Notes under the pieces: generated by a model | Told to the model about the DNA's origin: nothing | Databases searched by the model: none | What the model saw: only the letters and a program-made list of their open reading frames with translations | Translations under genes and position numbers: made by a program | From: Escherichia coli | GTDB lineage: Bacteria > Pseudomonadota > Gammaproteobacteria > Enterobacterales > Enterobacteriaceae | DNA: 64,000 bases | Assembly: GCF_030013595.1 (NCBI RefSeq) | Contig: NZ_CP122768.1 | Strand: one strand, 5' to 3' | Part shown: positions 1 to 64,000 of the stretch, piece after piece | How the letters are laid out: each line of letters opens with the position of its first letter | How positions within the stretch are numbered: position 1 is the first letter of the stretch

Positions 1-54
1 ATGCAGGAAGCATAGATCCTTTGAGCGGAGTTTCTGATATCTGAGGAGTGCGAA

Positions 55-816
55 ATGCAATTGAGCAGCAGTGAACCTTGCGTGGTGATCCTGACCGAAA
101 AAGAGGTAGAGGTAAGCGTTAATAACCATGCTACGTTTACCCTTCCGAAAAACTACCTGGCCGCCTTCGCGTGCAACAATAACGTCATTGAACTCTCAAC
201 GTTAAATCACGTATTAATCACCCACATCAACCGTAACATCATCAACGATTATCTGTTGTTTTTAAATAAGAACTTAACCTGCGTAAAGCCCTGGTCGCGG
301 CTGGCTACCCCGGTTATCGCTTGTCATAGCCGTACACCGGAAGTGTTCCGGCTAGCCGCCAACCACAGCAAGCAGCAACCCAGCAAACCCTGCGAAGCGG
401 AGTTGACGCGCGCATTGCTTTTTACCGTATTGTCTAACTTTCTTGAGCAATCGCGGTTTATTGCCCTACTGATGTATATCTTACGCAGTAGCGTCCGTGA
501 CAGCGTCTGCCGCATTATTCAAAGCGATATTCAGCATTACTGGAATCTGCGAATTGTCGCCAGTTCGCTATGTTTAAGCCCCAGCCTGCTCAAAAAGAAA
601 TTAAAAAACGAAAATACCAGCTATAGCCAGATTGTCACAGAGTGTCGTATGCGTTACGCCGTACAGATGTTATTGATGGATAACAAAAATATCACTCAGG
701 TAGCGCAATTATGTGGCTATAGCAGCACGTCGTACTTTATCTCTGTTTTTAAGGCGTTTTACGGCCTGACACCGTTGAATTATCTCGCCAAACAGCGACA
801 AAAAGTGATGTGGTGA
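55..816 (+). CDS. envY: AraC-family transcriptional regulator EnvY
   Basis: 253-aa ORF with C-terminal AraC-type HTH; matches the porin thermoregulator EnvY from memory; lies just outside attL. Confidence 0.8.
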   Translation: MQLSSSEPCVVILTEKEVEVSVNNHATFTLPKNYLAAFACNNNVIELSTLNHVLITHINRNIINDYLLFLNKNLTCVKPWSRLATPVIACHSRTPEVFRLAANHSKQQPSKPCEAELTRALLFTVLSNFLEQSRFIALLMYILRSSVRDSVCRIIQSDIQHYWNLRIVASSLCLSPSLLKKKLKNENTSYSQIVTECRMRYAVQMLLMDNKNITQVAQLCGYSSTSYFISVFKAFYGLTPLNYLAKQRQKVMW

Positions 817-859
817 AGGGCAAAGCGGAAACGGATAAGACGGGGATAAATGAAGAAGA

Positions 860-906
860 AATGGCGCGCCCTGCAGGATTCGAACCTGCGGCCCACGACT
901 TAGAAG
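860..906. repeat. attL: 47-bp duplicate of the 3' end of tRNA-Arg argU
   Basis: Sequence aatggcgcgccctgcaggattcgaacctgcggcccacgacttagaag is identical to 46112-46158; it diverges immediately after. Confidence 0.85.
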
Positions 907-1328
907 TTCCTAGAACGACATTTTAAGTCAACAACTTACCGCGCCATCTCTGCGCTCACACGTCCCACTACCTCAAAACATGTAAAGCCTTGCAAGCCAT
1001 TGTGAGGCCTTATGTGTCTCAGTTTTGTCCCTCTTTTTTGTACCAAAAAACATAGCAATTGAGGATAAACCTCATGCTATTTTCGCTTATATGCCTCTAA
1101 AGGCATGGCGCTTAAATAGATAAAAACACCACAAAAGCATAAAAAACCACACAGTAAAACCGCAACATAAAACAATAACAGATAATTAAACCAAAAACAG
1201 ATAGCGCATTGTGATAATCATTCAATACTAAACAAAATATAAACAGTGGAGCAATATGTAATTGACTCATTAAGTTAGATATAAAAAATACATATTCAAT
1301 CATTAAAACGATTGAATGGAGAACTTTT

Positions 1329-2282
1329 ATGCGGGCGAAACTTCTGGGAATAGTCCTGACAACCCCTATTGCGATCAGCTCTTTTGCTTCTACCGAGACT
1401 TTATCGTTTACTCCTGACAACATAAATGCGGACATTAGTCTTGGAACTCTGAGCGGAAAAACAAAAGAGCGTGTTTATCTAGCCGAAGAAGGAGGCCGAA
1501 AAGTCAGTCAACTCGACTGGAAATTCAATAACGCTGCAATTATTAAAGGTGCAATTAATTGGGATTTGATGCCCCAGATATCTATCGGGGCTGCTGGCTG
1601 GACAACTCTCGGCAGCCGAGGTGGCAATATGGTCGATCAGGACTGGATGGATTCCAGTAACCCCGGAACCTGGACGGATGAAAGTAGACACCCTGATACA
1701 CAACTCAATTATGCCAACGAATTTGATCTGAATATCAAAGGCTGGCTCCTCAACGAACCCAATTACCGCCTGGGACTCATGGCCGGATATCAGGAAAGCC
1801 GTTATAGCTTTACAGCCAGAGGTGGTTCCTATATCTACAGTTCTGAGGAGGGATTCAGAGATGATATCGGCTCCTTCCCGAATGGAGAAAGAGCAATCGG
1901 CTACAAACAACGTTTTAAAATGCCCTACATTGGCTTGACTGGAAGTTATCGTTATGAAGATTTTGAGCTAGGTGGCACATTTAAATACAGCGGCTGGGTG
2001 GAAGCATCTGATAACGATGAGCACTATGACCCAGGAAAAAGAATCACTTATCGCAGTAAAGTCAAAGACCAAAATTACTATTCTGTTGCAGTCAATGCAG
2101 GTTATTACGTAACACCTAACGCAAAAGTTTATGTTGAAGGCGCATGGAATCGGGTTACGAATAAAAAAGGTAATACTTCACTTTATGATCACAATGATAA
2201 CACTTCAGACTACAGCAAAAATGGTGCAGGCATAGAAAACTATAACTTCATCACTACTGCTGGTCTTAAGTACACCTTTTAA
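1329..2282 (+). CDS. ompT: Outer membrane protease OmpT (omptin)
   Basis: 317-aa ORF with signal peptide and beta-barrel omptin sequence recognised from memory; prophage cargo as in DLP12. Confidence 0.9.
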   Translation: MRAKLLGIVLTTPIAISSFASTETLSFTPDNINADISLGTLSGKTKERVYLAEEGGRKVSQLDWKFNNAAIIKGAINWDLMPQISIGAAGWTTLGSRGGNMVDQDWMDSSNPGTWTDESRHPDTQLNYANEFDLNIKGWLLNEPNYRLGLMAGYQESRYSFTARGGSYIYSSEEGFRDDIGSFPNGERAIGYKQRFKMPYIGLTGSYRYEDFELGGTFKYSGWVEASDNDEHYDPGKRITYRSKVKDQNYYSVAVNAGYYVTPNAKVYVEGAWNRVTNKKGNTSLYDHNDNTSDYSKNGAGIENYNFITTAGLKYTF

Positions 2283-2301
2283 CGAAGTTAACCAGATTTT
2301 C

Positions 2302-2338
2302 TCCCCGGTGGTATTGTATAACCCCGGGGAATTTGTTT
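2302..2338 (+). terminator. Putative intrinsic terminator after ompT
   Basis: Hairpin tccccgg(14-nt loop)ccgggga followed by a T-rich tract atttgttt. Confidence 0.45.
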
Positions 2339-2468
2339 ACAGTTACAAGTAGACAATATCCACTAATTTTGTAAGCATTTAACCTATGTCATAACGTGTA
2401 ATCTCTTACCGCAACACAAGACCTCAATATATTCAAATTTTATCTTTATTCCGATATTCAGAGACACA

Positions 2469-3953
2469 ATGCGAAAAATAATTACTCATTTCAAAGTTGT
2501 TTTAACGTTACTTCTACCAGTAACCGTATCTGCCCAGCAGATACAGTGGCAATCCTGTATGGCCAGTCAATTCAACCACTGGTTTGGTGAGGAAAAACCG
2601 TCTCCTGACTTACTATGTGGTTATTTGTCTGTTCCATTAAAATATACAGACACAGGCGGAGATGCTTCTTATGAAAAAAAATCACAAGTCAAACTAGCGT
2701 TGACAAAATTGCCGGCAAAAAGCAAGCATAAAGGAAGTATCCTGATAATAAGTGGTGGTCCCGGGTTACCAGGCATAAATCCTTATATTAACTTTGACTG
2801 GCCAGTCACAAATCTTCGTGAGTCATGGGATATTATTGGATTTGATCCTCGAGGCGTCGGACAGTCCACTCCGACAATAAACTGCCGGCAATCAGATACA
2901 GAGACTCAGGAAAACATAACCGAAAAGCAACAAGTATTAAATAAAATTAATGCCTGTATCCATAATACCGGAGCCGAAGTCATTCGCCATATCGGCTCTA
3001 ACGAGGCTGTATACGATATTGATCGTATTAGGCAAGCCTTGGGGGATAAACAACTGACAGCCGTGGCGTATTCGTATGGAACTCAAATTGCAGCCTTATA
3101 TGCAGAACGTTTTCCCTACAACGTAAGATCTATCGTTCTTGATGGAGTCGTCGATATCGATGACCTGGAGGACAACTTCACATGGCAACTCAAACAGGCA
3201 CAGAGTTATCAGGAAACGTTTGATCGCTTTGCATCCTGGTGTGCGCGTACAAAAAGTTGCCCGCTTTCTTCAGACAGAGATAAGGCAATAACTCACTTCC
3301 ATGAGCTATTATCAAAATTACATCACAAACCTTTATTAGACAGTAAGGGAGAAAATATATCTTCAGGTGAACTCATATCATTAACAACAGACCTTCTGCT
3401 ATGGCGTTCATCATGGCCAACCCTTGCAACTGCCATACGCCAGTTCTCTCAGGGGATTGTCAGTAATGAAATTGAAACTGCGCTCAGTGCTCCGATAGCC
3501 TCAGAAGAGTCAAGCGATGCTTCGGGGGTAATCCTCTGTGTAGATCAGGGGGATGAGCAATTAACACCAGAAGAGCGAAAATCCCGAAAAGACGCTCTTG
3601 CGAATGCCTTCCCGGCTATTAACTTTGACAATGGACGTTCCGATTCACCTGATTTTTGTGAATTATGGCCAATACATAGCGACCTGAACAAAACTCGCCT
3701 GAAAAATACTGTTCTGCCCTCTGGTTTACTGTTTGTAGCACACAAATACGACCCAACAACGCCCTGGATTAATGCCCGTAAGATGGCAGAGAAATTTTCC
3801 AGCCCGTTACTAACAATAAATGGTGATGGGCATACATTAGCTCTCACCGGAGTTAATTTATGTGTAGATAAAGCAGTTGTACATCACCTGATCACTCCAC
3901 AAAAAATAGAAAATATATACTGCCCAGGAAATTCTGAAGCAGAAATACAATAA
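2469..3953 (+). CDS. Secreted alpha/beta-hydrolase fold peptidase (S33 / TAP-like)
   Basis: 494-aa ORF; N-terminal signal peptide; GGPG oxyanion-hole motif (ISGGPGLPG); Ser nucleophile motif AYSYG; occupies the position where K-12 DLP12 has appY. Confidence 0.7.
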   Translation: MRKIITHFKVVLTLLLPVTVSAQQIQWQSCMASQFNHWFGEEKPSPDLLCGYLSVPLKYTDTGGDASYEKKSQVKLALTKLPAKSKHKGSILIISGGPGLPGINPYINFDWPVTNLRESWDIIGFDPRGVGQSTPTINCRQSDTETQENITEKQQVLNKINACIHNTGAEVIRHIGSNEAVYDIDRIRQALGDKQLTAVAYSYGTQIAALYAERFPYNVRSIVLDGVVDIDDLEDNFTWQLKQAQSYQETFDRFASWCARTKSCPLSSDRDKAITHFHELLSKLHHKPLLDSKGENISSGELISLTTDLLLWRSSWPTLATAIRQFSQGIVSNEIETALSAPIASEESSDASGVILCVDQGDEQLTPEERKSRKDALANAFPAINFDNGRSDSPDFCELWPIHSDLNKTRLKNTVLPSGLLFVAHKYDPTTPWINARKMAEKFSSPLLTINGDGHTLALTGVNLCVDKAVVHHLITPQKIENIYCPGNSEAEIQ

Positions 3954-3973
3954 TTTCAAAATATTCCGCTATT

Positions 3974-4015
3974 TGCTCCCAATGCAAAACATATATTGCA
4001 TTGGGAGCATATTCA
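3974..4015 (+). terminator. Intrinsic terminator (perfect 14-bp stem)
   Basis: tgctcccaatgcaa / ttgcattgggagca inverted repeat with 8-nt loop, followed by a T-rich tract. Confidence 0.6.
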
Positions 4016-4136
4016 TATTTTTGTTATTCTTGTATGAAATCGTCTCATGTACACGGTCCTTTTTTCGCCGAAAACTGATATTACTTTAATCAAAAGTTGA
4101 CGTGCCAGATTCGAAGTAAATTTATAAAATATCAAA

Positions 4137-4442
4137 TCAATATACATTTTGCACCTTCGAGATAGTAATGGCTGTTACTGTAACATGGGTTACAAACAGC
4201 TTCATACCCAGAGCTACTGATGTATCAACACGATTCAACAATACCCGATATTTATTCCATGCCTCCAGCAACGATCTTTCTTCCTCCGTTGCGATTTCCA
4301 GATCTACAGCATCCTGCAGTGGCGCAATATACTCACTGAATTCCTGGATGTAGAACTGTGTGGTGACGGTCTTCCAGCCATTCGGCTCCTGCTGTATCGA
4401 AGCATACCAGGCTATTTCAATATCGCTATGCTGCGGCAGCAT
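4137..4442 (-). pseudogene. Tail fiber assembly gene remnant (tfaX-like)
   Basis: 101-aa ORF whose N-terminal ~40 aa aligns with the C-terminal region of the Tfa at 5222-5806 (APLQDAxDLEIATE..[18 protein letters not shown]) and then diverges. Confidence 0.6.
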
Positions 4443-4498
4443 TTAACCCCTTGTAATTCATCGCCATAATTGATTTAATTCACAAATAAAACTATAAC

Positions 4499-5167
4499 AT
4501 GGTGAAATTAATGAAAAAAAACACAGATGATGGGGCTAAAATTTACACACCACTTACCCTAAAGCTTTATGACTGGTGGGTTTTGGGAGTATCAAATCGG
4601 CTTGCATGGGGATGTCCTACAAAGGAACACCTTCTTCCACACTTTCTGGAACATTTAGGTAACAACCATCTGGATATTGGTGTTGGAACTGGGTTTTACC
4701 TTACTCACGTACCTGAGAGTAGTCTGATATCTTTAATGGATTTGAACGAAGCTAGCCTGAACGCGGCATCTACAAGGGCTGGGGAATCAAAAATTAAACA
4801 TAAAATTAGCCATGATGTTTTTGAACCTTATCCCGCGGCGTTACATGGTCAATTTGATTCCATTTCCATGTTTTACCTTCTTCACTGCCTGCCTGGAAAT
4901 ATATCTACAAAAAGCTGTGTAATACGCAATGCGGCGCAGGCCTTAACTGACGATGGAACTCTATACGGAGCCACAATTCTTGGCGATGGAGTTGTGCACA
5001 ATAGCTTCGGTCAAAAACTGATGCGCATTTACAATCAGAAAGGCATCTTTTCAAACACAAAAGATTCCGAAGAAGGCTTAACACATATACTCTCAGAGCA
5101 TTTCGAGAATGTTAAAACCAAGGTTCAAGGTACTGTAGTAATGTTTTCCGCTTCAGGGAAAAAATAG
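4499..5167 (+). CDS. Class I SAM-dependent methyltransferase (YbcY-like)
   Basis: 222-aa ORF with the glycine-rich SAM-binding motif DIGVGTG; same position as ybcY between tfa copies in DLP12. Confidence 0.7.
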   Translation: MVKLMKKNTDDGAKIYTPLTLKLYDWWVLGVSNRLAWGCPTKEHLLPHFLEHLGNNHLDIGVGTGFYLTHVPESSLISLMDLNEASLNAASTRAGESKIKHKISHDVFEPYPAALHGQFDSISMFYLLHCLPGNISTKSCVIRNAAQALTDDGTLYGATILGDGVVHNSFGQKLMRIYNQKGIFSNTKDSEEGLTHILSEHFENVKTKVQGTVVMFSASGKK

Positions 5168-5221
5168 CATCCAACCGCAGCACGTTCTTGCTTAAGACGT
5201 GCTGCGGCATAATCCCAATGA

Positions 5222-5806
5222 TTACTCCCTGACAGGGTTCGTAGGCCACTCAATATCAGGTGCAGTTGATGTATCAACACGGTTCAGCAACACCCGATAC
5301 TTTTTCCAGGCTTCCAGCAACGAGGTTTCTCCCTCCGTTGCGATTTCCAGATCTGCAGCATCCTGAAGTGGCGCAATATGCTCACTGGCTACCTGCATCA
5401 GGCTGTTTTTTGTTTCTTCCGCCTCCCGGATCCGGAACAGTTTTTCTGCTTCTGCATCTTTCACCCAGGTTGTGCCGTTCCACTTCTGAAACTCCCCTTC
5501 CGGGGATAACCAGGTGACATTTTCCGGTAATGAGCCGAGTTCAGAAATAAATAACGCGTCGCCGGAAGCCACGTCATAGACGGTTTTACCCCGATGGTCT
5601 TCAACGAGATGCCACGATGCCTCATCACTGTTGAAAACAGCCACAAAGCCAGCCGGAATATCTGGCGGTGCAATATCGGTACTGTTTGCTGGCAGACCTG
5701 TATGAGGCGGAATATATGCGTCACCTTCACCAATAAATTCATTAGTTCCGGCCAGCAGATTATAAATTTTTATGGTCCGTGGTTGTTCACTCATTCTGAA
5801 TGCCAT
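5222..5806 (-). CDS. tfa: Tail fiber assembly protein Tfa
   Basis: 194-aa ORF immediately downstream of stf; lambda Tfa-like sequence. Confidence 0.85.
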
Positions 5807-8800
5807 TATGCAAGCCTCACAATATAGTTAAATGCGATGTTTTTGACGGTGTTTTCCGCGTTACCAGCAGCGTTAACGGTGATGGTGTGTCCATGTGAGC
5901 CAATCGCAACCGAGTGCGTATGAGCACCAATACCGACAGTATGTGCGTGTGCACCTGCGCTTGCAGCAGTGCCGGACAGTGAGTGGGTATGTGCGCCAGC
6001 AGATGATGTTGCATAGTTTTGATTATGCACAACAGACAATCTTGTTGATGCACTACCAGCACCGGAGTTAGCACTAGCCGTGTTCACGTTGGCTAGTGAG
6101 TGTGTGTGTGCTCCAGCCGAGTTTGTAGAGCCGCTCACACTGTGTGTATGTGCCCCGGTGTTATTCGTAGATTTAGTGCCGTAATCAAACGACGATGTGG
6201 TTTTCGTACCCAAATCCGTACTTGATGCGCTGGCGCTGTGGGTGTGCGATTTAATGCCGTCCTGTTCCTGAGACAATACGGCACGACCACTGGCGGGCTT
6301 GCCCTTAATCGTCCAGCCACGCATATCAGGGATCACGCCTGACGGATAAGCAACTGCAAGTTTCGGGTATGCAGATTTGTCAAAAGTCTGCCCCTGCATC
6401 AGGGCATAACCAGACGGAACGGTATCTGATGGCCACGGAATTGGTGCGCCAACTGGGTAGCTTTCTGGTGGAAGATTTTTCGAGGTATAAACTTCTGCCC
6501 AGCCTTCCTCAAAACCATAGCCATCTCTTGAGGAACGGTAGAACAGACCTCCATTTCTGTAATGCGCCTTCATCTGCAGGGTCCGGCAACTTCCGACTCC
6601 GGTATAGAAGTTAACCAGAATATAGCTGTCGCCAGAGCGGGTGACATTGTAAGCGCCTGATTCGGCATTCCAGGGAACGCCACCATCCGCATCGGCATAT
6701 GTATCCGTTGCCCTTCTGGCAAAAGCAGCCACATGCGCGGCGGTTAAAGTAATATCTTTTGAACCATCAAACTCAACCCCAGAAACCAGTCTTGGCGTTT
6801 GCAGCTTTGTTGCTGTCAATGCGTTACCGTTCAGACTTGCAGACAGTTTGGTTCCAATAACCAGTTCGCCGGTTGCGTTATCAATAGCAAACGGTCTTAA
6901 TGTATTCCAGCCACCATAAACATCACCTTGATTGGTAAGCAGCAGGTAAGTTTTAGCGCCATCATTACGCCATAATGCCCCATACTCCCCACCTATCATT
7001 CGAATCTGATTACCACCACGCGCTACAATTTCGTCTGTGGCAAAAAGTTTTTTGCACGACAAGTTATCGTTAACGATTAACGAATGGGACTCATAAAAAC
7101 CACGCCCACTCTTAAAATCAAGGATAACGTCCGCCGCGATACATTCAGTCGCTGGAATTGTTGCCCCAAACTTATAGGTCGTATCATTAACAACGAGATC
7201 AGCACCAGGTGCGGATATTGACAGGCCATCTTCGATAAACGCAAAAACAGGGAAAGCAGCGCCATCAACATAGAACACAGAGCGCAAATCATCGCCCTTA
7301 TTACTCATCATTATTGAGTGGATGGCTCGTTCATTGTTTTGATATTGCCAGAACATTCCATAAGCATAACGCCCCCTGTCAGTCCAGCCACCAGGCATAA
7401 CAAATCCGTTAAACTCGCAGTTATTCATCGGATCGCCTGCGGTTCGCGTTGCCGTGGTGATAATGACCCTTGATGCCAGTTCGCTTACTGAGCCAGCAGA
7501 ACGCATAACAACAACAGGGTAATATTTTCCAGATGTTGCACCTGCAGGAGCGTTAACCCGCACATAACGCATACCACGCTTATCAGCAAAGTCTGTTTTA
7601 CTGACCGCGTTAATGTTGTTCAGGAAGCGTCCCTTATCGGGTATATCAGCGCCGTTCTGGTCTTTCTGCAGACGTTTCTCTGCATTGTCATAGGCTGATT
7701 TTACTGACTTTGGCGTTGCCGCCAGCGTTTCAGACGTACTGTTGGTCGCACTGCTGAGCTGTACTATCCCCTTTTTCGTCGTACTTGCATCCTCAAGCGC
7801 CACGGCGGATGCAATATCCTCTGCCCGTTTAGCTGCTGTCTCGGCGCGCGTTGCCGCGGATTCCGCCGTACTTTTGCTCTGTGCTGCCGCTGTCGCACTG
7901 CCAGCAGCCTCTGTCGCCTTCGTGGATGCCGTCGTGGCGCTGCCCTTCGCTGCTGACGCCTGTCTGGTCGCCTCATCTTTTGAAGCAGACGCAGATGATG
8001 CCGATGACGCCGCCGAACTGGCGGACGATGCCGCTGCCGTTTTTGAGGATTCTGCGCTGGTTTCCGACGCTTTCGCGTTCGTTTCGGATGTCTTCGCTGC
8101 GGATGCAGACCTCGCTGCTGCGCTGGCCTGTTCAGCGGCTTCGCCAGCCTTCGTTGTGGCTGTTGAAGCGGACAATGCAGCGCTTTCTGCCGATTTTCCG
8201 GCGGCGGTGGCACTGGCTGAGGCCTGCCCGGCACTTGTTGACGCTGCACTGGCAGACGACGCAGCCGCTGTTTTTGAGCCTGCCGCAGCTGAGGCGCTCT
8301 GTCCCGCTGCCGTTTCAGAAGACCTGGCGTTCGTCTCGGACGTTTTTGCCGCCTTCGCGGAATTTCCTGCCGCCGTTGCCGAGGAAGCTGCACTACTGGC
8401 GCTCGAGGCTGCGCTCGTTTCTGATGATTTTGCAGCCTCTTTTGAGGCCGCCGCATCCCGGGCCGAGGTCGCAGCTTCTGATGCCTTCGTGGTCGCGGTG
8501 GATGCAGATGTGGCTGCTGATTGTTGTGACGCTGAAGCATTCGTTTCTGACGTTTTCGCCGCACCGGCACTGGTGGCCGCCGCGCTTTTTGAGGACTCTG
8601 CAGCGGCAGCACTTTTTGATGCTTCAGTGGCCTTTGTTGATGCCGTTCCTGCGCTGGAAGACGCTGACTGAGCCGACGAAGCGGCCTGTCCGGCTGACGT
8701 GCTGGCTGCGCGTGCTGAGCCTGCAGCATCAGTCGCATGGGTTGCCGCCTCACGGGCAGATGTGCCGGCATCGCCGGCTGACTTCTTCGCGGCTGCCGTG

Positions 8801-9165
8801 TTCTGTGCCACCACGGACGCGTTACGCGCCACCTCTTCCACCATCAGCTCAAAACGGCGCAGTGCCTCCGGACGGGCATCATCCTCCGTCATGGCACCGA
8901 GAAAATCATTCAGCGTACCGGGTCGGGAATCTTCATACACTGTGATAGTCCCGGCATGTGACGGCGGGAATCCTTCCACCAACAGAATAACGCTGTACTG
9001 ACCGTACTCAACGTCCATACTGTAACGCCCGGCTTCATCCGGATTTTCTGAGGCCAGCGTGTTCACCACCACCGTGGTGCTGTTACGTTTTGCTTTCAGC
9101 TGGATTGTGCAGTTCTGTACCGGTTTTCCTGTGCCGTCTTTCAGTACACCTGAAATCTTTACTGC
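5806..9165 (-). CDS. stf: Side tail fiber protein Stf
   Basis: ~1120-aa ORF; lambda Stf-like N-terminus ([12 protein letters not shown]); long Ala/Ser/Thr-rich repeat region; C-terminal GAHTHS histidine repeats. Confidence 0.85.
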
Positions 9166-9178
9166 CATATTCACCCCA

Positions 9179-9206
9179 CAAAAAAGCCCGCCTGAACCGG
9201 CGGGCT
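9179..9206 (-). terminator. Intrinsic terminator downstream of lom
   Basis: Hairpin agcccgcc-tgaacc-ggcgggct followed by a U-run on the minus strand. Confidence 0.65.
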
Positions 9207-9232
9207 GTCATAACACTGTGTTACCTGGCTAA

Positions 9233-9832
9233 TCAGAATTTATAACCGACACCCACGATGAACCCGTCAGTGCGCCAGTCACCGCTGCCGGAGCCTTCAT
9301 AAGCGACGTCAACGGCCACGGATTCGGTCGGGTTAAACTGCACGCCAGCTCCCCACGCCAGAGACGTGTTGCTGTGGCGACCGTCATCACTTCCGGTCAG
9401 CACATCGTGCGTTTTCCCCTTGTTGTCAGTTACGCGGATATAATCTCCGGAGAAAGTCGACACACGGCTGTAAGCCATACCCGCCATCGCATACGCGCTG
9501 AACCATTCATTCACGCGCACAGACGGCCCCGCCATCACGCTGAACCAGCGGTTACGCACGGAATCTTCATGCCAGCGGGTATCGCTGTAATGCGTTTTTT
9601 GCTCATCTTCAGCGTTGGTATAACTGAATGACGTAATCAGCCCCAGCGTGTCCGTAAACTCATAACGGTATTTCACGTTAATCCCGTTCAGATTATCGCT
9701 GCCGGGAGCGTTCGTACGGGCATGAAGATACCCTGCGCTCAGTGTGGCCTGCTGCTCAGACGCCCATGCAGGCGCACCGGATACGGCCAGACAGATGGCT
9801 GCGGACAAAATGGCTGCACAAACTTTACGCAT
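9233..9832 (-). CDS. lom: Lom-like outer membrane protein (Ail/Lom family)
   Basis: 199-aa ORF with signal peptide; C-terminus YEGSGSGDWRTDGFIVGVGYKF as in lambda Lom. Confidence 0.85.
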   Translation of the reverse strand: MRKVCAAILSAAICLAVSGAPAWASEQQATLSAGYLHARTNAPGSDNLNGINVKYRYEFTDTLGLITSFSYTNAEDEQKTHYSDTRWHEDSVRNRWFSVMAGPSVRVNEWFSAYAMAGMAYSRVSTFSGDYIRVTDNKGKTHDVLTGSDDGRHSNTSLAWGAGVQFNPTESVAVDVAYEGSGSGDWRTDGFIVGVGYKF

Positions 9833-9899
9833 AATTACCTCTCGCTTTTCTGCAATAAAAAAGGCGCCATTTCTGGCGCCCGTATATGGGTTATAAAAT

Positions 9900-12800
9900 T
9901 CAGCTGATACTGATGCCTGCGGTGGCTTTCTTCATCACCACAACCAGCAAATCGCTGATACTTGCTGTGGGATACCAGTTATTTACCAGCCATGCTGACA
10001 CCGAAAACTCCAGTGTCATGTGACCGTGACCGGCAGGCATATCAATAACACCACTGTAAATCAGCGTATTATCCAGCGCGGTACGGTTATAAATTTCAGC
10101 ACCGTTTTTCCGTACTATCAGACGGCATGAGGAGTAAATATCAGTATGCTCTTTCTCATGTTTAGCGCCGCTGAATGCCACCGCCGGAATAACAATCTGC
10201 CGGTCAAACGGCTGATCGTCATAAACCCTGACGGTGATGGTCCCTGATGGCCACCGTTCCGGTGCACGGGAGTCCCGGGGGAAAGCTTTGCCCACTGTTT
10301 TAACGAGATCGCCTTCAATCTGGTTCGCGGACAGTTTTCCCAGAACCCGACAGTTCTCGTTAATCGTGACGTTGTTGAGCGTCCCGGAGTTCGCATTCAC
10401 GTTACCGCTGATATCGGCATTTTTCGCCGTCAGCCGCCCGTCCGGTGTCAGGGAAAATGCCGGTGGATTTCCGCCGCTGGTAATGGTGGGAGCCGTCAGG
10501 CGTTTCAGGAACACGTCGTTCATGAATATCTGATCGCCCTGACCAACAAACATCGGCTTTGTGTTGCCATTCGCAGGATTAATCATCGCAATCCGGTCAG
10601 CAGCCAGAAGCACCTGACTCTGCATACCTGCTGGCGTATTCTCAATACCGGCTCCGATACCCGCAATATAAAGGCGTCCGTCCTTCATCTGCTGCAGTTT
10701 CACGGCCCACATGCTGTTCAGGTTATTATTTGTATCAACCTGAACTTTCTGTATCTGCTGGATTGCCGCGCTCTGATTTTCCAGTTTCTTATTGACGGTC
10801 TGTGTGATTTCATTGCTGACATCCGTAATGGACGTCCTGATTTCAGCCAGGTCAGGCGCAAGCTGATCGTTATCAATCTGCGTCCACAGCTCCTGAGCCA
10901 GATGGGTTTTCCCTATCTCGCCTTTGAAAAAATCCAGATAGCCGGATGCGTCATCACTCGGCTGACCGACAGCCTCCACGAATGCCGATTTGCCAACAGT
11001 GTTCACACTGCGAACGTAAAAATAATAATCATGGCCCGGCTTAATATTGATACTGGCAGCTATCCAGTACAGCGCCGTACCAAGATAGCGCGCTGTGGTT
11101 TCAACCTGCCTGATATCCGCAATCCGCTTTTCCGAGAACCAGAACTCAAACTGTACCGTCGGATCATAAACGGCAAGATGCGGCGTGGCGGTTATCTGAA
11201 AATAGCCCGGCGTCAGCTCAATCCGCGACGGTGCTGCCGGTGCGGCAATCCGGAACGATACCGATGCCGGATCGCCCTGCTGTCCCCACGCATTTACCGC
11301 CCGGACTGTCAGCCTGTAGTTCCCCAGCGCCAGCTGCCTGAAGCGGTATGTGGTTTCCGTCGTCCGGGCCGTGCTGACCAGCCGCTCACTGCCGTCATCG
11401 GCGGCCACGGTCAGGCGAAGCATAAAGCTCACACCCTTCACCACCTTCGGCGTGTCCCAGCGCGCCAGCACCTGATACTCCCCACTGTCTGCGGTGACTT
11501 CTGCGGTCAGGTGCTGCACCGCTGGCGGCGTGACACCATTCACCGTGCCGCTCTGGTCGCCGTCAAAGTGCGCCCCGTTATCCACGATGGCTTCTTTCTC
11601 CGGTACATGCTGCACGGCAGTGATGGCATACGTGCCGTCATCGTTCTCACGGATACTCACACAGCGGAACAGGCGCTGGCGCAACGTCGGCAGCTTCAGC
11701 CCCCACACGCTGTATTCTGCAACGCCGTCAGGAACACGGCTCACTTTCACCTTCACACCGTCGGTGACGGACTGAACCTCCACGCTGACCGGATTGCCAC
11801 TTCCGTCAACCAGGCTTATCAGCGTGGTACCGGAGGATGGCAGCGTGATTTCACGGTCGAGCGTCAGCGTCCGGGTCTGGCTGTTCACCGCCAGCACGCG
11901 CCCGCCGGTGCTGATACCGGCATAGTCATCATCGCAGATTTCAATGACATCGCCCGGCACATGGCGAAGCCCTTCTGCGCCCACGCTGAAATCCACGGTC
12001 TGCGTTTCCAGCAGTTCCGTTTTAATCAGCCACAGCCCGGCGCGGTGTGCCTGCCCCCGGCTGGTACAGCCAAAGGCATCCATCTTCGTAACATTACGAC
12101 CGTAACGGGCAATGGCCTGCGTATCTTCAACAAGCTCTGTCGCCGTCTCCCAGCCGTTATCCGGGTCAATCCAGTTCACCTCAACGGCATTATGGCGGTC
12201 CTTCAGGGCGCTGAAGCTGTAGCGGAACGGCGCGCCATCATCCGGCATCACCACATTACTGCGGTTATAGGTCCACACCTTATCCGACGGTCGGTCCTGC
12301 ACGAACGTCAGCGTCTGCCCGTTCCATACCGGCATACAGCGCATCGCCGAGCAGAAATCGCTGAGCACATCCCACGCCTTACGTTGTGTGGTCAGCCAGG
12401 CATTACAGGTGATGCGCGGCTCCGTGCCGCCAAAACCGTCCGGCACCGACTGGTCGCAGTACTGGCCGATGACATACAGCGCCCATTTATCCACATCTGC
12501 CGCACCAAGACGTTTCCCCATGCCGTAGCGCGGATGGGTCAGCATATCCCACAGACACCAGGCCATGTTGTTGCTGTATGCTGGCTTAAACGTTCCATCC
12601 CAGATACCGCTGTATTGCCGCGTCTGCGGGTTATAGTTCGACGGCACCTGCAGAATGCGCCCGCGCAGATGATAATTACGGCTCACCTGCTGGCTGCCGA
12701 ACTGCTCCGAGTCCACCTGCACGCCGACCAGTGCCGTGTTCGGGTAGCACTGTTTCACATCTATAATTTCGGTGTATGACGACCAGAGCGTTTTGTTCTG

Positions 12801-13379
12801 CAGCTGGTCTGTGGTGCTGTCCGGCGTCATCCTGCGCATCCGGATACTGAACGGGCGCGGCGGCAGGTTATCCACCACCACCGAGGCCAGATACTGCGAG
12901 GTGGTTTTGCCCTTAATGGTGATGTCTTTTTCCGTCACCCAGCCACCGTTACGTTGTATCTGAACCAGCAGGCGGACTTCCGATGGATTCCTGTCACCCT
13001 TTGAGGTGGTTTCCACCAGTGCCTGCACACCGAAGGTAAAGCGCAGTCGGTCGATGTTTGCCGACGTGATGGCGCGGGTGATCGGCGTGTCGTATTTCAC
13101 TTCCGTACCCAGCACCGTCTCGGAGCCGGAGGATTCAAATCCCTCCGGCGGAGTCTGCTCCTGCTCACCAGCCCGGAACACCACCGTGACACCGGCGATG
13201 TTGGTATTCCCCTCACTGTCCAGCACCGGCGTACTGTTCAGCAGCACGCTTTTTAATCCATCCACCGGACCTTCAATCGGCCCTTCACTGATGGCATCAA
13301 TCACACTCAGCAACTGCGTGGATTTCAGGTTGTCCTTCGCTTCGCGCGGGGTATGCCCCTTACTGCTGCCTTTACCCAT
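9900..13379 (-). CDS. J: Tail tip / host specificity protein J
   Basis: 1159-aa ORF in lambda J position between I and lom. Confidence 0.9.
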
Positions 13380-13439
13380 TCGTCACGCTCCATAAACGAC
13401 AAAACCGCCCGCAGGCGGTTTCACATAAAACATTTTTCA

Positions 13440-14111
13440 TCAGCGACCAATCACCACAACCTGACCACCATCACCTTCATCTGCTGTGCTGATCTCCTGA
13501 GATACCACCCGCGACCCCACACGCATTTCACCGTACAGAACGGGCAGGACATTGCCCTGGGCAACCATATTATCCAGTGAAGAAAAATAGGTGTTCTGTT
13601 TGCCGTTATCCGTTGTCTGTGTGCGGGGGGTTTTGGGTTTAGGGGCCAGCATCTGCGCCACACCACCGAGCACCATACTGGCACCGAGAGAAAACAGGAT
13701 ACCGGTCATACCACCGGCCCCAATGGCTGCCCCCCATGCTGCAAGGGTGGCTCCGGCAGTAAAGAATGATCCGGCAATGGCGGCAGCCCCCAGAACAATC
13801 TGGAATACGCCCCCTGACTTGGCCCCGGCGACTCTGGGAACAATATGAATCACAGCGCCGTCAGGCAGAGTCTCATGTAACTGCGCCGTTAACCCGGACG
13901 TGCTGACGTCCCGCCCGGCAATCCGTACCTGATACCAGCCGTCGCTCAGTTTCTGACGAAACGCCGGGAGCTGTGTGGCCAGTGCGCGGATGGCTTCAGC
14001 CCCCGTTTTCACACGAAGGTCGATGCGGCGGCCAAATCGTTGCAAATCCCCGTAAAGGCAGATGCGTGCCATTCCCGGTGACGCCAGAGGGAGTGTGTGC
14101 GTCGCTGCCAT
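13440..14111 (-). CDS. I: Tail assembly protein I
   Basis: 223-aa ORF, lambda gpI-like; overlaps K by 103 nt as in lambda. Confidence 0.9.
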   Translation of the reverse strand: MAATHTLPLASPGMARICLYGDLQRFGRRIDLRVKTGAEAIRALATQLPAFRQKLSDGWYQVRIAGRDVSTSGLTAQLHETLPDGAVIHIVPRVAGAKSGGVFQIVLGAAAIAGSFFTAGATLAAWGAAIGAGGMTGILFSLGASMVLGGVAQMLAPKPKTPRTQTTDNGKQNTYFSSLDNMVAQGNVLPVLYGEMRVGSRVVSQEISTADEGDGGQVVVIGR

Positions 14112-14752
14112 TTGTCGGTGTACCTCTCTCGTTTGCTCAGTTGTTCAGGAATATGGTGCAGCAGCTCGCTGTCACCACAGTAAATGGCGGCATGATTCGG
14201 CACCGATGAACCAAAACAGCACAGCAGCACATCGCCCGGCTGCGCCGCTGACAACGGCACCTGATACAGCCCTGTGGCCTCCAGATTATCCAGATAGAGA
14301 TTCTGACCGTTACGCCACCAGTCATCCTCGCGATGAAAATCCGGCATCTCAATCCCCGCCAGATGGTAAGCATCCCGGAACAGCGTGTAACAGTCCGTCA
14401 CCCCGTGCTCAAAGCGCCGCCCGGTGAGATGCGGCACACAGCGGAACTTGTGAATCGCCCCCCGGCAGACCAGCCACCACGGCAAATCACTCTGCACCTG
14501 CAGCCGCCGGTCAGCCTCACTCAGCCAGGGCAGACCACCGGGATGACTGTGGACCAGTGCCACAATCTCACCCTGCATCTCTGCCTGCAGCCAGTCCTCC
14601 GGAGCCATCCGGAAATAATCCTCCGGCTCACCGGAAATATTCACGCAGGGAAAATATCTTTCCCCCTCCGGCGCTCTCACCACGAAGCCGCACGACTCCG
14701 CTGGCGCACATCGCCGGGCGTGCGCCAGAATCGCTGATTCTGTCTCTGTCAT
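14009..14752 (-). CDS. K: Tail assembly protein K (NlpC/P60 + JAB/MPN)
   Basis: Lambda gpK-like; HSHP motif; start placed at the ATG 4 nt after the L stop (the ORF track extends to 14794). Confidence 0.8.
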   Translation of the reverse strand: MTETESAILAHARRCAPAESCGFVVRAPEGERYFPCVNISGEPEDYFRMAPEDWLQAEMQGEIVALVHSHPGGLPWLSEADRRLQVQSDLPWWLVCRGAIHKFRCVPHLTGRRFEHGVTDCYTLFRDAYHLAGIEMPDFHREDDWWRNGQNLYLDNLEATGLYQVPLSAAQPGDVLLCCFGSSVPNHAAIYCGDSELLHHIPEQLSKRERYTDKWQRRTHSLWRHREWHASAFTGICNDLAAASTFV

Positions 14753-14756
14753 GGGA

Positions 14757-15455
14757 TTACTGCGAAAGTTTGTTAATGGAAAGGAAGCCGCCAAAGTTGC
14801 CGACGTTATTGCGAAACTTACAGCCGCTCAGGCATTTGCTGCATTTATCCTTCGTGATATCGGACGTCGGCTGGTCATATTCATCCGCGACTGCCGGACC
14901 GTGATAACCGCACTCATCACCGCGATAGGTCCAGGTGCAGGTGTTGGCCAGCATGATACGTCCCGGAAAAACAGCGCCATCCGTTTCCGTCGGCGTGGAC
15001 AGTACAAAGGAGGCACTCACCGCGCTCAGTTCGCTGCACTGCTCGATGCGCCAGCGGCTGATCACCTCCTGCTCCGGATCGGCGTCACTGTTTCCGTTGA
15101 CGAAGTTCACCGCATCCAGAAAACGGGCGTAAACCTTACGCCGGACCACCGTTCCGCCGACCAGACTCTGCAGATCTTCCGCCATCCCGGTGACCATACC
15201 GTACAGGTTAGAAACCGTCAGCGTGGGGCGCGTACTGGTGCCTTTGCCATTCAGTTCAAAACCACTCCCCTGAATGGGATACGGCTGATACTGTCGCCCC
15301 TGCCAGGTGACCGGCACACCTTTTTCGTTCTGCTCATTACAGAAAAAATAACGTTCTCCACCGACCTCTGTCAGGTCGATTTCCCAGAGCACCACGCTGG
15401 CCGACTGCTCCGCACGGGTGCATTCATTCAGTGTTTCCTGCCGGATATCCTGCAT
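14757..15455 (-). CDS. L: Minor tail protein L
   Basis: 232 aa, lambda gpL-like. Confidence 0.9.
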   Translation of the reverse strand: MQDIRQETLNECTRAEQSASVVLWEIDLTEVGGERYFFCNEQNEKGVPVTWQGRQYQPYPIQGSGFELNGKGTSTRPTLTVSNLYGMVTGMAEDLQSLVGGTVVRRKVYARFLDAVNFVNGNSDADPEQEVISRWRIEQCSELSAVSASFVLSTPTETDGAVFPGRIMLANTCTWTYRGDECGYHGPAVADEYDQPTSDITKDKCSKCLSGCKFRNNVGNFGGFLSINKLSQ

Positions 15456-15784
15456 CAGTTCACCACCTGTTCAAACTCTGCGCTGAACTCAACACGCAGC
15501 ATACTGACCCGCGACGACCATTTTGCGCAGGTCACCTTTATCTGCCGCCACTCATAAGGCGGCGTCCACAGAAAGGCTTTCCAGCCCCCGTGCTCTTCCA
15601 GAAACGACTCCAGTACCGTGGCCTCCTCACGGGGGACAGAAAGCGTCACGCTGTACGTTTTCAGGTTGGCATTCAGCCCGGCAGGCGCTCGCTGGGAATA
15701 GCCATCACCAAAGCGCACCTTTCTTACAGAAGGGGCCGAAGCCACATCCATACCGGGTTTCACTTTCCAGCGGAAGGTTTTCAT
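15455..15784 (-). CDS. M: Minor tail protein M
   Basis: 109 aa, lambda gpM-like. Confidence 0.9.
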   Translation of the reverse strand: MKTFRWKVKPGMDVASAPSVRKVRFGDGYSQRAPAGLNANLKTYSVTLSVPREEATVLESFLEEHGGWKAFLWTPPYEWRQIKVTCAKWSSRVSMLRVEFSAEFEQVVN

Positions 15785-18342
15785 CGTCCACCTCCGGAGA
15801 ACAGTCCACCATCACGCATCTGTGTCTGAATTTCATCACGGGCACCCTTGCGGGCCATGTCATACACCGCCTTCAGAGCAGCCGGACCTATCTGCCCGTT
15901 CGTGCCGTCGTTGTTAATCACCACATGGTTATTCTGCTCAAACGTCCCGGACGCCTGCGACCGGCTGTCAGCCAGACTGCCCGGTGTACCGACATAACCA
16001 CCGGTGGCATAGCCGCGCATCAGCCGGTAGAGATTCCCCACGCCAATCCGGCTGGTTGCCTCCTTTGTGAAGACAAATTCACCACGGTGAACAATCCCCG
16101 CTGGCTCATATTTGCCGCCGGTTCCCGTAAATCCTCCGGTTGCAAAATGGAATTTCGCCGCAGCGGCCTGAATGGCTGTACCGCCTGACGCGGATGCGCC
16201 GCCACCAACAGCCCCGCCAATAGCGCTGCCGATACTCCCGACAATCCCCACCATTGCCTGCTTAAGCAGAATTTCTGTCATCATGGACAGCACGGAACGG
16301 GTGAAGCTGCGCCAGTTCTGCTCACTGCCGGTCAGCATCGCCGCCATATTCTGTGCAATACCATCAAAGGTCTGCGTGGCTGCACTTTTTACCTGCGACA
16401 TACTGTCCGTGGCGCTCTCTTCCCACTCACTCCAGCCGGACTTCAGGCCTGCCATCCAGCTCCCGCGAAGCTGGTCTTCAGCCGCCCAGGTCTTTTTCTG
16501 CTCTGACATGACGTTATTCAGCGCCAGCGGATTATCGCCATACTGTTCCTTCAGGCGCTGTTCCGTGGCTTCCCGTTCTGCCTGCCGGTCAGTCAGCCCC
16601 CGGCTTTTCGCATCAATGGCGGCCCGTTTTGCCCGTTGCTGCTGTGCGAATTTATCCGCCTGCTGCGCCAGCGCGTTCAGGCGCTCCTGATACGTAACCT
16701 TGTCGCCAAGTGCAGCCAGCTGGAGTTTGTACTCCAGCGTCTCATCTTTATGCGCCAGCAGGGATTTCTCCTGTGCAGACAGCTGGCGACGTTGCGCCGC
16801 CTCCTCCAGTACCGCGAACTGACTCTCCGCCTTCCACAAATCCCGGCGCTGCTGGCTGATTTTCTCATTTGCTCCGGCATGCTTCTCCAGCGTCCGGAGT
16901 TCAGCCTGAAGCGTCAGCAGGGCAGCATGAGCACTGTCTTCCTGACGATCGCCCGCAGACACCTTCACGCCGGACTGTTTCGGCTTTTTCAGCGTCGCTT
17001 CATAGTCCTTTTTCGCCGCCGCCATCAGCGTGTTGTAATCTGCCTGCAGAATTTTCCCGTCCTTCAGTGCCTTGTTCAGTTCTTCCTGACGGGCGGTATA
17101 TTTCTCCAGCGGCGTCTGCAGCCGTTCGTAAGCTTTCTGCGCCTCTTCGGTATATTTCAGCCGTGACGCTTCAGTATCGCTCTGCTGCTGCGCATTTTTG
17201 TCCTGTTGACTCTGCTGTTCAGCCTTCTTTCTCGCGGCTTCAAGCGCAAGACGGGCCTTTTCACGATCATCCCAGTAACGCGCCCGCGCTTCATCGTTAA
17301 CAAAATAATCATCCTTGCGCAGACTCCAGATGTCGTCCGCTTTCTTAAACGCAGCCTCTGCCTTAATCAGCATCTCCTGAGCGGTATCAGGACGACCAAT
17401 ATCCAGCACCGCATCCCACATGGATTTGAATGCCCGCGCTGTCCTGTCTGCCCAGGTCTCCAGCGTACCCATGTTCTCTTTCAGGCGGCGGGTCTGGTCA
17501 TCAAACCCTTTCGTCGCGGCCTCGTTCGCCGCCTGCAATGCCCCGGCTTCATCGCCGGAACGCTGCAACTGAGCAACATACGCAATCTGCTCCGCCGTCA
17601 CGTTATGGAACTGGCGTGCCATCGCTGTCAGCCCTGACGTCGGGTCTGTGGTCAGCTTCCCGAAGGCTTCAGCGACCTTGTCCACCTCCACGCCGGATGC
17701 AGAGGAGAAACGCGCCACACTCTGGCTGATGGATGCAATCTGAGCCTCACCGCTTACTCCCGCCTTAACCAGTGCGCTGAGTGACTCGCTGGTCTGGTTA
17801 AACGTCAGCCCTGCCGCCTGCCCGGCTCTGGACAGGACCAGCATACGATCTGCCGTCAGACCCGACTGATTGCCGGAAAGGACCAGCGTTTTGTTGAAAT
17901 CGGACAGGGTTGAGTTGCCCTGATACCAGGCATACGCCAGCGCACCGGTCGCCACCGCCAGCGAGGTGGCCCCGACCATCGGCAGGGTGATCGCACCGGC
18001 AAGCCCCCTGAACATGGGGATCATCCCGCCGAAGGAGTCCTTCACCTGACCACCCTGTTGCAGCAGGATCAGCCACGGACTTTGCCCGCCTGCAAGCTGC
18101 GTGGCCACGTCGGTGAACTGCGCAGGCAGCATACGCATGGCAGCTTTATACTGCCCGACGGAAATCCCCGCTTTCTGTGCAGCCAGCGCCTGTCGGCTCA
18201 GCGACTGTTCAACGACTGCCGCTGTTTTTTTCGCATCACTTTCCGTACCGGAAAAATGACGCCTGACTCTGGCCATCTGCTCGTCAAATCTGGCCGCATC
18301 CAGACTTAAATCAACGACCAGATCGCCTACCGGTTCAGCCAT
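15781..18342 (-). CDS. H: Tail tape measure protein H
   Basis: 853 aa, lambda gpH length and sequence. Confidence 0.9.
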   Translation of the reverse strand: MAEPVGDLVVDLSLDAARFDEQMARVRRHFSGTESDAKKTAAVVEQSLSRQALAAQKAGISVGQYKAAMRMLPAQFTDVATQLAGGQSPWLILLQQGGQVKDSFGGMIPMFRGLAGAITLPMVGATSLAVATGALAYAWYQGNSTLSDFNKTLVLSGNQSGLTADRMLVLSRAGQAAGLTFNQTSESLSALVKAGVSGEAQIASISQSVARFSSASGVEVDKVAEAFGKLTTDPTSGLTAMARQFHNVTAEQIAYVAQLQRSGDEAGALQAANEAATKGFDDQTRRLKENMGTLETWADRTARAFKSMWDAVLDIGRPDTAQEMLIKAEAAFKKADDIWSLRKDDYFVNDEARARYWDDREKARLALEAARKKAEQQSQQDKNAQQQSDTEASRLKYTEEAQKAYERLQTPLEKYTARQEELNKALKDGKILQADYNTLMAAAKKDYEATLKKPKQSGVKVSAGDRQEDSAHAALLTLQAELRTLEKHAGANEKISQQRRDLWKAESQFAVLEEAAQRRQLSAQEKSLLAHKDETLEYKLQLAALGDKVTYQERLNALAQQADKFAQQQRAKRAAIDAKSRGLTDRQAEREATEQRLKEQYGDNPLALNNVMSEQKKTWAAEDQLRGSWMAGLKSGWSEWEESATDSMSQVKSAATQTFDGIAQNMAAMLTGSEQNWRSFTRSVLSMMTEILLKQAMVGIVGSIGSAIGGAVGGGASASGGTAIQAAAAKFHFATGGFTGTGGKYEPAGIVHRGEFVFTKEATSRIGVGNLYRLMRGYATGGYVGTPGSLADSRSQASGTFEQNNHVVINNDGTNGQIGPAALKAVYDMARKGARDEIQTQMRDGGLFSGGGR

Positions 18343-18769
18343 ACCGGACTCCTCCTGCGATCCCTTCTGATACTGTCATCAGCATTACGTCATCCTCCGT
18401 CATGTCCGCCACATCCGGGGAAACGGGGATAACTTCATTCACGTCCGGGCCAAAGCGGACGCCTCCGGCAAGCCCTGCCGCTTTCTGCATCAGCACATCA
18501 TCTTCAGGCTCTTCGTCAGCCTCACGCCGGTTCAGCAGACTGAAATCCAGCGGATGCATATCCGGATCGCTGAAAAACAGGCTGAGCACGGTGTACGTCA
18601 GCCCGGAAAAGTGCATATCCAGCAGAACATCATGAAAATAATGGGTACTGTAAAAGCGGTGCCAGTCGGCATACTCCGTGGATGACATCCCGGCAAGCAT
18701 GGCACGCCAGTCGGGTCGCCCCATCTCGCGCGCCAGTTTCAGGGCAAAGCTCAGCTCACCGTCGAACAC
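18335..18769 (-). CDS. T: Tail assembly chaperone T (expressed as G-T fusion by -1 frameshift)
   Basis: 144-aa ORF in the -1 frame overlapping the 3' end of G; slippery heptamer GGGAAAG on the minus strand at 18769-18775. Confidence 0.8.
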   Translation of the reverse strand: MFDGELSFALKLAREMGRPDWRAMLAGMSSTEYADWHRFYSTHYFHDVLLDMHFSGLTYTVLSLFFSDPDMHPLDFSLLNRREADEEPEDDVLMQKAAGLAGGVRFGPDVNEVIPVSPDVADMTEDDVMLMTVSEGIAGGVRYG

Positions 18770-19173
18770 TTTCCCGCAGAAACAGGCTCTGCAGGCCCGG
18801 CGTCCTCTGCCTGTTCAGGGGCATCATTCACCACAAACTCATACATACCGGACAGCCGGTACACCACGTTTTCAGCATGAGAAATTGCCTCTGTGGGCCA
18901 GGTGGTAAGCACTTCCTGCTCAATCTGTTTAACGGCTTCATTCATGGAAGGCTGCTTTGTCTTCTGCGGATGGTTATGCCACAGGGACATAGCCACCACA
19001 AAAGCACCGGTTCTGATGGCGTCTTCCACAGTAAACTTCCGGTTGCTGTCTGACTCCGCCTGTTCTGCCTGCCGTTTCATCAGGGCGAGATGCTCAATAC
19101 GCTGCAGGGCTGACAGTTCAGAAAGCGTGACGGTCACGCCGTTATGTTCAAATGATTCGGTTTTCAGGAACAT
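18751..19173 (-). CDS. G: Tail assembly chaperone G
   Basis: 140 aa, lambda gpG-like. Confidence 0.9.
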   Translation of the reverse strand: MFLKTESFEHNGVTVTLSELSALQRIEHLALMKRQAEQAESDSNRKFTVEDAIRTGAFVVAMSLWHNHPQKTKQPSMNEAVKQIEQEVLTTWPTEAISHAENVVYRLSGMYEFVVNDAPEQAEDAGPAEPVSAGKCSTVS

Positions 19174-19188
19174 CGCTGACTCTCCGGA

Positions 19189-19929
19189 TTAACTGTCGGT
19201 GACAGTGATTTCTGCAACCGCAGCAAGTTCACCATTACCGGATACAACCGGAATGTTGACCTTACCTGCAGCAACGCCTTTCACGGTGATGGTCATACCA
19301 CTGACCGACACGGTGGCTTTTGTTTTATCCGCAGACACCGCACGAAAGCTCTTGTCGGTTACGCCCTCCGGCTGGAAGGCCACGGTCAGCGTGGTGCTCT
19401 GCCCTTTCACCACCGAGGTGCTGGCAGGCGTCACGGTCATGCCGGTTGCCGCTGTTACCGTGCTGCGATCTTCTGCCATCGACGGACGTCCCACATTGGT
19501 GACTTTCACCGTGCGGGTGATCACTTCCTTCGCCGTCACCGCCTTACCGATACTGCTGACCCAGCCACGGAACACATCGACCGTGCCGTTCGGGAAGCGG
19601 ATTTTATAGGCACGGGTATCGCCTTCATTAAACCACGCCAGCAGCGCCTGCTGCCCCTGCTCTCCGGGCATCCACGCCAGCGTGAAGCTGGTATCTCCGG
19701 CAGATTTCTGCCCCTGCCCGGTCGCAGTCCAGTCTGCATCTTCATCATCGAGATAGCTGTCGTCATAGGACTCAGCGGTCAGTTCGCCGGGCGTCAGGTC
19801 TTTAACTTTTGCCAGACGCGACCAGTCAACGTCTGAAAGCGGATTCGCATAAGGGTCACCGCTCCCCTTATAAACCCACAGGGTGGTCCCGGCACCTTTC
19901 ACCGGCATTACAGGATTTGGTACAGGCAT
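19189..19929 (-). CDS. V: Major tail protein V
   Basis: 246 aa from MPVPNP; lambda gpV-like with C-terminal Ig-like domain. Confidence 0.9.
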
Positions 19930-19936
19930 AGCGTCC

Positions 19937-20332
19937 TCACATTTCATAGGTAATGACATAAGTCAGATCGGCTGAACTCCACAGGCCCGCATCATCGTCG
20001 CGCCGGTAGTCATAGCCGCTGGCCACCATACTGGTGATCAAATCTGACAGTGCCGGGATATCGCTCATCACCGGATAAATCCGGGACTCCATCCACGCAT
20101 CCAGCTCTGAATCCGGCACCTGAGCAGGCAGGAAAACTTCGATATGCAGCTCCGCCTGCCAGGTATCGCTGTCCAGCTCTTCGCCCGTGTATTCAGCGCC
20201 GGTGAGATAAACGGCAACTGCCGGAAAATCCGCCTCATCAAAAACAGCGGGGCGACCATCAAAAAACGTCGCCCCGGTGTCATGCTTCTCCAGTGCATCC
20301 AGTACGGCTGCACGGAGTTCAGTATGTTTCAT
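19937..20332 (-). CDS. U: Tail terminator protein U
   Basis: 131 aa, lambda gpU-like. Confidence 0.9.
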
Positions 20333-20907
20333 CGCTTTATTACCATCCTCAGTTGATGCTGCAGCGCATAGCCCAGCTCTTTCGGAAGACGTTCACGCCG
20401 TATCCGCTCAATATTTTGTTTAAACGCCGTGGTCAGCGGCACCGCCATCGGGATTTTCACCACATCAATGGGGTAACGGTTTTTCCCGGCCACACGCTGC
20501 ATGACATGCCACCGGCCATTTTTCAGTTGCTGAATAAACGCGCCGGGAATACGACGGTTTCCCACCACAAGCACGCTGCCGCCACCTTTCAGGGCTGAAC
20601 GCTGCCCCTTTTTACGACGCCTGCGTCGGGACAGGACAATCCGCGCGTTACCCAGCTTTATTACGGGCAAATCCCCCCGGTTAACCTTGATTCTGGCCTG
20701 CGGATTTTTGACCGTGGCCCTTTTCAGCCTGGCCCTTTCCTTTACCAGTTTCCGGCGTACCTTTGTCTCACGGGCAACCTGTGACGCCGACTGCGATATC
20801 GCGGATGAAGCAACGCGGTTAATGGCCATTGCGGCGGCACCGGGCACCGCCGTTCTGCTGATACGGCTGAGGTTTTCAACGGCCTGCTCAAGACCTTTTA
20901 TGGCCAT
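20329..20907 (-). CDS. Z: Tail completion protein Z
   Basis: 192 aa, lambda gpZ-like. Confidence 0.9.
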   Translation of the reverse strand: MAIKGLEQAVENLSRISRTAVPGAAAMAINRVASSAISQSASQVARETKVRRKLVKERARLKRATVKNPQARIKVNRGDLPVIKLGNARIVLSRRRRRKKGQRSALKGGGSVLVVGNRRIPGAFIQQLKNGRWHVMQRVAGKNRYPIDVVKIPMAVPLTTAFKQNIERIRRERLPKELGYALQHQLRMVIKR

Positions 20908-20918
20908 ACATCCCCCTT

Positions 20919-21272
20919 TCAGCGGCGACGGTTAACGGCAGGCGGTACGCCCCGCCCAAGCCAGAGATGACAGCTTCCGCCATCATCCGGCGAAATCCGG
21001 TCCACCCAGAAGTTTTCCTCGCCGATGGTCAGTGTGTCTCCACGCCGCAGCTGCCGCACATCATCAGTCCGGACAAACAGGGACGGGCTGGAGCCTTCAA
21101 CGCGCACCCCCTGTCCGGCATAGCTGATATTTTCAGGGTCATCAAAAACACCACGTATCACAGCACCGGACAGCTCACCGGATGTCATGGTGGCTGACGT
21201 TCCCATGTACCCGCGTATCGTTTCATCGGCGCGGGCAATGGCAGCATCGAACAGGTTATCGGAATCAGCCAC
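20919..21272 (-). CDS. FII: Head-tail joining protein FII
   Basis: 117 aa, lambda gpFII-like. Confidence 0.9.
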   Translation of the reverse strand: MADSDNLFDAAIARADETIRGYMGTSATMTSGELSGAVIRGVFDDPENISYAGQGVRVEGSSPSLFVRTDDVRQLRRGDTLTIGEENFWVDRISPDDGGSCHLWLGRGVPPAVNRRR

Positions 21273-21283
21273 AGCGCCTCCCG

Positions 21284-21679
21284 TTATTGCATTCTGGCCA
21301 GGCCATGTTCTGTCATTTCGGCTGCCACACCGGCAGAGACACGAAACGCCGTTCCCGGCAGCACAAATGCCACAGGCTCATCCCGCGTGGCGTGAAGTGC
21401 ATCAGTATGCAGCGTCACCAGTGCCACGACCGTGACCAGAGCAGCCGTATCAATCACGGTATCCGGCTGCGCTGATACCACCTCATTTTCATGCCCGGTC
21501 AGCGCATTTTCCGGGCTGACAGATGTGTCCTGACCGGCAGCGTCATCCGTGTCATCAAGCTCCTCTTCCAGCTCTGCCACACGGAGTGCCAGTTCTTCTT
21601 TCGTCCCCGTCAGGCTGACATCACGGTTCAGTTGCTCACCCAGCACCTGAAGACGGGCAATCAGTTCATCTTTCGTCAT
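21284..21679 (-). CDS. FI: DNA packaging protein FI
   Basis: 131 aa from MTKDELIARL; lambda gpFI-like. Confidence 0.85.
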   Translation of the reverse strand: MTKDELIARLQVLGEQLNRDVSLTGTKEELALRVAELEEELDDTDDAAGQDTSVSPENALTGHENEVVSAQPDTVIDTAALVTVVALVTLHTDALHATRDEPVAFVLPGTAFRVSAGVAAEMTEHGLARMQ

Positions 21680-21720
21680 GGACTCCTCCACAGAGAGAAA
21701 ATGGCCCCGAAGGGCCATGA

Positions 21721-22746
21721 TTACGCCAGTTGTACGGACACGAACGCATCAGGGTCAGCCAGCAGCATCAGCGGTGCTGACTGAATCATGGTGAACTCAC
21801 GCGCCGGATCGCCGGTGGTCACCCAGTTTTTCGGGTAGCGGGCAGAGGCGTTAATACCTTCGCGCTGTGCGTCCGCATCCTGAATGCAGCCATAGGTGCG
21901 CAGACCGCGTGCCTGAGTGTTCCCCAGCACCATCGTGTTGTCCGGAAGGAAGTTCTTTTTGACGTCGTTTTCCACATACTGTCCGGAATACACGACGATC
22001 GCCGTATCGCCATACATCCCCTTATAGGACACCGCTTCGCCCAGGTCTTTTACCGCTGTCTCCAGCTCGGAATTAGAGCCGCGACGGGTATCCAGCTTCT
22101 CCCTGACGGCTTTGAAGGAACGGAACAGCGCCCAGCCTTTCGGATCAAACACGATGATATTCACCACACCGCTGGCGTTCAGCGCGTAGGCTTCGATATC
22201 GTCGGTCGGGTCATACGTGGACTTGTCACGCTTGCTCCACTCCGTACCGCCGGACTGCGTGATGTTGTTCGCCACACTGCGGCCCATATCCACTTCAACC
22301 GGATCGAAGGCTTCACCGGTCATGGTGTATTTGCCCTTAAGCACGGCAGAAACTGCCTGCATCTCTTCGACCTGAGCAATGGCCAGCTCTTCGTCTCGCA
22401 TGTTCTGCAGGATGATGCGACGGCGGCGGTAAGCCGGGTCCGCCAGATTCTGTGGATCTTCATCCGGCAGGCGACGCAGGGTCATCTGCGGATTCACCTC
22501 ATGCTTGGGTTTGACATATCCCGGTGTAAATTCAGAGGTGGAGCCGCCACGGGAGCGGATAACCTCACCGGAAACAATCGGCGAAACGTACAGCGCCATG
22601 TTTACCAGTCCCGGAATTTGTGAGAGATAGACTTTCTCCGTGGTGAAGGGATAGCTCTCACGGAAAAAGAGACGCAGAAACAGCGGATCAAACTTAAATT
22701 TCTTCTCATTTGCCGCCAGCAGCTGGGCGGTTGTGTACATCGACAT
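21721..22746 (-). CDS. E: Major capsid protein E
   Basis: 341 aa from MSMYTTAQLL; lambda gpE-like. Confidence 0.9.
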   Translation of the reverse strand: MSMYTTAQLLAANEKKFKFDPLFLRLFFRESYPFTTEKVYLSQIPGLVNMALYVSPIVSGEVIRSRGGSTSEFTPGYVKPKHEVNPQMTLRRLPDEDPQNLADPAYRRRRIILQNMRDEELAIAQVEEMQAVSAVLKGKYTMTGEAFDPVEVDMGRSVANNITQSGGTEWSKRDKSTYDPTDDIEAYALNASGVVNIIVFDPKGWALFRSFKAVREKLDTRRGSNSELETAVKDLGEAVSYKGMYGDTAIVVYSGQYVENDVKKNFLPDNTMVLGNTQARGLRTYGCIQDADAQREGINASARYPKNWVTTGDPAREFTMIQSAPLMLLADPDAFVSVQLA

Positions 22747-22801
22747 AAAAAAATCCCGTAAAAAAAGCCGCACAGGCGGCCTTTAGTGATGAAGGGTAAG
22801 G

Positions 22802-23134
22802 TTAAACGATGCTGATTGCCGTTCCGGCAAACGCGGTCCGTTTTTTCGTCTCGTCGATGGCAGCCTCCGGCCAGAGCACATCCTCATAACGGAACGTGCC
22901 GGACTTGTAGTACGTCAGCGTGGTGCTGGTCTGGTCAGCATCAACCGCCAGAATGCCAACGGCAGCACCGTCGGTGGTGCCATCCCACGCAACCAGCTTA
23001 CGGGTGGAGGTATCCAGCATCAGCGGGGTCATTGCAGGCGCTTTCGCACTCAATCCGCCGGGCGCGGTTGCCGTATGTGCCGGGTCACTGTTGCCCAGCG
23101 GCTGGTAATGGGTAAAGGTTTCTTTGCTCGTCAT
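22802..23134 (-). CDS. D: Capsid decoration protein D
   Basis: 110 aa from MTSKETF; lambda gpD-like. Confidence 0.9.
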
Positions 23135-23143
23135 AAACATCCC

Positions 23144-24443
23144 TTACACTGGTGTGTTCAGCAAATCGTTAACGGCATCAGATGCCGGGTTACCTGCAGC
23201 CAGCGGTGCCGGTGCCCCCTGCATCAGACGATCCAGCGCAGTGTCACTGCGCGCCTGTGCACTCTGTGGTGCAGCTGCCAGAATGCGGCGGGCCGTTTCC
23301 ACGGTCATACCGGGGGTTTCGGCCAGCACGCGTGCCTGTTCTTCACGTCCGTGAGCCTCCTCACAGTTGAGGATCCCCATAATGCGACTGTTTTCTGCCG
23401 CAACCGCTGCGGTGATCTGCGCGTTTACGTCCGGCTGCGCCGCGCTGGCGTTCTCGCCCTCCGTCGCTTGCACCACGCCAGTAACGTCAGCCTGCGAAGC
23501 AGTGGCTGAAACAGTTGTTGATTGAGTCTCTTTGGTCATTCGCCCTCCTGAGAGACGGGATTTACGTGCATCCAGTGCATCACGCATGACGGTGATCGCA
23601 TCGGTACTGTTAACAAGTTCATCAGCCAGTCCGGCATCAATGGCCTCCTGACCGCTGTACACTGCAGCCTCGGTATCCAGCACAGCCTGCACAGACAGGC
23701 CGGTATATGCCGACACCTTCTGTGCAAACATCCGGCGGGTTGCATCCATCCGGGACTGCAGTGTTTCCCGGACATCATCCGGTAGATGGCTGTAGGGGTT
23801 GCCATCCACCTTATGGCTGCCGCTGTAAATCAGCGTGATTTCCACGCCCTGTTTCTCCAGCGCAGCGCCGTAATTACTGTGAGCCATCATGACGCCGATG
23901 GAGCCTGTCCGGGCGGTCTGCGTGACCAGACGCCGGGAGGCGGCACTGGCAAGCAGCTGACCTGCGCTGCAGTTCATGTCATTGGCCAGCGCCCATACCG
24001 GCTTTATGTCACGCACACGGGCGATGATGTCAGCGCAGTCAAATGCCCCCGCCACCATTCCGCCTGGCGTATCCATATCGAGCAGAATGCCGTCCACCAT
24101 CGGGTCACTGGCAGCCTGTTGCAGACGGGCGATAATGCCGTTGTAACCGGTCATTCCCGAATACGGCTGCAGCGCCCGCGTCCGACTGACCAGCGTACCG
24201 GACACCGGCAGCACGGCGATGCCGTTCATGACCTGATAACTGCGGGCCTGTCGTGGTCCGTCATCATCACCGGATAACGCCAGCGCCGCGGGTGCCTCTC
24301 CGGCAGTCAGGCTGTCGCCGGATACTGCATCCGTCAGGCGGCTGATCCCAAGCTGGCCTGCAAGCGCACAAAAGAAAACCCGCGCATAGGCGGGTTCAAG
24401 CATCAGCGGCTCATTAAAAGCCATGCTGGCAATATGCGGGAGA

Positions 24444-24463
<20 letters not shown>
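23144..24463 (-). CDS. C: Head maturation protease C with in-frame scaffold Nu3 in the 3' part
   Basis: 439 aa from a GTG start (VTAELRNLPHIASMAF); overlaps the B stop by 20 nt; lambda gpC-like. Confidence 0.85.
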
Positions 24464-28144
<3,681 letters not shown>

Positions 28145-28170
<26 letters not shown>

Positions 28171-28690
28171 TCAGCAACCCCGGTATCAGTTCATCCAGCG
28201 CGGCTGCTTTGTTCATGGCTTTGATGATATCCCGTTTCAGGAAATCAACATGTCGGTTTTCCAGTTCCGGAAAACGCCGCTGCACCGACAGGGGGATCCC
28301 GTCGAGAATACTGGCAATTTCACCTGCGATCCGCGACAGCACGAAAGTACAGAATGCGGTTTCCACCACTTCAGCGGAGTCTCTGGCATTCTTCAGTTCC
28401 TGTGCGTCGGCCTGCGCACGCGTAAGTCGATGGCGTTCGTACTCAATAGTCCCTGGCTGGAGATCTGTCTCGCTGGCCTGCCGCAGTTCTTCAACTTCCC
28501 GGCGCAGCTTTTCGTTCTCAATTTCAGCATCCCTTTCGGCATACCATTTTATAACGGCGGCAGAGTCATAAAGCACCTCATTACCCTTGCCACCGCCTCG
28601 CAGAACGGGCATTCCCTGTTCCTGCCAGTTCTGAATGGTACGGATACTCGCACCGAAAATGTCAGCCAGCTGCTTTTTGTTGACTTCCAT
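28145..28690 (-). CDS. nu1: Terminase small subunit Nu1
   Basis: 181 aa, MEVNKKQLADIFGASIRTIQNWQEQGMP as in lambda Nu1. Confidence 0.9.
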
Positions 28691-28867
28691 TGTTCATTCC
28701 ACGGACAAAAACAGAGAAAGGAAACGACAAAGGCCAAAAAGCCCGTTTTCAGCACCTGTCGTTTCCTTTCTTTTCAGGGGGTATTTTAAATAAAAACATT
28801 AAGTTACGACGAAGAAGAACGGAAACACCTTAAACCGGAAAATTTTCATAAATAGCGAAAACCCGCG

Positions 28868-28879
28868 AGGTCGCCGCCC
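28868..28879. other. cosN cohesive-end site within the cos region
   Basis: aggtcgccgccc is the reverse complement of the lambda 12-nt cohesive end GGGCGGCGACCT; the flanking ~190 bp match the lambda cosB region as recalled. Confidence 0.75.
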
Positions 28880-29078
28880 CGTAACCTGTCGGATCGCCGG
28901 AAAGGACCCGCAAAATGATAATAATTATCATCTACATGTCACAACGTGCATCTACGCCATCAAACCACGTCAAATAATCAATTATGACGCAGGTATCGTA
29001 TTAATTGATCCGCATCAACTTAACGTAAAAACAACTTCAGACAATACAAATCAGCGACACTGAATACGGGGCAACCTC

Positions 29079-29273
29079 ATGTCAACGAAGAACAGAACCC
29101 GCAGAACAACAACCCGCAACATCCGCTTTCCTAACCAAATGATTGAACAAATTAACATCGCTCTTGATCAAAAAGGGTCCGGGAATTTCTCAGCCTGGGT
29201 CATTGAAGCCTGCCGTCGGAGGCTAACGTCAGAAAAGAGAGCATATACATCAATTAAAAGTGATGAAGAATGA
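29079..29273 (+). CDS. YlcI-like small protein
   Basis: 64-aa ORF resembling DLP12 ylcI. Confidence 0.6.
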   Translation: MSTKNRTRRTTTRNIRFPNQMIEQINIALDQKGSGNFSAWVIEACRRRLTSEKRAYTSIKSDEE

Positions 29274-29437
29274 ACATCCCGCGTTCTTCCCTCCGAACAG
29301 GACGATATTGTAAATTCACTTAATTACGAGGGCATTGCAGTAATTGAGTTGCAGTTTTACCACTTTCCTGACAGTGACAGACTGCGTGTTGGCTCTGTCA
29401 CAGGTTAAGTAGTTTGAATGATTAGCAGTTATGGTGA

Positions 29438-29644
29438 TCAGTCAACCACCAGGGAATAATCCTTCATATTATTATCGTGCTTCACCAACGCTGCCTCAAT
29501 TGCCCTGAATGCTTCCAGAGACACCTTATGTTCTATACATGCAATTACAACATCAGGGTAACTCATAGAAATGGTGCTATTAAGCATATTTTTTACACGA
29601 ATCAGATCCACGGAGGGATCATCAGCAGATTGTTCTTTATTCAT
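29438..29644 (-). CDS. YbcW-like small protein
   Basis: 68-aa ORF resembling DLP12 ybcW. Confidence 0.6.
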
Positions 29645-29887
29645 TTTGTCGCTCCATGCGCTTGCTCTTCATCTAGCGGTTAAAATATTACTTCAAATCT
29701 TTCTGTATGAAGATTTGAGCACGTTGGCCTTACATACATCTGTCGGTTGTATTTCCCTCCAGAATGCCAGCAGGACCGCACTTTGTTACACAACCAATAC
29801 TATTAATTGAAAACATTCCTAATATTTGACATAAATCATCAACAAAACACAAAGAGGTCAGACCAGATTGAAACGATAAAAACGATA

Positions 29888-30340
29888 ATGCAAACTACGC
29901 GCCCTCGTATCACATGGAAGGTTTTACCAATGGCTCAGGTTGCCATTTTTAAAGAAATATTCGATCAAGTGCGAAAAGATTTAAACTGTGAATTGTTTTA
30001 TTCTGAACTAAAACGTCACAATGTCTCACATTATATTTACTATCTAGCCACAGATAATATTCACATTGTGTTAGAAAACGATAACACTGTGTTAATAAAA
30101 GGACTTAAAAAGGTTGTAAATGTTAAATTCTCAAGAAATACGCATCTTATAGAAACGTCCTTTGATAGGTTGAAATCAAGAGAAATCACATTTCAGCAAT
30201 ACAGGGAAAATCTTGCTAAAGCAGGAGTTTTCCGATGGGTTACAAATATCCACGAACATAAAAGATATTACTATACCTTTGATAATTCATTACTATTTAC
30301 TGAGAGCATTCAGAACACTACACAAATCTTTCCACGCTAA
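29888..30340 (+). CDS. YbcV-like protein
   Basis: 150 aa from ATG at 29888 ([12 protein letters not shown]); DLP12 ybcV-like. Confidence 0.65.
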
Positions 30341-30630
30341 ATCATAACGTCCGGTTTCTTCCGTGTCAGCACCGGGGCGTTGGCATAATGCAATACGTGT
30401 ACGCGCTAAACCCTGTGTGCATCGTTTTTAATTATTCCCGGACACTCCCGCAGAGAAGTTCCCCGTCAGGGCTGTGGACATAGTTAATCCGGGAATACAA
30501 TGACGATTCATCGCACCTGACATACATTAATAAATATTAACAATATGAAATTTCAACTCATTGTTTAGGGTTTGTTTAATTTTCTACACATACGATTCTG
30601 CGAACTTCAAAAAGCATCGGGAATAACACC

Positions 30631-30924
30631 ATGAAAAAAATGCTACTCGCTACTGCGCTGGCCCTGCTTATTACAGGATGTGCTCAACAGACGTTTACTG
30701 TTCAAAACAAACAGACAGCAGTAGCACCAAAGGAAACCATCACCCATCATTTCTTCGTTTCTGGAATTGGGCAGAAGAAAACTGTCGATGCAGCCAAAAT
30801 TTGTGGCGGCGCAGAAAATGTTGTTAAAACAGAAACCCAGCAAACATTCGTAAATGGATTGCTCGGTTTTATTACTTTAGGCATTTATACTCCGCTGGAA
30901 GCGCGTGTGTATTGCTCAAAATAA
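30631..30924 (+). CDS. bor: Bor lipoprotein (serum resistance)
   Basis: 97 aa with lipobox LITGC; Bor-like sequence; opposite strand to the lysis genes. Confidence 0.85.
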   Translation: MKKMLLATALALLITGCAQQTFTVQNKQTAVAPKETITHHFFVSGIGQKKTVDAAKICGGAENVVKTETQQTFVNGLLGFITLGIYTPLEARVYCSK

Positions 30925-30955
30925 TTGCATGAGTTGCCCATCGATATGGTCAGCT

Positions 30956-31429
30956 CTATCTGCACTGCTCATTAATATACTTCTGGGTTCCTTCCAGTTG
31001 TTTTTGCATAGTGATCAGCCTCTCTCTGAGGGTGAAATAATCCCGTTCAGCGGTGTCTGCCAGTCGGGGGGAGGCTGCATTATCCACGCCGGAGGCCGTG
31101 GTGGCTTCACGCACTGACTGACAGACTGCTTTGATGTGCAACCGACGACGACCAGCGGCAACATCATCACGCAGAGCATCATTTTCAGCTTTCGCATCAG
31201 CTAACTCCTTCGTGTATTTTGCATCGAGCGCAGCAACATCACGCTGACGCATCTGCATGTCAGTAATTGCCGCGTTCGCTAGCTTCAGTTCTCTGGCATT
31301 TTTGTCGCGCTGGGCTTTGTAGGCGATTGCGTTATCACGGTAATGATTGACCGCCCATGACAGGCTGACGATGATGCAGATAATCAGAGCGGATATAATC
31401 GCGGTTACTCTGCTCACTGTTGCCCCCAC
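30956..31429 (-). CDS. rz: Spanin inner-membrane subunit Rz
   Basis: 157 aa with N-terminal TM segment and coiled coil; overlaps the endolysin 3' end. Confidence 0.8.
31015..31197 (-). CDS. rz1: Spanin outer-membrane lipoprotein Rz1, embedded in Rz
   Basis: 60-aa ORF in the +1 frame inside Rz; lipobox VVGC; proline-rich. Confidence 0.7.
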
Positions 31430-31911
31430 AAACAGACTTCACGCTCAATCTCACGACGAGTCATCAGGCCTTTCCATTGCTTACCGCCAGCGTATGTCCA
31501 GCGACGCAGCTGATCACATGCGCCTTTGATATCGCCCTGGTTTATTTTGCGAAGAAGCGTCGATGTTCTAAAATTGCCAGCACCCACATTGTAAACGAAT
31601 GAGTAAAGAGCGCCGCGCGTTGTTTCCGGTATATCGACTTTGATATACGGGTTAATTTGTCTGGCGACAGTGGCAAGGTCTTTATTCAAGAGTGCTTTGC
31701 ATTCTGCTTTGGTATACGTTTTACCGAGCATGATGTCTTTTCCGGTGTGTCCGTGACATACAGTCCATACACCAACAATATCTTTGTATGGTATGTAGCT
31801 GACACCTTCCAGACCATCGTTACCACTTGGGCCAGTGATTAACACTGATGCTATAGCAATTGCTCCGCCACCAATAGCAGCAGCAACGGCTTTTCGTAAT
31901 GATGGAGGCAT
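31414..31911 (-). CDS. SAR endolysin (lysozyme, phage-21 R type)
   Basis: 165 aa; Gly/Ala-rich weakly hydrophobic N-terminal SAR segment; E..D..T lysozyme catalytic pattern. Confidence 0.85.
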
Positions 31912-32126
31912 TATTCACCTCTCGCAGCCTTGCGCTTATCTTCTTTAATCTTGAAATAAAGGTTTGTCAGGTACGTCAGCAGGCCAAATACCAGGCTACC
32001 CAGCACACCTATTGCTGCCCACTGTGAGGGAGTGACTTTATCGAGCAGCTGTAAAAACCAGTAACCGGCACTACCTGCTGAGGTGCCATAGGCGACTCCA
32101 GTTGTTAACTTATCCATGAATTTCAT
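31911..32126 (-). CDS. Pinholin (S21-like holin)
   Basis: 71 aa from [23 protein letters not shown]; two TM segments; phage-21 pinholin-like. Confidence 0.8.
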
Positions 32127-32713
32127 AACCCCACCTCGCAGACAAAGCGGGTGTAAATTGAGGGAATACAACGTATCGCAAAAAAGCAGAAACGTAACTG
32201 ACTCCGAGTCAGTGAATAACTCAGGTATTGAGTTATCAGCTAATATCGAGACTCAAAAAATGGAAAAACCAGCTCGACGGCGGGTTTAAGCTGTGTGACG
32301 AAGTAACCACTCTTAACAGCATAACCAATTTTTTACGTACGTAAACCACTGAATGATATTTATGAGAATGCTACCGAGTGTTCAAAACATCACCACAAAT
32401 ACATAAGAAAACCTCAACAAATAACCAATAAATAATTTCCAGTGTTATTTTTAGCCGGTTTAAATTAAACAGACGAATTATAGAACCACCATAAATAACA
32501 GCCATTAATATAAATTAGCTAATAGATTTATTTTTGTTCAAATAAGAGCCATAAATAGGTTTCGATAGAAAAAGTTCAGATAAAAATAGAGATCTACTTC
32601 ACAAATTAAATGAGAAACTAAAACTTACATCTTGAAATAATCACATTGATTAGATGAATATTTATCGCGCAGTGACATCATTTTTTAATAATAGTTCAAA
32701 AAAAGGGCTCACG

Positions 32714-33811
32714 ATGAAAAAATTAACAGTGGCAATTTCTGCTGTAGCTGCATCAGTACTGATGGCGATGTCTGCTCAGGCAGCTGAAATTTATAATAAA
32801 GACAGTAACAAGCTGGATCTGTACGGGAAAGTTAATGCCAAGCACTACTTTTCCTCTAACGATGCAGATGATGGTGATACTACTTATGTTCGTCTGGGCT
32901 TCAAAGGCGAAACCCAAATCAACGATCAGCTGACTGGTTTCGGTCAGTGGGAATATGAATTCAAAGGCAACCGCGCTGAATCTCAAGGTTCCTCCAAAGA
33001 CAAAACCCGTCTTGCATTTGCAGGCCTGAAATTCGGTGACTACGGCTCAATCGATTACGGCCGTAACTACGGTGTAGCATACGACATCGGTGCGTGGACT
33101 GACGTTCTGCCAGAATTCGGTGGCGATACCTGGACCCAAACAGATGTGTTCATGACTGGTCGCACCACTGGTGTTGCAACCTATCGTAACAACGACTTCT
33201 TTGGTCTGGTTGATGGTCTGAACTTTGCTGCTCAGTACCAAGGCAAAAACGATCGTAGCGATTTCGATAACTACACCGAAGGTAACGGTGATGGCTTCGG
33301 TTTCTCTGCTACCTATGAATACGAAGGATTCGGTATCGGTGCAACTTATGCGAAATCTGATCGTACCGACACTCAAGTTAATGCAGGGAAAGTTCTTCCT
33401 GAAGTATTTGCTTCCGGTAAAAATGCAGAAGTTTGGGCCGCAGGTCTGAAATATGACGCTAACAACATTTACCTGGCCACTACCTATTCTGAAACCCAGA
33501 ATATGACTGTATTTGCTGATCACTTCGTTGCTAATAAAGCTCAAAACTTCGAAGCTGTTGCACAATATCAGTTCGATTTCGGTCTGCGTCCGTCCGTTGC
33601 TTACCTGCAATCTAAAGGTAAGGATCTTGGAGTATGGGGCGATCAGGACTTAGTCAAATATGTTGATGTAGGTGCAACCTATTACTTCAACAAAAATATG
33701 TCTACTTTCGTTGATTACAAAATCAACCTGCTTGACAAAAATGACTTCACTAAAGCACTCGGTGTAAGCACTGATGACATCGTTGCTGTAGGTCTGGTTT
33801 ACCAGTTCTAA
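32714..33811 (+). CDS. nmpC: Outer membrane porin NmpC (OmpD-like), intact
   Basis: 365 aa from [11 protein letters not shown]; general porin sequence ending in F; lies between Q and the lysis genes on the opposite strand, as in DLP12. Confidence 0.9.
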
Positions 33812-33820
33812 TCTGATTAC

Positions 33821-33861
33821 GAAAAAGATATGTTGCGGGAGGCGTTGCCTCCCCAACATAT
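33821..33861 (-). terminator. Candidate tR' late terminator downstream of Q
   Basis: Long hairpin atatgttgcgggagg..cctccccaacatat followed by a U-run on the minus strand, ~150 nt after the Q stop. Confidence 0.5.
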
Positions 33862-33948
33862 AAGTGGCTCCCTCAAGCCACTTCCTTTAGGAGCACAACC
33901 TTGCTTCTAACTATATAAACCTTCTGTTATATATTACCCTTTATTTTT

Positions 33949-33974
33949 GGGGGCGTTGCAACGCCCCATTTTTA
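33949..33974 (+). terminator. Intrinsic terminator downstream of nmpC
   Basis: Perfect palindrome ggggcgttgcaacgcccc followed by ttttt. Confidence 0.65.
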
Positions 33975-34000
33975 ATAACTTTCAGTAAACAATTGGCATA

Positions 34001-34384
34001 TTAATTAGAGTTATTAACAACGATATCCATCTCTAACCGGATATCTAATGCCATTAACATCCCTTCAATTATGCCCTCAGCCTTCTGTAACCTTTTCCCG
34101 ATATAACCATCAGAGCAGCAATGCTTACCTGCCAGTGACATGAATGTCATACCGACTACATAATAATCTACTAATAAATCGTGCAAATCGCTGTTGTTCT
34201 TTTTCAGACGGGCCATGCACCCGCAAATAATCATCGCGTCATCGTCACAACATTGCGGGCGAGATTTTACTTTTGAAGGAATTAATCCCTTAAAACCGGC
34301 GGCAATGGACGACCAGGTCACATCTTCATGATTATTAGCCGCCCACGCTCCCCAACGTTCAAGAACCATCTGAATATCACGCAT
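34001..34384 (-). CDS. Late antiterminator Q (phage-21 / DLP12 QuuD type)
   Basis: 127 aa from [18 protein letters not shown]; Cys-rich Q-like sequence. Confidence 0.85.
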
Positions 34385-34401
34385 TAACTTTCTCCACAAA
34401 A

Positions 34402-35397
34402 TCAGGCCAGCACACCAATCGCCAGTGCGCGATCGATAAAACGAAATATCAGCTCCAGCTGGGAGCCATACTTCTCTTCAAATGCCACGGTATCCGCATG
34501 CAGTTCGTCGTGGTGTTTTCTGCACAAAGGCAACACAAAAAGGTCATGCGCTTTTGTACCCATTCCACCCTGACCATGGCCTATCAGATGATGCGGATCA
34601 TCAGCTGGCTTTCCACAACATGCACACGGCTGTGTCTTAACCCAGCGCGTGTACTTTTCATTAACCCAGCGGCGACGTTTTGGGCGTAACATAAAAGACT
34701 CCGGCGACTCCGGATCCACTTTCAGCGCCAGCACCTTTTTCGCCTTATCCTGGATGATGCTGGTGGCAGGAACCGAAGGCACAAGGTCACTTTCCCGGGT
34801 AACAGACGGCACAACAGGCTTCGGTAATCTCAGTGCCTTACGGGCTGCACTTTCCGGTAAGGCATCCGCCAGATCATTACGAATCAGCCACCAGCACAGT
34901 TCCGGCATTGTCACAACGTGACTGTCATCAAAACCGAGATCCCGACGCACAACAGACAACACCCAGCGGGCACAGTTATCCGTTGCCATTGATTCCAGCC
35001 GTTCCGTGAACTGATCGCGCAGCTGGTTATCGCAGTGCCAGCACAGACGGATTGCACCCGGAGCGTGTCGCATTGTGGTCATGTTCTCGCTGTGCCAGTC
35101 GGAATGAGGCCACTGGCAGCCTTTTTCACGAAGTAACCAGCTTTCAAGACATTCCACGCCACCAGCACGACGGATCACTGCCTCATTGCGGAACACGGCC
35201 CGAACGGCAGGATCATCCGCCAGCGGTTGTGATGCCGCCGGAACGGCACCACTGGCGAAAGATGAATAACGCTCCGGCTCAGGCTCCAGCAGGACACGCC
35301 CCTGCATAAACAGGGGCATCAGCTCTGAACCTGGCCTGAACAATACGATCCCCATACGCGGGGCAATTTCAGGGGTCAGTAGTGCTCTCACGGTCAC
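34402..35397 (-). CDS. DUF968 / NinG-like protein with HNH-type Cys-His motif
   Basis: C-terminal [25 protein letters not shown] motif; GTG start at 35397 (alternative ATG further in). Confidence 0.65.
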
Positions 35398-35398
35398 C

Positions 35399-36208
35399 TC
35401 AATGAACGGTATCGAGCAGCTTTAACAGCTCAGGGAATCGGGATTCGAAGAAATGCGGCTGTGTCTCGCGCGGATTTGCGGGACTGGTGATGTTCTTGCC
35501 GAACATGCAACCTTTCGCTGTCAGCGACCAGAATTTTTTGATGTTGTTAATCGCTGTACGGCTGTATCGTTCGCGCTGCTCGACGATCCCCAGTTTCACC
35601 ATCTGGTGATATGCCTGATTAGCCGTCAGGCGTATACCATACTGTTTCAGCAGTGCACTCAGTGACAGTGTCGGGCGACTTGAGCCATCGTGTGCATCAG
35701 CAGGAGCATCAATGGCATAGCGCGGTGCCAGATTCGGTAAGCCAACAGCCTCCTGGAGTTTCTGACAGGCACCAAGCACTGAAGAGTTAGACAGGTTTAA
35801 CTCCCGGCGCATAAAGTCCAGCAGGATCACGCCAGCCTGCATCTTGTCAGCAGCCTGTCCGGATAATTTTTCCGGTGCGCTGGTTACCATATCGAAAGTA
35901 CGGATCACCTTCAGATGGAATGACGGGCTGATCCACATTGCATAGGCATACACCAGTTCCTTGCAGACATACGTTCCCCGTTCATTTCCCCCATGAATCA
36001 CACTCACCGGGTCAACACCCAAATTCTGGGTGTTGGTCAATTCATGAACAAGCTCAACAGTTTGTTGGCTGGAAAGAAACTTTCCCGGCTCCTTGGTTCT
36101 GGCATTTGCACCAGATGCTACTGCTGCGCGATGCAGATCGTTCAGGCTGTAACGCCCATAAGCATCACGACGAACTTCAATACCATCAATGACCATCAGA
36201 TTATTCAT
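35399..36208 (-). CDS. KilA-N domain protein (antirepressor-like)
   Basis: N-terminal KilA-N-like region (MNNLMVIDGIEVRRDAYGRYSLNDLHRAA). Confidence 0.7.
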   Translation of the reverse strand: MNNLMVIDGIEVRRDAYGRYSLNDLHRAAVASGANARTKEPGKFLSSQQTVELVHELTNTQNLGVDPVSVIHGGNERGTYVCKELVYAYAMWISPSFHLKVIRTFDMVTSAPEKLSGQAADKMQAGVILLDFMRRELNLSNSSVLGACQKLQEAVGLPNLAPRYAIDAPADAHDGSSRPTLSLSALLKQYGIRLTANQAYHQMVKLGIVEQRERYSRTAINNIKKFWSLTAKGCMFGKNITSPANPRETQPHFFESRFPELLKLLDTVH

Positions 36209-36227
36209 ACTTCGTTTCTCCTCTTGA

Positions 36228-36617
36228 TCAGGCGGCTGCACCCGCCGTTTTCTCGTACTTACTGATAGTGATCTCGACCTTCCCTTTCGGGATAACCGGT
36301 CCCCACTCCACCAGCATTCTTTTCACCTGACTGTCGTCTTCCCACACACCCGCATGGGTCAGGGCGTCAAACAGCGCCTTGTTATAGTTGTCCAGATCGC
36401 GGATCCGGTTATCCGGAGGAAACAACACGATCTCCACTGAAGCAGGTGCCGACGTTGGTTTCGGCAGACGACGTAACTGCTCAACTATTGCTGCGCACGC
36501 CGCGCTCTGGAATTTGCGCCCCGCTGCGCTTATCAGACTCTTACCAGCAAACGCCCCTTTGTTGGGGTGTCGCCAGTACGTGTTCACGCTGGGCGGGAAA
36601 GGCAAGATCAGCTTCAT
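36228..36617 (-). CDS. rusA: Holliday junction resolvase RusA
   Basis: 129 aa, RusA-like sequence with conserved acidic residues. Confidence 0.85.
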   Translation of the reverse strand: MKLILPFPPSVNTYWRHPNKGAFAGKSLISAAGRKFQSAACAAIVEQLRRLPKPTSAPASVEIVLFPPDNRIRDLDNYNKALFDALTHAGVWEDDSQVKRMLVEWGPVIPKGKVEITISKYEKTAGAAA

Positions 36618-36940
36618 ACTTTCAGGCCCCTCTCATGTAACCAGTGGGCTGCACGCAGCCTGGCGTTTTCCTCACCGGCAAGCAGTGCGCGGATAATCCC
36701 GACCGCCTCGCTGTCGTCGTCCTTCACCGCGGTATGAAGAGTTATCCCCCGGGCCACGCCACGCTTTATCGTGATGACGCCTTTTTTCTCCAGTGCGCGA
36801 AGATGCTCCACCGCTGCATTCACCGAACGGTATCCCAGCATGGTTGCCACCTCCTGATTGGTTGGCGGAAAGCCACGTTCTTGCTGGTAAGAAATCAGCA
36901 TATCCAGCACCTGCTGCTGGCATTGAGTTAACGTCGTCAT
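36614..36940 (-). CDS. LexA N-terminal DNA-binding-domain-like protein (no peptidase domain)
   Basis: 108 aa; resembles the LexA winged-HTH domain (QQQVLDMLISYQQERGFPPTNQEVATMLGYRSVNAAVEHLRALEKKGVI). Confidence 0.6.
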   Translation of the reverse strand: MTTLTQCQQQVLDMLISYQQERGFPPTNQEVATMLGYRSVNAAVEHLRALEKKGVITIKRGVARGITLHTAVKDDDSEAVGIIRALLAGEENARLRAAHWLHERGLKV

Positions 36941-37590
36941 GCCGCCATCTCCCTGACCAGTTTTTCCGCCTGCTGGCGAACCTGCGCCAGAAAGGCCTCA
37001 CCACATGCCTCAAGTTCATCGCGCCCGATGTAGCTGATTGCCGGTCCCTTCCAGGTCTTGTCGAAAACAGCAATAGCACCAGCGAAGAAAGCGCCTGTCG
37101 GCACCTGCTTCTCGTCCTTCGGGATAAACCAGGCTGGCAGTTCAAAACCAATACGCCCGCGAATAAAAGCAATATGGTCTGCATCTTCCGGCCACCACAC
37201 TTCGCTGGTGGCAGCTTTGATCAGGAAAACATAGCGCCCGCCTTTATCACGCATGGCACTGGCATGCTTCATGATGTAACGCATGCCGGTGATGTATTGC
37301 CCCTCATGCTGACTGGCGCGGCTGTACGGGGGATTACCAAAGGCAGCACCTTTAAGCTCCGCAAGACGTTCTGACCAGTCATGCGCCAGCGCGTTGTCTT
37401 CCGCAGTGTAATACGCGGCGCATTTGGCGTTATCACCATCAGTAAACAGATCCAGAACAAACGGGCCAAACAGGGTGTTAATTCCCCAGAAAATGTTGTC
37501 CGGCGTGCGCCACTGATCGCCCACTTCCTTCAGTTCATGGGCTGGTTTGTTCCGCAGCTCCACCAGCGCCTGGCAATATTTATTACTCAT
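36937..37590 (-). CDS. Phage N6-adenine DNA methyltransferase (Dam-like)
   Basis: 217 aa from MSNKYCQ; phage Dam-family features (NPPY motif); no adjacent restriction gene. Confidence 0.7.
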   Translation of the reverse strand: MSNKYCQALVELRNKPAHELKEVGDQWRTPDNIFWGINTLFGPFVLDLFTDGDNAKCAAYYTAEDNALAHDWSERLAELKGAAFGNPPYSRASQHEGQYITGMRYIMKHASAMRDKGGRYVFLIKAATSEVWWPEDADHIAFIRGRIGFELPAWFIPKDEKQVPTGAFFAGAIAVFDKTWKGPAISYIGRDELEACGEAFLAQVRQQAEKLVREMAA

Positions 37591-38078
37591 TAAGCCCCCA
37601 CGTAATTCCCTGACAGATACCACTCTTCACCCGATGCAGCGCGCTTGCTGCTTTTCCGTAAACACCGCTCACGACGCGCAAGAAAATTGTTTCGCTCTTG
37701 CTGGGAGTGGCTTTCACGGAATGCCGCCATCCACACCGTTGCAGCACGACGGTATAAGCCCCTGGACTCCAGTTCTTCCGCCTGGCGGGTCAGGCACAAA
37801 ATAACCCGGGGATCGTTAGTGCCGACATAGAAATTGCGCACAGGTCTGGATTCACGAACTGGTTGCGGTTCCGGCTCCTGCGGTATCTCAGTCAGCCGCG
37901 GGAAATGTCTGCGTGTATCCCCTTCACAACGGTGAGCCACACGCCCACTCTGACGTAACTTGCTTGCTGACTGCAGAACGCGCTGTCGTGAGTAACCTGC
38001 AAAAGCATCCGCAATGTCTCCGGAAGTACACCCCGGATGGGCTTCAATGAATTTCTGAACGTCATTCAAAAGACTCAT
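37590..38078 (-). CDS. Hypothetical nin-region protein
   Basis: 162 aa from ATG at 38078; directly follows the replication initiator; no Walker motif. Confidence 0.5.
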   Translation of the reverse strand: MSLLNDVQKFIEAHPGCTSGDIADAFAGYSRQRVLQSASKLRQSGRVAHRCEGDTRRHFPRLTEIPQEPEPQPVRESRPVRNFYVGTNDPRVILCLTRQAEELESRGLYRRAATVWMAAFRESHSQQERNNFLARRERCLRKSSKRAASGEEWYLSGNYVGA

Positions 38079-38080
38079 GA

Positions 38081-39022
38081 TCACCCCCTGAATCCTGCCG
38101 GGATCTGGCTGTAGTCCACGTTGTCGTAACTGGCTTTGAAGTACGGGTCTTCGCGTTTTTCGGTGTACGTGCTGACGGACGGCGATAAGCGCAGGGAAAG
38201 CTCATCCCATTTTTCCCGCAGCTTCGACGGGCTGAGCACGTTACGGCACCAGAACGGATCGCGACTGACGCGGCTGTACATCTCGCAGATTTGTTTATGA
38301 GTACGACCATCCTGCACACACATCAGGCGAATTTCGTTTGCCCAGGCTGTCCAGTTCGGTTCTTTGGGACGAACCACCTCGCCGTCACATTCGGCGGCAT
38401 GCTCGTACAGGGCGATGATTTTTTTCCAGAGCCACTGTGCGCAGGTCAAATCATCCTGCGTCCCCCACTGGCGCTTTTTAGGGCTGAATACAACCGCATC
38501 AGGATGGCGAGTTAAAAAATCCTGTTCAGCCGTCTGCGTGTCCGGTTGCGAAGAGTCCGGACGAGAAGGTTTTTTATCTGACGGATCATGTTTTGATTTT
38601 ACTGACGGATCCCCGCCAGATTCTGACGGGTGAAAACCCGCTTTTTTGCCAGATTTCGACGCATCAAATTTTGACGGGTCAGATTTTGATGCGTCAGATT
38701 TTGACGGGTCAGAATCTGACAGTTGAGAAAATGCCGCTGCCTGAAGCTTCGCAACGTTAAGCTGATAAACATTCGACGCATTGCGGTTACCCTGGCGACG
38801 CGCCTTACGCGTTAACCAGCCTTCTGCTTCCAGCCGTGCGATAGCCGTTCTGACGGTACTCATCCCCGCGCCAATCTGGCGGGCAATGGTTTCAATCGAT
38901 GGCCAGCACACACCTTCGTCATTACTGAAATCAGCCAGGCGGGCCATAATTGCCACGCTGGATAATTTCATGCCTGACGCTGCGCAACCATCCCATACAT
39001 AGCCGGTTAATTTAGTGCTCAT
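38081..39022 (-). CDS. Replication initiator protein (O-like)
   Basis: 313 aa; N-terminal HTH; repeat-encoded linker (DPSKSDASKSDPSKFDASKS) spanning the iterons. Confidence 0.75.
   Translation of the reverse strand: MSTKLTGYVWDGCAASGMKLSSVAIMARLADFSNDEGVCWPSIETIARQIGAGMSTVRTAIARLEAEGWLTRKARRQGNRNASNVYQLNVAKLQAAAFSQLSDSDPSKSDASKSDPSKFDASKSGKKAGFHPSESGGDPSVKSKHDPSDKKPSRPDSSQPDTQTAEQDFLTRHPDAVVFSPKKRQWGTQDDLTCAQWLWKKIIALYEHAAECDGEVVRPKEPNWTAWANEIRLMCVQDGRTHKQICEMYSRVSRDPFWCRNVLSPSKLREKWDELSLRLSPSVSTYTEKREDPYFKASYDNVDYSQIPAGFRG
38575..38725. repeat. Replication origin iterons inside the initiator gene
   Basis: Tandem and inverted copies of ATTTTGACGGGTCAGA / ATTTTGATGCGTCAGA. Confidence 0.7.
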
Positions 39023-39031
39023 GACCGACCT

Positions 39032-39370
39032 CTATTTCCCTGAATTTACGACGAAACTGTTCGAGCGGACTGAAGCACTCATGCTCATAGCCTTCGCGGA
39101 GGTAGATAACCCGTTGTGTTTCCGGTTCCCAACGAATGACTCTGACGGGCACTCCGTAGTGATCTTTGAACCAGCGGTTAACTTGTCGCAAAGGACTGTC
39201 TCCTTCTGCCGGTTGAAATCCCCCACAGCCCACTCTGCAAAGCTGTGGGTTACAATTTCCCTGTCACCTGGTACATTCACTGCATAGCAATATTCCACCT
39301 TCGCTTTTCCACCCGGTACAGGAAGCGCAATCAGTTGCGAGCGACGGTAGTGTGTTGTTAAACTGTTCAT
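39032..39370 (-). CDS. YmfM-like protein
   Basis: 112-aa ORF between the YmfL-like gene and the replication gene; the C-terminal half is low-complexity and overlaps an alternative ORF. Confidence 0.45.
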
Positions 39371-39936
39371 GCGTTAGTTTCTCCACAACCAGAAGCAATC
39401 GACGCCACGACGCCCGGAGCTGCACACTCGCGGGCGTCATTACTTTCTGAAATGCAAAAGATTTTGTAGACCAGTGCTGCATGCTCCTGCAGCTTCGAAA
39501 TTGAGAGATACAGCTCGTCGTTAATTGCTGTCTTCTCATGCGGTTCCACTACACCGTCTTCGATTGCTGAACGAATCTGTTTTGAATAACTGCCGATCTG
39601 TTCAATGACTTCCAGCAGACGCTGGTTAATATCGGCGTTGTCCACATCCTCGACGTCAGGAAGCGACACAAAGACGCCATTTGCAGACTGCGCCACAGCA
39701 TCAGCAATGAAGTGAGTGCCACCAGCACGCTGTAAAACCATTGCCCATCCCAGCGGGAAAATCTGATCGCCATCTGCACGAAGGCGGTTGAATAAAGCGT
39801 TTTCTGTTACATCGAGCCAGTCAGCCGCTTCAGCGTAACCACCCGGCAACGCCGCGATAGTTTTTCTGACAGCTTTCACGTACCACTCAGGCTGTTTTTC
39901 TATTTTCCAGTGATGCTTACCCACGATTAGCCTCAT
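39367..39936 (-). CDS. YmfL-like early regulatory protein (cII position)
   Basis: 189-aa ORF immediately downstream of cro. Confidence 0.55.
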
Positions 39937-39967
39937 CGTTCTGTGGTTAAAAATTGAAAGTGTTCTG

Positions 39968-40168
39968 CTAATCTTTCGGATAGATATCCGGTCTTAAGTC
40001 AGATTTCGTAATTGCACCTGACGTGCATTGCTCAAGTTTTTTAGCCAGCACAAAACTGGCTTTTTTATAGCCATTGAAAACCAGCCGTAAGTAGCCAGGA
40101 GTTGAGCCAACTTTTCCGGCCAACTCGCCCTGCTGTTCTTTGGTTAAAGAGTCCCAATACGCTTTCAT
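39968..40168 (-). CDS. cro: Cro-like repressor
   Basis: 66 aa from ATG at 40168, divergent from cI across the operator region. Confidence 0.7.
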   Translation of the reverse strand: MKAYWDSLTKEQQGELAGKVGSTPGYLRLVFNGYKKASFVLAKKLEQCTSGAITKSDLRPDIYPKD

Positions 40169-40171
40169 ACA

Positions 40172-40243
40172 ATATGTACCTCCGGTGTACATATTACATG
40201 ATTGAAATGAACCTTCAAGACACTTGTACCTTAACGGTACAAG
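40172..40243. promoter_or_regulatory. OR operator region (pR / pRM) with two palindromic operators
   Basis: atatgtac-N7-gtacatat at 40172-40194 and cttgtacc-ttaac-ggtacaag at 40223-40243, between the divergent cro and cI starts. Confidence 0.7.
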
Positions 40244-40258
40244 GGTTTTAATTTCGTT

Positions 40259-40933
40259 ATGAAAACAATCCATGACATCCGGCGGTCTAACGCCCGAAAA
40301 CTGAGAGATGGTGTTGGAGGGAATTCTTCCTTTGCCACTATGATTGATCGCGAGCCAACCCAGACCAGCAGGTTTATGGGAGATGGTGCTACTAAAAATA
40401 TCGGTGACAGCATGGCACGACACATCGAAAAATGTTTCGACCTGCCTGTCGGATGGCTCGATCAAGAACACCAGACAACGAACATCACAAAAAAACCTGA
40501 TGTTTCAATCACTAATAAACAAATCACATTAGTCCCTGTCATATCATGGGTACAGGCCGGAGCATGGAAAGAAGTTGGATATTCTGAGGTTGATTTGAGC
40601 ACAGCAGAAACGTATCCCTGCCCTGTACCCTGTGGGGAAATGACTTATATCTTGCGGGTGATAGGTGATTCAATGATTGATGAGTACCGCCCGGGAGACA
40701 TGATTTTTGTCGATCCTGAAGTACCTGCCTGCCACGGTGACGACGTTATTGCATTGATGCACGATACAGGTGAAACCACCTTCAAAAGGTTGATAGAAGA
40801 TGGGACACAGCGTTATCTCAAAGCGTTAAACCCAAACTGGCCTGAGCCTTACATTAAGATCAACGGTAATTGCTCTATAATTGGAACTGTGATTTTCTCA
40901 GGAAAACCAAGAAGATACAAAATCAAAGCCTAA
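40259..40933 (+). CDS. cI: CI-like repressor (LexA-like S24 peptidase family, e14 YmfK type)
   Basis: 224 aa; N-terminal HTH and C-terminal S24 autopeptidase domain (VIGDSM Ser motif). Confidence 0.85.
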   Translation: MKTIHDIRRSNARKLRDGVGGNSSFATMIDREPTQTSRFMGDGATKNIGDSMARHIEKCFDLPVGWLDQEHQTTNITKKPDVSITNKQITLVPVISWVQAGAWKEVGYSEVDLSTAETYPCPVPCGEMTYILRVIGDSMIDEYRPGDMIFVDPEVPACHGDDVIALMHDTGETTFKRLIEDGTQRYLKALNPNWPEPYIKINGNCSIIGTVIFSGKPRRYKIKA

Positions 40934-40945
40934 TCAATGTTTATG

Positions 40946-40969
40946 AACCTGCTTCGGCAGGTTTTTTTA
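40946..40969 (+). terminator. Intrinsic terminator after cI
   Basis: Hairpin aacctgc-ttcg-gcaggtt followed by ttttttt. Confidence 0.75.
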
Positions 40970-40972
40970 TAC

Positions 40973-41000
40973 TTGACAATGTACCCACGAGATACATAAT
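40973..41000 (+). promoter_or_regulatory. Candidate pL-like sigma70 promoter with operator-like TGTACCC repeats
   Basis: TTGACA, 16-nt spacer, CATAAT; two direct copies of AATGTACCCA overlapping it. Confidence 0.45.
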
Positions 41001-41083
41001 GTACCCAAGAGAAACAACAAACAGGCAGGACGCCCACGAAGTAGCCGCCTGGGGCATATGAAGTCCAGGATGATTCGTTAGCA

Positions 41084-41108
41084 ACAAAAAAGCGCCCTAC
41101 AGGACGCT
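41084..41108 (-). terminator. Intrinsic terminator downstream of the immunity-region gene
   Basis: Hairpin agcgccct-ac-aggacgct with a U-run on the minus strand. Confidence 0.5.
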
Positions 41109-41147
41109 TAGCTCTTTAACAATCTGGATATCCACAACAGTAGTAAT

Positions 41148-41639
41148 CTACAGATTGCCGTTAAGTTTTCTGGACAACTCCTCAATGGATGGAGGCGATA
41201 CGTAATCCGGATTTTTATTCATCAGAAACTTATTTTCACAGTGGAGGCACCTGCTTTTATGAAAAAGCTCATCTTCGCTAACCGGGAATGGTTGAAGTAT
41301 CGATACTATCTTTTGTCCAAAACATTTTGGGCAAAGATGCATGGTTATGCTGCCACCGTTCACGATTACCTCCTTCGAGTATACAAAAGTACCCGACTCA
41401 AGTTGGTTAAGGATATAGCCTTCCGTCTGAGCCTCAAAGTTTTCGAATTCTGCAATTTTAGCTTTGAGAGAAGCATTTATTTCTTGATAAGAGCCCACCA
41501 GTTCAACGAGAGACACGCATTCGCGCTGAATAGACGCAAGCTTTGAGTTCAGCTCACCAATAGCCGCATTTACTTCAGCTTGAGTTTTTGCCTCGTTCAT
41601 TAGTTTTGCAATCTGGGCTGTTTCACGAATAGCCGTCAT
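41148..41639 (-). CDS. Coiled-coil / zinc-ribbon protein of unknown function (rex-equivalent position)
   Basis: 163 aa from ATG at 41639; predicted N-terminal coiled coil; C-terminal CPKC..CLHC; opposite strand to cI and the early operon. Confidence 0.6.
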   Translation of the reverse strand: MTAIRETAQIAKLMNEAKTQAEVNAAIGELNSKLASIQRECVSLVELVGSYQEINASLKAKIAEFENFEAQTEGYILNQLESGTFVYSKEVIVNGGSITMHLCPKCFGQKIVSILQPFPVSEDELFHKSRCLHCENKFLMNKNPDYVSPPSIEELSRKLNGNL

Positions 41640-41677
41640 TGCTGCCGTTAATTCAGCGATCACATTGAATACTCTTA

Positions 41678-41723
41678 TTGTTGTTGGGGATATCCAGATT
41701 AACCGAATCCTTGTTGTTGGGGA
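41678..41723. repeat. Two 13-bp direct repeats TTGTTGTTGGGGA, 33 bp apart
   Basis: Exact copies at 41678-41690 and 41711-41723, 39-85 bp upstream of the start codon at 41639. Confidence 0.8.
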
Positions 41724-41950
41724 ATAACCAGGTCCACCTCGCCTGATGTGGCTAAAAGCAGGCACATAACAGCTAAGTATTTTCAACCAGAGAGAATCCT
41801 TAGCGTTGTGGTGAATGCGGCTCAGCGCACGCGGGTTAAGGTTGAGGCTGACAGTCGACCTTCTGTGGATACCCACCCGCCTGGTGTGCAACCTTCGCCA
41901 GGCACCGGGAGGCACCCGGCACCACAACTTTATGCTGTGTGTAGTCCTGG

Positions 41951-41996
41951 CGGTACCAGTTTGTACCCTTGCTTCCGGCTGGTACCGTCCTTTTTT
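41951..41996 (+). terminator. Intrinsic terminator in the early leader (tL-like)
   Basis: 9-bp stem cggtaccag / ctggtaccg with 19-nt loop, followed by tttttt; the stem contains operator-like GGTACC/TGTACC motifs. Confidence 0.55.
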
Positions 41997-42085
41997 GCAA
42001 AACAGAGAAGAGCATCACCGGACGACGGGCTCATAACCCAATCCATCCGGGCGGCTGCCACCGCAGGTGTTCTTCTCTGTTTTGT
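41997..42085 (+). ncRNA. Long stem-loop element in the early-operon 5' leader
   Basis: 13-bp perfect inverted repeat aaaacagagaaga / tcttctctgtttt (41999-42011, 42071-42083), extendable with G-U pairs, enclosing a 59-nt GC-rich interior; 49 nt upstream of the yfdP-like start. Confidence 0.4.
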
Positions 42086-42133
42086 GGAGAAACCAACCGA
42101 CCTTGCAGGGTCGATATGATGAGGAGCAGCAAA

Positions 42134-42496
42134 ATGGCTAGCGAACGCAGTACTGATGTGCAGGCATTTATCGGGGAGCTGGACGGCGGCGTATTTGAAA
42201 CCAAAATCGGCGCAGTTCTCAGTGAGGTCGCTTCCGGTGTGATGAACACGAAAACCAAAGGGAAGGTCTCACTCAATCTGGAAATCGAACCGTTTGATGA
42301 GAACCGTGTGAAAATCAAACACAAACTCTCATATGTTCGCCCAACTAACCGCGGGAAAATTTCCGAAGAAGACACCACCGAAACGCCGATGTATGTCAAT
42401 CGCGGTGGTCGCCTGACTATTCTGCAGGAAGACCAGGGACAATTACTGACTCTTGCCGGTGAACCTGACGGAAAACTCCGCGCAGCAGGTCGTTAA
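42134..42496 (+). CDS. YfdP-like early protein
   Basis: 120 aa from ATG at 42134 with AGGAG RBS; CPS-53 yfdP-like. Confidence 0.75.
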   Translation: MASERSTDVQAFIGELDGGVFETKIGAVLSEVASGVMNTKTKGKVSLNLEIEPFDENRVKIKHKLSYVRPTNRGKISEEDTTETPMYVNRGGRLTILQEDQGQLLTLAGEPDGKLRAAGR

Positions 42497-42561
42497 TATC
42501 GTTCGTAATAAACTGATTATTTATCTCATCACTGAATATCTTTATATAGTGAGGACTTATT

Positions 42562-43386
42562 ATGTCTCAGAACTTAGACGCAACCGCAATTAATCAAATC
42601 CATGCCCTTATTTCTGCTCAGAGTGTTAATGAAATTATCAGTAAGATTGGTGCCGATGCTGTGGCATTGCCTGAGAATTTCCGCATTCATGATCTGGAAA
42701 AATTTAATTTAAATCGCTTCCGTTTCCGTGGTGCACTTTCCACTGCCAGCATCGATGATTTTACCCGTTATTCTAAAGATCTTGCAGATGAAGGCACCCG
42801 CTGCTTTATCGATGCCGATAATATGCGTGCCGTCAGTGTGCTTAACCTGGGTACTATTGATGAGCCAGGTCACGCAGATAACACTGCCACTCTCAAACTG
42901 AAAAAGACAGCACCGTTCTCTGCTCTGTTGTCTGTTAACGGCGAGCGTAACTCCCAGAAGTCACTGGCAGAATGGATCGAAGACTGGGCCGACTACCTTG
43001 TGGGCTTTGATGCTAATGGTGACGCCATTCAAGCAACAAAAGCGGCTGCGGCAGTCCGTAAAATCACGATTGAAGCAAACCATACCGCTGATTTTGAAGA
43101 TAATGACTTCAGCGGCAAACGCTCCCTGATGGAGTCTGTCGAAGCGAAGACCAAAGACATTATGCCAGTGGCATTTGAATTTAAATGCGTTCCGTTTGAA
43201 GGTCTGAAAGAACGTCCGTTTAAATTACGCCTCAGCATTATCACTGGCGATCGTCCTGTACTGGTTCTGCGCATTATTCAGCTGGAAGCGGTGCAGGAAG
43301 AAATGGCTAACGAATTTCGTGATCTGCTTGTTGAGAAATTCAAAGACAGCAAAGTAGAAACCTTTATTGGTACTTTCACCGCCTGA
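42562..43386 (+). CDS. YfdQ-like protein (DUF2303)
   Basis: 274-aa ORF, CPS-53 yfdQ-like. Confidence 0.8.
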
Positions 43387-43513
43387 TTTCATTACTGCAA
43401 ATGCCCCTGCGGGGGCATTTATGGAAACGTAATTAACTCAATAATCACCGGATGGTGAGGGCTTCCTTTTACCAGAATTCAGCGCGGTGCAGTGCATATA
43501 CGTGGAGAACAAA

Positions 43514-44050
43514 ATGTCATTTATTAAAACTTTTTCCGGGAAGCATTTTTATTATGACAAGATAAATAAAGACGACATCGATATTAACGATATCGCGGTT
43601 TCCCTTTCAAATATCTGTCGCTTTGCCGGTCATCTTTCGCACTTCTACAGCGTCGCCCAACATGCGGTTCTTTGCAGCCAGCTGGTGCCGCAGGAATTTG
43701 CTTTTGAAGCGTTAATGCATGATGCAACAGAAGCGTATTGCCAGGACATTCCCGCACCACTGAAACGCCTTCTTCCTGACTATAAACGGATGGAAGAAAA
43801 AATAGACGCCGTAATCCGTGAGAAATACGGGTTACCCCCAGTTATGAGTACACCCGTGAAATATGCCGATCTCATCATGCTGGCAACCGAACGCCGCGAT
43901 CTCGGGCTTGATGATGGCTCTTTCTGGCCTGTACTGGAAGGCATCCCGGCAACAGAGATGTTCAACGTGATTCCACTGGCACCGGGTCATGCCTACGGGA
44001 TGTTTATGGAACGTTTTAACGATTTATCGGAGTTACGCAAATGCGCATGA
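43514..44050 (+). CDS. HD-domain phosphohydrolase (YfdR-like)
   Basis: 178 aa from MSFIKTF; HD motif (ALMHDATEAY). Confidence 0.8.
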   Translation: MSFIKTFSGKHFYYDKINKDDIDINDIAVSLSNICRFAGHLSHFYSVAQHAVLCSQLVPQEFAFEALMHDATEAYCQDIPAPLKRLLPDYKRMEEKIDAVIREKYGLPPVMSTPVKYADLIMLATERRDLGLDDGSFWPVLEGIPATEMFNVIPLAPGHAYGMFMERFNDLSELRKCA

Positions 44051-44403
44051 ATGTTTTCGAAATGGAAGGGTTTCTTCGCGGGAAATGTGTACCGCGAGAT
44101 CTGAAAGTGAACGAAACAAATGCTGAGTACCTGTTACGTAAATTCGACGCGCTTGAAGCTAAATGTGCGGCACTGGAAAACAAAATAATACCAGTGTCAG
44201 CTGAACTGCCACCAGCAAATGAAAGTGTTCTGTTATTTGATGCTAACGGAGAAGGCTGGCTGATTGGCTGGCGTTCTCTCTGGTACACCTGGGGACAAAA
44301 AGAAACCGGAGAATGGCAGTGGACATTTCAGGTCGGGGACCTTGAAAACGTCAATATCACTCACTGGGCAGTAATGCCAAAAGCACCGGAGGCTGGAGCA
44401 TAA
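44041..44403 (+). CDS. YfdS-like protein with C-terminal DUF551
   Basis: 120-aa ORF overlapping the yfdR-like stop. Confidence 0.7.
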   Translation: MRMNVFEMEGFLRGKCVPRDLKVNETNAEYLLRKFDALEAKCAALENKIIPVSAELPPANESVLLFDANGEGWLIGWRSLWYTWGQKETGEWQWTFQVGDLENVNITHWAVMPKAPEAGA

Positions 44404-44708
44404 TGACCACATTTACCAATAAAGAACTGATTAAAGAAATCAAAGAACGAATCAGCAGCCTAGAGGTTCGAGACGATATTGAGCGCCGTGCTTATGAAAT
44501 CGCACTCGTATCTCTGGAAGTAGAGCCAGATGAACGCGAAGCCTATGAATTATTCATGGAAAAGCGTTTCGGTGACTTAGTAGATCGTCGGAGAGTAAAA
44601 AACGGCGATAACGAATACATGGCATGGGATATGACTCTCGGTTGGATCGTCTGGCAGCAACGAGCTGGTATCCATTTTTCAACAATGACACAGCAAGAGG
44701 TGAAATAA
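44403..44708 (+). CDS. YfdT-like protein
   Basis: 101-aa ORF. Confidence 0.7.
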   Translation: MTTFTNKELIKEIKERISSLEVRDDIERRAYEIALVSLEVEPDEREAYELFMEKRFGDLVDRRRVKNGDNEYMAWDMTLGWIVWQQRAGIHFSTMTQQEVK

Positions 44709-45079
44709 TGGAGCCATACAGCCTCACACTCGATGAGGCCTGTCAGTTTCTTAAGATATCCAGACCAACCGCCACCAACTGGATACGAACAGGCCGCCTA
44801 CAGGCAACACGTAAAGATCCAACCAAGCCAAAATCTCCTTACCTCACAACACGGCAAGCTTGCATTGCGGCGCTTCAGTCTCCGCTGCATACTGTCCAGG
44901 TGAGCGCGGGTGATGGCATAACAGAGGAAAGAAAATGTCACTCTTCCGCAGAAATGAAATATGGTATGCCTCGTATTCGCTCCCGGGCGGGAAACGAATT
45001 AAGGAATCTCTTGGCACAAAGGACAAGCGGCAAGCTCAGGAGTTGCACGACAAGCGAAAAGCAGAACTCTGGCGAGTAG
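44708..45079 (+). CDS. xis: Putative excisionase (Xis)
   Basis: ATG at 44708 overlapping the upstream stop (TAATG); N-terminal HTH-like region ([31 protein letters not shown]); overlaps the int start out of frame; the 3' end is uncertain. Confidence 0.5.
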
Positions 45080-46098
45080 AAAAGCTAGGGGATTTACCTG
45101 ATGTCACTTTTGAAGAGGCCTGCCTAAGATGGCTTGAGGAAAAAGCTGATAAAAAATCTCTCGATTCAGATAAAAGCCGGATTGAGTTCTGGCTTGAACA
45201 TTTTGAGGGTATAAGGCTTAAAGATATCTCGGAGGCAAAGATTTACTCTGCTGTAAGCAGAATGCATAACAGAAAGACGAAAGAAATATGGAAACAGAAA
45301 GTTCAGGCCGCCATCAGGAAAGGTAAAGAACCGCCTGTTTATGAACCAAAGCCAGTATCAACTCAGACAAAGGCAAAGCATCTTGCCATGATAAAGGCCA
45401 TTCTCCGTGCTGCAGAACGCGACTGGAAGTGGCTGGAAAAAGCGCCTGTCATCAAGATACCAGCGGTCAGAAACAAGCGAGTCAGATGGCTGGAAAAGGA
45501 GGAAGCAAAACGCCTTATTGATGAGTGCCCCGAACCACTGAAATCTGTCGTCAAGTTTGCGCTGGCAACTGGTCTGAGAAAGTCGAACATCATAAATCTG
45601 GAATGGCAACAAATCGACATGCAGCGACGAGTTGCCTGGGTGAATCCAGAAGAGAGCAAATCAAACCGCGCCATTGGTGTGGCGCTGAACGATACCGCCT
45701 GTAAAGTGTTGCGTGATCAAATAGGCAAGCATCACAAATGGGTGTTTGTACATACCAAGGCGGCTAAGCGAGCAGATGGAACATCAACGCCTGCGGTCAG
45801 GAAGATGCGCATCGACAGCAAGACATCATGGCTATCAGCTTGTCGTCGTGCAGGAATTGAAGATTTCCGTTTCCATGACCTCAGACACACCTGGGCAAGC
45901 TGGCTGATCCAGTCAGGCGTCCCATTATCTGTGCTTCAGGAAATGGGCGGATGGGAGTCCATAGAAATGGTTCGTAGGTATGCTCACCTTGCGCCTAATC
46001 ATTTGACAGAGCATGCAAGGAAAATAGACGACATTTTTGGTGATAATGTCCCAAATATGTCCCACTGTGGAATTATGGAGGATATAAAGAAGGCGTAA
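44935..46098 (+). CDS. int: Tyrosine integrase (DLP12 IntD type)
   Basis: 387 aa; C-terminal catalytic region with HDLRHT..Y; ends 16 bp from argU. Confidence 0.9.
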
Positions 46099-46113
46099 CT
46101 GATTGAATTGTAA

Positions 46114-46190
46114 TGGCGCGCCCTGCAGGATTCGAACCTGCGGCCCACGACTTAGAAGGTCGTTGCTCTATCCAACTGAGCTAAGGGCGC
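46114..46190 (-). tRNA. argU: tRNA-Arg (UCU) argU
   Basis: Reverse complement gcgcccttagctcagttggatagagcaacgaccttctaagtcgtgggccgcaggttcgaatcctgcagggcgcgcca is a cloverleaf with anticodon TCT and terminal CCA. Confidence 0.9.
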
Positions 46191-46432
46191 GTTGATACCG
46201 CAATGCGGTGTAATCGCGTGAATTATACGGTCAACCCTTGCTGAGTCAATGGCTTTTGATCTGGTTGCTGAACAAGTGAACGACCGCGTCTGATTTTCTG
46301 ATTTATTTCGCTATAGCGGCAAACAAACGTACATCGCTGCGCGTCTGAATCAAGAAAACTCGTATTTTCATGTATCAAAGTACAATTTCCCGCCCTAACG
46401 GAAAATTGTCCGATCCAATGAGACTGGTAACT

Positions 46433-47065
46433 ATGAAACCAACGTCGGTGATCATTATGGATACTCATCCTATCATCAGAATGTCTATTGAAGTTCTGTT
46501 GCAAAAAAACAATGAATTGCAAATTGTCCTGAAAACGGATGATTATCGCATAACCATCGATTATCTCCGAACCCGTCCTGTTGATTTAATCATTATGGAT
46601 ATAGACTTGCCCGGAACAGACGGTTTTACCTTCCTGAAAAGGATCAAACAAATCCAGAGCACAGTGAAAGTATTATTTTTATCATCGAAATCAGAATGCT
46701 TTTATGCTGGCAGAGCGATACAAGCTGGTGCTAACGGTTTTGTCAGTAAATGCAATGATCAGAATGATATTTTTCACGCCGTTCAGATGATCCTCTCCGG
46801 ATACACTTTTTTTCCCAGCGAAACGCTCAACTATATAAAAAGCAATAAATGCAGTACGAATAGTTCAACGGTCACGGTGCTATCTAATCGTGAAGTGACC
46901 ATATTACGTTATCTGGTTAGCGGATTATCCAATAAAGAAATTGCCGATAAGTTATTACTTAGCAATAAAACAGTTAGTGCGCATAAATCTAATATTTATG
47001 GCAAGCTAGGTTTGCATTCAATTGTAGAGCTTATCGACTACGCCAAATTATATGAATTAATATAA
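46433..47065 (+). CDS. fimZ: Response regulator FimZ (LuxR-family)
   Basis: 210 aa from MKPTSVIIMD; receiver domain plus LuxR HTH. Confidence 0.85.
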   Translation: MKPTSVIIMDTHPIIRMSIEVLLQKNNELQIVLKTDDYRITIDYLRTRPVDLIIMDIDLPGTDGFTFLKRIKQIQSTVKVLFLSSKSECFYAGRAIQAGANGFVSKCNDQNDIFHAVQMILSGYTFFPSETLNYIKSNKCSTNSSTVTVLSNREVTILRYLVSGLSNKEIADKLLLSNKTVSAHKSNIYGKLGLHSIVELIDYAKLYELI

Positions 47066-47067
47066 TA

Positions 47068-47583
47068 TTAATTGTAATTGATCATAAATATCGCATCCGC
47101 TTTCGCCACACCTGGCTGAACACCGCTGGCTAACGCTCGATAATTGGCAAAAAAGTTTAGTGTGACATTGCCATTTGCATCTACTTCCTCAGTCGGACTC
47201 GCCTCCCCCAGTGCGAGCCGGGAGCGATCGCTATTACGTAATTCGATGGCGACGGTTTGTGCCATTGCGGGATCATCCAGAGCCAGCAGGTTGGCATCAG
47301 ATGCCGGCGTTCCCGTAAATAAAATCGCAACTGAACCCGGAGGACATCCCTCCAGCCGCAGGCTAAAAGGGACGAGTGCCGTGGTATCGCCAGCGCTCAG
47401 TAATTGTGTCGTAGGCCATCTGCCTAAATCTACCGTCTTATCCTTATCCGCTGTGTTTACGGTACAGGAGAAATCAACAACGTTACCGTGCAAATTGATA
47501 TTAATCGTTCCTAAAGGGTCAACTGCCCATCCACTGGAACTCCACAGTAGCCCGCAGAAACAGCTAAAGAGTACTCTTCTCAT
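47068..47583 (-). CDS. sfmF: Fimbrial minor subunit SfmF
   Basis: 171 aa from MRRVLFSCF; fimbrial subunit. Confidence 0.8.
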   Translation of the reverse strand: MRRVLFSCFCGLLWSSSGWAVDPLGTININLHGNVVDFSCTVNTADKDKTVDLGRWPTTQLLSAGDTTALVPFSLRLEGCPPGSVAILFTGTPASDANLLALDDPAMAQTVAIELRNSDRSRLALGEASPTEEVDANGNVTLNFFANYRALASGVQPGVAKADAIFMINYN

Positions 47584-47593
47584 TCTCCGTACC

Positions 47594-48601
47594 TCATTGA
47601 TAATCGACGCGTAAATACCCCAGCGCGCTAAACGGCCCTTCGGTCGGTTTTTGACCGGTAATACTGATAGGCCAGGCGCGAAGTGTGACATTGGCTGCCG
47701 CAGCTGCATCCAGACGGAAAGGAATAACGCTATTGAGATCGTTAGGCGTGATCGGCGTATCGTTCTGATCGGCCACAATAAAACCTAAATCCTGATTGTC
47801 CGACACCATCGCCTGACCAGAAACGGCACTGGCTTCCAGACGCATTGTTAAATAAGCCTGCGCAGCAACATTCGTACATTTGATCGCAATGCTCTTGGTT
47901 TGCGGCATGACACCAGCTGGTCGATTCCCCGGCCCTGCCGCACTAAATAACGATGCGCCGATATCACCAAAATCAAATTCAACAATTTGCCCGGCATTTA
48001 ATTCGCAGTTTTGCGGTACTTCAACCCGGCCACCAAAACTAATGGTATAAACAGGTGTAACCAACGGATCGTTAGGCGTTGATGTCACATACACGGTAAA
48101 CATCACCTGTCTGGGGATCTCCACCATGTTAATAAAGGGACGAATAACCTTTAAACGAAATATCAAACGAGAATCCATCACCCCGAACGGAAGGTTTTGC
48201 GAAACGTTAGGATCTGTTCCCATACGGATATAATTTTGCGGGGGAAACTGAATATCCATCACGCTATCAACCAGACTCATCGCACCTAATAGATAATCAT
48301 TTAATTGCATATATTTATAATTATCGATAGTTTCCTGAACAATAAAGTTGGTGACATAACTACGGTATGTATAATTCACCAGCGTGCCGGGTGGACAAAT
48401 TGCTGACACACCTACCCAGCCGGATTTTTCCGGTAAAACAACAATCTGGCCTGGCTGGTTATTGGTGCTATTAAAGACATTTGAGAGATCATAGTGTTCA
48501 TCTTCTGCTACGCCAGTACTATTTGCACAAACAGTAGCCCAGGATATGTTTGCCAGACACAAACATGCCATTGCCAATAATAATCTGCAGATTATCTTCA
48601 T
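47594..48601 (-). CDS. sfmH: Fimbrial adhesin-like protein SfmH
   Basis: 335-aa ORF with signal peptide. Confidence 0.8.
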   Translation of the reverse strand: MKIICRLLLAMACLCLANISWATVCANSTGVAEDEHYDLSNVFNSTNNQPGQIVVLPEKSGWVGVSAICPPGTLVNYTYRSYVTNFIVQETIDNYKYMQLNDYLLGAMSLVDSVMDIQFPPQNYIRMGTDPNVSQNLPFGVMDSRLIFRLKVIRPFINMVEIPRQVMFTVYVTSTPNDPLVTPVYTISFGGRVEVPQNCELNAGQIVEFDFGDIGASLFSAAGPGNRPAGVMPQTKSIAIKCTNVAAQAYLTMRLEASAVSGQAMVSDNQDLGFIVADQNDTPITPNDLNSVIPFRLDAAAAANVTLRAWPISITGQKPTEGPFSALGYLRVDYQ

Positions 48602-48613
48602 TGATAATTTCCT

Positions 48614-51223
48614 TTATGAGCCAGAATGTGTGCAAACTGCCGAAATAACAGTGACGGCTTGCTGTAAGCTTTGCTTCGGCAATACATAGTGCGCAATGCA
48701 GCGTGAGTTCGCGCCGTCTCCCCACTGAACCAGTAATTCACCAGACAATGGCGCACCACTTAAATAAACTTGCCCGTCATCACCCACCATACTGGTTATT
48801 CCGGTACTGTTTTCCCGTACCAGTGATCCAAACGGCACCGGTTTTCCGCCCTGGGTAACGGTAATGAGCGCCCGCACGCCTATGCGGGTATCAAAATTGG
48901 CACGAACCAACGCGCCTTGCGTCGGCACAACACTGCTAATATTTTTTTCAACATCGATGGAATTCCCCATCGTATTGGTATCAAGCGCGATACGGTTATA
49001 CCGATAAACCGTGGCATACGGCATCACCGCATAGCCGCGCCAGTCGGTTAAAATGCCAGTTTGATTTTCAATGCGTACACCGCCTGCGCCAGGCGCTTTA
49101 ATCAAAACATTGGTATCCCCTAAAGGCTGGCTCAGCGTTATGCCATTTTCATGTCCGACCACACCGCCAGACAGCTGCCAGTTAACGTCATGTTGATCGC
49201 GGTCGTAGTTATACCCGACCCCCAGCGTACCGTAAGCGGCCTGCCAGTTTGCCGTAGCGCTGCCCGTATACCCATTATTCGAGGTATCGCCCTGGCTTAC
49301 GTGATAACTCAGGTTGTGGCCTTCCAGTAAGGTCCCACCTACACCTGCCAGCCAGCTATTTTGCCCGTTGCTGTTACGGTTGGCGTTAAAGGAGGCATAA
49401 GCGCGGTCGAGCGCATTTTCCCGGGTGTAGCGACGTTTGGTCAAAACATTGAAAGGCACTGAAACATTAAGTCCGACAATACGTTCGTTATCGGGGATCC
49501 CTACAGATTCATTCCACGAAAATGAGAGCGAATAACTGATGCCAACCCAGCTGCTGGTATACCCCACCTGATACCACGTATCTGAATCCGAAGTATTCCA
49601 GTATTTTTGATGGGTACCAGAAATATAAAGCGAGCCAAAGTCATTAAGTGATTGTGAAATATTTAACTGCAAACGGTCTTTACGGCTAAAGCGTAAATTG
49701 TGGTAATTCACGATTATCGGTTCATCGCGATACTCACCGTCATAATCGTAATCATATTCGTACCCCTCCATACGACGATACGCAACATCATCAAGGGTAT
49801 AAAAACCTTGTGTCGAATAGCGGTAACCCATTAACTGAAAATTGGTGCCGAAAGTGTTCATTGATTTCGCATAGAGGAAGCGAATAGAATCCCCCTCATG
49901 ACGACTATCGTCGGCTAACTGACTGCGCGCATGGGTCACATCCAGAGATACCGCCCCCCAGTTTCCGAGATTGCGCCCCAGCCCTAATAAAAAGGCGGTG
50001 TAATTGGCAGATAATTGCGTCCCGCCGTAGGCAGTAAATTCCTGTGGTAAACCGCCGAGTGCCGTGCCCTGAAAAAAGAAAGGTGATGATTGCTGACTAT
50101 TACCGCTACGAAAATCGCCCGCCGTCAGGTCAAATTTGAAACGCCCTTCGCGTTGTAAAATTGGCACTGTTGAATACGGAATCGTGTAATTCTGCTGATT
50201 GCCATCGCGCTCGTCGATGGTGACATCCAGATCGCCATTTGAAGATGTCGGGTGCAAATCTGTAATTTCAAAAGCGCCGGGGGAAACATAGCTTTGATAG
50301 ATAATAAAACCATTTTGCCGAATCGTTAGCTGGGCCGCCGTACGGGCAATCCCACGTACCGTTGGGGCAAACCCTTGCTGGCTATCAGGATACATATTAT
50401 CGGAAGAATAAAGCCGTACACCTCGAAATCCGACGCCATCGAAAATATCACTCCCTGTATTACCGTCTCCCATTACCAGTTCACTTTTCAGCGGAATAAT
50501 GGCGCGCTGTACCCAGGTGCCAATATTATTCCACTGTTCTGAATGATATCCATTTCCGCGAAAATAGTTCCAGGAACCATTGTTGCGTAAACGCCACGGG
50601 CCAATATTAATCCCGCTGAGTTCACTAAAAAAATAGCTATCGTTACCATTACCTCTGTTACCGGTGAAATTATAGTTCAGGAGTAAAGCAGGAATACCTT
50701 CATCCCACTCTTCAGGCGGAATGTAACCGTGAGCGCTACTCAACAACGCTATCTGAGGAATAGTGATGTTCAGGCGCATCGCTGCAAAATCAAAGTTAAT
50801 TGTGGCATCAGGTACAGCTTTCAGTAAATTGATGCATTTATTATTTTGCTGCTGGGCTAACTCAGGGAATGCACTGCTATTAAGGCCAATTCGTTCAAGG
50901 AGTGCCTGGTTAAAACAAGGCATTAACCCACCTGATTTATCACCTGTATTTACTGTCGTCGATTCAAATACGATATCCTGTGAACCAATGAACTCATCAT
51001 TACGCCAGAGATCCACCCGATACACGCCCGCAGGTTGATGATTACCTCTCTCAAAGCGCGATAAATCAGCAACGGATGTGCCATTCTCTAATAAAAATGC
51101 CGGGTTGAAATAACTTTCCGCATAGCTTAAAAAGGAGGGTAAAATGGCAAGAGATGAATAACAAATTCCGGCCAGACACCAGGTATACCTCTGCGGAATA
51201 TCCGTAGTAGTGGGTATTTTCAT
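48614..51223 (-). CDS. sfmD: Fimbrial usher SfmD
   Basis: 869-aa outer membrane usher. Confidence 0.9.
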
Positions 51224-51253
51224 AATTAGCTCTGATATTGTCAGATGATTCGG

Positions 51254-51946
51254 TTAGTTTAAGTTCACTTCTCTGACCGGGGTTACTGAACCATAATCAT
51301 TAACGGTCTGAAATTTCAGCTTTCCCTGCACTCCTGAGGGTAAGGGAATTTGTGAATTAACTCTGGGTGCAGCCATAGCATTCCCCAGTTTTTGGCTGCC
51401 CACTTGCAAGTTAACCAGGGTGACATAAAAAGGTGATGGATTATGAACATTGATATAGTTAGCGGATCGCGAAAACTTGAGTGTGTCCGGCGCTTCTGCG
51501 GGTAATTCTTGTAATTGAATTGGACGGAGAAATAATTTCATGCGCGATAAAATCGCCAGTTGCAAAACATTCCTGCCGTTCAATGCATTTTTATCTACCG
51601 AAGGGATCGTCTTAACATTCATCCAGAACAGAGACTCACGATCTGCCGCCAGCGGTGGACCGGTGTAAATAATACGCAAAGTATTTTCGCTTTTGGGTTC
51701 ACTAACAAACAGTGGCGGTGTAATGATGAATGACTTTTCTTTTACACCGCTGCTGTTTTCAATCCATGAATTGACCAGAAAGCGCTCATTGGTATGGCTA
51801 TTTCTAATCCATACCGCAGTCTGTTTAGCATCAGCGGGATAAATAATACGCGTGGCACCTAATGCGATCCCTCCGGCAGCATGGGCGCTGGTCGAAATGA
51901 TTAAATAAAATATAATGAGCATCAATAACTTTATTTTAGTCATCAT
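51254..51946 (-). CDS. sfmC: Fimbrial periplasmic chaperone SfmC
   Basis: 230-aa PapD-like chaperone. Confidence 0.9.
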
Positions 51947-52164
51947 AGTTAATACGCCTTGTGTATTCCTGACGGCAAAAATAAGGAGTATAAAGAAATG
52001 ATTGCTTTGGTTTCTTACAACACATCATTCCCTTTTCATTTAATAAAGCGGCATGATACAAAGTGAGCGTGATTTCGATTACATTGACACCATACCGCTT
52101 CAGACAACCGGTACATTACTTCGTTATAAGACGTGATATATAATTCAAAACTACGTAGTTTTGA

Positions 52165-52707
52165 TTATTCGTATCTCATAATAAAAGTCGCGTCAGCATT
52201 TGCTTGCCCTGCTGATGCACTTGTACCGGTGCCTTTATAACGTGCAGAAAAATGAAGAACGTTGGTCCCGGGGATCAAGTTCTGGTTGGTTGAGAAGCTA
52301 TTCCCATCAGGTTTGAGAATTGCGGATGTATTATCAAGTATTTCAATACCGACACCCGTTGCTGTTGTTGTATTAGTACTGGATGCAATGGCCAATAAAT
52401 TATCATTGATTGCATCCGCCTGACCAGAAAATGCAACGGCAGCATTAGCGGCAACGACAGGATCGCAGTCGTTCAACTGTATAGTGAATGGAATTAATGC
52501 AGAGGTATTACCAACAGCATTGAAAATATCGGTACGATATTGACCGAGTGTGACAACCTGGTCTGCCGAGTCAGTATTCACTGAACAGGCAGCATTCACC
52601 AGTTCGCCTTCAAAGTGAATTGTACCGCCATCTACAACGGCAGCATAACTACCCGTAGCGGCGAATAGTGCGGCGGCCAGCGCAGACGAAATAAATCTTA
52701 ATTTCAT
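52165..52707 (-). CDS. sfmA: Fimbrial major subunit SfmA
   Basis: 180 aa from [16 protein letters not shown]. Confidence 0.85.
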
Positions 52708-53177
52708 ATATATTCCTTCAATCTCATTTATCGACTCCACATCCGTATATAACCGATTACTTTATTTAAGACACTGATAGTAGTAAATTCCTTTTTATCC
52801 TCTAAGAATGTCTTAATTGAAAATATGCACTCTATTCTAAAAAATAGAGAGCCCCGTTAGATGAATACTTCCGCGCAAAATATATTCAACACAAATATAG
52901 ACCTGAAGCGGTAAATTACCAGGCTGAAAATTCTTTTTATATTGTCAGGTATTTCTTAAATTATCTTAATCCTTTGACAAGGAAATAAGTCAGTTCCAGA
53001 TTTACAACGCCATCATGGACGAAAAATGAAGCTTTCAATCTCAGCGACAGTGCGCCTCACCTTCGCACGAGGTCGCTTCACGCGATAAATCTGAAACGAA
53101 ACCTGACAGCGCGCCCCGCTTCTGACAAAATAGGCGCATCCCCTTCGACCTACGTAACAGATGGAATCCTCTCTCTG

Positions 53178-54044
53178 ATGGCAGCAAAGATTATTGACGG
53201 TAAAACGATTGCGCAGCAGGTGCGCTCTGAAGTTGCTCAAAAAGTTCAGGCGCGTATTGCAGCCGGACTGCGGGCACCAGGACTGGCCGTTGTGCTGGTG
53301 GGTAGTAACCCTGCATCGCAAATTTATGTCGCAAGCAAACGCAAGGCTTGTGAAGAAGTCGGGTTCGTCTCCCGCTCTTACGACCTCCCGGAAACCACCA
53401 GCGAAGCGGAGCTGCTGGAGCTTATCGATACGCTGAATGCCGACAACACCATCGATGGCATTCTGGTTCAACTGCCGTTACCGGCGGGTATTGATAACGT
53501 CAAAGTGCTGGAACGAATTCACCCGGACAAAGACGTAGACGGTTTCCATCCTTATAACGTCGGTCGCCTGTGCCAGCGCGCGCCGCGTCTGCGTCCCTGC
53601 ACCCCGCGCGGTATTGTCACGCTGCTTGAGCGTTACAACATTGATACCTTCGGCCTCAACGCCGTGGTGATTGGCGCATCGAATATCGTTGGCCGCCCGA
53701 TGAGCATGGAACTGCTACTGGCAGGTTGCACCACCACCGTGACTCACCGTTTCACTAAAAATCTGCGTCACCACGTAGAAAATGCCGATCTATTGATCGT
53801 TGCCGTCGGTAAGCCAGGCTTTATTCCCGGTGACTGGATCAAAGAAGGCGCAATTGTGATTGATGTCGGCATCAACCGTCTGGAAAATGGCAAGGTTGTG
53901 GGCGACGTCGTGTTTGAAGACGCGGCTAAACGCGCCTCATACATTACGCCTGTTCCCGGCGGCGTTGGCCCGATGACGGTTGCCACGCTGATTGAAAACA
54001 CGCTACAGGCGTGCGTTGAATATCATGATCCACAGGGTGAGTAA
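53178..54044 (+). CDS. folD: Bifunctional methylenetetrahydrofolate dehydrogenase / cyclohydrolase FolD
   Basis: 288 aa, [19 protein letters not shown]. Confidence 0.95.
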
Positions 54045-54045
54045 C

Positions 54046-54258
54046 ATGGCGACATTTTCTTTAGGTAAACATCCGCACGTTGAGCTGTGCGACTTGCTGA
54101 AACTGGAAGGCTGGAGCGAAAGCGGCGCGCAGGCGAAAATCGCGATTGCCGAAGGCCAGGTGAAAGTCGACGGTGCGGTTGAAACGCGCAAACGCTGCAA
54201 AATCGTTGCCGGGCAGACAGTGAGTTTTGCAGGTCACAGCGTACAGGTTGTTGCCTGA
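54046..54258 (+). CDS. ybcJ: S4-domain RNA-binding protein YbcJ
   Basis: 70 aa from MATFSLGKHPHVEL. Confidence 0.85.
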   Translation: MATFSLGKHPHVELCDLLKLEGWSESGAQAKIAIAEGQVKVDGAVETRKRCKIVAGQTVSFAGHSVQVVA

Positions 54259-54365
54259 TCCCTTTCCCGGCCTGTAACAACAGGCCGGTTCTCTTTTCAG
54301 ACTTTTGCCCTCTACGCCCCGTTCATCCATGCTGATAGCATCGACATTTTGCCGAAGCGACCATC

Positions 54366-54887
54366 ATGCCAACCGTTATTACGCACGCCGCCGTTCCCCT
54401 TTGCATTGGTTTAGGGTTGGGTTCGAAAGTCATCCCTCCGCGCCTGTTATTTGCCGGAATCATCCTGGCGATGCTGCCCGATGCCGACGTCTTGTCGTTT
54501 AAATTTGGCGTTGCTTACGGCAATGTTTTTGGTCATCGCGGGTTTACCCATTCGCTGGTGTTTGCGTTTGTTGTCCCGCTGTTATGTGTGCTGATTGGAC
54601 GTCGATGGTTCAGGGCTGGGCTGATTCGCTGCTGGCTGTTTTTAACCGTCTCGTTGTTATCGCACAGCTTGCTGGATTCGGTAACCACTGGCGGTAAAGG
54701 GGTTGGCTGGCTGTGGCCGTGGTCAGATGAACGCTTTTTCGCTCCCTGGCAGGTGATTAAAGTCGCGCCGTTTGCATTGTCTCGTTACAGCACACCGTAC
54801 GGGCATCAGGTGATAATTTCTGAATTGATGTGGGTGTGGTTGCCGGGGATGCTACTGATAGGAATGTTGTGGTGGCTCAGACGATAA
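54366..54887 (+). CDS. ybcI: Inner membrane protein YbcI
   Basis: 173-aa hydrophobic ORF. Confidence 0.75.
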   Translation: MPTVITHAAVPLCIGLGLGSKVIPPRLLFAGIILAMLPDADVLSFKFGVAYGNVFGHRGFTHSLVFAFVVPLLCVLIGRRWFRAGLIRCWLFLTVSLLSHSLLDSVTTGGKGVGWLWPWSDERFFAPWQVIKVAPFALSRYSTPYGHQVIISELMWVWLPGMLLIGMLWWLRR

Positions 54888-54922
54888 CCGGATGCGAAAA
54901 CTCGCATCCGGCAATAGCGCAA

Positions 54923-56308
54923 TTACTTACGACGCCAGGTGGTCCCTTGCGGGCCATCTTCCAGCACGATCCCCATCTCGTTAAGACGGTCACGCGCCGC
55001 ATCTGCCGCCGCCCAGTCTTTCGCTTTACGGGCATCCAGACGCTGTTGAATTAACGCTTCAATCTCAGCCACTTCGCTGTCGTCTGCCTGCGCGCCGCTT
55101 TGCAGGAACGCTTCCGGTTCTTGCTCCAGCAGGCCCAATACGGCGGAAAGTTTACGCAGATGAGACGCCATCGCGTTTGCCGCTGCCATATCTTCTGCTT
55201 TCAGACGGTTTACTTCACGCGCCATATCAAACAGTACGGAATAGGCTTCCGGGGTGTTGAAATCGTCGTCCATCGCTTCAATAAAGCGCGCTTCAAACGC
55301 TTCGCCACCCGCAGGCGCAACGGTTTTATCTGTGCCGCGCAGCGCAGTGTAGAGACGCTCCAGCGCCGCACGCGCCTGCTTCAGGTTCTCTTCGCTGTAG
55401 TTCAGCTGGCTGCGATAGTGGCCCGACATCAGGAAATAACGCACGGTTTCCGCGTCGTAGTATTTCAGCACATCGCGCACGGTAAAGAAGTTACCCAGCG
55501 ATTTGGACATCTTCTCGCGGTCAACCATCACCATTCCGGAATGCATCCAGTAGTTCACATACTGACCATCATGGGCACAGGTGGACTGAGCGATTTCGTT
55601 TTCGTGGTGTGGGAACATCAGGTCAGAACCGCCGCCGTGGATATCAAAGTGGTTACCCAGCTGCTTGCAGTTCATTGCCGAACATTCAATGTGCCAGCCT
55701 GGACGGCCCGGGCCCCACGGCGACGGCCAGCTCGGTTCGCCCTCTTTCGACATCTTCCACAGAACGAAATCCATCGGGTTGCGTTTGTCGTCGACCACGT
55801 CAACGCGCGCGCCTGCCTGCAGCTGGTCGAGATCCTGACGCGACAGCACGCCATATGTCGGATCGGTCGGTACGTCAAACATCACGTCGCCGTTGTCCGC
55901 CACATAAGCGTGACCTTTGGCGATCAGTTGTTCAGTGAGTTCAATAATTTCTGCGATATGGTGCGTCGCGCGCGGCTCCATATCCGGGCGCAGAATGTTC
56001 AAAGCATCAAAATCTTTGTGCATTTCGGCGATCATGCGATCCACCAGCGCCACAAAGCTTTCGCCATTTTCATTGGCGCGTTTGATGATTTTGTCGTCGA
56101 TATCAGTAATGTTGCGCACATACTTCAGCTTATAGCCGAGGAAACGCAGATAGCGCGCAACCACGTCAAAGGCAACAAAGGTACGCCCGTGACCGATATG
56201 ACAGAGATCGTAAACGGTGATTCCACACACGTACATGCCGACTTCCCCGGCGTGAATAGGCTTAAATTCCTCTTTTTGGCGTGTCAGAGTATTGAAGATT
56301 TTTAGCAT
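54923..56308 (-). CDS. cysS: Cysteine--tRNA ligase CysS
   Basis: 461 aa with HIGH and KMSKS motifs. Confidence 0.95.
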
Positions 56309-56481
56309 CGAAGATTCCGTTTAGACATGTGTGGGTAATTGAGTTGCGTATAATACCCATATTTCCCGCGCGAATCAGCATACATTGCGTGATGATCCGA
56401 TCGTGCGGTTATGCTATAACACCACCCTATGTATGACCCGAACCGGGTTGAAGCACCAATCAAACGGAACAGGATGCAAAA

Positions 56482-56976
56482 ATGGTTACTTTCCACACCA
56501 ATCACGGCGATATTGTCATCAAAACTTTTGACGATAAAGCACCTGAAACAGTTAAAAACTTCCTGGACTACTGCCGCGAAGGTTTTTACAACAACACCAT
56601 TTTCCACCGTGTAATCAACGGCTTTATGATTCAGGGCGGCGGTTTTGAGCCGGGCATGAAGCAAAAAACCACCAAAGACCCGATCAAAAACGAAGCCAAC
56701 AACGGTCTGAAAAATACCCGTGGTACGCTGGCAATGGCCCGTACTCAGGCACCGCACTCTGCAACTGCACAGTTCTTCATCAACGTGGTTGATAACGACT
56801 TCCTGAACTTCTCTGGCGAAAGCCTGCAAGGTTGGGGTTACTGCGTGTTTGCTGAAGTGGTTGAAGGCATGGACGTGGTAGACAAAATCAAAGGTGTTGC
56901 AACCGGTCGTAGCGGTATGCACCAGGACGTGCCAAAAGAAGACGTTATCATTGAAAGCGTGACCGTTAGCGAGTAA
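56482..56976 (+). CDS. ppiB: Peptidyl-prolyl cis-trans isomerase B
   Basis: 164-aa cyclophilin. Confidence 0.95.
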
Positions 56977-56978
56977 TC

Positions 56979-57701
56979 GTGGCGACACTCTTTATTGCAG
57001 ATCTTCATCTCTGCGCGGAAGAACCGGCGATCACCGCCGGTTTTCTGCGTTTTTTAGCGGGGGAAGCCCGCAAGGCCGACGCGCTGTATATTCTTGGCGA
57101 TCTGTTTGAAGCGTGGATTGGCGACGACGATCCCAACCCACTCCATCGCCAGATGGCGGCAGCGATCAAAGCGGTGTCCGATTCCGGTGTTCCCTGTTAT
57201 TTCATTCATGGCAACCGTGATTTTCTGCTCGGCAAACGCTTTGCCCGTGAAAGCGGCATGACGTTATTGCCGGAAGAAAAGGTGCTCGAACTGTATGGTC
57301 GCCGGGTGTTGATTATGCATGGCGACACGCTGTGCACCGATGACGCCGGTTATCAGGCTTTTCGCGCCAAAGTCCACAAACCCTGGCTGCAAACGCTATT
57401 CCTCGCCCTGCCGTTGTTTGTGCGCAAACGCATTGCCGCGCGAATGCGAGCGAACAGCAAAGAAGCCAACAGCAGTAAATCGCTGGCGATCATGGCCGTT
57501 AACCAAAACGCGGTGGTCAGTGCGATGGAAAAACATCAGGTGCAATGGCTGATTCACGGGCATACCCATCGCCCGGCAGTACATGAACTTATCGCCAATC
57601 AGCAACCTGCTTTCCGCGTCGTGCTGGGTGCCTGGCATACTGAAGGTTCAATGGTGAAAGTCACGGCAGATGACGTTGAGCTGATTCATTTTCCGTTTTA
57701 A
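56979..57701 (+). CDS. lpxH: UDP-2,3-diacylglucosamine hydrolase LpxH
   Basis: 240 aa, GTG start, metallophosphoesterase motifs. Confidence 0.9.
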
Positions 57702-57817
57702 ATACCCGCAACTTTGCTGATTTCACAGCCACGCAACCGTTTTCCTTGCTCTCTTTCCGTGCTATTCTCTGTGCCCTCTAAAGCCGAGAGTTGTGCACCA
57801 CAGGAGTTTTAAGACGC

Positions 57818-58327
57818 ATGTCTTCCCGCAATAATCCGGCGCGTGTCGCCATCGTGATGGGGTCCAAAAGCGACTGGGCTACCATGCAGTTCGCCGCCGA
57901 AATCTTCGAAATCCTGAATGTCCCACACCACGTTGAAGTGGTTTCTGCTCACCGCACCCCCGATAAACTGTTCAGCTTCGCCGAAAGTGCCGAAGAGAAC
58001 GGTTATCAGGTGATTATTGCGGGCGCAGGCGGCGCAGCGCACCTGCCAGGCATGATTGCCGCCAAAACGCTGGTGCCAGTGCTGGGCGTGCCAGTACAGA
58101 GCGCCGCACTGAGCGGTGTCGATAGCCTCTACTCCATCGTACAAATGCCGCGCGGCATTCCGGTGGGTACGCTGGCGATTGGTAAAGCTGGCGCGGCAAA
58201 CGCGGCGTTACTGGCAGCACAAATTCTTGCGACTCATGATAAAGAACTGCACCAGCGTCTGAATGACTGGCGCAAAGCCCAGACTGACGAAGTGCTGGAA
58301 AACCCAGACCCGCGAGGTGCGGCATGA
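57818..58327 (+). CDS. purE: N5-carboxyaminoimidazole ribonucleotide mutase PurE
   Basis: 169 aa from [16 protein letters not shown]. Confidence 0.95.
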
Positions 58328-59391
58328 AACAGGTTTGCGTCCTCGGTAACGGGCAGTTAGGCCGTATGCTGCGCCAGGCAGGCGAACCGTTAGGCATTGC
58401 TGTCTGGCCAGTCGGGCTGGACGCTGAACCGGCGGCGGTGCCTTTTCAACAAAGCGTGATTACCGCTGAGATCGAACGCTGGCCGGAAACCGCATTAACC
58501 CGCGAGCTGGCGCGCCATCCGGCCTTTGTGAACCGCGATGTATTCCCGATTATTGCTGACCGTCTGACTCAGAAGCAGCTTTTCGACAAGCTTCACCTAC
58601 CGACCGCACCGTGGCAGTTACTTGCCGATCGCAGCGAGTGGCCTGCGGTGTTTGATCGTTTAGGTGAGCTGGCGATTGTTAAGCGTCGCACTGGTGGCTA
58701 TGACGGACGCGGTCAATGGCGTTTACGCGCCGATGAAACCGAACAGTTACCGGCTGAATCCTACGGCGAATGTATTGTCGAGCAGGGCATAAACTTCTCT
58801 GGTGAAGTGTCGCTGGTTGGCGCGCGCGGCTTTGATGGCAGCACCGTGTTTTATCCGCTGACGCATAACCTGCATCAGGACGGTATTTTACGCACCAGCG
58901 TCGCTTTCCCGCAGGCCAACGCGCAGCAACAGGCACAAGCTGAAGAGATGTTGTCGGCGATTATGCAGGAGCTGGGCTATGTGGGCGTGATGGCGATGGA
59001 GTGTTTTGTCACCCCGCAAGGTCTGCTGATCAACGAACTGGCTCCGCGTGTGCATAACAGCGGTCACTGGACACAAAACGGTGCCAGCATCAGCCAGTTT
59101 GAGCTGCATCTGCGGGCGATTACCGATCTGCCGTTACCGCAACCGGTAGTGAATAGCCCGTCGGTGATGATCAACCTGATTGGTAGCGATGTGAATTATG
59201 ACTGGCTGAAACTGCCGCTGGTGCATCTGCACTGGTACGACAAAGAAGTCCGTCCGGGCCGTAAAGTGGGGCATCTGAATTTAACCGACAGCGACACATC
59301 GCGTCTGACCGCGACGCTGGAAGCCTTAATCCCGCTGCTGCCGCCGGAGTATGCCAGTGGCGTGATTTGGGCGCAGAGTAAGTTCAGTTAA
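58324..59391 (+). CDS. purK: N5-carboxyaminoimidazole ribonucleotide synthase PurK
   Basis: 355-aa ATP-grasp protein, overlaps the purE stop. Confidence 0.95.
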
Positions 59392-59414
59392 CCTGGTGCT
59401 CATATTCTTGCCGG

Positions 59415-59520
59415 ATTCGGCGTGAACGCCTTATCCGGCTTACCGCTCCGGTACCCATTGTAGGCCTGATAAGACGCGTCAAGCGTCGCATCAGGCATGG
59501 TGCGCCGATTGCCGGATGCT
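59415..59520. repeat. REP (repetitive extragenic palindromic) elements
   Basis: gcctgataagacgcgtcaagcgtcgcatcaggc and a related gccggat..atccggc palindrome between purK and the carbamate kinase gene. Confidence 0.7.
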
Positions 59521-59527
59521 CTCATCA

Positions 59528-60421
59528 CTACAGCGAAATACAGGTCCCCGCTTCGCCCGCCAGCGTCTCTTCAATCCGCGATAACGCCCCAATCCACGCA
59601 GGTTTGCCACGGCTTCTGACATAGCCACTCACCGCCATTACCTTCGGCCCCATCGAACCATCGGCTTTGGCAAATGGCGCTAACTCATCCGGTGTGGCAT
59701 GGCGAATGGCACGTTGCTGCGGCGTTCCCCAGTTTTCATATACCGCATCAGCATCGGTGAGGATCACCAGCCCATCGGCATTAATCTGCTCGGCGAGCAA
59801 CGCAGCGGCGAGATCTTTATCAATCACTGCTTCACTCCCTGCTCCGTCATCCGTCACAGGCACACCGCCGCCGCCACTGCAAATCACCACATGCCCCTCT
59901 TTGAGCAACAACTCGATGGCTTCGCTGTCGAGAATTTTACGCGGTTGCGGAGACGCCACCACCCGGCGCAAATATTTACCATCACGTTTCATCTGCCAGC
60001 CGTAAGCCGCTTCCAGTGCCTTTTGTTCTTCTGGCTGATAAACCGGACCGATAAACTTCTCTGGCTGCAAAAACGCCGGATCATCAGGCGAAACCTCAAT
60101 GCGCGTCAGCACCGTCGTCACGGGCGGCATCTGCGGCTGTGCGCTCAAGCTCTGCGCCAGCATATAGCCAATCATCCCCTGGCTTTCCGCCACCAGCACA
60201 TCCAGCGGATACGGTTCTACCTCTTTCCACGCCAGATTCTGTAACGCCAGCAGCCCCACCTGCGGCCCGTTGCCGTGAACAATCGCCAGCCGATAAGAAC
60301 GGGCCAGGCGCGCCAGCGCAGGTACAGCGCTGGCGATATTGCGATATTGATTTTCTGCCGTCAGCGCCTCACCGCGCTGAAGCAAGGCATTGCCCCCAAG
60401 AGCCACAACCAGTGTTTTCAT
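59528..60421 (-). CDS. ybcF: Carbamate kinase-like protein (YbcF / ArcC family)
   Basis: 297-aa amino-acid-kinase-fold ORF. Confidence 0.85.
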
Positions 60422-61233
60422 GGTTTTCCTTGTAATAATTGTTGACCAAGCCAGAACCCCAGCAGCGTATCTGCCCCTGACGTATGCCCCAGCGCCAGCA
60501 GCGAATCAATCGCAACAGCGGTACGTTTCGGGCAACTCAGAGCATGGACAAAGTGCAGGAGTGGCGAGGCGAAATATCCTTGCGCGGCATAACGTAAATA
60601 ACTGACGCTCACCGCTGTGGTAACGAGTTGAAGATTGTCGGAACAGGCAAAAAACTGGCGACCGGAGCGCGTATCTAAAGCGCCATAATACCAGGCCGCC
60701 AGCAGCATTCCGCTCAGCGTGTCATCATGACTTGGCGTTAATCCCGGACCTTTACCCAGCCAGTGCCGCCAGTCGGTCTTAACGCCATTGAGCGCGGCCT
60801 GAAAACAGTGACGAAACTGGCGTAATTCAGCAGGAAGCGGATCGCCTGCCGCCAACGCCAGTGGCCCGAAAAGCCCGGTTTCCTCCGCGCGTTGCATCCA
60901 TGCCGCTGCAAGCGGTTGAGGATGCGCAGGCGGCGTAATACGCAGCAAACAATAACGCTGTGGCTGTTTAACCGTGAAACGTCCGAGGCGAATCCCTTGA
61001 GCCACAACCTGTGGTCGTTCATTGCCGCATAATCCACCGCATAACGCATCGAATTGCGCGCGGCGAAGCACCCATCCTCCGGGGCCGAAACCACTACCCT
61101 GACGATGCAGCGTTAACAGTTCGCCGCTTTCCGTCATCAGGTTAATCGCCCGCCGCCACACTCCCGCTAACCGCCAGGACTGGCGATAATTCGGTGCGCT
61201 ACTACTGGCAAGCAGAGGATGGATGATCGTCAT
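60418..61233 (-). CDS. ylbF: YlbF (DUF2877 family)
   Basis: 271 aa from ATG at 61233 ([11 protein letters not shown]). Confidence 0.7.
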
Positions 61234-61243
61234 TGCGCGTTCC

Positions 61244-62503
61244 TCAACCAATCCCCATGCTTTCAGCCAGTGCTTCCAGCGCCTGTTCAAAGCACGCCAG
61301 CGGTGCCCGCACAGTGCCTGCGCCAATCTGCCCGATCCCCGCCTCTTTATGGGCGATACCGGTATTGATGAGTGGCGTAATGCCGGTTTCTACCACGCGA
61401 CGAATATCCAGCCCCAGGCACGCGCCCTGAAAATCCCAGCTTGGGATCTGCAACTGCATATTGCGTTCAAGGTAAATTTCCGCCATCTCTTCAGATACCG
61501 CTCTGGCCGCTTCCATGCCACCCGCACCGACAAAGCGCGTTACGCCAGGCGCTGCGATCATTGCCGCACCTCCGATACCAAAGGTTTCGGTAATTGCGCT
61601 ATCGCCCATATCCGGGTTCGCCTGCTCCTGCGAGAAGCCGGTGAAAAACAGACCTTGGGGAGTGTTTACAGGCGCAGTAAACCAGCGTTCGCCCAGCCCG
61701 CTGACCCGAATCCCGAACATATTGCCGTTGCGGGTCATAGCCGTGACGATGCTGCCTGCGCGGATCATCGCACCAGCATCCATCGCCGCCTTGCAGTAAG
61801 CCATCGCGAGGTTGAGGAAGAACTGATCGGTCACGCTGAGGAAATCCATCACTTCCGCGATGTGCTGTTTATCATGATCGAGGCGAGCAATTTGTGGGGC
61901 CAGCGCACGCATTAACAGTGCTGAGGAAGCAATATTGCGTTGATGGAACTCATCGCCCATGGTAATGCCCTGCGCCATCATCGCGGTAAGATCGATACCG
62001 TGCTCCATGCGCCCCAGCGCCGCGCTTAATACTGGCATTAACACATCGCGCATCCAGCGATGGCGAGTCAGGACATCTTCGCCGTAAGCGCCAAAACGCA
62101 TCACTTTGCCGATACCTTCGTTGAGGTTGCAGTACGCCCGGTTGCCGTCGGTCACGTTCTCGACCACCAGCATCGGCATACTGGCAGAAGTAATGCCGCC
62201 CATTGGCCCGACAGCATTCACATGGTGACAAGGAATGAAGTTCACTTCCCCCTGCTCCAGCATTGCCAGCGCCTGCGCTTCATCTTTCGCCCAGCCTTCA
62301 AACAGACATGCGCCCACACATGCCCCTTTCATGGGTCCGGTCATCTCCTGCCAGCGCATTGGCGGCCCGGCGTGAAGCAGTGTTTTGCCCTCGTTTAGTT
62401 CGCTGATAAGTGAAGAAGCCGGTTGCACATCCAGCCAGTGTGGACGAGCGCGACGAATTTGTTCGATAACCGCAGCATTGGCTTGCGCCACTGATGTAAA
62501 CAT
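61244..62503 (-). CDS. ylbE: YlbE (DUF1116 family), intact
   Basis: Single 419-aa ORF. Confidence 0.75.
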
Positions 62504-62512
62504 GGGAACCCC

Positions 62513-64000
62513 TTATTGCAAACGTTCTAATAAACGAGCCAGTTTTTTATTGCCGCCGGCGACTGGCGACCATTGGTAATGCACTACCGGTTTGCTGGCG
62601 CTTTGTAGCTCCAGCGCAAAGCTGCGTAATCCAATGTTAATCACGGCGACGTTTTCCAGTAATGACGGTGTATGTGGCTGTGCGGCAGGCGAGAGCGGAT
62701 GAATTAACGCTGCCGCCAGCAAGGTGGCTTCCGGTAGCGAACTCACGACCACAATCCCCGCATCTTCCAGCGTGGCGATTTGCTGCGAGCGGCATTGCGG
62801 GTCACGTTCGGTACCTGTCACCGTGGCAATGGCGTACAGCGGTTGGCTGTCTGAACGCGCGGCACAGGCTTTTTGCCAGGCGCTCACCAGCGAGGCAGCA
62901 GGATCGGCGGTCGCGCCGAAGCCAATCACGACATCAAGCAGCAACACGCGCACTTGCGGTTTAGCGCCGAGATCGGCAATTAACTGGTTGCGTAAGGTTG
63001 GGTCGATCATCGGATGGGGACGCCCGACGGTGTAGAAATCATCGCCGAGGTCAATGATCTGGTGACCATCGGCGTCCAGCATCATGCCGTGATGATGGGT
63101 ATCGTCGGCTTCCACGCCAAGGTGTCCGGCAAGTAATCCCGCCGCTTCGGCAGCCAGCGTACCGCCGGTATACAAACCGCAAATAAATCCGCTGCTGGCA
63201 GGCGTTATCGCGTTACGTCGCGCCGAGACGCGTGAAAGCAGGCAAGCCAGGCGTGCGGCCTCATCCAGCGAGGAGGCAAACCAGACATTCTCGTCGCGGG
63301 CCACCGCCGGGGTATAACCTAAAAACAGCGCCACCGTCGGTTTGCCAGTTGCTTTCATGGCATTAACAATTTTCAGACGCACAGCTTCGGCAGGTGGTTT
63401 TGAAACAAATGCCAGCACTTCGCTTTTCGCGTCGGCGCTTAACATTTCCAGCGCCGTTAGCGCACTGATGCCGCCCACTTCACGGCTGAGGTCGCGCCCG
63501 CCAAGACCAATCGCGTGAGTAATTCCCTCCTCTGCCAGCGCAATCTGTGAGCACAGCTCCTGAATCCCGGTACCGGAAGCGCCAATGACGCCAATGTTGC
63601 CTTCCGGCATCACGTTAGCAAAAGCCAGCGGCGTGGCGGCAATCATCGACGTACCGCAGTCCGGCCCCATCACCAGCAAGCCTTTATCGCGTGCGCGGGT
63701 TTTGAGTTGGATTTCATCTTCCAGCGTGACGTTATCGGAGAACATCATCACGTTGAGGTTGCGATCCAGCGCCTGATTCGCCAGCTCCGCCGCATACTCG
63801 CCAGCCACTGAAATCAGCGCCAGACTGGCATCGGGTAATTTCTGACAGGCACTGTCCCAGCGACGCACCTGCGTCAACGCCTGGCTGCTGCCTGAACCCT
63901 GCGCCAGTTGTTTTAGCGCCTCTTCAAGCTGTTGCATAATCGCCTGCGCGATCCCCGCATCCGCCGCTTCGCTACGAATTGCCACGCAAATATCGTTCGG
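62513..64000 (-). CDS. fdrA: FdrA (CoA-binding, succinyl-CoA-synthetase-alpha-like), 5' end beyond window
   Basis: ORF continues to the window edge; FdrA-like; N-terminus missing. Confidence 0.8.
   Translation of the reverse strand, partial: PNDICVAIRSEAADAGIAQAIMQQLEEALKQLAQGSGSSQALTQVRRWDSACQKLPDASLALISVAGEYAAELANQALDRNLNVMMFSDNVTLEDEIQLKTRARDKGLLVMGPDCGTSMIAATPLAFANVMPEGNIGVIGASGTGIQELCSQIALAEEGITHAIGLGGRDLSREVGGISALTALEMLSADAKSEVLAFVSKPPAEAVRLKIVNAMKATGKPTVALFLGYTPAVARDENVWFASSLDEAARLACLLSRVSARRNAITPASSGFICGLYTGGTLAAEAAGLLAGHLGVEADDTHHHGMMLDADGHQIIDLGDDFYTVGRPHPMIDPTLRNQLIADLGAKPQVRVLLLDVVIGFGATADPAASLVSAWQKACAARSDSQPLYAIATVTGTERDPQCRSQQIATLEDAGIVVVSSLPEATLLAAALIHPLSPAAQPHTPSLLENVAVINIGLRSFALELQSASKPVVHYQWSPVAGGNKKLARLLERLQ

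Follow-up and report, generated by a model that had tools for sequence, protein, structure and literature searches.

Context of the ompT locus in the prophage

Which gene follows ompT at the end of this Escherichia coli prophage, what could its product do, and is it functionally connected with the omptin beside it? OmpT is a well-studied protease associated with virulence, and is also a nuisance in biotechnology. The locus was analysed in a window of 64,000 nucleotides (contig NZ_CP122768.1, assembly GCF_030013595.1). The initial annotation, made from the sequence alone, had placed a 494-aa ORF side by side with ompT, and both ORFs were found exactly as described, the second starting 186 bp downstream of ompT on the same strand.

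1329–2282, plus strand: ompT, omptin outer-membrane protease, intact, 317 aa (NCBIfam NF008222; annotated as ompT in an identical strain)
2469–3953, plus strand: predicted Hip1/TAP-like alpha/beta-hydrolase, 494-aa precursor (Pfam, Hip1 homology, AF2/Foldseek)

The ompT product matched NF008222 over its full length with 708 bits (cut-off 537), and the four catalytic residues of omptins, in the numbering of the OmpT structure, are all present (D83, D85, D210 and H212). The element that carries both genes is an intact 45-kb lambda-like prophage, integrated at argU.

862–906: distal att core, 45 bp, exact repeat of 46114–46158 (3' end of argU)
2287–4212, plus strand: 1926-bp segment that replaces the appY segment of K-12 (blastn breakpoints against K-12)
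4137–4442, minus strand: tail-fibre-assembly (tfaX-like) remnant (ORF list; partial tfa pseudogene in the annotation of an identical strain)
44935–46098, plus strand: prophage integrase, 387 aa, the ORF adjoining argU at the argU-proximal (attL) end
46114–46190, minus strand: argU, tRNA-Arg(tct), the integration site (ARAGORN), with the proximal att core 46114–46158 inside it

A repeat search showed that ompT and the hydrolase gene are bracketed by the two att cores. The core at 862–906 forms the prophage edge on the ompT side and falls where the right end of DLP12 is annotated in K-12. The locus had initially been placed next to attL; since this core lies at the end far from int, it is attR by the lambda convention. 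The integrase ORF is annotated as such also in the near-identical phage PhiR29_1, and the whole prophage is 97–99.5% identical to the isolated phages PhiR29_1, PhiR30_1 and PhiR26_1. Both genes are located at the tail-fibre end, between tfa and attR, the same niche in which lambda carries the lom and bor conversion genes. A Lom-family gene is found nearby in the annotation of the identical strain.

The appY/ompT end of DLP12 has the same argU site and flanks as the present prophage, which, unlike DLP12, is full-length and matches isolated phages. Blastn homology to K-12 ends at position 2286, 4 nt past the ompT stop codon, and returns at 4213, inside the tfaX-like remnant that flanks the two genes. 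Hence, the segment 2287–4212, with the ompT hairpin and the spacer ahead of the hydrolase gene and the terminator behind it, exactly replaces a 1572-bp segment of K-12 that contains appY. These breakpoints bear out the earlier proposal that the hydrolase gene stands where DLP12 of K-12 has appY. In K-12 the regulator gene appY is convergent with ompT, whereas here the hydrolase gene is co-directional with it.

The 494-aa protein as a predicted TAP/Hip1-type serine hydrolase

The protein had been described as an S33/TAP-like hydrolase, and profile, homology and fold searches all agreed with this. Pfam Abhydrolase_1 (PF00561, 8e-32) covers residues 91–460 and Abhydrolase_4, the TAP-like C-terminal domain (PF08386, 6e-14), residues 386–479. 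Hip1 (Rv2224c, CaeA) of Mycobacterium tuberculosis, a cell-envelope serine protease, matched over the full length (E 5e-51, 177 bits). The AF2 model (pLDDT 92, pTM 0.92) has an alpha/beta-hydrolase fold with a helical lid at about residues 230–410 between core strands, and its best PDB matches in Foldseek were those of Hip1 (TM 0.76–0.81, with about 26–27% identity in the structural alignment), followed by TnmK1/K2. Sequence and model thus predict a serine hydrolase of the TAP/Hip1 branch, MEROPS S33-type. Matches in PHROGs were restricted to families of 'unknown function'. No literature on the gene was found by locus tag (e.g. Z1930) or by genomic context, and no enzymatic, expression or localisation reports were found for the protein or its gammaproteobacterial relatives.

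The protein also matched PADLOC model PDLC01094, 'TAP-like protein' (E 3e-55, 186 bits), a candidate defence system. This match, together with the location in the lambda b-region, which is typical for accessory and exclusion genes, would suit a role in phage defence or superinfection exclusion, with the envelope changed so as to keep other phages out. We consider this very unlikely: the PADLOC score is no better than that of Hip1, which indicates family membership only, no accompanying genes of a defence system were seen, and the same gene pair occurs on conjugative plasmids with fimbrial and autotransporter genes as neighbours.

Membership of the prolyl aminopeptidase family TIGR01249 was rejected, as the match, covering only residues 167–263, reached 35.8 bits where the cut-off is 259.75. 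The likeness to prolyl aminopeptidases (S33.001) is local, near the nucleophile elbow (PDB 1qtr and 1azw, E ~1e-3); those enzymes have about 315 aa and are cytoplasmic, and their fold fits the hydrolase poorly (TM 0.33–0.35).

The putative active site and the predicted export signal were located as follows.

2469–2534, plus strand: predicted Sec signal peptide, residues 1–22, cleavage VSA↓QQ (sequence features; Hip1 alignment)
2754–2765, plus strand: GGPG oxyanion-hole loop, residues 96–99, conserved in homologues
3072–3074, plus strand: codon of Ser202, predicted nucleophile in AYSYG (residues 200–204), aligned with Hip1 Ser228 in YSYGT
3750–3752, plus strand: codon of Asp428, predicted catalytic acid in DPTTP, aligned with Hip1 Asp463 in DPATP
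3831–3833, plus strand: codon of His455, predicted catalytic base in GDGHT (GDGH, residues 452–455), aligned with Hip1 His490

The GGPG and AYSYG motifs noted at first sight are therefore present, at residues 96–99 and 200–204. In 80 homologues, with identities as low as 25%, Ser202, Asp428 and His455 never vary; disruption of the triad on alignment, an outcome that the initial annotation had named as contrary to its proposal, was not what was found. In the same 80 homologues P98 is invariant, G96, G97 and G99 are nearly so, and ten cysteines are invariant or nearly invariant. The backbone NH of Hip1 Gly110, equivalent in the GGPG loop, forms the oxyanion hole (PMC13041806). The first residue of the nucleophile elbow is Ala and not Gly. 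The likeness to Hip1 thus comprises the order Ser/Asp/His with aligned YSYGT, DPxTP and HT motifs, the GGPG loop, the helical lid, an N-terminal export signal and about 10–11 cysteines for predicted disulfides.

The N-terminus, MRKIITHFKVVLTLLLPVTVSA↓QQ, combines basic residues with a hydrophobic core whose Kyte-Doolittle values rise to 2.8, and the V-S-A motif stands directly before the first conserved residues, W27 and C30. A VSA motif followed by Q or R and then Q was also read at the N-termini of two diverged paralogues, and the mature N-terminus of Hip1 aligns from about residue 24. These features predict a Sec/SPase-I signal peptide. The signal of Hip1 is instead of type II (lipoprotein); a lipoprotein was rejected here, as there is no lipobox before Cys30, and Cys30, located three residues beyond W27, is one of the conserved cysteines of the domain. 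The protein had been called secreted, and the signal-peptide part of that description holds; 'secreted' itself is too strong, since a Sec/SPase-I signal predicts the periplasm in E. coli. Most likely the protein folds there and is stabilised by five disulfides, judging from the ten conserved cysteines, which parallel the 5 predicted disulfides of Hip1.

Peptidase or esterase

The Streptomyces tripeptidyl aminopeptidases are the founding members of the TAP family (PF08386) and are exported serine peptidases. Their likeness to the present protein lies in domains and description only, namely a shared TAP-like C-terminal domain and Abhydrolase_1. Tap/TPP A, SlpD (TPP B) and SlpE (TPP C) of Streptomyces are peptidases that have been compared with Hip1 (PMC4022732). 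Hip1 itself was first named carboxylesterase A and hydrolyses p-nitrophenyl butyrate; it is a proven serine protease that cleaves tripeptide-pNA substrates as well as esters (PMC4022732).

By analogy with these closest characterised relatives, all of them peptidases, the hydrolase may well be a peptidase rather than only an esterase, a reading that we favour slightly. It is weakened by the fact that the TAP/Hip1 family also holds esterases and even non-hydrolytic enzymes. We regard it as unlikely that the protein is instead an exported esterase, lipase or lactonase acting on ester-linked substrates of the envelope or gut, for instance lipids, lactones or acylated compounds, that are unconnected with the substrates of OmpT. 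Alpha/beta-hydrolases with the same triad commonly hydrolyse esters, as Hip1 does, and the peptide-binding S2 residues of Hip1 are not conserved here; one phage record calls the gene product a 'putative lactone hydrolase', and the JGI name for homologues is 'pimeloyl-ACP methyl ester carboxylesterase'. These database names, however, are automatic and not experimental, and the NCBIfam similarities are solely to prolyl aminopeptidases.

The substrate pocket of Hip1 is only partly kept, with R232 replaced by Q206 and K469 by I434, and the S2 residues Tyr342 and Tyr372 lie in the differing lid region. Transfer of the Hip1 specificity (P2 Lys, P1 Leu/Gln) to the present protein was therefore rejected. 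The setting differs too, the host being Gram-negative and the gene being carried by phages and plasmids beside an omptin.

Distribution of the gene in genomes, phages and plasmids

Of 5426 complete E. coli genomes, 1249 (23%) have the hydrolase gene. It is thus an accessory gene and not a common core-genome gene of known function, the other outcome that would have told against the initial proposal. At least 80% of the gene is held by 1225 of these 1249 genomes, mostly at 99% identity or more, and the ompT–hydrolase junction occurs in 1233 of them. The implied peculiarity of a single prophage did not survive this survey: among complete E. coli genomes, no other arrangement downstream of ompT is as frequent as the hydrolase (1233 genomes, versus 831 with appY), and O157:H7 EDL933 as well as O145 and O111 strains have it. 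Among ompT-positive complete genomes the hydrolase gene lies immediately downstream in about 40% and ompT occurs without it in about 60%; ompT often persists without the hydrolase, whereas the hydrolase hardly ever occurs in the absence of an omptin. It is absent from the K-12-type and UPEC/APEC-type alleles.

The isolated phages 2G7b, ev243, Turner and PhiR26_1 to PhiR49_1 have the gene, and the order in phage genomes is int, ompT, hydrolase, tfa. In keeping with prophage cargo, it lies inside the att bounds, away from the structural and the replication modules, and viable phages have it.

Plasmid copies (76–82% identity) are located after ompP and other omptins, on conjugative plasmids and beside fimbrial and autotransporter genes. 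The full ompP–hydrolase junction was present in 155 of the 185 plasmids that matched the junction query. In the single inspected plasmid copy without an intact omptin, the omptin was truncated by IS2. An ompP-linked copy, named 'caeA' by Prokka, appears alongside ompP as a cattle-associated GWAS hit in Table S2 of PMC10088187, and is undiscussed in that paper.

No omptin neighbour was found for the homologues at the ~50–54% level (Salmonella and Serratia plasmids, a Budvicia chromosome and a metagenomic contig), so the enzyme needs no omptin in general. Homologues on Serratia, Pseudomonas and Providencia chromosomes had no omptin neighbour either. The chromosomal homologue of Serratia marcescens adjoins a gene for a family-5 peptide-binding protein, a weak hint of context.

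The plasmid locus arlABC (PI-6) of AIEC and UPEC is likewise a mobile E. coli locus with an omptin (ArlC) and accessory genes (PMC5053483), and has been linked to resistance against host defence peptides (PMC5053483, PMC6854850). ArlB was rejected as the same hydrolase, since it is an NAD-dependent epimerase (PMC5053483); the present cassette is a different gene set.

Evolution of the omptin–hydrolase cassette

Five diverged lineages on phages and plasmids share the gene order, the strand and a hairpin after the omptin stop codon. Between them the hydrolase is 76–90% and the omptin 71–89% identical, both ORFs are intact, and the spacer between the genes measures 92–188 nt, being 92 nt in three lineages. 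The idea of a two-gene cargo module, proposed earlier, is therefore better founded than had been stated: the hydrolase gene follows the omptin gene in a small mobile cassette of two genes. Synonymous divergence amounts to about 1.1 per site for the hydrolase and 2.6 for the omptin, the dN of omptin and hydrolase are correlated (r = 0.94), and the hydrolase has a dN/dS of 0.12–0.23. The hydrolase is under purifying selection.

This result contradicts the idea that the ORF is a decaying, non-functional remnant, which we regard as extremely improbable. The gene adjoins fragments of a tail-fibre-assembly pseudogene and has been lost in K-12-type and UPEC/APEC-type alleles, as a remnant might be; yet this dN/dS was maintained over a dS of about 1, nearly all carriers have at least 80% of the gene, mostly at high identity, the catalytic and cysteine positions are all intact, and viable phages have the gene.

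Selection on the hydrolase leaves the meaning of the pairing to be weighed. The two genes may have separate functions and may simply be inherited together as an ancestral 3-kb block, with no cooperation, and we put this somewhat below an even chance. Adjacency over a spacer of 92–188 nt could persist through descent alone, a point against functional coupling, because recombination would rarely separate the genes; tightly correlated divergence is expected for a block that is inherited whole, and both the ompT-positive genomes that keep ompT alone (about 60%) and the ~53% homologues without an omptin neighbour fit this explanation. Against it, the hydrolase is almost always accompanied by an omptin (1233 of 1249 genomes), with even the exceptional plasmid copy retaining a truncated one; in mobile settings of very different kinds, the pair has outlasted synonymous divergence that reaches or exceeds about 1 per site; and the lineages with short spacers seem to have no room for an independent promoter.

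Transcription signals

2302–2330, plus strand: GC-rich hairpin just 3' of the ompT stop codon (fold z −2.6; kept in all five cassette lineages)
3974–4009, plus strand: intrinsic terminator downstream of the hydrolase ORF; a T-run comes after the 14-bp stem (terminator scan)

Each gene had been credited with its own terminator. For the hydrolase gene this is correct, the 3974–4009 structure being strong (dG −24.4 kcal/mol, z −5.9); ompT has only a weaker hairpin with an interrupted T-run, AATTTGTTTA. That hairpin was missed by the terminator scan because its loop exceeds 8 nt. In each of the five lineages the omptin stop codon is followed by such a hairpin and a broken T-run. Their comparison gave 9 predicted pairs, with compensatory changes at 2, and the hairpin is probably a weak or leaky terminator.

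The promoter scan found no convincing sigma-70 promoter in the 186-nt spacer (positions 2283–2468), and no sigma-70 match was seen by eye in the 92-nt spacers of three lineages. Expression of the hydrolase may depend on the ompT promoter. Given the interrupted T-run, the short spacers and the result of the promoter scan, we see about an even chance that at least some transcription of the hydrolase gene starts at the omptin promoter and reads through the leaky hairpin.

Possible role of the cassette

The best explanation of the locus, in which we place about even confidence, is that the gene encodes a Sec-exported, Hip1/TAP-type periplasmic serine hydrolase, the second gene of a mobile omptin cassette that serves as lysogenic-conversion cargo. 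In the present prophage the cassette lies between the tail-fibre genes and attP/attR.

What the enzyme would act on can be proposed only tentatively. Action in the envelope on peptides or proteins, perhaps finishing the fragments that OmpT makes from host cationic peptides, is possible but rather unlikely. We are slightly more doubtful still about a mobile, two-tier system of proteolysis, in which the surface omptin would cut host cationic peptides and proteins and the co-transcribed periplasmic peptidase would finish or specifically process the products or, like Hip1, would cleave a separate target in the envelope or the host. Such a system would be a determinant of host adaptation, its ompT version travelling with lambda-like phages of STEC and other strains, and its ompP version being spread by IncF plasmids and associated with cattle.

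In EDL933 and in the O145 and O111 strains, the downstream neighbour of ompT is a homologue of a proven immunomodulatory protease of M. tuberculosis, and cattle-associated ompP plasmids carry the same omptin–hydrolase pair. If the two enzymes cooperate, studies that credit the omptin alone for peptide resistance or host association may overlook a second player. Without such cooperation, the hydrolase would still be a widespread, phage-transmitted enzyme of pathogenic E. coli, predicted to be exported. Differences in OmpT activity between EHEC, EPEC and UPEC have been linked to genomic context (PMC6854850). OmpT works without the hydrolase in K-12 and in UPEC.

Gene organization and prophage setting

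The 64-kb window contains a 45-bp direct repeat, which is the argU 3' end, at 862-906 and 46114-46158. This repeat pair, together with argU and the integrase ORF, delimits a prophage at approximately 862-46158. The relevant features are as follows.

Features of the window
55-816, envY
1329-2282, plus strand, ompT, full-length omptin (NF008222, 708 bits versus a cut-off of 537; four catalytic residues present)
2469-3953, plus strand, hydrolase, 494-aa ORF
4137-4442, minus strand, tail-fibre-assembly remnant
4499-5167, plus strand, ybcY-like class I SAM-dependent methyltransferase, intact, 222 aa, between two opposite-strand tail-fibre-assembly genes
5222-5806, minus strand, tfa
5806-9174, minus strand, side tail fibre, 1122 aa
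46114-46190, minus strand, argU
Abutting argU, integrase ORF, 387 aa

The ompT and hydrolase genes lie within the prophage, at the end distant from int. By the lambda convention this is attR, and the attL placement made in the initial annotation was wrong. The K-12 annotation also puts ompT in DLP12, whose right boundary maps to window 907. The isolated phages PhiR29_1 and PhiR29_2 matched 100% of window 25801-46158 at 99.5% identity, and PhiR30_1, PhiR26_1 and PhiR29 matched 90-94% of window 862-25800 at ~97%; the prophage is not a remnant. Another envelope-related cargo gene, for an OmpD/NmpC-type porin, lies in 25801-46158 according to the PhiR29_1 record.

In E. coli 2012EL-2448 an identical stretch of chromosome carries the same annotation, the ORF being named 'alpha/beta hydrolase'. 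The ybcY-like gene (4499-5167) is a pseudogene in K-12 and is conserved in isolated phages; its product matched PHROG 2132 (unknown function) and gave no match in NCBIfam. Within the tail-fibre ORF, 7750-9000 (GC 0.60-0.63, strong AT skew of -0.36 to -0.43) codes for an extended low-complexity region rich in Ala, Ser and Thr, and it gives rise to long spurious ORFs in other frames. A 107-aa minus-strand ORF (1112-1435) lies in AT-rich sequence (GC 0.36) that it shares with the promoter region and 5' end of ompT. It is probably spurious and has no entry in the RefSeq feature table for the identical region.

Family, fold and active site of the hydrolase

The initial assignment to the S33/TAP-like hydrolases was confirmed by the Pfam domains Abhydrolase_1 (8e-32) and TAP-like C-terminal Abhydrolase_4 (6e-14). 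The best sequence match among solved structures was the M. tuberculosis cell-envelope serine protease Hip1 (Rv2224c, CaeA), over the full length (E 5e-51), with the YSYGT, DPxTP and HT motifs in register. Across 80 aligned homologues with identities as low as 25%, the catalytic triad showed no disruption: S202, D428 and H455 were invariant, as was P98 of the GGPG motif, and ten cysteines were invariant or nearly so. The AlphaFold2 model built from this alignment was confident (pLDDT 92, pTM 0.92), and its first PDB matches were Hip1 entries (TM 0.76-0.81), followed by TnmK1/K2, with prolyl aminopeptidases far lower. This establishes the family, the fold and an intact active site. Prolyl aminopeptidase identity was ruled out (35.8 bits versus a cut-off of 259.75).

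Database names for the protein are all generic ('alpha/beta hydrolase', 'putative lactone hydrolase', PHROG 'unknown function'), the PADLOC 'TAP-like protein' model matches it at family level only, and a literature search for the gene found no paper. The arlABC locus was ruled out as the same locus, being a different omptin-containing one. The gene is real, common (1249 of 5426 complete genomes, mostly at ≥99% identity) and uncharacterised; it is not a core-genome gene of known function, an option raised initially. What is new is a Hip1/TAP family member in a phage- and plasmid-borne omptin cassette.

Export signal and start codon

The N-terminus, MRKIITHFKVVLTLLLPVTVSA followed by QQ, is built like a Sec signal peptide, with n, h and c regions, and this peptide is predicted to stop three to four residues short of the conserved W27/C30. 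The motif VSA followed by Q/R-Q is common to both diverged paralogues whose N-termini were inspected. Export features are present in the sequence; the predicted location in E. coli is the periplasm, and 'secreted', as the protein was first described, exceeds the evidence. The predicted mature protein has 472 aa, 52.5 kDa and a pI of 5.5. In the phage 2G7b record (L005 7091-8485) the protein is called from Met31 (464 aa), lacking the signal peptide and W27/C30, and residue 31 is also where the profile phrog_20134 begins. Conservation of C30 and the signal peptides of the paralogues support the 494-aa start.

Alternative segments downstream of ompT

The proposal that the hydrolase occupies the place of K-12 appY was borne out by the blastn breakpoints: K-12 homology stops at 2286, 4 nt past the ompT stop, and restarts at 4213, so that window 2287-4212 (1926 bp) stands in place of a 1572-bp K-12 segment with appY. 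In a third allele, represented by APEC E956 (L004 5303-5547), 157 bp 3' of ompT including the hairpin are followed by the ybcY-upstream region. What is missing is precisely window 2440-4412, which holds the hydrolase, its terminator and the tfa remnant, and in L004 the two blastn matches share 12 bp. The retained hairpin, the precise gap and this overlap suggest that a hydrolase-bearing form may have lost the segment to give this UPEC/APEC-type allele, as opposed to a gain by insertion.

Among ~3083 ompT-positive genomes (of 5426), 1233 had the ompT-hydrolase junction, 831 the ompT-appY junction and the remainder neither. Hydrolase-positive genomes include O157:H7 EDL933 and strains labelled O145 and O111:H8. 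In EDL933 (L002 4861-7485) the block matching window 1216-4219 is removed from the prophage context, with IS1203 copies on its upstream side, ISEc8 on its downstream side and only a fragment of envY. Desloges et al. described the same three ompT contexts and used the name 'ymcE' for the gene lying 186 bp 3' of ompT (PMC6854850); since this spacing is identical to that in the window, the label is probably a misannotation of the hydrolase gene.

A mobile omptin-hydrolase pair

Eleven Escherichia phage records encode the hydrolase at ≥99% identity, in the order int, ompT, hydrolase, tfa in 2G7b and ompT, hydrolase, tfa in PhiR26_1, where the fetched stretch stops short of the int end. A 60-80% identical copy is encoded by 168 plasmid records; in pECC-1470_100 it is co-directional 3' of ompP, with a 92-nt gap. 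The full ompP-hydrolase junction was found in 155 of 185 matching plasmids and, among the partial matches listed, the missing part was ompP, never the hydrolase. Copies with 82%, 81% and 78% identity each lie 3' of a 315-aa omptin. Across five lineages (hydrolase 76-90% and omptin 71-89% identical), dN/dS was 0.12-0.23 for the hydrolase and 0.07-0.27 for the omptin, with dS up to about 1-2.6, and dN of the hydrolase correlated with dN of the omptin (r = 0.94). The pair is mobile and under purifying selection. In pCys-11 an IS2-truncated omptin precedes a 95% identical hydrolase. No omptin neighbour was present at ~50-54% identity in Salmonella and Serratia plasmids, Budvicia and a metagenomic contig, nor beside homologues in Serratia, Pseudomonas and Providencia chromosomes.

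A host GWAS lists a cattle-associated 'caeA' (NDEABJGN_03560) in both k-mer and pan-genome tests (PMC10088187 Table S2), adjoining the cattle-associated ompP (NDEABJGN_03561), the only one of the two discussed in that paper's text (PMC10088187). Because 'caeA' is a Prokka name derived from Hip1/Rv2224c, this gene is very likely the plasmid paralogue; the association is a weak hint to function.

Expression signals

Each gene had been credited with its own terminator. That of the hydrolase (3974-4009) is strong (dG -24.4, z -5.9), whereas the hairpin 3' of ompT is a weaker one (z -2.6) whose trailing T-run is interrupted. In all five lineages the omptin stop is followed by a CCCCGG...CCGGGG hairpin (9 predicted pairs, 2 with compensatory changes). 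A scan of the ompT-hydrolase spacer gave no sigma-70 match of ≥9/12, the best candidate by eye being TTACCG-16-TATATT (8/12), and the intergenic gap is just 92 nt in three of the five lineages. Judged from these sequences, the hydrolase would be transcribed partly by read-through from the omptin promoter. The spacer block CTTACCGCAACACAAGAC, common to the window (2400-2420) and the 82%-identity plasmid lineage (L012 4930-4950) and missing from the 92-nt spacers, may serve as a promoter element or regulatory site.

Possible activity and role

Hip1 carries an export signal, is predicted to form 5 disulfides and uses S228/D463/H490 as its triad; it cleaves p-nitrophenyl butyrate, azocasein, tripeptide-pNA and GroEL2 (PMC4022732); its oxyanion hole is formed by the GGPG glycine and the residue following the serine (PMC13041806). 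The hydrolase is a putative peptidase, since its closest characterised relatives are peptidases. It may conceivably hydrolyse esters, as Hip1 cleaves both esters and peptides. Of the Hip1 pocket, V254, Q267 and T466 are retained, whereas R232 is replaced by Q206 and K469 by I434, and the S2 tyrosines have no alignable counterpart. Conservation is thus partial, and Hip1 specificity is not transferable to the putative peptidase.

As a tentative and rather improbable working model, OmpT would cleave cationic peptides at the cell surface and the periplasmic peptidase would then handle the resulting fragments. This fits the asymmetry of the pair, in which the hydrolase hardly ever occurs without an omptin and omptins are often alone. 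A chromosomal homologue in Serratia marcescens (L020 5001-8356), which has 45% identity and belongs to a cluster of 837 sequences, lies just ahead of a co-directional gene for a 539-aa SBP_bac_5 (family-5, oligopeptide/dipeptide-binding) protein, a weak hint of peptide substrates.

Follow-up and report, generated by a model that had tools for sequence, protein, structure and literature searches.

Organization of the locus

The window, a 64,000-nucleotide stretch of Escherichia coli DNA (contig NZ_CP122768.1, assembly GCF_030013595.1), contains a full-length DLP12-type lambdoid prophage at argU, and the region described here is the distal end of its side-tail-fibre module. The prophage has the features of its type at both ends, with a tRNA-Arg(tct) gene (46114-46190) at the argU end and ompT and envY at the distal end. 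A 387-aa ORF at 44935-46098 occupies the integrase position and is assigned by that position alone.

The structural genes of the late operon end with the side tail fibre gene stf (5806-9174, minus strand; 1122 aa). It is followed by a complete tail fibre assembly gene, tfa (5222-5806, minus strand; 194 aa), with matches to Pfam Caudo_TAP and phrog_105. Convergent with tfa lies an intact ORF for a ybcY-type class I SAM methyltransferase (4499-5167, plus strand; 222 aa), recognized by Pfam, phrog_2132 and structure prediction. The convergent pair is separated by a strong hairpin with an 11+3 bp stem (5175-5207), identified by its folding energy. On the other side of the methyltransferase, a divergent spacer containing a sigma-70 promoter-like site, TTGATT-17-TATAAC (4470-4498, plus strand), as read from the sequence, leads to a 101-aa stub ORF (4137-4442, minus strand) delimited from the ORF list and by Pfam and PHROG matches. 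Beyond the stub are a cargo gene for a secreted TAP-like alpha/beta hydrolase (2469-3953, plus strand), the distal cargo gene ompT (1329-2282, plus strand) and envY (55-816). The three central elements, the stub and tfa on the minus strand with the methyltransferase between them on the plus strand, lie where the initial annotation had placed them.

Window positions 4213-5660 are collinear with tfaX-ybcY-tfaD of E. coli K-12 (NC_000913) and 96.96% identical over 1448 nt. By its sequence, the region is the intact counterpart of the K-12 DLP12 locus tfaD-ybcY-tfaX (b0561-b0563), with which it shares gene order, orientations and the chromosomal site next to appY-ompT-envY. In K-12, tfaD follows the terminase-gene remnants nohD/aaaD with no stf before it, whereas the prophage in the window is full-length and its complete tfa is preceded by stf. 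Furthermore, ybcY of K-12 is a pseudogene while the methyltransferase in the window is intact, and the place of appY is taken by the alpha/beta hydrolase. The label "ybcY-like" given to the methyltransferase in the initial annotation was apt, but the K-12 DLP12 locus had not been recognized. The arrangement is real but ordinary and already known: a complete tfa, the methyltransferase and the stub occur together in 1126 of 5426 complete E. coli genomes. The methyltransferase and the stub are linked in 3419 of the 5426 (63%). The same layout is present in PhiR26_1, a viable phage whose listed host is K-12 MG1655.

Side tail fibre and its assembly protein

The complete Tfa covers positions 1-130 of the 131-position Caudo_TAP profile (PF02413; 149.1 bits against a cut-off of 22.1, E 9.6e-44) and matches phrog_105, tail fiber assembly, with an E value of 6.6e-99. 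In the conserved 132 nt, tfa is 96% identical to tfa of phage lambda. The start codon of tfa overlaps the stop codon of stf (TAATG), so that the fibre gene lies directly upstream and the two are coupled. Stf is composed of the Pfam domains phage_tail_N, Gp34_trimer, Collar and Phage_fiber, and the gene is annotated as stfR in an identical RefSeq locus. The stf-tfa pair (5222-9174, minus strand) is predicted to encode a working fibre together with its chaperone. Phage lambda has the same stf/tfa overlap and also carries a convergent non-essential gene downstream of tfa, where the b region (ea47 etc.) follows, but neither ybcY nor a tfa stub is present downstream.

The complete Tfa has the layout described for TfaMu (PDB 5YVQ; North et al. 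2019, cited in PMC9608196), with a variable N-terminal and a conserved C-terminal domain. The same text, citing North et al. 2019, describes the C-terminal domain as a conserved trimerisation/assembly domain. Compared with chaperones of the TfaMu type as that text presents them, the stub comprises only part of the C-terminal domain and has no fibre-binding domain.

The stub is a chimera

A gap-free direct repeat of 132 nt links the stub (4218-4349) to tfa (5267-5398); the two copies are 87% identical (blastn E 4.4e-41). The right copy, on the minus strand, encodes the helical domain that is conserved at the C-terminus of Tfa. At the protein level, 38 of 51 residues are identical between the products of ORFs 4137-4442 and 5222-5806 (BLASTP E 1e-22), and both match Caudo_TAP. 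These comparisons bear out the proposal that the two segments share a Tfa C-terminal motif in direct orientation; the lack of similarity that was to speak against it was not observed. The edges of the repeat are sharp, with flanks only 31-35% identical. Only the C-terminal domain is common to both ORFs because it is the conserved part of Tfa, while the N-terminal part is variable. The 17 differences between the repeat copies are distributed 3/5/9 over the codon positions and affect 7 codons synonymously and 8 non-synonymously, numbers too small to judge selection.

The stub ORF is a chimera of three parts. The 5' part (4338-4442, minus strand), consisting of the start codon and about 35 codons, stems from a small phage gene of the phrog_3893 family that has no relation to tfa. 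It is followed by the left repeat copy, of which about 40 codons (4218-4337, minus strand) derive from the Tfa C-terminal domain, and by an unrelated tail of 24 codons (4137-4217, minus strand; VALGMKLF...*). The tfa remnant is therefore shorter than the whole ORF that the initial annotation had assigned to it: the tfa-derived segment at about 4218-4337 stands, and the first 35 codons (4338-4442) and the last 24 (4140-4217) are not tfa. The Caudo_TAP match of the stub is partial (profile positions 75-121 of 131, residues 31-77, E 8.9e-18), and the stub does not have the two-domain architecture of Tfa, since it is without the N-terminal fibre-binding domain and its C-terminal domain is incomplete. 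Nor is there a tail fibre gene adjacent upstream, where the stub has the divergent methyltransferase as its neighbour. In PHROG, the ORF forms a family of its own, phrog_2341.

The phrog_3893 match is likewise not full length, spanning residues 3-37 of the stub and positions 2-36 of the 79-position profile (E 3.6e-7). Full-length members of this family are gp28 of phage HK225 and an ORF in Klebsiella phage Kp4882-3; the latter encodes 79 aa and is 51% identical to the small-gene part of the stub. A protein search for an intact close parent of this part in E. coli returned chimeric or truncated forms and no such parent; among the nearest relatives, intact proteins reach an identity of about 51% and a partial one from Citrobacter reaches 73%. 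Phage Ayreon has a longer, degenerate copy of the small gene that runs beyond the fusion point. The fusion junction between the small gene and tfa is blurred by microhomology (8 of 12 positions) up to 4349. In one genome, the plus-strand sequence equivalent to 4344-4423 carries a PGAP annotation as a DinI fragment with a frameshift. This reading was dropped, as the translation is matched by neither Pfam DinI nor NCBIfam and the minus-strand phrog_3893 assignment has both profile and homologue support.

Decay of the stub

The alleles of the stub point to a decaying pseudogene. Those of K-12 and PhiR68_2 contain a TGA at codon 62. The window allele is without this stop codon and has lost the natural C-terminus. 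The natural 3' end of tfa is retained in K-12 and potB-type alleles, and the 88-aa form of the stub is kept only in the potB-type allele. The protein database contains eight or more distinct alleles with a frameshift or a deletion. In an identical genome, PGAP annotates 4137-4349 as a pseudogene, "tail fiber assembly protein, incomplete, missing N-terminus". A second breakpoint lies at 4217/4218, where the natural 3' end of tfa has given way to the alpha/beta-hydrolase cassette. A crossover within the stub sets the window lineage apart from that of K-12: positions 4264-4360 are identical, and 14 of the following 46 nt differ.

An open frame is nevertheless present in the window allele and in those of ev243, Turner and PhiR26_1, and the ORF has its own protein family; we considered that it might encode a functional small protein, such as a free Tfa oligomerisation domain modulating or disturbing fibre assembly, or that its DNA is kept for the promoter region of the methyltransferase. 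The divergent constitutive promoters reported for the K-12 spacer (PMC3946193) and the trimerisation/assembly role ascribed to the Tfa C-terminal domain in PMC9608196 would fit such a function. Against it, K-12-type alleles carry the in-frame TGA, the C-terminus of the window allele has been replaced, and the many frameshift alleles all have their lesions in the Tfa-derived part. Moreover, copies of the stub are as alike as copies of the neighbouring gene, which speaks for recent spread and not for constraint. We therefore regard retention for function as unlikely.

Methyltransferase

The methyltransferase ORF passes the Pfam gathering scores of Methyltransf_12 (37.6 bits against 30), _23, _25 and _11. 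The phrog_2132 alignment begins at residue 5 and homologues typically have 218 aa; the true start is likely the ATG at 4511, giving a protein of 218 aa. The AF2 model, with a pLDDT of 90.8, is formed by alternating strands and helices in a Rossmann-like alpha/beta fold, and Foldseek relates it to many class I methyltransferases with a probability of 1.0. Its top hits, 14-21% identical in sequence, are PE N-methyltransferase, JHAMT, phosphoethanolamine methyltransferase and UbiG. The glycine-rich SAM motif, D-x-G-x-G-T-G (DIGVGTG), does not vary among 32 homologues. A sequence search of the PDB gave weak matches (E about 1e-3), and the NCBIfam search gave nothing above the cut-off. The protein looks like a host-derived enzyme, putatively acting on a small molecule or lipid. 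A role as a DNA methyltransferase or in anti-restriction was considered and rejected: the fold neighbours are small-molecule and lipid enzymes, no DNA methyltransferase is among the listed Foldseek hits, and PADLOC returned a marginal mad2 match (E 0.003, 14 bits).

The hexamers TTGATT-17-TATAAC are listed for K-12 ybcY as a constitutive RpoD promoter from a gSELEX site (PMC3946193). H-NS binding and divergent constitutive promoters have been reported for the K-12 spacer between ybcY and tfaX (PMC3946193). At the other end of the gene, the hairpin at 5175-5207 has minimum free energies of -23.9 kcal/mol on the plus and -28.5 kcal/mol on the minus strand (z -5.6 and -4.3), and is without a canonical T-run. 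It is predicted to be a two-way transcription stop and is probably also the right edge of the methyltransferase unit; homology to phages Turner and PhiR68_2 stops at 5207.

The methyltransferase is, by these signals and its distribution, a cargo gene, and it looks like a moron with a predicted promoter of its own. It is assigned as cargo because its homologues are found in non-phage contexts, its GC content is lower (0.41 against 0.48-0.51 for tfa), lambda does not have it, and Ayreon has lost it by deletion. The chromosomal homologues, 56-65% identical, are lone genes in Salmonella and Enterobacter.

The concept of morons, autonomous cargo genes of lambdoid phages with their own promoter and terminator, reportedly comes from Juhala et al. 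2000. The methyltransferase in the window shares with morons the location on the opposite strand, the promoter-like site, the flanking hairpin, low GC content, presence/absence polymorphism and chromosomal homologues. The H-NS binding reported for the K-12 counterpart region (PMC3946193) is a point of difference.

Exchange of fibre modules at the stub boundary

To the right of the methyltransferase, a second tfa stub, of about 120 nt, and an unrelated fibre module are present both in phage ev243 and in E. coli MS20645. In phage Ayreon, an unrelated stf is followed by a tfa stub of 146 nt. In Turner and PhiR68_2, a 1757-nt pin-invertase cassette is located between positions corresponding to 5207 and 5244, separating tfa from the methyltransferase. 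Comparison with other lambdoid stf-tfa regions, as the initial annotation had recommended, thus places stubs at the module boundary in ev243, MS20645 and Ayreon. The exchange of fibre modules appears to recur at the stub boundary, and the methyltransferase appears to travel with the stub, beside interchangeable fibre modules. The proposal of a recombination scar left by module exchange is upheld by the abrupt junctions, the chimeric reading frame, the numerous alleles broken independently and these parallel stubs. That the exchange captured a cargo gene is right as to the cargo, but its capture by the pair of tfa segments is not supported, as its link is to the stub (3419 against 1126 of 5426 genomes). 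Capture between two copies of tfa also finds no support in that the methyltransferase unit adjoins unrelated modules in ev243 or the pin cassette, and no product of deletion between the copies was found in the complete E. coli genomes.

The pin cassettes in Turner and PhiR68_2 raise the question of whether the stub is a former alternative tfa, left by an invertible alternative-fibre segment of the Mu G, P1 C or e14 P type. In the Mu G/gin, P1 C/cin and e14 P/pin systems, as in the window, a second tfa-like sequence lies downstream of stf-tfa, and pin is nearby in relatives of the window prophage. The phrog_3893 gene of HK225 is directly upstream of a DNA invertase, and a hix-like core, AAACCAAGGTTC, is present at 5115-5126. 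The window differs from those systems in that its two tfa sequences are in direct and not inverted orientation, and 3950-9174 contains neither an invertase nor a fragment of an alternative stf. Crossover sites are not significant either: one-mismatch matches to the hix/gix core AAACCNNGGTTT number 3 in the window against 2.2 expected, which is the level of chance. An invertible segment is a very unlikely source of the stub.

The direct orientation and the 87% identity over 132 nt could also be explained by a local tandem duplication, in which the stub would be a degraded duplicate of the tfa next to it, with the methyltransferase inserted between the copies. However, the stub is 85-89% identical to functional tfa alleles in general, being as distant from those of lambda, Turner and K-12 as from its neighbour (87%), while the functional alleles are 93-98% identical among themselves. 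The stub is no nearer to the adjacent tfa than to other alleles and thus appears not to be a duplicate of its neighbour. In addition, the repeat flanks are unrelated, the 5' part of the stub comes from another gene family, and the unit of stub and methyltransferase adjoins unrelated fibre modules and has a genome count three times that of the full arrangement. We judge a tandem duplication to be exceedingly unlikely.

That the 132-nt direct repeat flanking the methyltransferase acts as a recombination cassette, through which the gene is often lost or gained, is hardly credible, since the longest identical run in the repeat is 23 nt, the product from the window allele would be a tfa with an aberrant C-terminus, and none of the 5426 complete E. 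coli genomes contained the predicted deletion product (3950-4349 joined to 5399-5800; at least 80% of the built product covered).

Proposed origin

A DLP12-type locus with a chimeric dead stub and a linked moron, shaped by the exchange of fibre modules, is very probably the explanation of the region as a whole. We propose that fibre modules are traded between lambdoid phages, with the upstream crossover falling in conserved tail genes and the downstream joint being illegitimate or within the conserved 3' segment of tfa. The remainder of the resident tfa beyond the joint would be neutral and could persist as a stub. In the founding event, about 35 codons of a phrog_3893 gene may have been joined, illegitimately or by microhomology, to about 40 codons for the C-terminal domain of another, older tfa allele; judged by extant sequences, the incoming DNA could be either side. 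The methyltransferase would have arrived as the downstream neighbour of one fibre module. Later, it would have stayed with the stub, while the fibre modules lying right of the methyltransferase and the cargo lying left of the stub would have changed repeatedly. In the lineage of the window, the stub would have been cut again at 4217/4218 when the alpha/beta-hydrolase cassette displaced appY.

We also speculate, as an improbable extension, that the stub kept beside the methyltransferase may be a portable patch of homology by which lambdoid prophages swap fibre modules and distal cargo (appY, the hydrolase or the att end) time and again, or that the product of its open alleles is a free Tfa oligomerisation domain which disturbs the fibre assembly of co-resident or superinfecting phages.

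Implications

The importance of the locus beyond annotation is slight. The fitting annotation for the 101-aa "tail fiber assembly protein" ORF is that of a chimeric pseudogene, the methyltransferase probably begins at 4511, and the direct repeat should not be taken for a mobile cassette. The methyltransferase, which most E. coli genomes contain and viable phages carry, is the only part that might repay experiments. As a clear and well-documented case of lambdoid side-tail-fibre exchange, the region illustrates how 3' stubs encoding the chaperone domain pile up at the module boundary together with linked cargo.

A direct tfa repeat flanks a methyltransferase gene

The locus consists of a stub ORF of 101 codons (4137–4442, minus strand), a methyltransferase ORF of 222 codons (4499–5167, plus strand), and a complete tfa ORF of 194 codons (5222–5806, minus strand), all present where the initial annotation had placed them. 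Between the stub and tfa products, 38 of 51 residues are identical (E 1e-22), and nucleotides 4218–4349 and 5267–5398 form a single gap-free direct repeat of 132 nt with 87% identity (blastn E 4.4e-41). The proposed similarity of the remnant to tfa is thus significant in both protein and DNA. The edges of the repeat are sharp, as the identity of the flanking 81–93 nt on each side decreases to merely 31–35%. The Pfam profile Caudo_TAP matches the Tfa protein end to end (positions 1–130 of 131) and the stub ORF only at positions 75–121. The middle ORF exceeds the gathering cutoffs for four families of class I methyltransferases. The repeat statistics and the Pfam matches of all three ORFs confirm the observation far beyond chance.

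The stub ORF is a three-part chimera

The first part of the stub ORF (residues 1–35, 4338–4442, minus strand) is not derived from Tfa and corresponds to the start of phrog_3893 (E 3.6e-7), a family of small phage proteins. It is 51% identical to the start of a 79-residue ORF of Klebsiella phage Kp4882-3, which, together with HK225 gp28, is a full-length member of the family (E 1e-37 and 2e-42, respectively). In phage Ayreon, the small-gene DNA has a 91% identical counterpart that runs beyond the fusion point into a degenerate yet recognizable remainder of the small gene. The second part (4218–4337, about 40 codons, minus strand) is the conserved C-terminal part of a tfa gene, and its joint with the small gene is blurred by a microhomology of 8 out of 12 positions (ATCCAGGAATTC versus ATGCAGGTAGCC). 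The last 24 codons (4140–4217, minus strand) are unrelated to Tfa. At this position, the natural tfa end is retained by the K-12 allele (...APDIEWLIQP*) and by the potB-type allele, found in prophages beside potB (12 protein letters not shown). In the lineage of the window, homology stops at 4217/4218, where an α/β-hydrolase cassette starts, replacing appY.

Antisense to the small-gene part, nucleotides 4344–4423 (plus strand) are annotated by RefSeq/PGAP in one genome (equivalent 5127–5206) as a frameshifted fragment of a DinI family protein; the translation has no match in Pfam DinI or NCBIfam. A real dinI gene is divergent from the phrog_3893 gene in HK225. In Kp4882-3 (3504–4071), the full-length phrog_3893 gene extends into the beginning of a 130-residue ORF that looks UmuD-like by eye and had no match in a Pfam search. 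Short Citrobacter fragments of the phrog_3893 family are named "DNA polymerase V, partial" by NCBI. A link between phrog_3893 genes as a family and umuD-like operons is possible.

The stub has decayed and is distinct from its neighbor

The stub alleles of K-12 and phage PhiR68_2 contain TGA at codon 62, and the 88-residue form that defines phrog_2341 is retained only by the potB-type allele. At least eight further alleles in the protein database carry different frameshifts or an internal deletion, with all lesions within the Tfa-derived part, and PGAP annotates 4137–4349 as an incomplete tfa. Given the many broken alleles, it is unlikely that the chimeric ORF encodes a functional small protein where it is open; judged by its sequence, the stub is probably a dead gene.

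Within the 132-nt segment, the working tfa alleles of the window, lambda, K-12 (tfaD), Turner, and PhiR68_2 are 93–98% identical to one another, whereas the stubs are 85–89% identical to every one of them. This identity matrix and the foreign 5′ part of the ORF contradict a local duplication, in which the stub would be a second copy of the adjacent tfa; by these alignments, the stub does not duplicate its neighbor. The stubs of the window and K-12 are identical at 4264–4360, and remain nearly so through 4442 and the methyltransferase gene (one or two differences per 50 nt), but differ at 14 of 46 positions in 4218–4263. Therefore, the stub contains the end of a crossover or conversion tract.

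The methyltransferase gene and stub form a unit with exchangeable neighbors

At a coverage of at least 80%, 1126 of 5426 complete E. coli genomes contain the whole 1951-nt arrangement. The methyltransferase gene and stub (4213–5207) form one unit present in 3419 of the 5426, three times as many. The linkage is to the stub, which speaks against the suggestion of the initial annotation that the tfa pair captured the methyltransferase gene. Frequent gain or loss of the gene by recombination between the repeats is likewise contradicted, since their longest identical run is 23 nt and none of the 5426 genomes contains a deletion product.

The right edge of the unit lies at a strong hairpin (5175–5207; z −5.6 and −4.3). 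To its right, the window and phage PhiR26_1 have the complete tfa and stf (5806–9174, minus strand); a 1757-nt cassette encoding a Pin-type invertase is located between 5207 and 5244 in Turner and PhiR68_2; and an unrelated fiber module, preceded by a second tfa 3′ stub of about 120 nt, is present in phage ev243 and E. coli MS20645. In Ayreon, the stf is unrelated, a tfa stub of 146 nt comes after it, and the methyltransferase gene is deleted (window 4473–5131 missing). To the left of the stub, the relatives have appY, the hydrolase gene, or the prophage end. The comparison of lambdoid stf-tfa regions thus reveals interchangeable modules, with tfa 3′ stubs arising repeatedly at exactly the fiber-module boundary. 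These recurrent stubs provide the strongest support for reading the remnant as a scar of module exchange. With the chimera and its sharp junctions, the proposed recombination scar with a cargo gene is borne out.

A hix/gix-like core (AAACCAAGGTTC; 5115–5126, plus strand) falls within the methyltransferase gene at its 3′ end, and the Ayreon deletion has its right endpoint (5131/5132) 5 nt away. Such matches are about as frequent in the window as expected by chance, the two tfa sequences are in direct orientation, and the window locus has no invertase, which together contradict an origin of the stub from an invertible segment.

We hypothesize that a fiber module with its downstream neighbors (hairpin, methyltransferase gene, divergent promoter region, and small gene) joined into the middle of a resident tfa by microhomology or an illegitimate event, leaving the conserved 3′ part of that tfa behind as neutral DNA. 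Later exchanges may have used conserved tail-gene sequence on the upstream side, and illegitimate joints or the conserved 3′ segment of tfa on the downstream side. The conserved C-terminal domain is the part common to otherwise unrelated Tfa chaperones (PMC9608196, summarizing North et al. 2019), which would explain why only the tfa 3′ segment is recognizable.

The methyltransferase is a predicted small-molecule or lipid enzyme

The methyltransferase gene is intact in the window; K-12 ybcY is annotated as a pseudogene. The 90%-identity cluster of the window methyltransferase has 6589 members. Most homologs are 218 residues long, the PHROG profile alignment begins at residue 5, and a promoter-like TTGATT-17-TATAAC (4470–4498) directly abuts the first ATG; translation therefore probably begins at the ATG at 4511. 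The same hexamers are given for ybcY in a K-12 genomic SELEX map of constitutive RpoD promoters, which also places H-NS binding in the ybcY<>tfaX spacer (PMC3946193).

Homologs with 56–65% identity are single chromosomal genes of Salmonella and Enterobacter, surrounded by transporter and housekeeping genes. The GC content of the phage copy is 0.41, compared to about 0.50 for tfa. The structures nearest to the AlphaFold model (pLDDT 90.8) are phosphatidylethanolamine N-methyltransferase, juvenile-hormone acid methyltransferase, phosphoethanolamine methyltransferase, and UbiG, together with natural-product C-, N-, and O-methyltransferases, all with 14–21% identity; no DNA methyltransferase is among the matches listed. 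The gene is best described as a host-derived moron, and its product as a predicted methyltransferase of small molecules or lipids.

Cargo genes to the left of the stub

Between the stub and ompT, a gene for a 494-residue TAP-like α/β-hydrolase (2469–3953, plus strand) occupies the place of K-12 appY. By eye, its N-terminus appears hydrophobic and signal-like. The protein is matched by the PADLOC candidate model PDLC01094 "TAP-like protein" with E 3e-55, and also by phrog_20134. Just past the gene, a hairpin with a 14-bp stem followed by a T-rich tract (3974–4009, plus strand; z −6.6) is a predicted canonical intrinsic terminator at the end of the hydrolase cargo cassette. The hydrolase gene accompanies ompT in the free phages ev243, Turner, and PhiR26_1. 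Since ompT (1329–2282, plus strand; 1230–2183 in a second record) occurs in sequenced lambdoid phage genomes, adjoining the integrase end, and, in strain QEC11-421, in a prophage near yfdC and intS that neighbors a tRNA-Arg gene, the outer-membrane protease OmpT is phage cargo that moves between integration sites.

The locus is the intact counterpart of a known DLP12 arrangement

The window is E. coli chromosome with envY (55–816) and ompT at one end. A 387-residue ORF (44935–46098), a putative integrase by its position, adjoins tRNA-Arg(tct) (46114–46190), and lambda-like tail genes lie between the ompT and tRNA-Arg ends. The prophage site is that of DLP12, the cryptic lambdoid prophage of K-12. 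A 45-residue ORF across the tfa/methyltransferase hairpin (5112–5249, minus strand) carries the name "hypothetical protein" in RefSeq (WP_001309429.1) or, in some genomes, "nucleocapsid protein"; its annotation is almost certainly artefactual. A long repetitive Ala/Ser/Thr-rich stretch of stf (7650–8900, minus strand; …AAKTSETNA…; GC above 0.60) gives rise to several spurious ORFs of 300 residues on the opposite strand and in alternative frames.

Nucleotides 4213–5660 align at 97% identity with K-12 DNA annotated as tfaX, ybcY (pseudogene), and tfaD, and the locus is thus the intact counterpart of one already annotated. The same arrangement occurs in sequenced lambdoid phages, such as PhiR26_1 (recorded host K-12 MG1655), 2G7b, PhiR29, and PhiR30. 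Prophages of other strains carry the same unit, either at a tRNA-Arg gene near yfdC and intS or near potB. The unusualness implied by the initial annotation does not hold, as the arrangement is the known tfaD-ybcY-tfaX of DLP12, which is common among E. coli strains and viable lambdoid phages. To it we make only small additions: the chimeric stub ORF, the crossover inside the stub, and a likely corrected methyltransferase start.

Follow-up and report, generated by a model that had tools for sequence, protein, structure and literature searches.

The gene on the minus strand at positions 5806-9168 of the 64,000-nucleotide Escherichia coli stretch analysed here (the window) is very probably best explained as that of a modular, mosaic StfR-type lambdoid side tail fibre, with a trimeric coiled-coil shaft and an iron-stapled gp37-type receptor-binding tip. 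The earlier note had called it a side tail fibre, and this identification is borne out by the J-lom-stf-tfa synteny, by a full-model match of its N-terminus to Pfam phage_tail_N (PF08400, E=9.5e-72), by 98% identity to K-12 StfR, and by homology to lambda Stf at both ends. Judged by its sequence, the gene is ordinary and already well known, an intact and near-identical allele of the catalogued E. coli prophage gene StfR: close homologues carry the RefSeq name stfR, a near-full-length copy occurs in 1,230 of 5,426 complete E. coli genomes, and the isolated phages 2H10, mEp332, Kati and ev099 match at 93-95% identity over the full length. As parts of Stf have solved or modelled homologues, it carries little weight as a discovery; its practical value is that of a clean, intact modular Stf scaffold of the type used in host-range engineering of lambda-based vectors.

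The open reading frame (5806..9174, minus) begins with GTG, and an ATG lies further in at 9168. The RefSeq homologues and the solved lambda Stf chain (MAVKISG...) start at the ATG, and therefore the gene is taken from the sequence comparison to span 5806-9168 and to encode 1,120 residues. The lower boundary of the previously given span, 5806-9165, thus holds, while its upper end falls 3 nt, or one codon, short. The stop codon occupies 5806-5808, and base 5806 is shared with the start codon of tfa (5222..5806, minus), which encodes a 194-residue tail fibre assembly chaperone (PF02413, Caudo_TAP, E=9.6e-44) that is 94% identical to TfaR and, equally, to lambda Tfa. The order J - lom - stf - tfa, read in the late operon from the open reading frame map and Pfam, is likewise annotated in NZ_CP027586, K-12 Rac and lambda. 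Between lom and stf, a terminator-like hairpin with a T-run (9175..9206, minus) stops some 10 nt upstream of the stf ATG and is conserved in lambda, which shares both the lom-hairpin-stf junction and the placement of stf after J and lom.

The closest known relative is the K-12 Rac StfR (b1372), which has the same length of 1,120 residues, 1101 of them identical, with 19 substitutions and no gaps, the same domain order and an identical tip insert. The surroundings differ. Here stf belongs not to Rac but to a DLP12-type lambdoid prophage, integrated at tRNA-Arg(TCT)/argU beside ompT-envY, namely the same module on a different prophage backbone; lom is intact, whereas it is disrupted by IS5 in K-12; and downstream lie a SAM-methyltransferase cassette and a tfa relic, where K-12 Rac has the pinR invertase. 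We know of no demonstrated function for the K-12 StfR orthologue, which resides in a cryptic prophage.

Whether this prophage still deploys its fibre is a separate matter. Codon 443 of terL, encoding the terminase large subunit, is an in-frame TAG, where a close homologue has GAG, and therefore the prophage may not deploy the fibre, which in the source genome might never become part of infectious particles. By this reading, stf would be an intact but stranded relic within a packaging-defective prophage, its sole role being a reservoir of modules for infecting lambdoid phages. Besides the amber codon, this is favoured by the residence of K-12 StfR in the cryptic Rac, by the Red-mediated recombination through which lambda picks up Rac stfR/tfaR sequence (PMC3945230), and by the abundance of places matching stf in E. 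coli genomes (median 3 per genome, at most 16). On the other hand, the stf frame runs without interruption and is 98-99% conserved, the other late genes that were inspected all have full-length open reading frames, one amber codon might have arisen recently or be open to suppression, and the same fibre type occurs in active phages. We therefore consider the relic reading a serious possibility, but one that falls short of even chances. It is compatible with the molecular description of the fibre and differs on present-day function only.

The fibre itself is built from modules with separate affinities. First, the N-terminal tail-attachment domain (aa 1-134; 8767..9168, minus) aligns with 9e7m, the lambda Stf chain of the virion structure (E=2e-51). 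Ur-lambda Stf (774 aa; split by a frameshift into orf-401 and orf-314 in lambda PaPa) is 80% identical over aa 1-352, which cover the collar domain and the start of the coiled coil. The likeness extends to a conserved junction motif (aa 467-487; 7708..7770, minus), common to lambda Stf and the Mu tail fibre S, and the lambda homology stops just past it. There, a StfR-specific middle module of about 400 residues (aa ~495-901; 6466..7686, minus), absent from lambda Stf, stands in place of the shorter distal region of lambda, and lambda homology returns in the gp37-like tip at 72% identity. The lambda comparison suggested earlier thus succeeded at both ends of the protein. Within the middle module are a T4 gp34-like trimerisation domain (PF21446, E=7e-27) and Mu S-like segments (PDB 4uxe/5nxf, 8ju3, 5yvq): Stf residues 706-777 match the C-terminal trimerisation domain of T4 gp34 (4uxe, 5nxf), and aa 441-521, the region of the junction motif, together with aa 812-907 match phage Mu tail fibre S (5yvq, 8ju3). 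The likeness to Mu S and T4 gp34 is limited to those modules and does not extend to the overall architecture or the tips. From these solved homologues, the Stf chains would be expected to trimerise. The e14 fibres, also named for comparison, gave an essentially negative result: no similarity was seen for StfP (E=0.086), and StfE is alike only in the collar (38%) and the final 20 residues. Since no invertase open reading frame was found downstream of tfa either, an invertible fibre of the e14 type (StfE/StfP with Pin) is rejected.

The tip is a receptor-binding collar domain and needle like those of T4 gp37 (aa 902-1120; 5809..6465, minus; Pfam Collar and Phage_fiber). The last 219 residues align with the crystallised gp37 tip 2XGF (E=2e-88), the alignment beginning at the collar (phage tail collar domain PF07484, E=4.9e-11), and reach 71% identity over 216 aa; the C-terminal 17 residues are identical bar two. 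N-terminal of the collar the two proteins are unrelated, and the carriers differ as well, a siphovirus side fibre here and a myovirus long fibre in T4. The histidine repeats reported earlier are confirmed, with GAHTHS in four exact copies (6139-6156, 6097-6114, 5980-5997 and 5911-5928) and GAHAHT in one (5938-5955), which together with SHTHS and SHGHT make seven HxH motifs spanning 5887..6246 (minus; first His at aa 975, 1007, 1021, 1060, 1074, 1083 and 1092). Their proposed resemblance to metal-binding fibre tips is strongly upheld: the seven motifs align in register and one-to-one with the Fe-coordinating motifs of gp37, all 14 of their histidines are invariant in a three-way alignment of the window Stf, lambda and T4, and seven HxH motifs are kept in 119 of 120 close homologues. 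Lambda has in addition a SFDYGTKTTG duplication and an eighth HxH. In gp37, the HxH motifs coordinate seven iron atoms in the needle (PMC6957217), and by analogy with that structure, the histidines of three Stf chains would provide octahedral Fe2+ coordination. The tip fold is assigned here from sequence identity to 2XGF: an AlphaFold2 monomer model of the C-terminal 350 residues (29-sequence alignment) reached a pLDDT of 37.8, too low for fold matches to carry meaning.

Between HxH motifs 3 and 4 lies a tip insert of 34 residues (aa 1024-1057; 5998..6099, minus), at the position of gp37 932-959, which is the tip subdomain that contacts the receptor (PMC6957217). The insert is unrelated in sequence to those of T4 and lambda, and in the motif 3-4 segment none of the gp37 OmpC/LPS contacts (I933, N937, G938, G940, G942, G943, K945, S947, Y949, I951, Y953), nor any other column of the subdomain, is invariant. 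Homologues carry varied tip inserts within the conserved seven-HxH scaffold, variants of 46, 50 and 51 aa among them, and the insert is the probable specificity determinant. The receptor of lambda Stf is OmpC (PMC12617516). As the insert resembles neither that of T4 nor that of lambda, the receptor here is probably not one contacted in the same way as OmpC or the LPS glucose; no established receptor for a StfR-type tip insert was found in the literature.

An Ala/Ser/Thr-rich tract (aa 125-453; 7810..8796, minus) consists of 47 uninterrupted heptads with the consensus [TS][AS]A[AS][TS]SA, one Ala being invariant, and the combined A, S and T content is 70-80% in residues ~151-450. Residue autocorrelation peaks at each multiple of 7 through lag 63 (z = 7-11 relative to 500 shuffles). 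The phase is unbroken throughout, and the invariant Ala falls in line with the core residues (F/V/V and L/V) of the canonical heptads that come before the tract. The "long repeat region" of the earlier note therefore stands as an Ala/Ser/Thr-rich repeat of the protein, but not as a tandem repeat of the DNA: Tandem Repeats Finder returned on the gene just two weak short arrays, one of period 21, and a DNA repeat search gave degenerate families of 60-80% identity, spaced mostly by multiples of 21 nt. The longest exact direct repeat in the tract is 12 nt, matching the codon-shuffled expectation of 12.1 +/- 1.3. We therefore reject tandem repeat DNA and ascribe the periodicity to protein-level heptads.

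We propose that the tract is a trimeric alpha-helical coiled-coil shaft. The heptad periodicity and a predicted helix are present in the tract itself, as an AlphaFold2 single-sequence model makes aa 98-482 a single unbroken helix (mean pLDDT 68), and the trimeric state is taken from Ur-lambda Stf, which was modelled from cryo-ET and AlphaFold3 as trimeric, its proximal coiled coil taking up residues 102-393 (PMC12617516). The alternative, a linker that is disordered and of low complexity, or else a fibre with beta structure, could appeal to a Ser/Thr/Gly-rich composition that does not classically favour helices, and to the structure-sequence search of the PDB, which found no match for aa ~97-442; but neither form would readily account for a strict seven-residue periodicity kept over 47 heptads, the continuous predicted helix, the coiled coil modelled in the 80%-identical lambda segment (PMC12617516), and a heptad register preserved in length variants. 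We reject it as very unlikely and retain the coiled coil.

These length variants emerged in two stages. Among the top 120 homologues, the tract-length test was uninformative, with 113 of the 117 that have both anchor motifs sharing one length, and it was then run on 50%-identity representatives. There, tract lengths are quantised in heptads, five of six length classes being in register (P=3e-4) at 15, 16, 29, 31 and 32 heptads shorter than the 47-heptad tract here, which is the longest class seen; the sixth class, at a difference of 208 aa, is out of register and has a heptad phase shift within its tract. The shorter-shaft proteins keep the same N-terminal anchor and junction motif. Lambda has 32 heptads, which the shaft here exceeds by 15 (105 aa); in a coiled coil, the difference would amount to about 15 nm. 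Heptad-quantised shaft length offers a simple handle on fibre reach that is amenable to test, and we tentatively suggest that it may be a tunable trait, which together with the 34-residue tip insert could give the fibre a different reach and a non-OmpC receptor.

Based on these comparisons, we propose that the N-terminal domains of twelve chains (four trimers) would dock as a collar on the tail tip, as in Ur-lambda, where this domain forms a dodecameric collar (PMC12617516), and that the heptad tract would form a shaft of ~50 nm with an Ala/Ser core. The neighbouring Tfa chaperone, whose relationship to gp38 has been noted (PMC9659904), would fold the Stf tip, in which each HxH triplet of the trimer would coordinate one Fe2+ (seven in total), stapling the interdigitated needle. 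The insert at the needle end could then bind an outer-membrane receptor reversibly and so accelerate adsorption ahead of the binding of J to its own receptor. The gene is a mosaic that swaps modules with other prophages at domain borders, and across relatives its shaft varies by whole heptads.

The suggestion that the repeat DNA is a likely recombination target is supported for the gene, with one qualification that concerns the tract. Experiments have yielded hybrids of lambda with Rac stfR/tfaR (PMC3945230), homology breaks off at domain borders as well as within the tract, and tract lengths change by heptads. The tract consists of protein-level heptads and has no long exact DNA repeats, and therefore, as read from the sequence, it makes no exceptionally favourable substrate for homologous recombination within the gene. 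Recombination at the "His box" of T-even phages, reportedly described by Tetart et al. in 1998, was not used as evidence here.

Finally, three long open reading frames overlap the tract in other frames within 7742..8945, at 7742-8671 (plus, 309 aa), 7764-8771 (minus, 335 aa) and 7851-8945 (plus, 364 aa). The earlier note was right to call such frames spurious, because the tract, owing to the codons it uses, has hardly any stops in three alternative frames: stops in the five alternative frames number 0, 8 / 25, 1, 1 in the tract versus 14, 35 / 9, 12, 19 in a non-tract segment of the same size. That one or more of them is a real embedded gene has only their length in its favour and is hardly credible, as all three map precisely onto the stop-poor tract and translate into low-complexity mirror images of the Ala/Ser codons, no RefSeq homologue has them annotated, and the changes of 15-32 heptads between relatives would truncate them. 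In annotation, these frames should not be called genes.

The stf gene, which encodes the StfR-type side tail fibre under study, lies at 5806-9168 on the minus strand and specifies 1,120 aa. The minus-strand ORF runs from a GTG at 9174 to 5806, with the ATG at 9168 as its third codon, and we place the start at this ATG because RefSeq homologues begin at its equivalent and the solved lambda Stf chain opens with MAVKISG; the limit of 5806 in the earlier note was right, but its 9165 was one codon short. Its assignment as a side tail fibre is well founded, as 1101/1120 residues are identical to E. coli K-12 Rac StfR with zero gaps, the PHROGs matches are to tail-fibre families only, and Pfam places phage_tail_N at aa 3-136 of the GTG-numbered ORF and also detects Gp34_trimer, Collar and the 14-residue Phage_fiber repeat. 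Among 5,426 complete E. coli genomes, 5,173 contain a match to the stf DNA and 1,230 contain 80% or more of its length; the best match is 99.4% identical and annotated stfR, and the isolated lambdoid phages 2H10, mEp332, Kati, ev099 and PhiR34_1 carry full-length fibres 93-95% identical to Stf. The gene is an already known, ordinary object; the observation is confirmed, and its interpretation is supported with two corrections, namely that the start is 9168 and that the repeat consists of heptads, not DNA repeats. NCBI records give several partial StfR-like proteins (P0010, P0019, P0029, P0033, P0327 and P0345) the name 'short-chain fatty acid transporter', evidently a spreading annotation error.

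Residues ~151-450 of Stf are 70-80% Ala+Ser+Thr, and residue autocorrelation peaks at all multiples of 7 up to lag 63 (z = 7-11 versus shuffles), with none between. Written in rows of seven, this tract (aa 125-453) resolves into 47 consecutive heptads of consensus [TS][AS]A[AS][TS]SA, with Ala at position 3 in 47/47, and Ser at position 6 in 36 and Ala at position 7 in 33 of the 45-46 heptads counted. Because the three preceding heptads carry F/V/V at position 3, and the first two also L/V at position 7, row positions 7 and 3 are read as coiled-coil a and d, and the tract would be, judging from its sequence, a coiled coil whose core, made of Ala, is unusually small. AlphaFold2 (single sequence) gives one unbroken helix over aa 98-482 (mean pLDDT 68). 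For the Ur-lambda Stf trimer, a proximal coiled coil has been modelled over residues 102-393 (PMC12617516). The DNA-level repeat is weak: Tandem Repeats Finder detects two short arrays in stf, one with period 21, the direct-repeat families reach 60-80% identity and are mostly spaced by multiples of 21, and the longest exact repeat in the tract is 12 nt versus 12.1 ± 1.3 in codon-shuffled controls. Therefore, the tract represents a selected protein periodicity and not recently duplicated DNA, and the Ala/Ser/Thr-rich repeat previously noted stands for the protein but not for the DNA. The accompanying claim that the tract yields spurious ORFs in other frames holds: three such ORFs of 309-364 aa overlie it, are without annotation in RefSeq homologues, and are by-products of GCN/TCN/ACN codon usage. 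Stops are few in three alternative frames (coding strand, 0 and 8; opposite strand, 25, 1 and 1), whereas a same-size non-tract piece of stf has 14 and 35, and 9, 12 and 19, respectively; the tract has a GC of 0.60-0.63 and a strong AT skew.

The last 219 aa of Stf (the tip, collar plus needle, aa 902-1120) match the crystallised T4 gp37 tip (2XGF) with E=2e-88. In a three-way alignment of Stf, lambda Stf and gp37, none of the 14 His in the seven HxH motifs varies, and the gp37 motifs supply the ligands of seven iron atoms along its needle (PMC6957217), so the proposed resemblance to metal-binding fibre tips is borne out. Adding 784 to the 2XGF chain index gives the gp37 numbering of that paper (H929, Y932, I933, N937 and others), in which the "tip" subdomain 932-959 bears the LPS and OmpC contact residues (PMC6957217). 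The Stf segment at this position, between HxH motifs 3 and 4, is a 34-aa insert with zero invariant columns. The seven HxH are retained in 119/120 close C-terminal homologues, and the insert, retrievable in 32 of the 120, takes at least four unrelated forms (34, 46, 50 and 51 aa). For the T4/lambda receptor-binding family, it has already been described that the scaffold is conserved, that divergence concentrates in the specificity segment and that receptors differ among members (PMC9659904). The AlphaFold2 monomer model of the C-terminal 350 aa has a low pLDDT (37.8), as expected for an interdigitated trimer.

Unlike the window Stf with its seven HxH, lambda Stf has a 10-aa tip duplication and an eighth HxH of its own. 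Its homology to the window Stf halts just past the junction, a conserved 21-aa motif after the tract (aa 467-487), and restarts at the collar, while the ~400 aa between lack lambda homology and contain two Mu S-like segments and a trimerisation-type domain as in T4 gp34. The window tract is also longer than that of lambda by exactly 105 aa, or 15 heptads. Of the C-terminal comparisons suggested earlier, those with T4 gp37 and lambda Stf hold and that with e14 is essentially negative, since StfP shows no relation to Stf (E=0.086) and similarity to the StfE fragment is confined to the collar (38%) and the final 20 residues.

In a spread sample of E. coli genomes, the recurrent end points of homology to stf are nt 356 (N-domain end), 848 (within the tract), 1343-1466 (tract end and junction), 1538/1764 and 2719-2734 (collar start). 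Grouping the 50%-identity representatives that contain the two flanking anchors by the distance between these anchors gives six classes apart from the reference one; five of the six differ from the window Stf, itself in the longest class, by whole heptads (-15, -16, -29, -31 and -32; binomial P=3e-4). The 12 sequenced hybrids from Red-mediated recombination of lambda with the Rac stfR/tfaR region all differed (PMC3945230). From these homology ends, heptad-sized classes and hybrids, stf is a modular mosaic whose tract length changes in register. Hence the suggestion of a recombination target applies to exchange at the gene level, as the Red hybrids and homology ends indicate, and not to the tract as a DNA-repeat substrate, which is without long exact repeats and is just one among several exchange zones. 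On the E. coli plasmids NZ_CP070908, NZ_CP146657, NZ_JBVDMG010000001 and NZ_CP075059 (100-200 kb), 'phage tail protein' genes match stf at 88-96% DNA identity, some over tract and junction (query nt 540-1565), others over a portion of the middle module (nt 2404-3038); from these matches, fibre modules appear to be shared with plasmid-borne phage-like elements.

The host prophage is a DLP12-type lambdoid element at tRNA-Arg(TCT) (46114-46190) with the integrase alongside, and ompT and envY lie beyond its fibre end. The stretch ~4100-46200 is essentially the full-length form of a prophage surviving in K-12 only as the DLP12 remnant, with the order, via the annotated homologue, intD by argU, quuD, a porin gene, essD/rrrD/rzpD, bor and nohD, followed by lambda-like head and tail genes. 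Both stf and the tail-fibre assembly gene tfa are intact. The terminase large-subunit gene terL (26245-28170, minus strand) has an in-frame amber TAG at codon 443 (26842-26844) versus GAG in the closest homologous prophage, NZ_CP027586, and the prophage is probably packaging-defective. With this stop in terL, the fibre may not be deployed from this locus, which would then serve mainly as a module reservoir.

Directly downstream of stf, with a one-base overlap, tfa (5222-5806, minus strand) encodes a 194-aa Caudo_TAP tail-fibre assembly protein; a full-length Rfam IS009 (RF02111) match (5265-5463, minus strand, 225.7 bits) lies wholly within it, in the coding orientation, and may reflect either a separate RNA or an Rfam family derived from tfa itself. 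Next to tfa is a class I SAM-methyltransferase gene of low GC (0.42; 4499-5167, plus strand), and past it, downstream, lies a truncated second tfa 3′ end (4137-4442, minus strand). This places the cassette between the intact tfa and a relic on the opposite strand to it, and suggests that recombination at tfa 3′ ends inserted or exchanged it. Upstream of stf, the J-like tail-tip gene (9900-13379, minus strand) encodes 1,159 aa, against 1,132 aa (3,399 nt) for that of NZ_CP027586, otherwise the closest prophage, and this central-fibre gene may have a different C-terminal receptor-binding part. Between J and stf, the Ail/Lom gene lom (9233-9832, minus strand) has a terminator-like GC hairpin with a T-run on either side of it on the minus strand (9862-9881 and 9185-9206), which fits, by our own reading, an insert in the late operon that is self-contained and expressed in the lysogen; the second hairpin stops ~10 nt short of the stf start and is kept in lambda with loop and stem changes.

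What the first reader, a model, noticed from the sequence alone, without database searches (positions are those of the whole stretch)
18765..18780. Conserved G-T programmed -1 frameshift site
The slippery heptamer GGGAAAG is present on the minus strand at 18769-18775 where the G and T frames overlap, consistent with the lambda mechanism for making the G-T fusion.
Basis: partly seen in the sequence, partly recalled or inferred. Interest (0 to 1): 0.25.

Follow-up and report, generated by a model that had tools for sequence, protein, structure and literature searches.

The report
Lambda-type G-T tail chaperone frameshift site
This is the well-known "slippery" sequence of phage lambda, sitting in a lambda-like prophage of E. 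coli, where about 1 in 25-30 ribosomes is expected to slip back one base and make the G-T fusion protein needed to build the phage tail; it is real but ordinary and already known.

Summary
GGGAAAG lies on the minus strand at 18769-18775 and reads G_GGA_AAG in the zero frame of a gpG homologue (19173..18751, 140 aa). It sits 22 nt before the G stop, inside the 64-nt stretch where the -1 (T) frame is already open. A -1 slip gives a 279-aa G-T fusion.

The 40 nt around the site are identical to phage lambda. G is 96% and T 99% identical to lambda gpG and gpT. The genes lie between the major tail protein V and the tape-measure protein H. In 76 of 77 complete homologues from viral contigs the heptamer is at the same distance from the stop. 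More distant clades keep a slip site at the same place (A_AAA_AAG or G_GAA_AAG).

This is the lambda G/G-T programmed -1 ribosomal frameshift, present in about 65% of complete E. coli genomes. It is already known and of low interest.

Two side notes:
- The prophage's terminase large-subunit gene carries an in-frame amber codon (26842-26844), so the prophage is probably packaging-defective.
- A possible conserved RNA structure starts 7 nt after the slip site. It shows moderate, inconclusive statistical support as a stimulator.

The parts
18769..18775 (-). Slippery heptamer G_GGA_AAG (Gly-Lys in both frames); site of the -1 shift
   Evidence: Identical to lambda. Present 22 nt before the G stop in 76 of 77 homologues.
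18751..19173 (-). Gene G: tail assembly chaperone gpG, 140 aa, the zero-frame product (stop TGA at 18751-18753)
   Evidence: ORF. 96% identical to lambda gpG. Pfam PF06894 Phage_TAC_2, E=4.9e-59.
18335..18769 (-). T segment: the -1 frame read after the slip (144 codons plus stop). It is annotated in databases as a separate GTG-start CDS but is expected to be made only as the C-terminal half of G-T.
   Evidence: 99% identical to lambda T. Pfam PF06223 Phage_tail_T. Weak Shine-Dalgarno before the GTG, -2.2 kcal/mol.
18335..19173 (-). G-T fusion coding region: 19173..18769 joined to 18769..18335, with base 18769 read twice; 279 aa
   Evidence: Conceptual translation. Same length (279 aa) as Sharma et al.'s gpG cluster G_GGA_AAG_4. 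Joined CDS annotated in phage 434 and phage LLS.
18751..18814 (-). Overlap window in which both the G frame and the -1 (T) frame are open (64 nt)
18691..18761 (-). Candidate 3' RNA structure (unproven). The outer 8-bp stem pairs 18754-18761 with 18691-18698 and starts 7 nt after the heptamer. It encloses a hairpin at 18700-18735.
   Evidence: MFE folds in 7 lineages. 98% of cells paired in 25 distinct sequences, with 2 compensatory pairs. Native fold beats synonymous recodings, fraction 0.028. 3 of 90 control windows are as extreme. A plain 100-nt fold gave z=-1.65. Sharma et al. rated their 54-nt hairpin at this site as near background.
19189..19929 (-). Gene V homologue (major tail tube protein), immediately upstream of G
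   Evidence: Pfam Phage_TTP_12, E=2e-70. tblastn mapping.
15781..18342 (-). Gene H homologue (tape-measure protein, 853 aa), immediately downstream; its start overlaps the end of T by 8 nt
   Evidence: Pfam TMP_2 and Tape_meas_lam_C..

Best explanation
This is the programmed -1 ribosomal frameshift site of a lambda-type tail assembly chaperone gene pair (G and T) in a lambdoid prophage integrated next to tRNA-Arg(UCU) in E. coli.

Most ribosomes translating G read GCG GGA AAG, continue for five more codons and stop, giving gpG (140 aa). A small fraction, about 3-4% in lambda, slips back one base. This happens while tRNA-Gly occupies GGA in the P site and the single E. coli tRNA-Lys (anticodon mnm5s2UUU, which pairs weakly with AAG) occupies the A site. 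The tRNAs re-pair with GGG and AAA. Translation then continues in the -1 frame for 144 more codons and yields the 279-aa G-T fusion.

By homology with lambda, gpG and the G part of G-T coat the tape-measure protein H. The T part recruits the major tail protein V so that the tube polymerises around H. Neither protein ends up in the virion, and the roughly 30:1 G:G-T ratio set by the slip frequency is needed for tail assembly.

Shown here: the sequence, phase, frame architecture, homology, gene order and conservation. Inferred from lambda literature: the slip frequency, the tRNA mechanism, the chaperone role, and that T is not made on its own.
For: - Site and frames: the heptamer is in the X_XXY_YYZ phase, the -1 ORF is 146 codons long from the heptamer's first base, and the fusion is 279 aa.
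- Lambda identity: the junction is identical to lambda over 40 nt. G is 96% and T 99% identical to lambda.
- Families: Pfam Phage_TAC_2 and Phage_tail_T, flanked by tail-tube and tape-measure families. PHROG 32165, a 290-position profile, matches G over its first half and T over its second half, so that family is a fused G-T protein.
- Conservation: 76 of 77 complete homologues at 69-100% aa identity carry GGGAAAG 22 nt before the stop. Diverged clades keep a slip site at the same place: A_AAA_AAG in CP-1639, and G_GAA_AAG in the N15/HK225/phi80-like loci scanned, with two disrupted loci and one GGCAAAG variant as the exceptions.
- Uniqueness: it is the only in-frame slippery heptamer in the late genes that opens onto a long -1 ORF.
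- No independent T start: the Shine-Dalgarno before the annotated T start is weak.
- Database annotation: a joined 'GT frameshift product' CDS in phage 434 and a frameshift-site feature in phage LLS.
- Literature: G_GGA_AAG is the lambda G/GT slip site, with the zero frame kept about 96% of the time, dependence on tRNA-Lys U34 thiolation, a 30:1 ratio, and roles in binding H and V. G_GGA_AAG is among the most shift-prone heptamers in E. coli. The gpG cluster is listed as a true -1 PRF case.
Against: Nothing in the sequence argues against it. Caveats:
- No protein or ribosome-profiling data exist for this locus.
- RefSeq and the lambda GenBank record annotate G and T as two separate CDSs.
- The prophage's terminase gene has an amber codon. 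The frameshift may therefore no longer contribute to viable phage production in this host.
- The naked heptamer gives only 0.28% frameshifting in reporter assays. The ~4% figure therefore needs some context effect that is not established.
Confidence: 0.95

Rival explanations
1. T is an ordinary, independently initiated gene starting at the GTG at 18769, as annotated in RefSeq and the lambda GenBank record. On this reading the heptamer merely overlaps its start codon and has no recoding role.
For: Separate G and T CDSs are annotated in lambda NC_001416, ev207 and E. coli CH4799. The ORF listing reports a GTG-start ORF at 18335..18769.
Against: - The SD-antiSD duplex upstream of the GTG is only -2.2 kcal/mol, with about 3 nt spacing. 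It ranks among the weakest of 24 late-gene starts, most of which are -4 to -12.
- The slip motif, not the GTG, is what is conserved. In the CP-1639 and N15/phi80-like clades the codon at that position is GCA, GCC or GTC, not a start codon, yet the -1 ORF and slip site persist.
- PHROG 32165 is a fused G-T family.
- Reviews describe T as made only as part of gpGT.
Confidence: 0.03
2. The site is a true lambda-type frameshift signal by descent, but in this genome it is a functionally idle relic. The prophage is defective, so the G:G-T ratio no longer matters for anything.
For: There is an in-frame TAG at 26842-26844 in the terminase large-subunit gene, where the closest relative has GAG. The prophage carries DLP12-type genes at the argU site, where K-12 has the cryptic DLP12 prophage (the K-12 comparison is from general knowledge).
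Against: All other late genes from Nu1 to tfa are full length, without stops, and 89-100% identical to an apparently intact prophage. G, T, V and H are intact, so the single nonsense mutation looks recent. It could also be suppressed in a supE-type host or be a sequencing error. This rival concerns present-day use, not what the site is.
Confidence: 0.35
3. The two products arise by transcriptional slippage (RNA polymerase adding or dropping a base in the A run), not by ribosomal frameshifting.
For: Some phage and bacterial genes use transcriptional slippage to reach a second frame (Atkins review). The CP-1639-type relatives have a 6-A run.
Against: The run here is only three A's flanked by G's, much shorter than the long homopolymer runs associated with polymerase slippage (general knowledge). 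In lambda the efficiency depends on tRNA-Lys U34 modification, which is a translational effect. The review explicitly contrasts lambda GT ribosomal frameshifting with transcriptional slippage.
Confidence: 0.01
4. The heptamer is a chance occurrence in the overlap and no programmed event takes place.
For: GGGAAAG occurs 14 times in the window. 17 in-frame X_XXY_YYZ heptamers occur in the late genes without any obvious recoding role.
Against: The expected number in the 21-codon overlap is about 0.05. The site shows identical placement in 76 of 77 homologues, and a slip motif persists in clades where G is only about 40% identical. The identical lambda sequence is the experimentally established lambda slip site according to the reviews read.
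Confidence: 0.01

Closest known systems
Bacteriophage lambda genes G and T (gpG / gpG-T), -1 programmed ribosomal frameshift at G_GGA_AAG (Levin, Hendrix & Casjens 1993; Xu, Hendrix & Duda 2004, 2013, 2014, as cited)
   Same: The heptamer, phase, distance to the G stop and 64-nt overlap are the same. The 40 nt around the site are identical. Product sizes of 140 and 279 aa match. G is 96% and T 99% identical. The gene order V-G-T-H is the same.
   Different: There are five amino-acid changes in G, two in T, and a few synonymous differences. The element is a chromosomal prophage at tRNA-Arg(UCU) with DLP12-type lysis and accessory genes and an amber codon in terminase A, not lambda itself.
N15 / HK225 / phi80 / mEp213-type G-T chaperone pairs with slip site G_GAA_AAG
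   Same: They share the architecture, the position of the slip site (Lys AAG codon 15 nt before the stop ...GAGCTGA), and a nearly identical T N-terminus, LAREFGRPDWRAMLAGM. Phage LLS is annotated with a -1 frameshift site GGAAAAG.
   Different: The P-site codon is GAA rather than GGA, so only the A-site A_AAG tetramer can re-pair perfectly. G is only about 40-46% identical.
CP-1639 / Sakai ECs1801-type prophage tail assembly chaperone with A_AAA_AAG
   Same: The position in the G/T overlap and the T-frame sequence are the same. It is listed with the gpG cluster as a true -1 PRF case by Sharma et al..
   Different: The heptamer is different (A_AAA_AAG). G is 40% identical.
E. coli dnaX (gamma/tau) and IS911/IS3 orfAB -1 frameshift signals
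   Same: They use the same class of heptamer ending in A_AAG and the same dependence on weak AAG decoding by E. coli tRNA-Lys.
   Different: Those sites have demonstrated upstream SD-like and downstream hairpin or pseudoknot stimulators and much higher efficiencies. With such stimulators GGGAAAG gave 3.8% (IS911) and 43% (IS3), against 0.28% naked. In dnaX the shift gives a shorter product. No SD-like element was found upstream for the gpG cluster, and any 3' stimulator is unproven.

Membership tests
Lambda-type tail assembly chaperone G/G-T with programmed -1 frameshift | Two overlapping ORFs located between the major tail (tube) protein gene and the tape-measure gene | tested here: met
   V homologue at 19189-19929, G at 18751-19173, T at 18335-18769, H at 15781-18342, all on the minus strand.
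Lambda-type tail assembly chaperone G/G-T with programmed -1 frameshift | The upstream ORF is a gpG-family chaperone | tested here: met
   Pfam PF06894 Phage_TAC_2, 198 bits against a cutoff of 27. 96% identical to lambda gpG.
Lambda-type tail assembly chaperone G/G-T with programmed -1 frameshift | The downstream ORF is in the -1 frame relative to the first and belongs to the T family | tested here: met
   -1 frame shown. Pfam PF06223 Phage_tail_T, 54 bits against a cutoff of 25.9. 99% identical to lambda T.
Lambda-type tail assembly chaperone G/G-T with programmed -1 frameshift | [quoted passage not shown] | tested here: met
   G_GGA_AAG at 18769-18775, phase confirmed, 22 nt before the G stop.
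Lambda-type tail assembly chaperone G/G-T with programmed -1 frameshift | The slip site is conserved among homologues | tested here: met
   76 of 77 complete homologues. A slip motif is kept at the same position in three diverged clades.
Lambda-type tail assembly chaperone G/G-T with programmed -1 frameshift | The second ORF lacks its own translation initiation signal and is made only as a fusion | tested here: inconclusive
   The SD before the annotated GTG is weak at -2.2 kcal/mol, and relatives have non-start codons at that position. Absence of free T can only be shown experimentally.
Lambda-type tail assembly chaperone G/G-T with programmed -1 frameshift | Fusion protein produced at a low fixed ratio (about 1:30) and required for tail assembly, but absent from virions | not testable with these tools
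   Known for lambda from the literature. There are no expression data for this locus.
-1 PRF signals with a defined 3' RNA stimulator (IS3/IS911/dnaX type) | A stable, conserved structure 5-9 nt downstream that raises efficiency | tested here: inconclusive
   A candidate 71-nt structure has a 7-nt spacer. Pairing is 98% but 14 of 22 pairs are invariant and only 2 are compensatory. The recoding test gives a fraction of 0.028, and 0.003-0.065 in 9 of 10 lineages. 3 of 90 control windows are as extreme. The 100-nt fold gave z=-1.65. Sharma et al. scored their predicted hairpin as near background, ddG/nt 0.020 against a threshold of 0.09. No Rfam family matched.

The most novel reading that the evidence does not exclude
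The lambda-type G-T site may not be a bare slippery heptamer. A conserved two-helix RNA element would start 7 nt downstream: an outer stem pairing 18754-18761 with 18691-18698, enclosing a hairpin at 18700-18735. It would act as a moderate stimulator. That would explain why lambda shifts at about 4% when the naked heptamer gives 0.28% and the heptamer with a moderate stimulator gives 3.8%. It would also explain part of the extreme conservation of the first 27 codons of T.
Probability: 0.25. Interest if true: 0.35.

Novelty: already known. Interest (0 to 1): 0.1.

Why it matters
The finding confirms that this window holds a lambda-like prophage whose tail-assembly module is intact and carries the classic recoding signal. 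Its practical value is for annotation. RefSeq and the lambda reference record still list G and T as two separate genes. The real second product is expected to be a 279-aa fusion, and this locus occurs in about 65% of complete E. coli genomes. Scientifically it adds nothing new to a mechanism described in 1993. The only open thread is whether a downstream RNA structure tunes the slip frequency.

Tried and rejected
- Plain folding: folding the 100 nt downstream of the site gave z=-1.65 against dinucleotide shuffles, which is not significant on its own.
- Rfam: the gathering-threshold scan of the whole window gave only IS009 and one tRNA, with no known frameshift element.
- Primary literature: the G:GT ratio paper (PMC3762263) is not held (one search was a malformed query). 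Statements about the ratio therefore rest on reviews. Levin et al. 1993 was also not available, so I could not check what that paper says about downstream sequence requirements.
- Literature search for a stimulator: a search for an explicit statement on a lambda G-T stimulator returned only the two reviews already read.
- Script errors: the first prophage-integrity script read the wrong record from a multi-record file, and its output is void; it was redone correctly. Protein comparison on the terminase failed because of the internal stop, which was itself informative.
- Covariation: the test for the candidate structure had little power because the T N-terminus is almost invariant at protein level.
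- Rejected readings: independent initiation of T, transcriptional slippage, and chance occurrence (see rivals).

Full report
**1. The observation**

- Reading the minus strand of 18400-19300 shows ...GAG CCT GTT TCT GCG GGA AAG TGT TCG ACG GTG AGC TGA.
- A pattern search places GGGAAAG on the minus strand at 18769-18775, exactly as reported.
- The ORF 19173..18751 (minus, 140 aa) ends ...PVSAGKCSTVS*. The heptamer starts at offset 398 of that ORF, the third base of a codon, so the zero frame reads G_GGA_AAG, the canonical X_XXY_YYZ phase for tandem -1 slippage.
- The -1 frame is open from 18814 to a stop at 18335-18337. The two frames overlap for 64 nt (18751-18814) and the heptamer lies inside that overlap.
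- Joining 19173..18769 to 18769..18335 gives a 279-aa protein.

**2. Is it more than chance?**

- The bare heptamer is common: 14 copies on both strands of the window against 7.5 expected.
- In the correct phase it is rare. Across 7193 codons of the prophage late genes there are 17 in-frame X_XXY_YYZ heptamers, or about 0.05 expected in a 21-codon overlap.
- This is the only G_GGA_AAG among them. It is also the only one followed by a long -1 ORF: 146 codons, against 2-48 for the other sixteen.

**3. What it is**

*Similarity to known phages*
- The 951-bp region is 97-99.9% identical to lambda-group phages, including ev207, 434, 21 and lambda itself.
- Aligned with lambda NC_001416, phage 434 and ev207, the 40 nt around the heptamer are identical in all four.
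- The G product is 135/140 identical to lambda gpG. The T segment is 142/144 identical to lambda T.

*Protein families and gene order*
- Pfam assigns G to Phage_TAC_2 ("lambda tail assembly chaperone, protein G") and T to Phage_tail_T.
- The upstream neighbour is a lambda-type tail tube protein. The downstream neighbour is a tape-measure protein with the lambda C-terminal domain.
- PHROG 32165, a 290-position profile, matches G with its first half and T with its second half, so that family is a fused G-T protein.
- The gene order V-G-T-H and the 8-nt T/H overlap are as in lambda.

**4. Conservation**

- A scan of viral contigs with a G-protein alignment returned 80 loci at 69-100% amino-acid identity. 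Of the 77 with a complete G, 76 carry GGGAAAG exactly 22 nt before the G stop. The exception has a truncated G.
- More distant relatives keep a slip motif at the same position:
  - GGGAAAG in PhiR12_2 and the Stx2a phages (about 75% nucleotide identity).
  - A_AAA_AAG in CP-1639 and Stx1a phages.
  - G_GAA_AAG in HK225, mEp213, LLS and the N15/phi80-like viral contigs scanned. Exceptions are two disrupted loci and one GGCAAAG variant. G in these clades is only about 40-46% identical.
- The constant element is the Lys AAG codon 15 nt before a ...GAGCTGA stop.
- In several of these clades the codon that corresponds to the "GTG start" of T is GCA, GCC or GTC. This argues against T being initiated there.

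**5. How it works**

*Steps inferred from the lambda literature*
- G_GGA_AAG is the lambda G/GT slippery sequence and encodes Gly-Lys in both frames.
- The zero frame is maintained about 96% of the time. The remainder slip -1, bypass the G stop and make gpGT.
- Both Lys codons are read by the single tRNA-Lys (mnm5s2UUU). Loss of U34 thiolation raises the slip rate and lowers phage yield.
- gpG and the G part of gpGT bind the tape-measure protein. The T part binds the major tail protein and starts its polymerisation. Neither is in the virion, and the roughly 30:1 ratio is crucial.
- G_GGA_AAG is among the most shift-prone heptamers in E. coli. Sharma et al. list the gpG cluster (G_GGA_AAG_4; 135 aa to the end of the motif, 279-aa frameshift product, 141-codon zero frame) as a true -1 PRF case.

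*Supporting tests run here*
- The SD-antiSD duplex before the annotated T GTG is -2.2 kcal/mol. Most late-gene starts are -4 to -12.
- The A run is only three bases, which makes transcriptional slippage implausible.

**6. Stimulators: an unresolved detail**

*Why a stimulator is expected*
- Sharma et al. measured GGGAAAG at 0.277% without a stimulator, 3.80% with the moderate IS911 stimulators and 43% with the IS3 pseudoknot.
- Lambda's ~4% therefore implies some help from context.
- For this cluster they found no upstream SD-like element. They predicted a 54-nt hairpin with a 7-nt spacer in 51% of members, but its ddG/nt of 0.020 was below their 0.09 threshold.

*What I found*
- The +80-nt region folds the same way in seven lineages. 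An 8-bp outer stem starts 7 nt after the heptamer and encloses a stable hairpin.
- On 25 distinct sequences, 98% of cells are paired, against 23-44% when partners are slid. However, 14 of 22 pairs never vary and only two show compensatory changes, probably one event each.
- Against synonymous recodings of the T frame, the native sequence folds better in 9 of 10 lineages. The fraction of recodings reaching the native energy is 0.003-0.065, and 0.028 for the window.
- Among 90 control 78-nt windows from the late genes, 3 were as extreme.
- A plain 100-nt fold gave z=-1.65.

*Reading*
- I regard this as a lead, not a finding. The structure was derived from these sequences, the lineages are related, and the T N-terminus is nearly invariant at the protein level.

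**7. Context**

- The locus belongs to a lambdoid prophage of about 41 kb, roughly 5.2-46.1 kb in the window. Its integrase (44935-46098) abuts tRNA-Arg(UCU) at 46114-46190.
- It carries DLP12-type genes (quuD, essD, rrrD, rzpD, bor, ybcV, ybcW, nohD), and ompT lies beyond the tail-fibre end.
- The G-T region occurs in 3540 of 5426 complete E. coli genomes.
- All late genes from Nu1 to tfa are full length and 89-100% identical to the prophage of strain CH4799. The exception is the terminase large subunit, which has an in-frame TAG at 26842-26844 where CH4799 has GAG.
- No complete E. coli genome in the collection matches that region better than 99.5%.
- The prophage is thus probably unable to package DNA unless the amber codon is suppressed. 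This does not change what the G-T site is, but it bears on whether the site is still in use.

**8. Verdict**

- The feature is the textbook lambda G-T programmed -1 frameshift: already known and very widespread.
- Interest is low (0.1).
- The most novel reading not excluded is a conserved 3' stimulatory structure (probability about 0.25; modest interest even if true).

Noticed in passing
window 26842-26844 (minus strand), within 26245-28170: The terminase large-subunit gene (lambda A homologue, 641 codons) has an in-frame TAG amber codon at codon 443, where the closest prophage (E. coli CH4799) has GAG. All other late genes are intact. The prophage is probably packaging-defective, unless this is a sequencing error or is suppressed.
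   Followed up: partly
window 18691-18761 (minus strand): A candidate two-helix RNA structure begins 7 nt after the slip site. It is predicted in all lineages examined and has moderate but inconclusive statistical support. Sharma et al. 2014 predicted a shorter hairpin here and rated it near background.
   Followed up: partly
window 18335-19173; lambda NC_001416 9711-10549; E. coli CH4799 NZ_CM166346: The reference lambda record and RefSeq (PGAP) E. coli annotations list G and T as separate CDSs, with T starting at the GTG inside the heptamer, and have no joined G-T product. Newer phage records (434, LLS) do annotate the join. This is an annotation gap affecting thousands of genomes.
   Followed up: partly
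window 5265-5463 (minus strand): An Rfam IS009 match (225.7 bits against a gathering score of 117) lies inside the tail-fibre assembly gene region (5222-5806) at the end of the prophage.
   Followed up: no
window 44935-46190 and 29000-34400: The prophage integrase abuts tRNA-Arg(UCU). The lysis and accessory genes are DLP12-type (quuD, porin, essD, rrrD, rzpD, bor, ybcV, ybcW, ylcI, nohD). This looks like a near full-length relative of the cryptic DLP12 prophage of K-12. The early region (about 36-39 kb) is mosaic and only about 30-39% identical at protein level to that of CH4799.
   Followed up: partly
window 4212-4364: A second, partial tail-fibre-assembly (tfa) fragment, 75% identical to residues 132-182, lies beyond the methyltransferase gene. 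It is a likely remnant of another tail-fibre module.
   Followed up: no
whole window, both strands: GGGAAAG occurs 14 times against 7.5 expected, and none of 100 shuffles reached 14. Only the G-T copy is in the slippery phase within a late gene. The excess was not investigated further.
   Followed up: no
L017:1889-1995, L071, L122:989-1095 (viral contigs): Variants were seen among homologues. L017 lacks part of T and appears to have a deletion between two GACTGGC repeats. L071 has a truncated G (124 aa) without the slip site. L122 has GGCAAAG instead of GGAAAAG. These may be defective copies or natural variants.
   Followed up: no

Follow-up and report, generated by a model that had tools for sequence, protein, structure and literature searches.

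Does the DNA directly upstream of the Nu1 gene in this Escherichia coli prophage form a complete cos site with the packaging specificity of bacteriophage lambda, or does it have only the cohesive end in common with lambda? The question was raised by a preliminary description of the window (the whole stretch of DNA analysed here, 64,000 nucleotides), which had placed the reverse complement of the 12-nt lambda cohesive end at 28868-28879. We find this sequence, GGGCGGCGACCT, exactly there on the minus strand, where it is identical to the lambda cohesive end and is the single exact copy in the 64-kb window. In 100 dinucleotide-preserving shuffles of the window it occurred 0 times, so none is expected by chance. 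A chance 12-mer without a packaging role was rejected on these grounds and because about 20 kb of collinear lambda homology surrounds the site. With the evidence described below, we regard it as highly probable that the feature is the lambda-type cos site of a mosaic lambdoid prophage.

A 47-bp exact direct repeat marks the two ends of the prophage, and the att-to-att length is 45,252 bp (Table 1). This is 93% of the length of lambda and lies inside the lambda packaging range of approximately 78-105% of lambda length. The flanking fimZ/sfm genes, together with intD in E. coli genomes, place the element at the argU/DLP12 attachment site. The element is collinear with lambda over bp 1-18002 at 97.3% identity and over bp 45967-48502 at 98.3%, and its packaging and head-tail module is that of lambda itself. 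The DNA of the early region bears no relation to lambda, and the prophage encodes an S24 repressor, a CII-like protein, a Dam-type methylase, KilA-N and DUF968 proteins and a porin (Pfam). When lambda proteins were used as tblastn queries, Nu1, W, B, C, D, E, FI, FII, Z, U, V, G, T, H, M, L, K, I and J were all found at full length and without stops, and A is the sole interrupted gene among the lambda morphogenesis genes from Nu1 to J.

Several other features of the element were observed along the way. The host-range genes (window 9233-13379 and 5806-9174, minus strand) diverge from lambda, with J at 83% and the Lom homologue at only 44% identity and mosaic side tail-fibre genes; elsewhere in the late module the identity is 96-100%. 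The porin gene (32654-33811, plus strand; full length, Pfam Porin_1, E=2e-156) adjoins the lysis genes on the opposite strand; in the prophage of E. coli QEC11-421 a porin gene lies between Q (quuD) and the lysis genes. The stretch from the tail-fibre assembly gene (5222-5806) to the distal repeat holds an omptin (ompT-like) gene at 1329-2282, an alpha/beta hydrolase gene at 2469-3953, a tfa fragment at 4212-4364 and a methyltransferase gene at 4499-5167, which could be cargo or the remnants of an older element. A match to the Rfam family IS009 (RF02111) at 5265-5463 (minus strand; 225.7 bits, above the gathering score) lies inside the tail-fibre assembly gene.

Table 1. Coordinates of the cos subsites, the terminase genes and the ends of the prophage in the window.
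Feature	Position	Strand	Remarks
att repeat, distal end	860-906		copy of the 3' part of tRNA-Arg(UCU)
A (TerL), large terminase subunit	26245-28170	-	641 codons as in lambda; in-frame TAG at codon 443
Nu1 (TerS), small terminase subunit	28145-28690	-	181 aa; Pfam Phage_Nu1 E=3.9e-101, full length
R1, accessory TerS site	28715-28730	-	TTGTCGTTTCCTTTCT versus lambda CTGTCGTTTCCTTTCT; 15/16, first base (bp 151) C>T
R2, inverted TerS site	28756-28771	-	AGAAAGGAAACGACAG; 16/16, identical to lambda
I1 core, predicted IHF bending site	28789-28801	+	lambda bp 79-91, between R3 and R2
R3, TerS (Nu1) site	28816-28831	-	AAGGTGTTTCCGTTCT versus lambda AAGGCGTTTCCGTTCT; 15/16, bp 53 C>T
I2	28830-28862	-	lambda bp 18-50, 33/33 identical
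cosN (~22 bp)	28863-28884	-	all 22 bp identical to lambda; contains the cohesive end 28868-28879
cosQ heptamer GGGTCCT	28903-28909	-	lambda bp 48473-48479, same sequence and spacing
Integrase gene	44935-46098	+	Pfam Phage_integrase; adjoins the att repeat at 46112-46158
att repeat within tRNA-Arg(UCU)	46112-46158		exact repeat of 860-906
tRNA-Arg(UCU) (argU)	46114-46190	-	ARAGORN and Rfam

We aligned the end-joint of the lambda genome (NC_001416, bp 48103-48502 followed by bp 1-300) with the reverse complement of window positions 28580-29280. The two sequences are collinear, lambda bp 1 corresponding to window position 28879 and lambda bp 48502 to 28880. From the cohesive end toward Nu1, the window agrees with lambda at every base of bp 1-52, and bp 1-190 contain six substitutions (bp 53, 73, 102, 134, 137 and 151), all of them before the Nu1 ATG. 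On the other side, lambda bp 48403-48502 contain nine (48427, 48429, 48430, 48432, 48444, 48459, 48467, 48471 and 48486). This comparison with the two ends of lambda, which the preliminary description had named as one way to check its reading, left the cohesive end without a mismatch. Over the 238-bp working cos fragment of Feiss's laboratory (lambda 48446-182, window 28699-28936) the identity is 95.8%, with 0 indels and 10 substitutions, namely the six on the Nu1 side and four between 48459 and 48486. None of them falls in the cohesive end, cosQ, I2, R2 or R3 bp 55-63, and the order, orientation and spacing of the subsites are the same as in lambda. The earlier observation that the flanks match lambda cosB is thus borne out over a gapless alignment with every subsite in the lambda register.

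The count of indels depends on one base of the reference. An apparent 1-bp deletion at lambda bp 137/138 (window 28743-28745) is caused by an extra G138 in NC_001416 and is not a feature of the window: DE3, Turner, mEp332, 2H10 and the QEC11-421 prophage all lack this base, as does the window, and among the fetched loci the motif lacking G138 was found 59 times and the NC_001416 form 0 times. Since G138 is peculiar to NC_001416, it was discounted and the 238-bp fragment is free of indels. The same base imitates a 1-bp deletion in any alignment to that record.

The subsites were assigned according to the definitions of Feiss and co-workers (PMC4669245, PMC4856287, PMC9026076). Together they form a complete cosQ-cosN-I2-cosB array directly before the Nu1 gene, as expected from the initial placement of the site upstream of Nu1. 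The interval first proposed for it, 28690-28900, starts at the first base of the Nu1 ATG (28690), which is directly downstream of cos, and covers cosB and cosN, but it ends three bases short of cosQ. The GGGTCCT heptamer of cosQ is located 24-30 bp upstream of the position of the top-strand nick, at what we take to be the published lambda coordinates of cosQ (bp 48473-48479; Wieczorek and Feiss 2001), and these coordinates are consistent with the aligned sequence. Two further observations concern this side of the site. An imperfect 17-nt direct repeat (71% identical, 28860-28876 and 28883-28899) flanks the cosN top-strand nick; it is present in lambda too and is probably due to chance or related to symmetry. 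About 170 bp beyond cosQ lies an ORF of the YlcI/YnfO family (DUF3950; 64 aa, 29079-29273, plus strand), which is also intact in lambda (48109-48303, complement; 1 aa different), where it is unannotated in NC_001416.

On the Nu1 side, cosN is followed by I2, an AT-rich, statically bent spacer between cosN and cosB that is essential in an early packaging step (PMC4856287), and the spacing from cosN to cosB is the same as in lambda. The cosB segment itself (28715-28831) has the three R sequences of the lambda-type architecture, R3 and R1 pointing one way and R2 the other. Searching for repeats de novo recovered the same arrangement, with R1 and R3 as a direct repeat, R1 and R2 as an inverted repeat with 26-nt arms, and R2 and R3 as an inverted repeat with 12-nt arms. 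The single change in R3, at bp 53, lies outside bp 55-63, which are contacted by TerS as determined by NMR (PMC9026076), and hence also outside bp 56, 58 and 59, the positions that set lambda apart from phage 21 or make the site dependent on IHF (PMC4669245). The single change in R1 affects a site with an accessory role (PMC4669245), and the substitutions at bp 134 and 137 fall in the spacer between R2 and R1.

An IHF site is placed between R3 and R2 in lambda cosB (PMC4669245, PMC4856287). At the corresponding position of the window, the predicted I1 core AATAAAAACATTA agrees with the IHF consensus WATCAANNNNTTR at 12 of 13 positions, although the scan for this consensus does not by itself exceed chance expectation (67 sites versus 54 expected across the window). 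Lambda bp 74-101, around I1, are identical in the window, and the substituted bp 73 and 102 flank it. An Rfam scan of the whole window and a promoter and terminator scan of 28500-29500 gave only weak consensus matches in cos; a terminator-like hairpin at 28731-28744 was rejected, as it is just the spacer between R2 and R1.

By analogy with lambda, we infer cleavage, IHF binding and packaging at this cos as follows. Nu1 dimers on R3 and R2, brought together by an IHF-enhanced bend at I1, would position gpA on cosN. gpA would introduce one nick per strand, between 28880 and 28879 on the minus strand and between 28868 and 28867 on the plus strand; this step requires a working gpA, and none is encoded by the prophage as sequenced. 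Terminase would then remain on the cosB-bearing end and translocate the DNA toward Nu1, that is, toward lower window coordinates, and packaging would be ended at the next cos of the concatemer by cosQ and cosN (for the role of cosQ, see PMC4669245 and PMC4856287). The site would in this way fix the ends of the virion chromosome and the direction of packaging, and it classes the prophage as a lambda-specificity cos phage and not as a headful packager.

The limitation on this scheme lies in A. The gene differs from lambda A at 27 of 1926 nt, and one of the differences turns the GAG codon of lambda at position 443 into TAG (E443 to stop; window 26842-26844, minus strand). The stop splits the match to the Pfam GpA_nuclease profile, with profile positions 2-124 before it and 141-286 after it. 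As the stop lies within the nuclease domain, the cognate TerL would not be expected to nick cosN, which concerns the function of the site in cis and not its identity. Since a product ending at the amber codon lacks the C-terminus and the distal half of the nuclease domain, the prophage as sequenced probably cannot cut its own cos or package its own DNA without suppression, recombinational repair or a helper terminase. The amber codon is the only point of practical consequence at this locus: it predicts that no particles are made by the prophage alone, while the cos would still be a substrate for the terminase of a lambda-type helper.

We then asked how widespread this allele is. Megablast with a 41-mer bearing the TAG gave no hit among 5426 complete E. 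coli genomes, and the GAG version, used as a control, hit 3209 of them; the 41-mer is centred on the T, so that megablast seeding is impossible unless that base is shared. An exact 34-mer bearing the TAG had 0 matches in the GTDB species representatives. Because it is absent from both collections, the TAG allele is private to the present sequence, and it may reflect either a mutation that inactivated A recently or an error in sequencing or assembly. A search of the window for a suppressor tRNA gave none, the sole tRNA being that for Arg-UCU. Among the matches listed in IMG/VR, 12 of 57 loci with a whole A beside an intact cos have a premature stop in the A frame, none of them at codon 443; this count is based on a crude fixed-frame translation in which nonsense mutations and frameshifts are not separated. 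Interrupted A frames beside an intact cos therefore do not look rare.

These results bear on the possibility that the cos is now a silent relic, an intact site beside a TerL truncated at residue 442, which at present does nothing in cis and could serve at best as a substrate for the terminase of a co-resident or superinfecting lambda-type phage. Such a state would qualify the identification of a lambda-type cos and would not contradict it. The split nuclease domain and the IMG/VR loci with interrupted A frames are in its favour, and helper terminase is plausible as well: a 3.1-kb block comprising ylcI, cos, Nu1 and A has matches in 4640 of the 5426 complete E. coli genomes, the median number of places in a genome being two. 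Against it, the amber codon arises from one substituted base, and the 45-kb prophage is otherwise intact, with all its other lambda morphogenesis genes at full length; the absence of the TAG allele from the genomes searched means that it may be very recent or an error, and amber suppression by the host may occur. We consider the two sides evenly balanced. A narrower proposal is that the amber codon is genuine and that a prophage with a perfect lambda cos is helper-dependent and satellite-like, or is rescued by suppression or by recombination with another of the lambda-type terminase copies that are common in E. coli; this we hold to be possible but rather doubtful. None of the evidence speaks against the identity of the site as a lambda-type cos.

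How variable is the site among related phages? We scanned IMG/VR with the stretch from cosQ to R3, leaving two positions open, and retrieved at least 120 contigs. The individual variant bases of the window recur in such viral contigs. Among the matches listed, T at bp 53, as in the window, was present in 30 of 120 contigs, and C at lambda position 48486 in 107 of 120. Over the left 190 nt, again among the matches listed, the exact lambda sequence was found in 24 of 118 contigs and the exact haplotype of the window in 2, and at least 44 distinct haplotypes were distinguished. Variation can reach the cohesive end itself, as observed in phage PhiR70_1 (PV340577; host E. coli C according to the record), which has the variant cohesive end GGGCGGAGACCT, with bp 7 (aligned to window position 28873) changed from C to A, in an otherwise near-identical cos.

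Of the prophages compared, the closest is that of QEC11-421 (NZ_CP048821), which is 99.6% identical over the 3.1 kb of ylcI, cos, Nu1 and A and has the base of the window at every variable cos position. Its gene order is also the same (rzpD, bor, ybcV, ybcW, ylcI, cos, nohD, terminase). It differs in its location, adjoining dsdC and torI and not argU, and in that its terminase large subunit is annotated as intact. The record of a free phage genome, Lambda_2H10 (LR595862 / NC_049950, genus Glaedevirus), is 99.4% identical over 501 bp comprising cos and the Nu1 start, and wherever the cos varies among lambda, DE3, Turner, mEp332 and the QEC11-421 prophage, it shares the base of the window; its A was examined as far as the start of a CDS annotated as full length. 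Mathieu et al. 2020 (PMC6969025) plaque-purified the temperate coliphages that they sequenced. The name 2H10 was not found in the main text of that paper or in the other literature main texts searched, and it is the naming scheme of the record that suggests that Lambda_2H10 is one of these plaque-purified phages. The presence of the bp 53 change of R3 in phage 2H10 argues, with the reservation on its origin just given, that this change is tolerated. The feature is already known: it is the textbook lambda cos in one of the commonest E. coli prophage modules. Its use lies chiefly in annotation, and it offers no new biology, since a sequenced phage already has this cos haplotype and most complete E. 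coli genomes have matches to the surrounding block.

It remains to compare the site with cos sites that have lambda-like cohesive ends and a different specificity, as in phage 21, in N15 and Monarch, or in phage-inducible chromosomal islands (PICIs), whose cos is read by an Rpp-TerS heterodimer. As cosQ and cosN are common to all of them, the 12-mer by itself does not tell the types apart, and the decision falls to the R sites and to TerS. Here R2 is identical to that of lambda, R1 is changed at its first base only, and R3 at bp 53 only, so that its bp 56, 58 and 59 are unchanged. Nu1 is identical to the lambda protein at 179 of 181 residues, the differences being A75T and L132I, and residues 1-74 are those of lambda, including the winged helix-turn-helix solved in 1J9I and the recognition-helix residues 20 and 24. 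The protein matches two solved domains, PDB 1J9I over residues 1-68 and 6HN7 over residues 1-98. A phage 21 type is set apart indirectly, by the lambda identity of Nu1 residues 1-74 and of R3 bp 55-63, and not by comparison with the phage 21 sequence itself.

N15 resembles the present site in its 5' cohesive end, which is 12 nt long and belongs to the lambda family, and in the layout from cosN to R3 (PMC4669245). However, it differs at bp 9 and 12 of the cohesive end; the first 70 bp of the left end in the window match lambda at 69 positions and N15 at only 43, and the DNA-binding domain of TerS is unrelated to that of N15 (7 of 55 residues identical). N15 also has a simple cosB with a single R3, whereas the cosB of the window is complex and tripartite. 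The cos sites of Gram-negative PICIs, such as the E. coli CFT073 island, PICI-A, have cosQ and cosN nearly identical to those of lambda-like helpers, but they lack the R repeats and I1 and are followed by rpp (PMC9026076), whereas here R3, R2 and R1 are followed by Nu1 and A in a 45-kb prophage. A specificity other than that of lambda is accordingly very improbable. Altogether, the R sites, the identity of Nu1 residues 1-74, the contrast with N15 and the cos haplotype shared with Lambda_2H10 support, at the level of sequence comparison, the lambda packaging specificity first suggested for this locus, for the DNA site and TerS alike. Set beside lambda itself, the site is the same in its cohesive end, cosQ, cosN, I2 and R2.

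Follow-up and report, generated by a model that had tools for sequence, protein, structure and literature searches.

The closest described relatives of the gene cluster analyzed here are the right end of the phage lambda genome and the K-12 prophage DLP12 (borD-ybcV-ybcW-ylcI-nohD). In lambda, bor and p78 were found by CRISPRi to be non-essential, and p79 to be essential only via polarity on the late transcript (PMC10695390). Homologous DUF3950 and DUF1398 genes occupy the same place beside a Nu1-type terminase in Qin (ynfO-ydfO) and in PhiR70_1, with the same FNR box upstream. Among lambdoid phages, morons have been described as extra, dispensable cassettes of deviant composition and variable presence that are expressed from the prophage (Juhala et al. 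2000; Cumby et al. 2012, both as cited in PMC7067206).

A 64,000-nucleotide stretch of Escherichia coli DNA (contig NZ_CP122768.1, referred to below as the window) was previously read from its sequence alone, and this preliminary description proposed a moron cluster of four small genes between the lysis cassette and cos. The cluster turns out to be already known by its sequence, as the lambda right end and as borD-ybcV-ybcW-ylcI of DLP12, and because of this identity it matters little as a discovery. We consider it very probable that the segment represents the right arm, non-essential and adjacent to cos, of a lambda/DLP12-type prophage, built as a mosaic of four accessory cassettes under host control. 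What our analysis adds is the recognition of YlcI as a likely ribbon-helix-helix (RHH) protein, the YdfO fold of YbcV, and the finding that a toxin-antitoxin reading of ylcI/ybcV is unsupported. The three y-genes of a model phage thereby gain sharper hypotheses, namely an RHH regulator, a non-structural DUF1398 protein and a control by low oxygen, H-NS and PdhR.

Locus, boundaries and coding status

The region from 24 to 46 kb of the window is a lambda-like prophage in reversed orientation, with its late genes on the minus strand. The prophage ends with intD beside a tRNA-Arg(TCT) gene (46114-46190), which is the argU/DLP12 attachment site, and the chromosome is of STEC type. The four ORFs sit between cosN and Rz (30956-31429), and all of them were found where the preliminary description had put them (29079-30924), with cosN on one side and Rz/Rz1/R/S on the other (Table 1). 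The names ylcI, ybcW, ybcV and bor used in that description also stand, as they agree both with the family matches and with the PGAP names given in several STEC chromosomes that are 100% identical over 28000-34500. The genes are not arranged on alternating strands as had been stated; the actual order is + - + +, with ylcI, ybcV and bor opposed to the late operon and only ybcW running along with it.

Table 1. Features of the cluster and its surroundings, in window coordinates
Feature	Position	Strand	Remarks
Nu1/nohD	28145-28690		terminase A, W and portal gene to its left
cosN, AGGTCGCCGCCC	28868-28879		read directly from the sequence; marks the lambda genome ends
FNR consensus box, TTGATCCGCATCAA	29005-29018		exact TTGAT-N4-ATCAA; centred 67 nt before the ylcI ATG
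Candidate -10 element, GACAAT	29040-29045		
ylcI	29079-29273	+	64 aa; DUF3950; equals lambda complement 48109-48303, where the ORF is unannotated
Variable 609-bp segment	29242-29850		from blastn breakpoints and junction alignment; absent from Qin and PhiR70_1
ybcW (lambdap79)	29438-29644	-	68 aa; phrog_657; sole cluster gene co-oriented with the late operon
Weaker FNR-type site, ATGATTTATGTCAA	29826-29839	-	in the divergent ybcW-ybcV spacer
PdhR box, ATCTGGTCTGACCTCTT	29852-29868	-	at the right junction of the 609-bp segment
ybcV (lambdap78)	29930-30340	+	136 aa; DUF1398
Terminator-like hairpin and T-run	30397-30422	+	downstream of ybcV; consensus scan only
Sigma-70-like promoter candidate, CTGACA-16-AACAAT	30517-30544	+	upstream of bor; consensus scan, 9/12 matches
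bor	30631-30924	+	97 aa; outer-membrane lipoprotein, lipobox LITG|C
Rz, Rz1, R, holin (S)	30956-32171	-	
Terminator-like hairpin and T-run	30983-30997	+	59 nt past the bor stop, inside Rz antisense; consensus scan only

The alignment to lambda begins at window position 28880, and position x of the window corresponds to lambda position 48502-(x-28880). DNA identity is 98.5% between 28880-31000 and lambda 46383-48502, and 99.1% between 28700-31000 and K-12 DLP12. Genes, order, strands and spacers are the same as at the lambda right end, with few substitutions and one 1-bp spacer indel, and the proteins are identical to those of lambda at 68/68 (YbcW), 63/64 (YlcI), 134/136 (YbcV) and 94/97 (Bor) residues. 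In contrast to lambda, an nmpC/lc-type porin gene and a DLP12-type Q (quuD) are present here upstream of the lysis genes, and the prophage is integrated at argU. The argU/intD locus is shared with DLP12, in which the PdhR box and the FNR 24-mer between ybcW and ybcV are identical to ours, whereas the FNR 24-mer of ylcI differs in one base of the N4 spacer (TTGATCCGCATCAA here, TTGATCTGCATCAA in K-12). The K-12 copy is truncated after nohD and carries IS5 in nmpC, whereas the prophage described here keeps its head genes, though with an amber codon in terminase A. This in-frame codon is the cause of the split terminase A ORFs; a frameshift was considered for them and ruled out. A scan of 26-36 kb with Rfam gave nothing relevant.

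The segment from 28880 to 30955 has a GC content of 0.40, as compared with 0.52 for the whole window and 0.52-0.53 for the flanking Nu1 and Rz genes; the four genes themselves range from 0.32 to 0.44, with the lowest value, 0.32, in ybcV. Pairwise Nei-Gojobori pN/pS ratios are 0.07-0.22 for the ylcI core, 0.17-0.28 for ybcV and 0.25-0.42 for bor. For ybcW the ratio is about 1 against close alleles, a comparison with only 9-10 changes, and 0.2-0.47 against the divergent copies of PhiR63_1 and HannyBb. With pN/pS low in all four, in the case of ybcW against the divergent copies, these comparisons indicate that the ORFs are real genes under purifying selection and not chance ORFs. An antisense ORF at 29477-29683 and a palindrome at 29693-29718 showed no conservation in divergent homologues.

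Predicted properties of the four proteins

YlcI matches Pfam PF13132 (DUF3950) with 71.4 bits (cut-off 25) and NCBIfam NF041551 (YlcI_YnfO) with 36.6 bits (cut-off 30), and it is basic (pI 10.5). Its AF2 model (pLDDT 73) has an extended stretch at residues 1-18 followed by helices at 19-32 and 37-63 with GSGN between them; the model is a monomer prediction, in which the beta strand cannot form. PDB sequence searches with YlcI, both single and profile, gave no match. The Foldseek list against PDB, in which the best E value of 0.39 is not significant, consists mostly of RHH proteins, including NikR, Arc, ParD, MazE9, HicB, CopA, NikA and MatP. Using hhalign with a hand-typed RHH set, NIRFPNQMIEQINIALDQKG of YlcI was aligned to NLRWPREVLDLVRKVAEENG of Arc (P 4e-4, probability 34%), in a register that places NIRFP of YlcI opposite the NLRWP strand of Arc. 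YlcI thus resembles Arc/Mnt of phage P22 in its strand motif (N-I-R-F-P versus N-L-R-W-P in Arc), its two helices, its G-x-N turn, its small size and its basic character, whereas the sequence and Foldseek scores of the comparison are not significant. YlcI is probably an Arc/Mnt-like RHH DNA-binding protein, and we infer that it most likely acts as a dimer and as a small transcription regulator.

Searches for homologues of these genes suffer badly from contamination, as lambda control DNA has been submitted under the names of unrelated species. The best 120 matches of the YlcI homologue search are mostly error-ridden lambda contigs of about 3.5 kb, which are uninformative on diversity, and diverse YlcI sequences were taken from a representative protein library instead. 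The YlcI family is small, with 141 representatives in a set of 1.84 billion proteins, and many of these are sequencing or frameshift noise.

YbcV scores 157 bits against DUF1398. In-frame upstream starts at 29888 and 29807 would give proteins of 150 and 177 aa and are the source of the longer versions found in databases. Its predicted structure (pLDDT 86.6) contains a duplicated helix-helix-strand-strand-strand unit, the only fold match of which is YdfO, with no capsid-like or envelope-like match in PDB or BFVD; among the BFVD viral models the fold search returned none at E <= 1e-3. A match of 18 bits (E 2.9e-4) between YbcV and the PADLOC model REase_II was judged to be due to chance. YdfO is reported to be stress-induced, and to protect against oxidative stress upon overexpression (PMC4077768).

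YbcV is labelled as a 'head protein' in RefSeq, is placed in PHROG 413 and appears in older records as a 'putative envelope protein', and these labels are all that speaks for a structural protein of the virion or envelope. Such a role is highly improbable: ybcV is oriented against the late operon, its lambda counterpart p78 is non-essential by CRISPRi (PMC10695390), the protein has neither a signal peptide nor a hydrophobic segment, its fold matches YdfO only, and DUF1398 paralogues stand alone on chromosomes, as ycgX of E. coli and as genes in Klebsiella and Salmonella. We take YbcV to be a protein of the cytoplasm that belongs to DUF1398, has the fold of YdfO and is not part of the virion. 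The head and envelope labels on lambdap78 are unsupported and should not be propagated.

YbcW is a small acidic cytoplasmic protein (pI 4.9), identical over 68/68 residues in DLP12 just as in lambda. Residues 23-55 are invariant among divergent homologues; the searches detected no relatives beyond its narrow family, and the PDB sequence search gave no match. Bor scores 105.6 bits against PF06291 (Lambda_Bor; cut-off 25), carries Ala at position +2 of its lipobox and is identical to DLP12 BorD over 97/97 residues, and by these matches it belongs to the Bor/Iss lipoprotein family. Serum resistance is established for lambda Bor (Barondess and Beckwith, as cited in PMC7067206), and by analogy the Bor of this prophage would be expected to confer it as well. 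Expression of bor in lysogens is described, at second hand, in PMC7067206.

A mosaic of separable cassettes

At least five different arrangements of these genes were encountered in other phages, and each of the four was met without the others. Among 80 IMG/VR loci fetched through YbcV, the lambda-type order is present in 48, and 24 others have the divergent ybcW-ybcV pair only, without ylcI or bor, adjoining a different small terminase gene and gnsB/cspI-type genes. In Qin and PhiR70_1, ynfO and ydfO are directly adjacent and co-directional, unlike the genes here, with neither ybcW nor bor, and YnfO (77 aa) has a different, longer C-terminal tail. YYZ-2008 has ylcI by itself, flanked by Rz and HNH-TerS, and PhiR63_1 has ybcW by itself, flanked by gnsB and Nu1 and co-oriented with both. 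The phage collection holds 155 YlcI records, 40 of YbcW and 43 of YbcV.

The homology to Qin and PhiR70_1 covers 28700-29241 and resumes at 29851. The 609-bp segment in between holds the C-terminal tail of YlcI, ybcW and most of the ybcW-ybcV spacer, and its right junction coincides with the PdhR box. These results support a moron-like behavior of the cluster, which is AT-rich and dispensable and whose genes are present or absent independently. We adopt this reading because of the purifying selection, the AT-richness and the at least five combinations in other phages, and the moron cluster of the preliminary description is borne out in its AT-rich composition, its dispensability by CRISPRi in lambda and the independent presence and absence of its genes among related phages. 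Dispensable cassettes, deviant composition and variable presence are shared with the morons of lambdoid phages, whereas in the present case own promoters and terminators are only predicted and ybcW lies on the late strand. Shuffled sequence yields at least as many promoter-like sites as were counted in this region.

The junctions of the 609-bp segment also bear on the question of whether ylcI and ybcV once formed a single module, an RHH regulator or antitoxin with a DUF1398 effector or toxin, that was split by insertion of the ybcW cassette. The segment occupies precisely the interval that separates the homology blocks and takes the place of the C-terminal tail of YlcI, the distance between ynfO and ydfO is about 57 bp in both Qin and PhiR70_1, and an RHH protein followed by a protein of about 136 aa resembles the layout of a type II toxin-antitoxin system. 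Their linkage is loose, however, given 155 versus 43 phage records for YlcI and YbcV, the 24 of 80 loci with ybcV and without ylcI, the presence of ylcI without ybcV in YYZ-2008, and the DUF1398 genes that stand alone in Klebsiella and Salmonella and as ycgX. The PADLOC defence models gave no significant match, and we regard a split module as quite improbable. A type II toxin-antitoxin pair proper, for which obligate linkage in one operon is expected, was rejected as ybcW intervenes and the two genes occur independently.

A different role for YlcI is suggested by its neighborhood. The gene always adjoins the terminase/cos end (Nu1 in lambda, HNH-TerS in YYZ-2008), and in two divergent family members a Terminase_2 N-terminal domain (E 1.6e-11) is joined to DUF3950. 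The int/primase/TerS/capsid islands in which these fusions lie also encode a YlcI homologue of 60 aa as a separate gene, at the position of a divergent promoter. YlcI could on these grounds take part in DNA packaging or in helper-satellite interplay, either by binding DNA beside cos or through cross-talk with PICI-like DUF3950 proteins. We hold this to be unlikely, since the direction of ylcI transcription is the reverse of that of the late (packaging) operon, packaging is normal in lambda from which this region is missing (literature cited in PMC10695390), and one of the DUF3950-Terminase_2 fusions is treated by PGAP as two pseudogene fragments.

Host regulation and late transcription

The exact TTGAT-N4-ATCAA motif is found only once in the 64-kb window, upstream of ylcI, and together with the GACAAT element its geometry fits a class II promoter for ylcI. 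Alleles of the box differ in the N4 spacer but never in the half-sites. FNR ChIP-chip peaks have been reported in K-12 at nohB, nohA/ydfO and ybcW (PMC1802558), and in FNR ChIP-seq the ylcI/nohB and nohA/ynfO peaks are present in all data sets (PMC3688515, Tables S5, S6 and S9). Both of the latter sites have a PWM score of 16.68, the highest among the rows of Table S6 covered here (PMC3688515). In K-12, ylcI is an estimated FNR target, yet cells in glucose minimal medium showed no FNR-dependent change in its expression (PMC3688515, Table S9).

A wider conjecture can be attached to this box, in which YlcI/DUF3950 would represent a so far unrecognised group of Arc-like RHH regulators common to lambdoid prophages and PICI-like satellites, linking low oxygen, through the FNR-bound ylcI, to the control of accessory genes, helper-satellite relations or packaging. 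For the PICI-like satellites, this proposal places DUF3950 at the divergent control region, in some cases as a fusion with the DNA-binding domain of a small terminase. Taken as a whole, we consider it speculative and give it a low probability.

In the ybcW-ybcV spacer, a published K-12 FNR 24-mer matches exactly at 29821-29844, and the PdhR box is a single exact match with 0 expected by chance. In K-12 the ybcV/ybcW FNR site is covered by H-NS, and FNR binding to it was seen only in the hns/stpA mutant background (PMC3688515, Tables S2, S6 and S7). Sigma-70 occupancy at the ybcV/ybcW site rises from 82 to 434 anaerobically, and the K-12 sigma-70 and FNR ChIP peaks support promoters both at ylcI and at ybcV/ybcW (PMC3688515). 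Aerobic/anaerobic mRNA ratios of 0.30 (borD) and 0.24 (ybcW) correspond to three- to fourfold more mRNA anaerobically (PMC3688515, Table S12), and under microaerobic conditions ybcV and ybcW are up by 1.7-1.8 log2 (PMC8910356). By RT-qPCR, ybcV is down 10-fold and ybcW 8.9-fold in a pdhR mutant (PMC7660256), and strong derepression of ybcV and ybcW is reported when H-NS is perturbed by T4 MotB (PMC7827196). RNA-seq of K-12 shows ybcW and ylcI as a convergent overlapping transcript pair (PMC12288877). All of these expression data pertain to the K-12 DLP12 copy, and not to this strain or to an inducible lambda lysogen. For that 99.1%-identical copy, an absence of expression in the lysogen is contradicted by published mRNA data because transcripts of ybcV, ybcW, ylcI and borD have been reported from DLP12, in line with the lysogen expression that the preliminary description had proposed.

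In the mosaic that we favor, the four cassettes would have been acquired independently. While the prophage is repressed, the late operon on the minus strand would be silent, and host RNA polymerase would transcribe ylcI, ybcV and bor on the plus strand and ybcW on the minus strand from their own promoters. These would be wired to host regulators, with FNR at ylcI and an H-NS-masked FNR site together with the PdhR box in the ybcW/ybcV spacer, and the net outcome of this wiring would be higher expression at low oxygen. Upon induction, Q-modified polymerase would read the entire region on the minus strand; ybcW would then be made as a late gene too, and the late RNA would be antisense to bor, ybcV and ylcI.

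The orientation of ybcW leaves some room for another view, in which ybcW, perhaps together with the rest of the segment, would have its function in lytic growth and be expressed mainly within the Q-dependent late transcript, immediately ahead of Nu1, and not as a lysogenic-conversion gene. The gene ybcW lies on the late strand, it is found between gnsB and Nu1 in the same orientation as both in PhiR63_1, and the loss of plaque formation upon CRISPRi against p79 is due to polarity (PMC10695390), which means that late transcription crosses the region and passes through ybcW. This view is possible but rather doubtful. In literature cited in PMC10695390, ybcW is non-essential in lambda, and DLP12 is without a functional late operon, yet its ybcW is transcribed, in a PdhR-dependent manner (PMC7660256) and at a fourfold higher level anaerobically (PMC3688515).

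Two minor observations concern the expression of ybcW. Its lytic and lysogenic modes of expression are not mutually exclusive. The gene is necessarily within the Q-dependent late transcript, and hence it is not purely a lysogen gene.

Integration site and state of the prophage

The prophage is inserted at argU, adjoining intD, with fimZ and the sfm genes farther out. This argU/intD/fimZ/sfm setting is that of the DLP12 locus, and the prophage is therefore a far more complete relative of DLP12, which is cryptic in E. coli K-12. Its terminase large subunit gene A aligns to lambda A with 98.6% DNA identity and no indel (638/642 codon positions, stop codon included), and the alignment places an amber codon at codon 443 (GAG to TAG). 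One genome has a 100.0% match to window 28000-34500, and there PGAP, the NCBI annotation pipeline, flags A as a pseudogene. Judging from the sequence, the amber codon probably leaves the prophage defective in packaging.

Features of the prophage and of loci with DUF3950-related genes (locus coordinates are each locus's own)
Feature	Position	Strand	Remark
Terminase large subunit A	window 26245-28170	-	amber codon at 26842-26844
Perfect 9-bp inverted repeat TCAAATCTT-N8-AAGATTTGA	window 29693-29718		ybcW-ybcV spacer
nmpC/lc-type porin gene, intact	window 32654-33811	+	between quuD (Q homologue) and holin
tRNA-Arg TCT	window 46114-46190		integrase directly to left
DUF3950-related, PICI-like islands	L008 5590-6363 / L092 11153-11920 (NZ_CP027459.1)
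DUF3950-related, PICI-like island	L007 4714-5103

Porin gene and inverted repeat

The nmpC/lc-type porin gene, which runs opposite to the late genes and follows a very AT-rich segment (GC 0.28), constitutes another moron. The K-12 copy is interrupted by IS5, whereas that of the window is intact. The right arm of the spacer inverted repeat is not kept in the L068-type homologue.

DUF3950 proteins in PICI-like islands

In islands resembling phage-inducible chromosomal islands (PICI), with integrase, primase, small terminase and capsid genes, a YlcI homologue of 60 aa is encoded at a divergent control region. The same islands encode a fusion of DUF3950 to a Terminase_2 N-terminal part (ORF of 120-129 aa), which in one case was split by PGAP into two pseudogene fragments. 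The NZ_CP027459 island sits inside the gene for the large terminase of a Stx-like prophage, and this prophage carries a ylcI itself. In L008, two copies of the palindrome GGTACGTACC surround a TATAAT some 70 nt before position 5590, just 5′ of the 60-aa homologue; from this arrangement they look like the operator pair of an autoregulated dimeric DNA binder.

Lambda control DNA among public records

Many public “homologues” of the four cluster proteins are lambda control DNA. Examples include the record “Campylobacter phage CJLB-4”, 48.5-kb “plasmids” assigned to Stenotrophomonas and Paenibacillus, “plasmids” of ~3.5 kb from S. aureus, Xanthomonas, Acinetobacter and Klebsiella, and a record of an E. 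coli isolate obtained from cape gooseberry. Hundreds of ENA contigs, ~3.5 kb long, contain variants with frameshift noise. This cos-proximal end of lambda is exactly what the 3.6-kb nanopore control amplicon covers.
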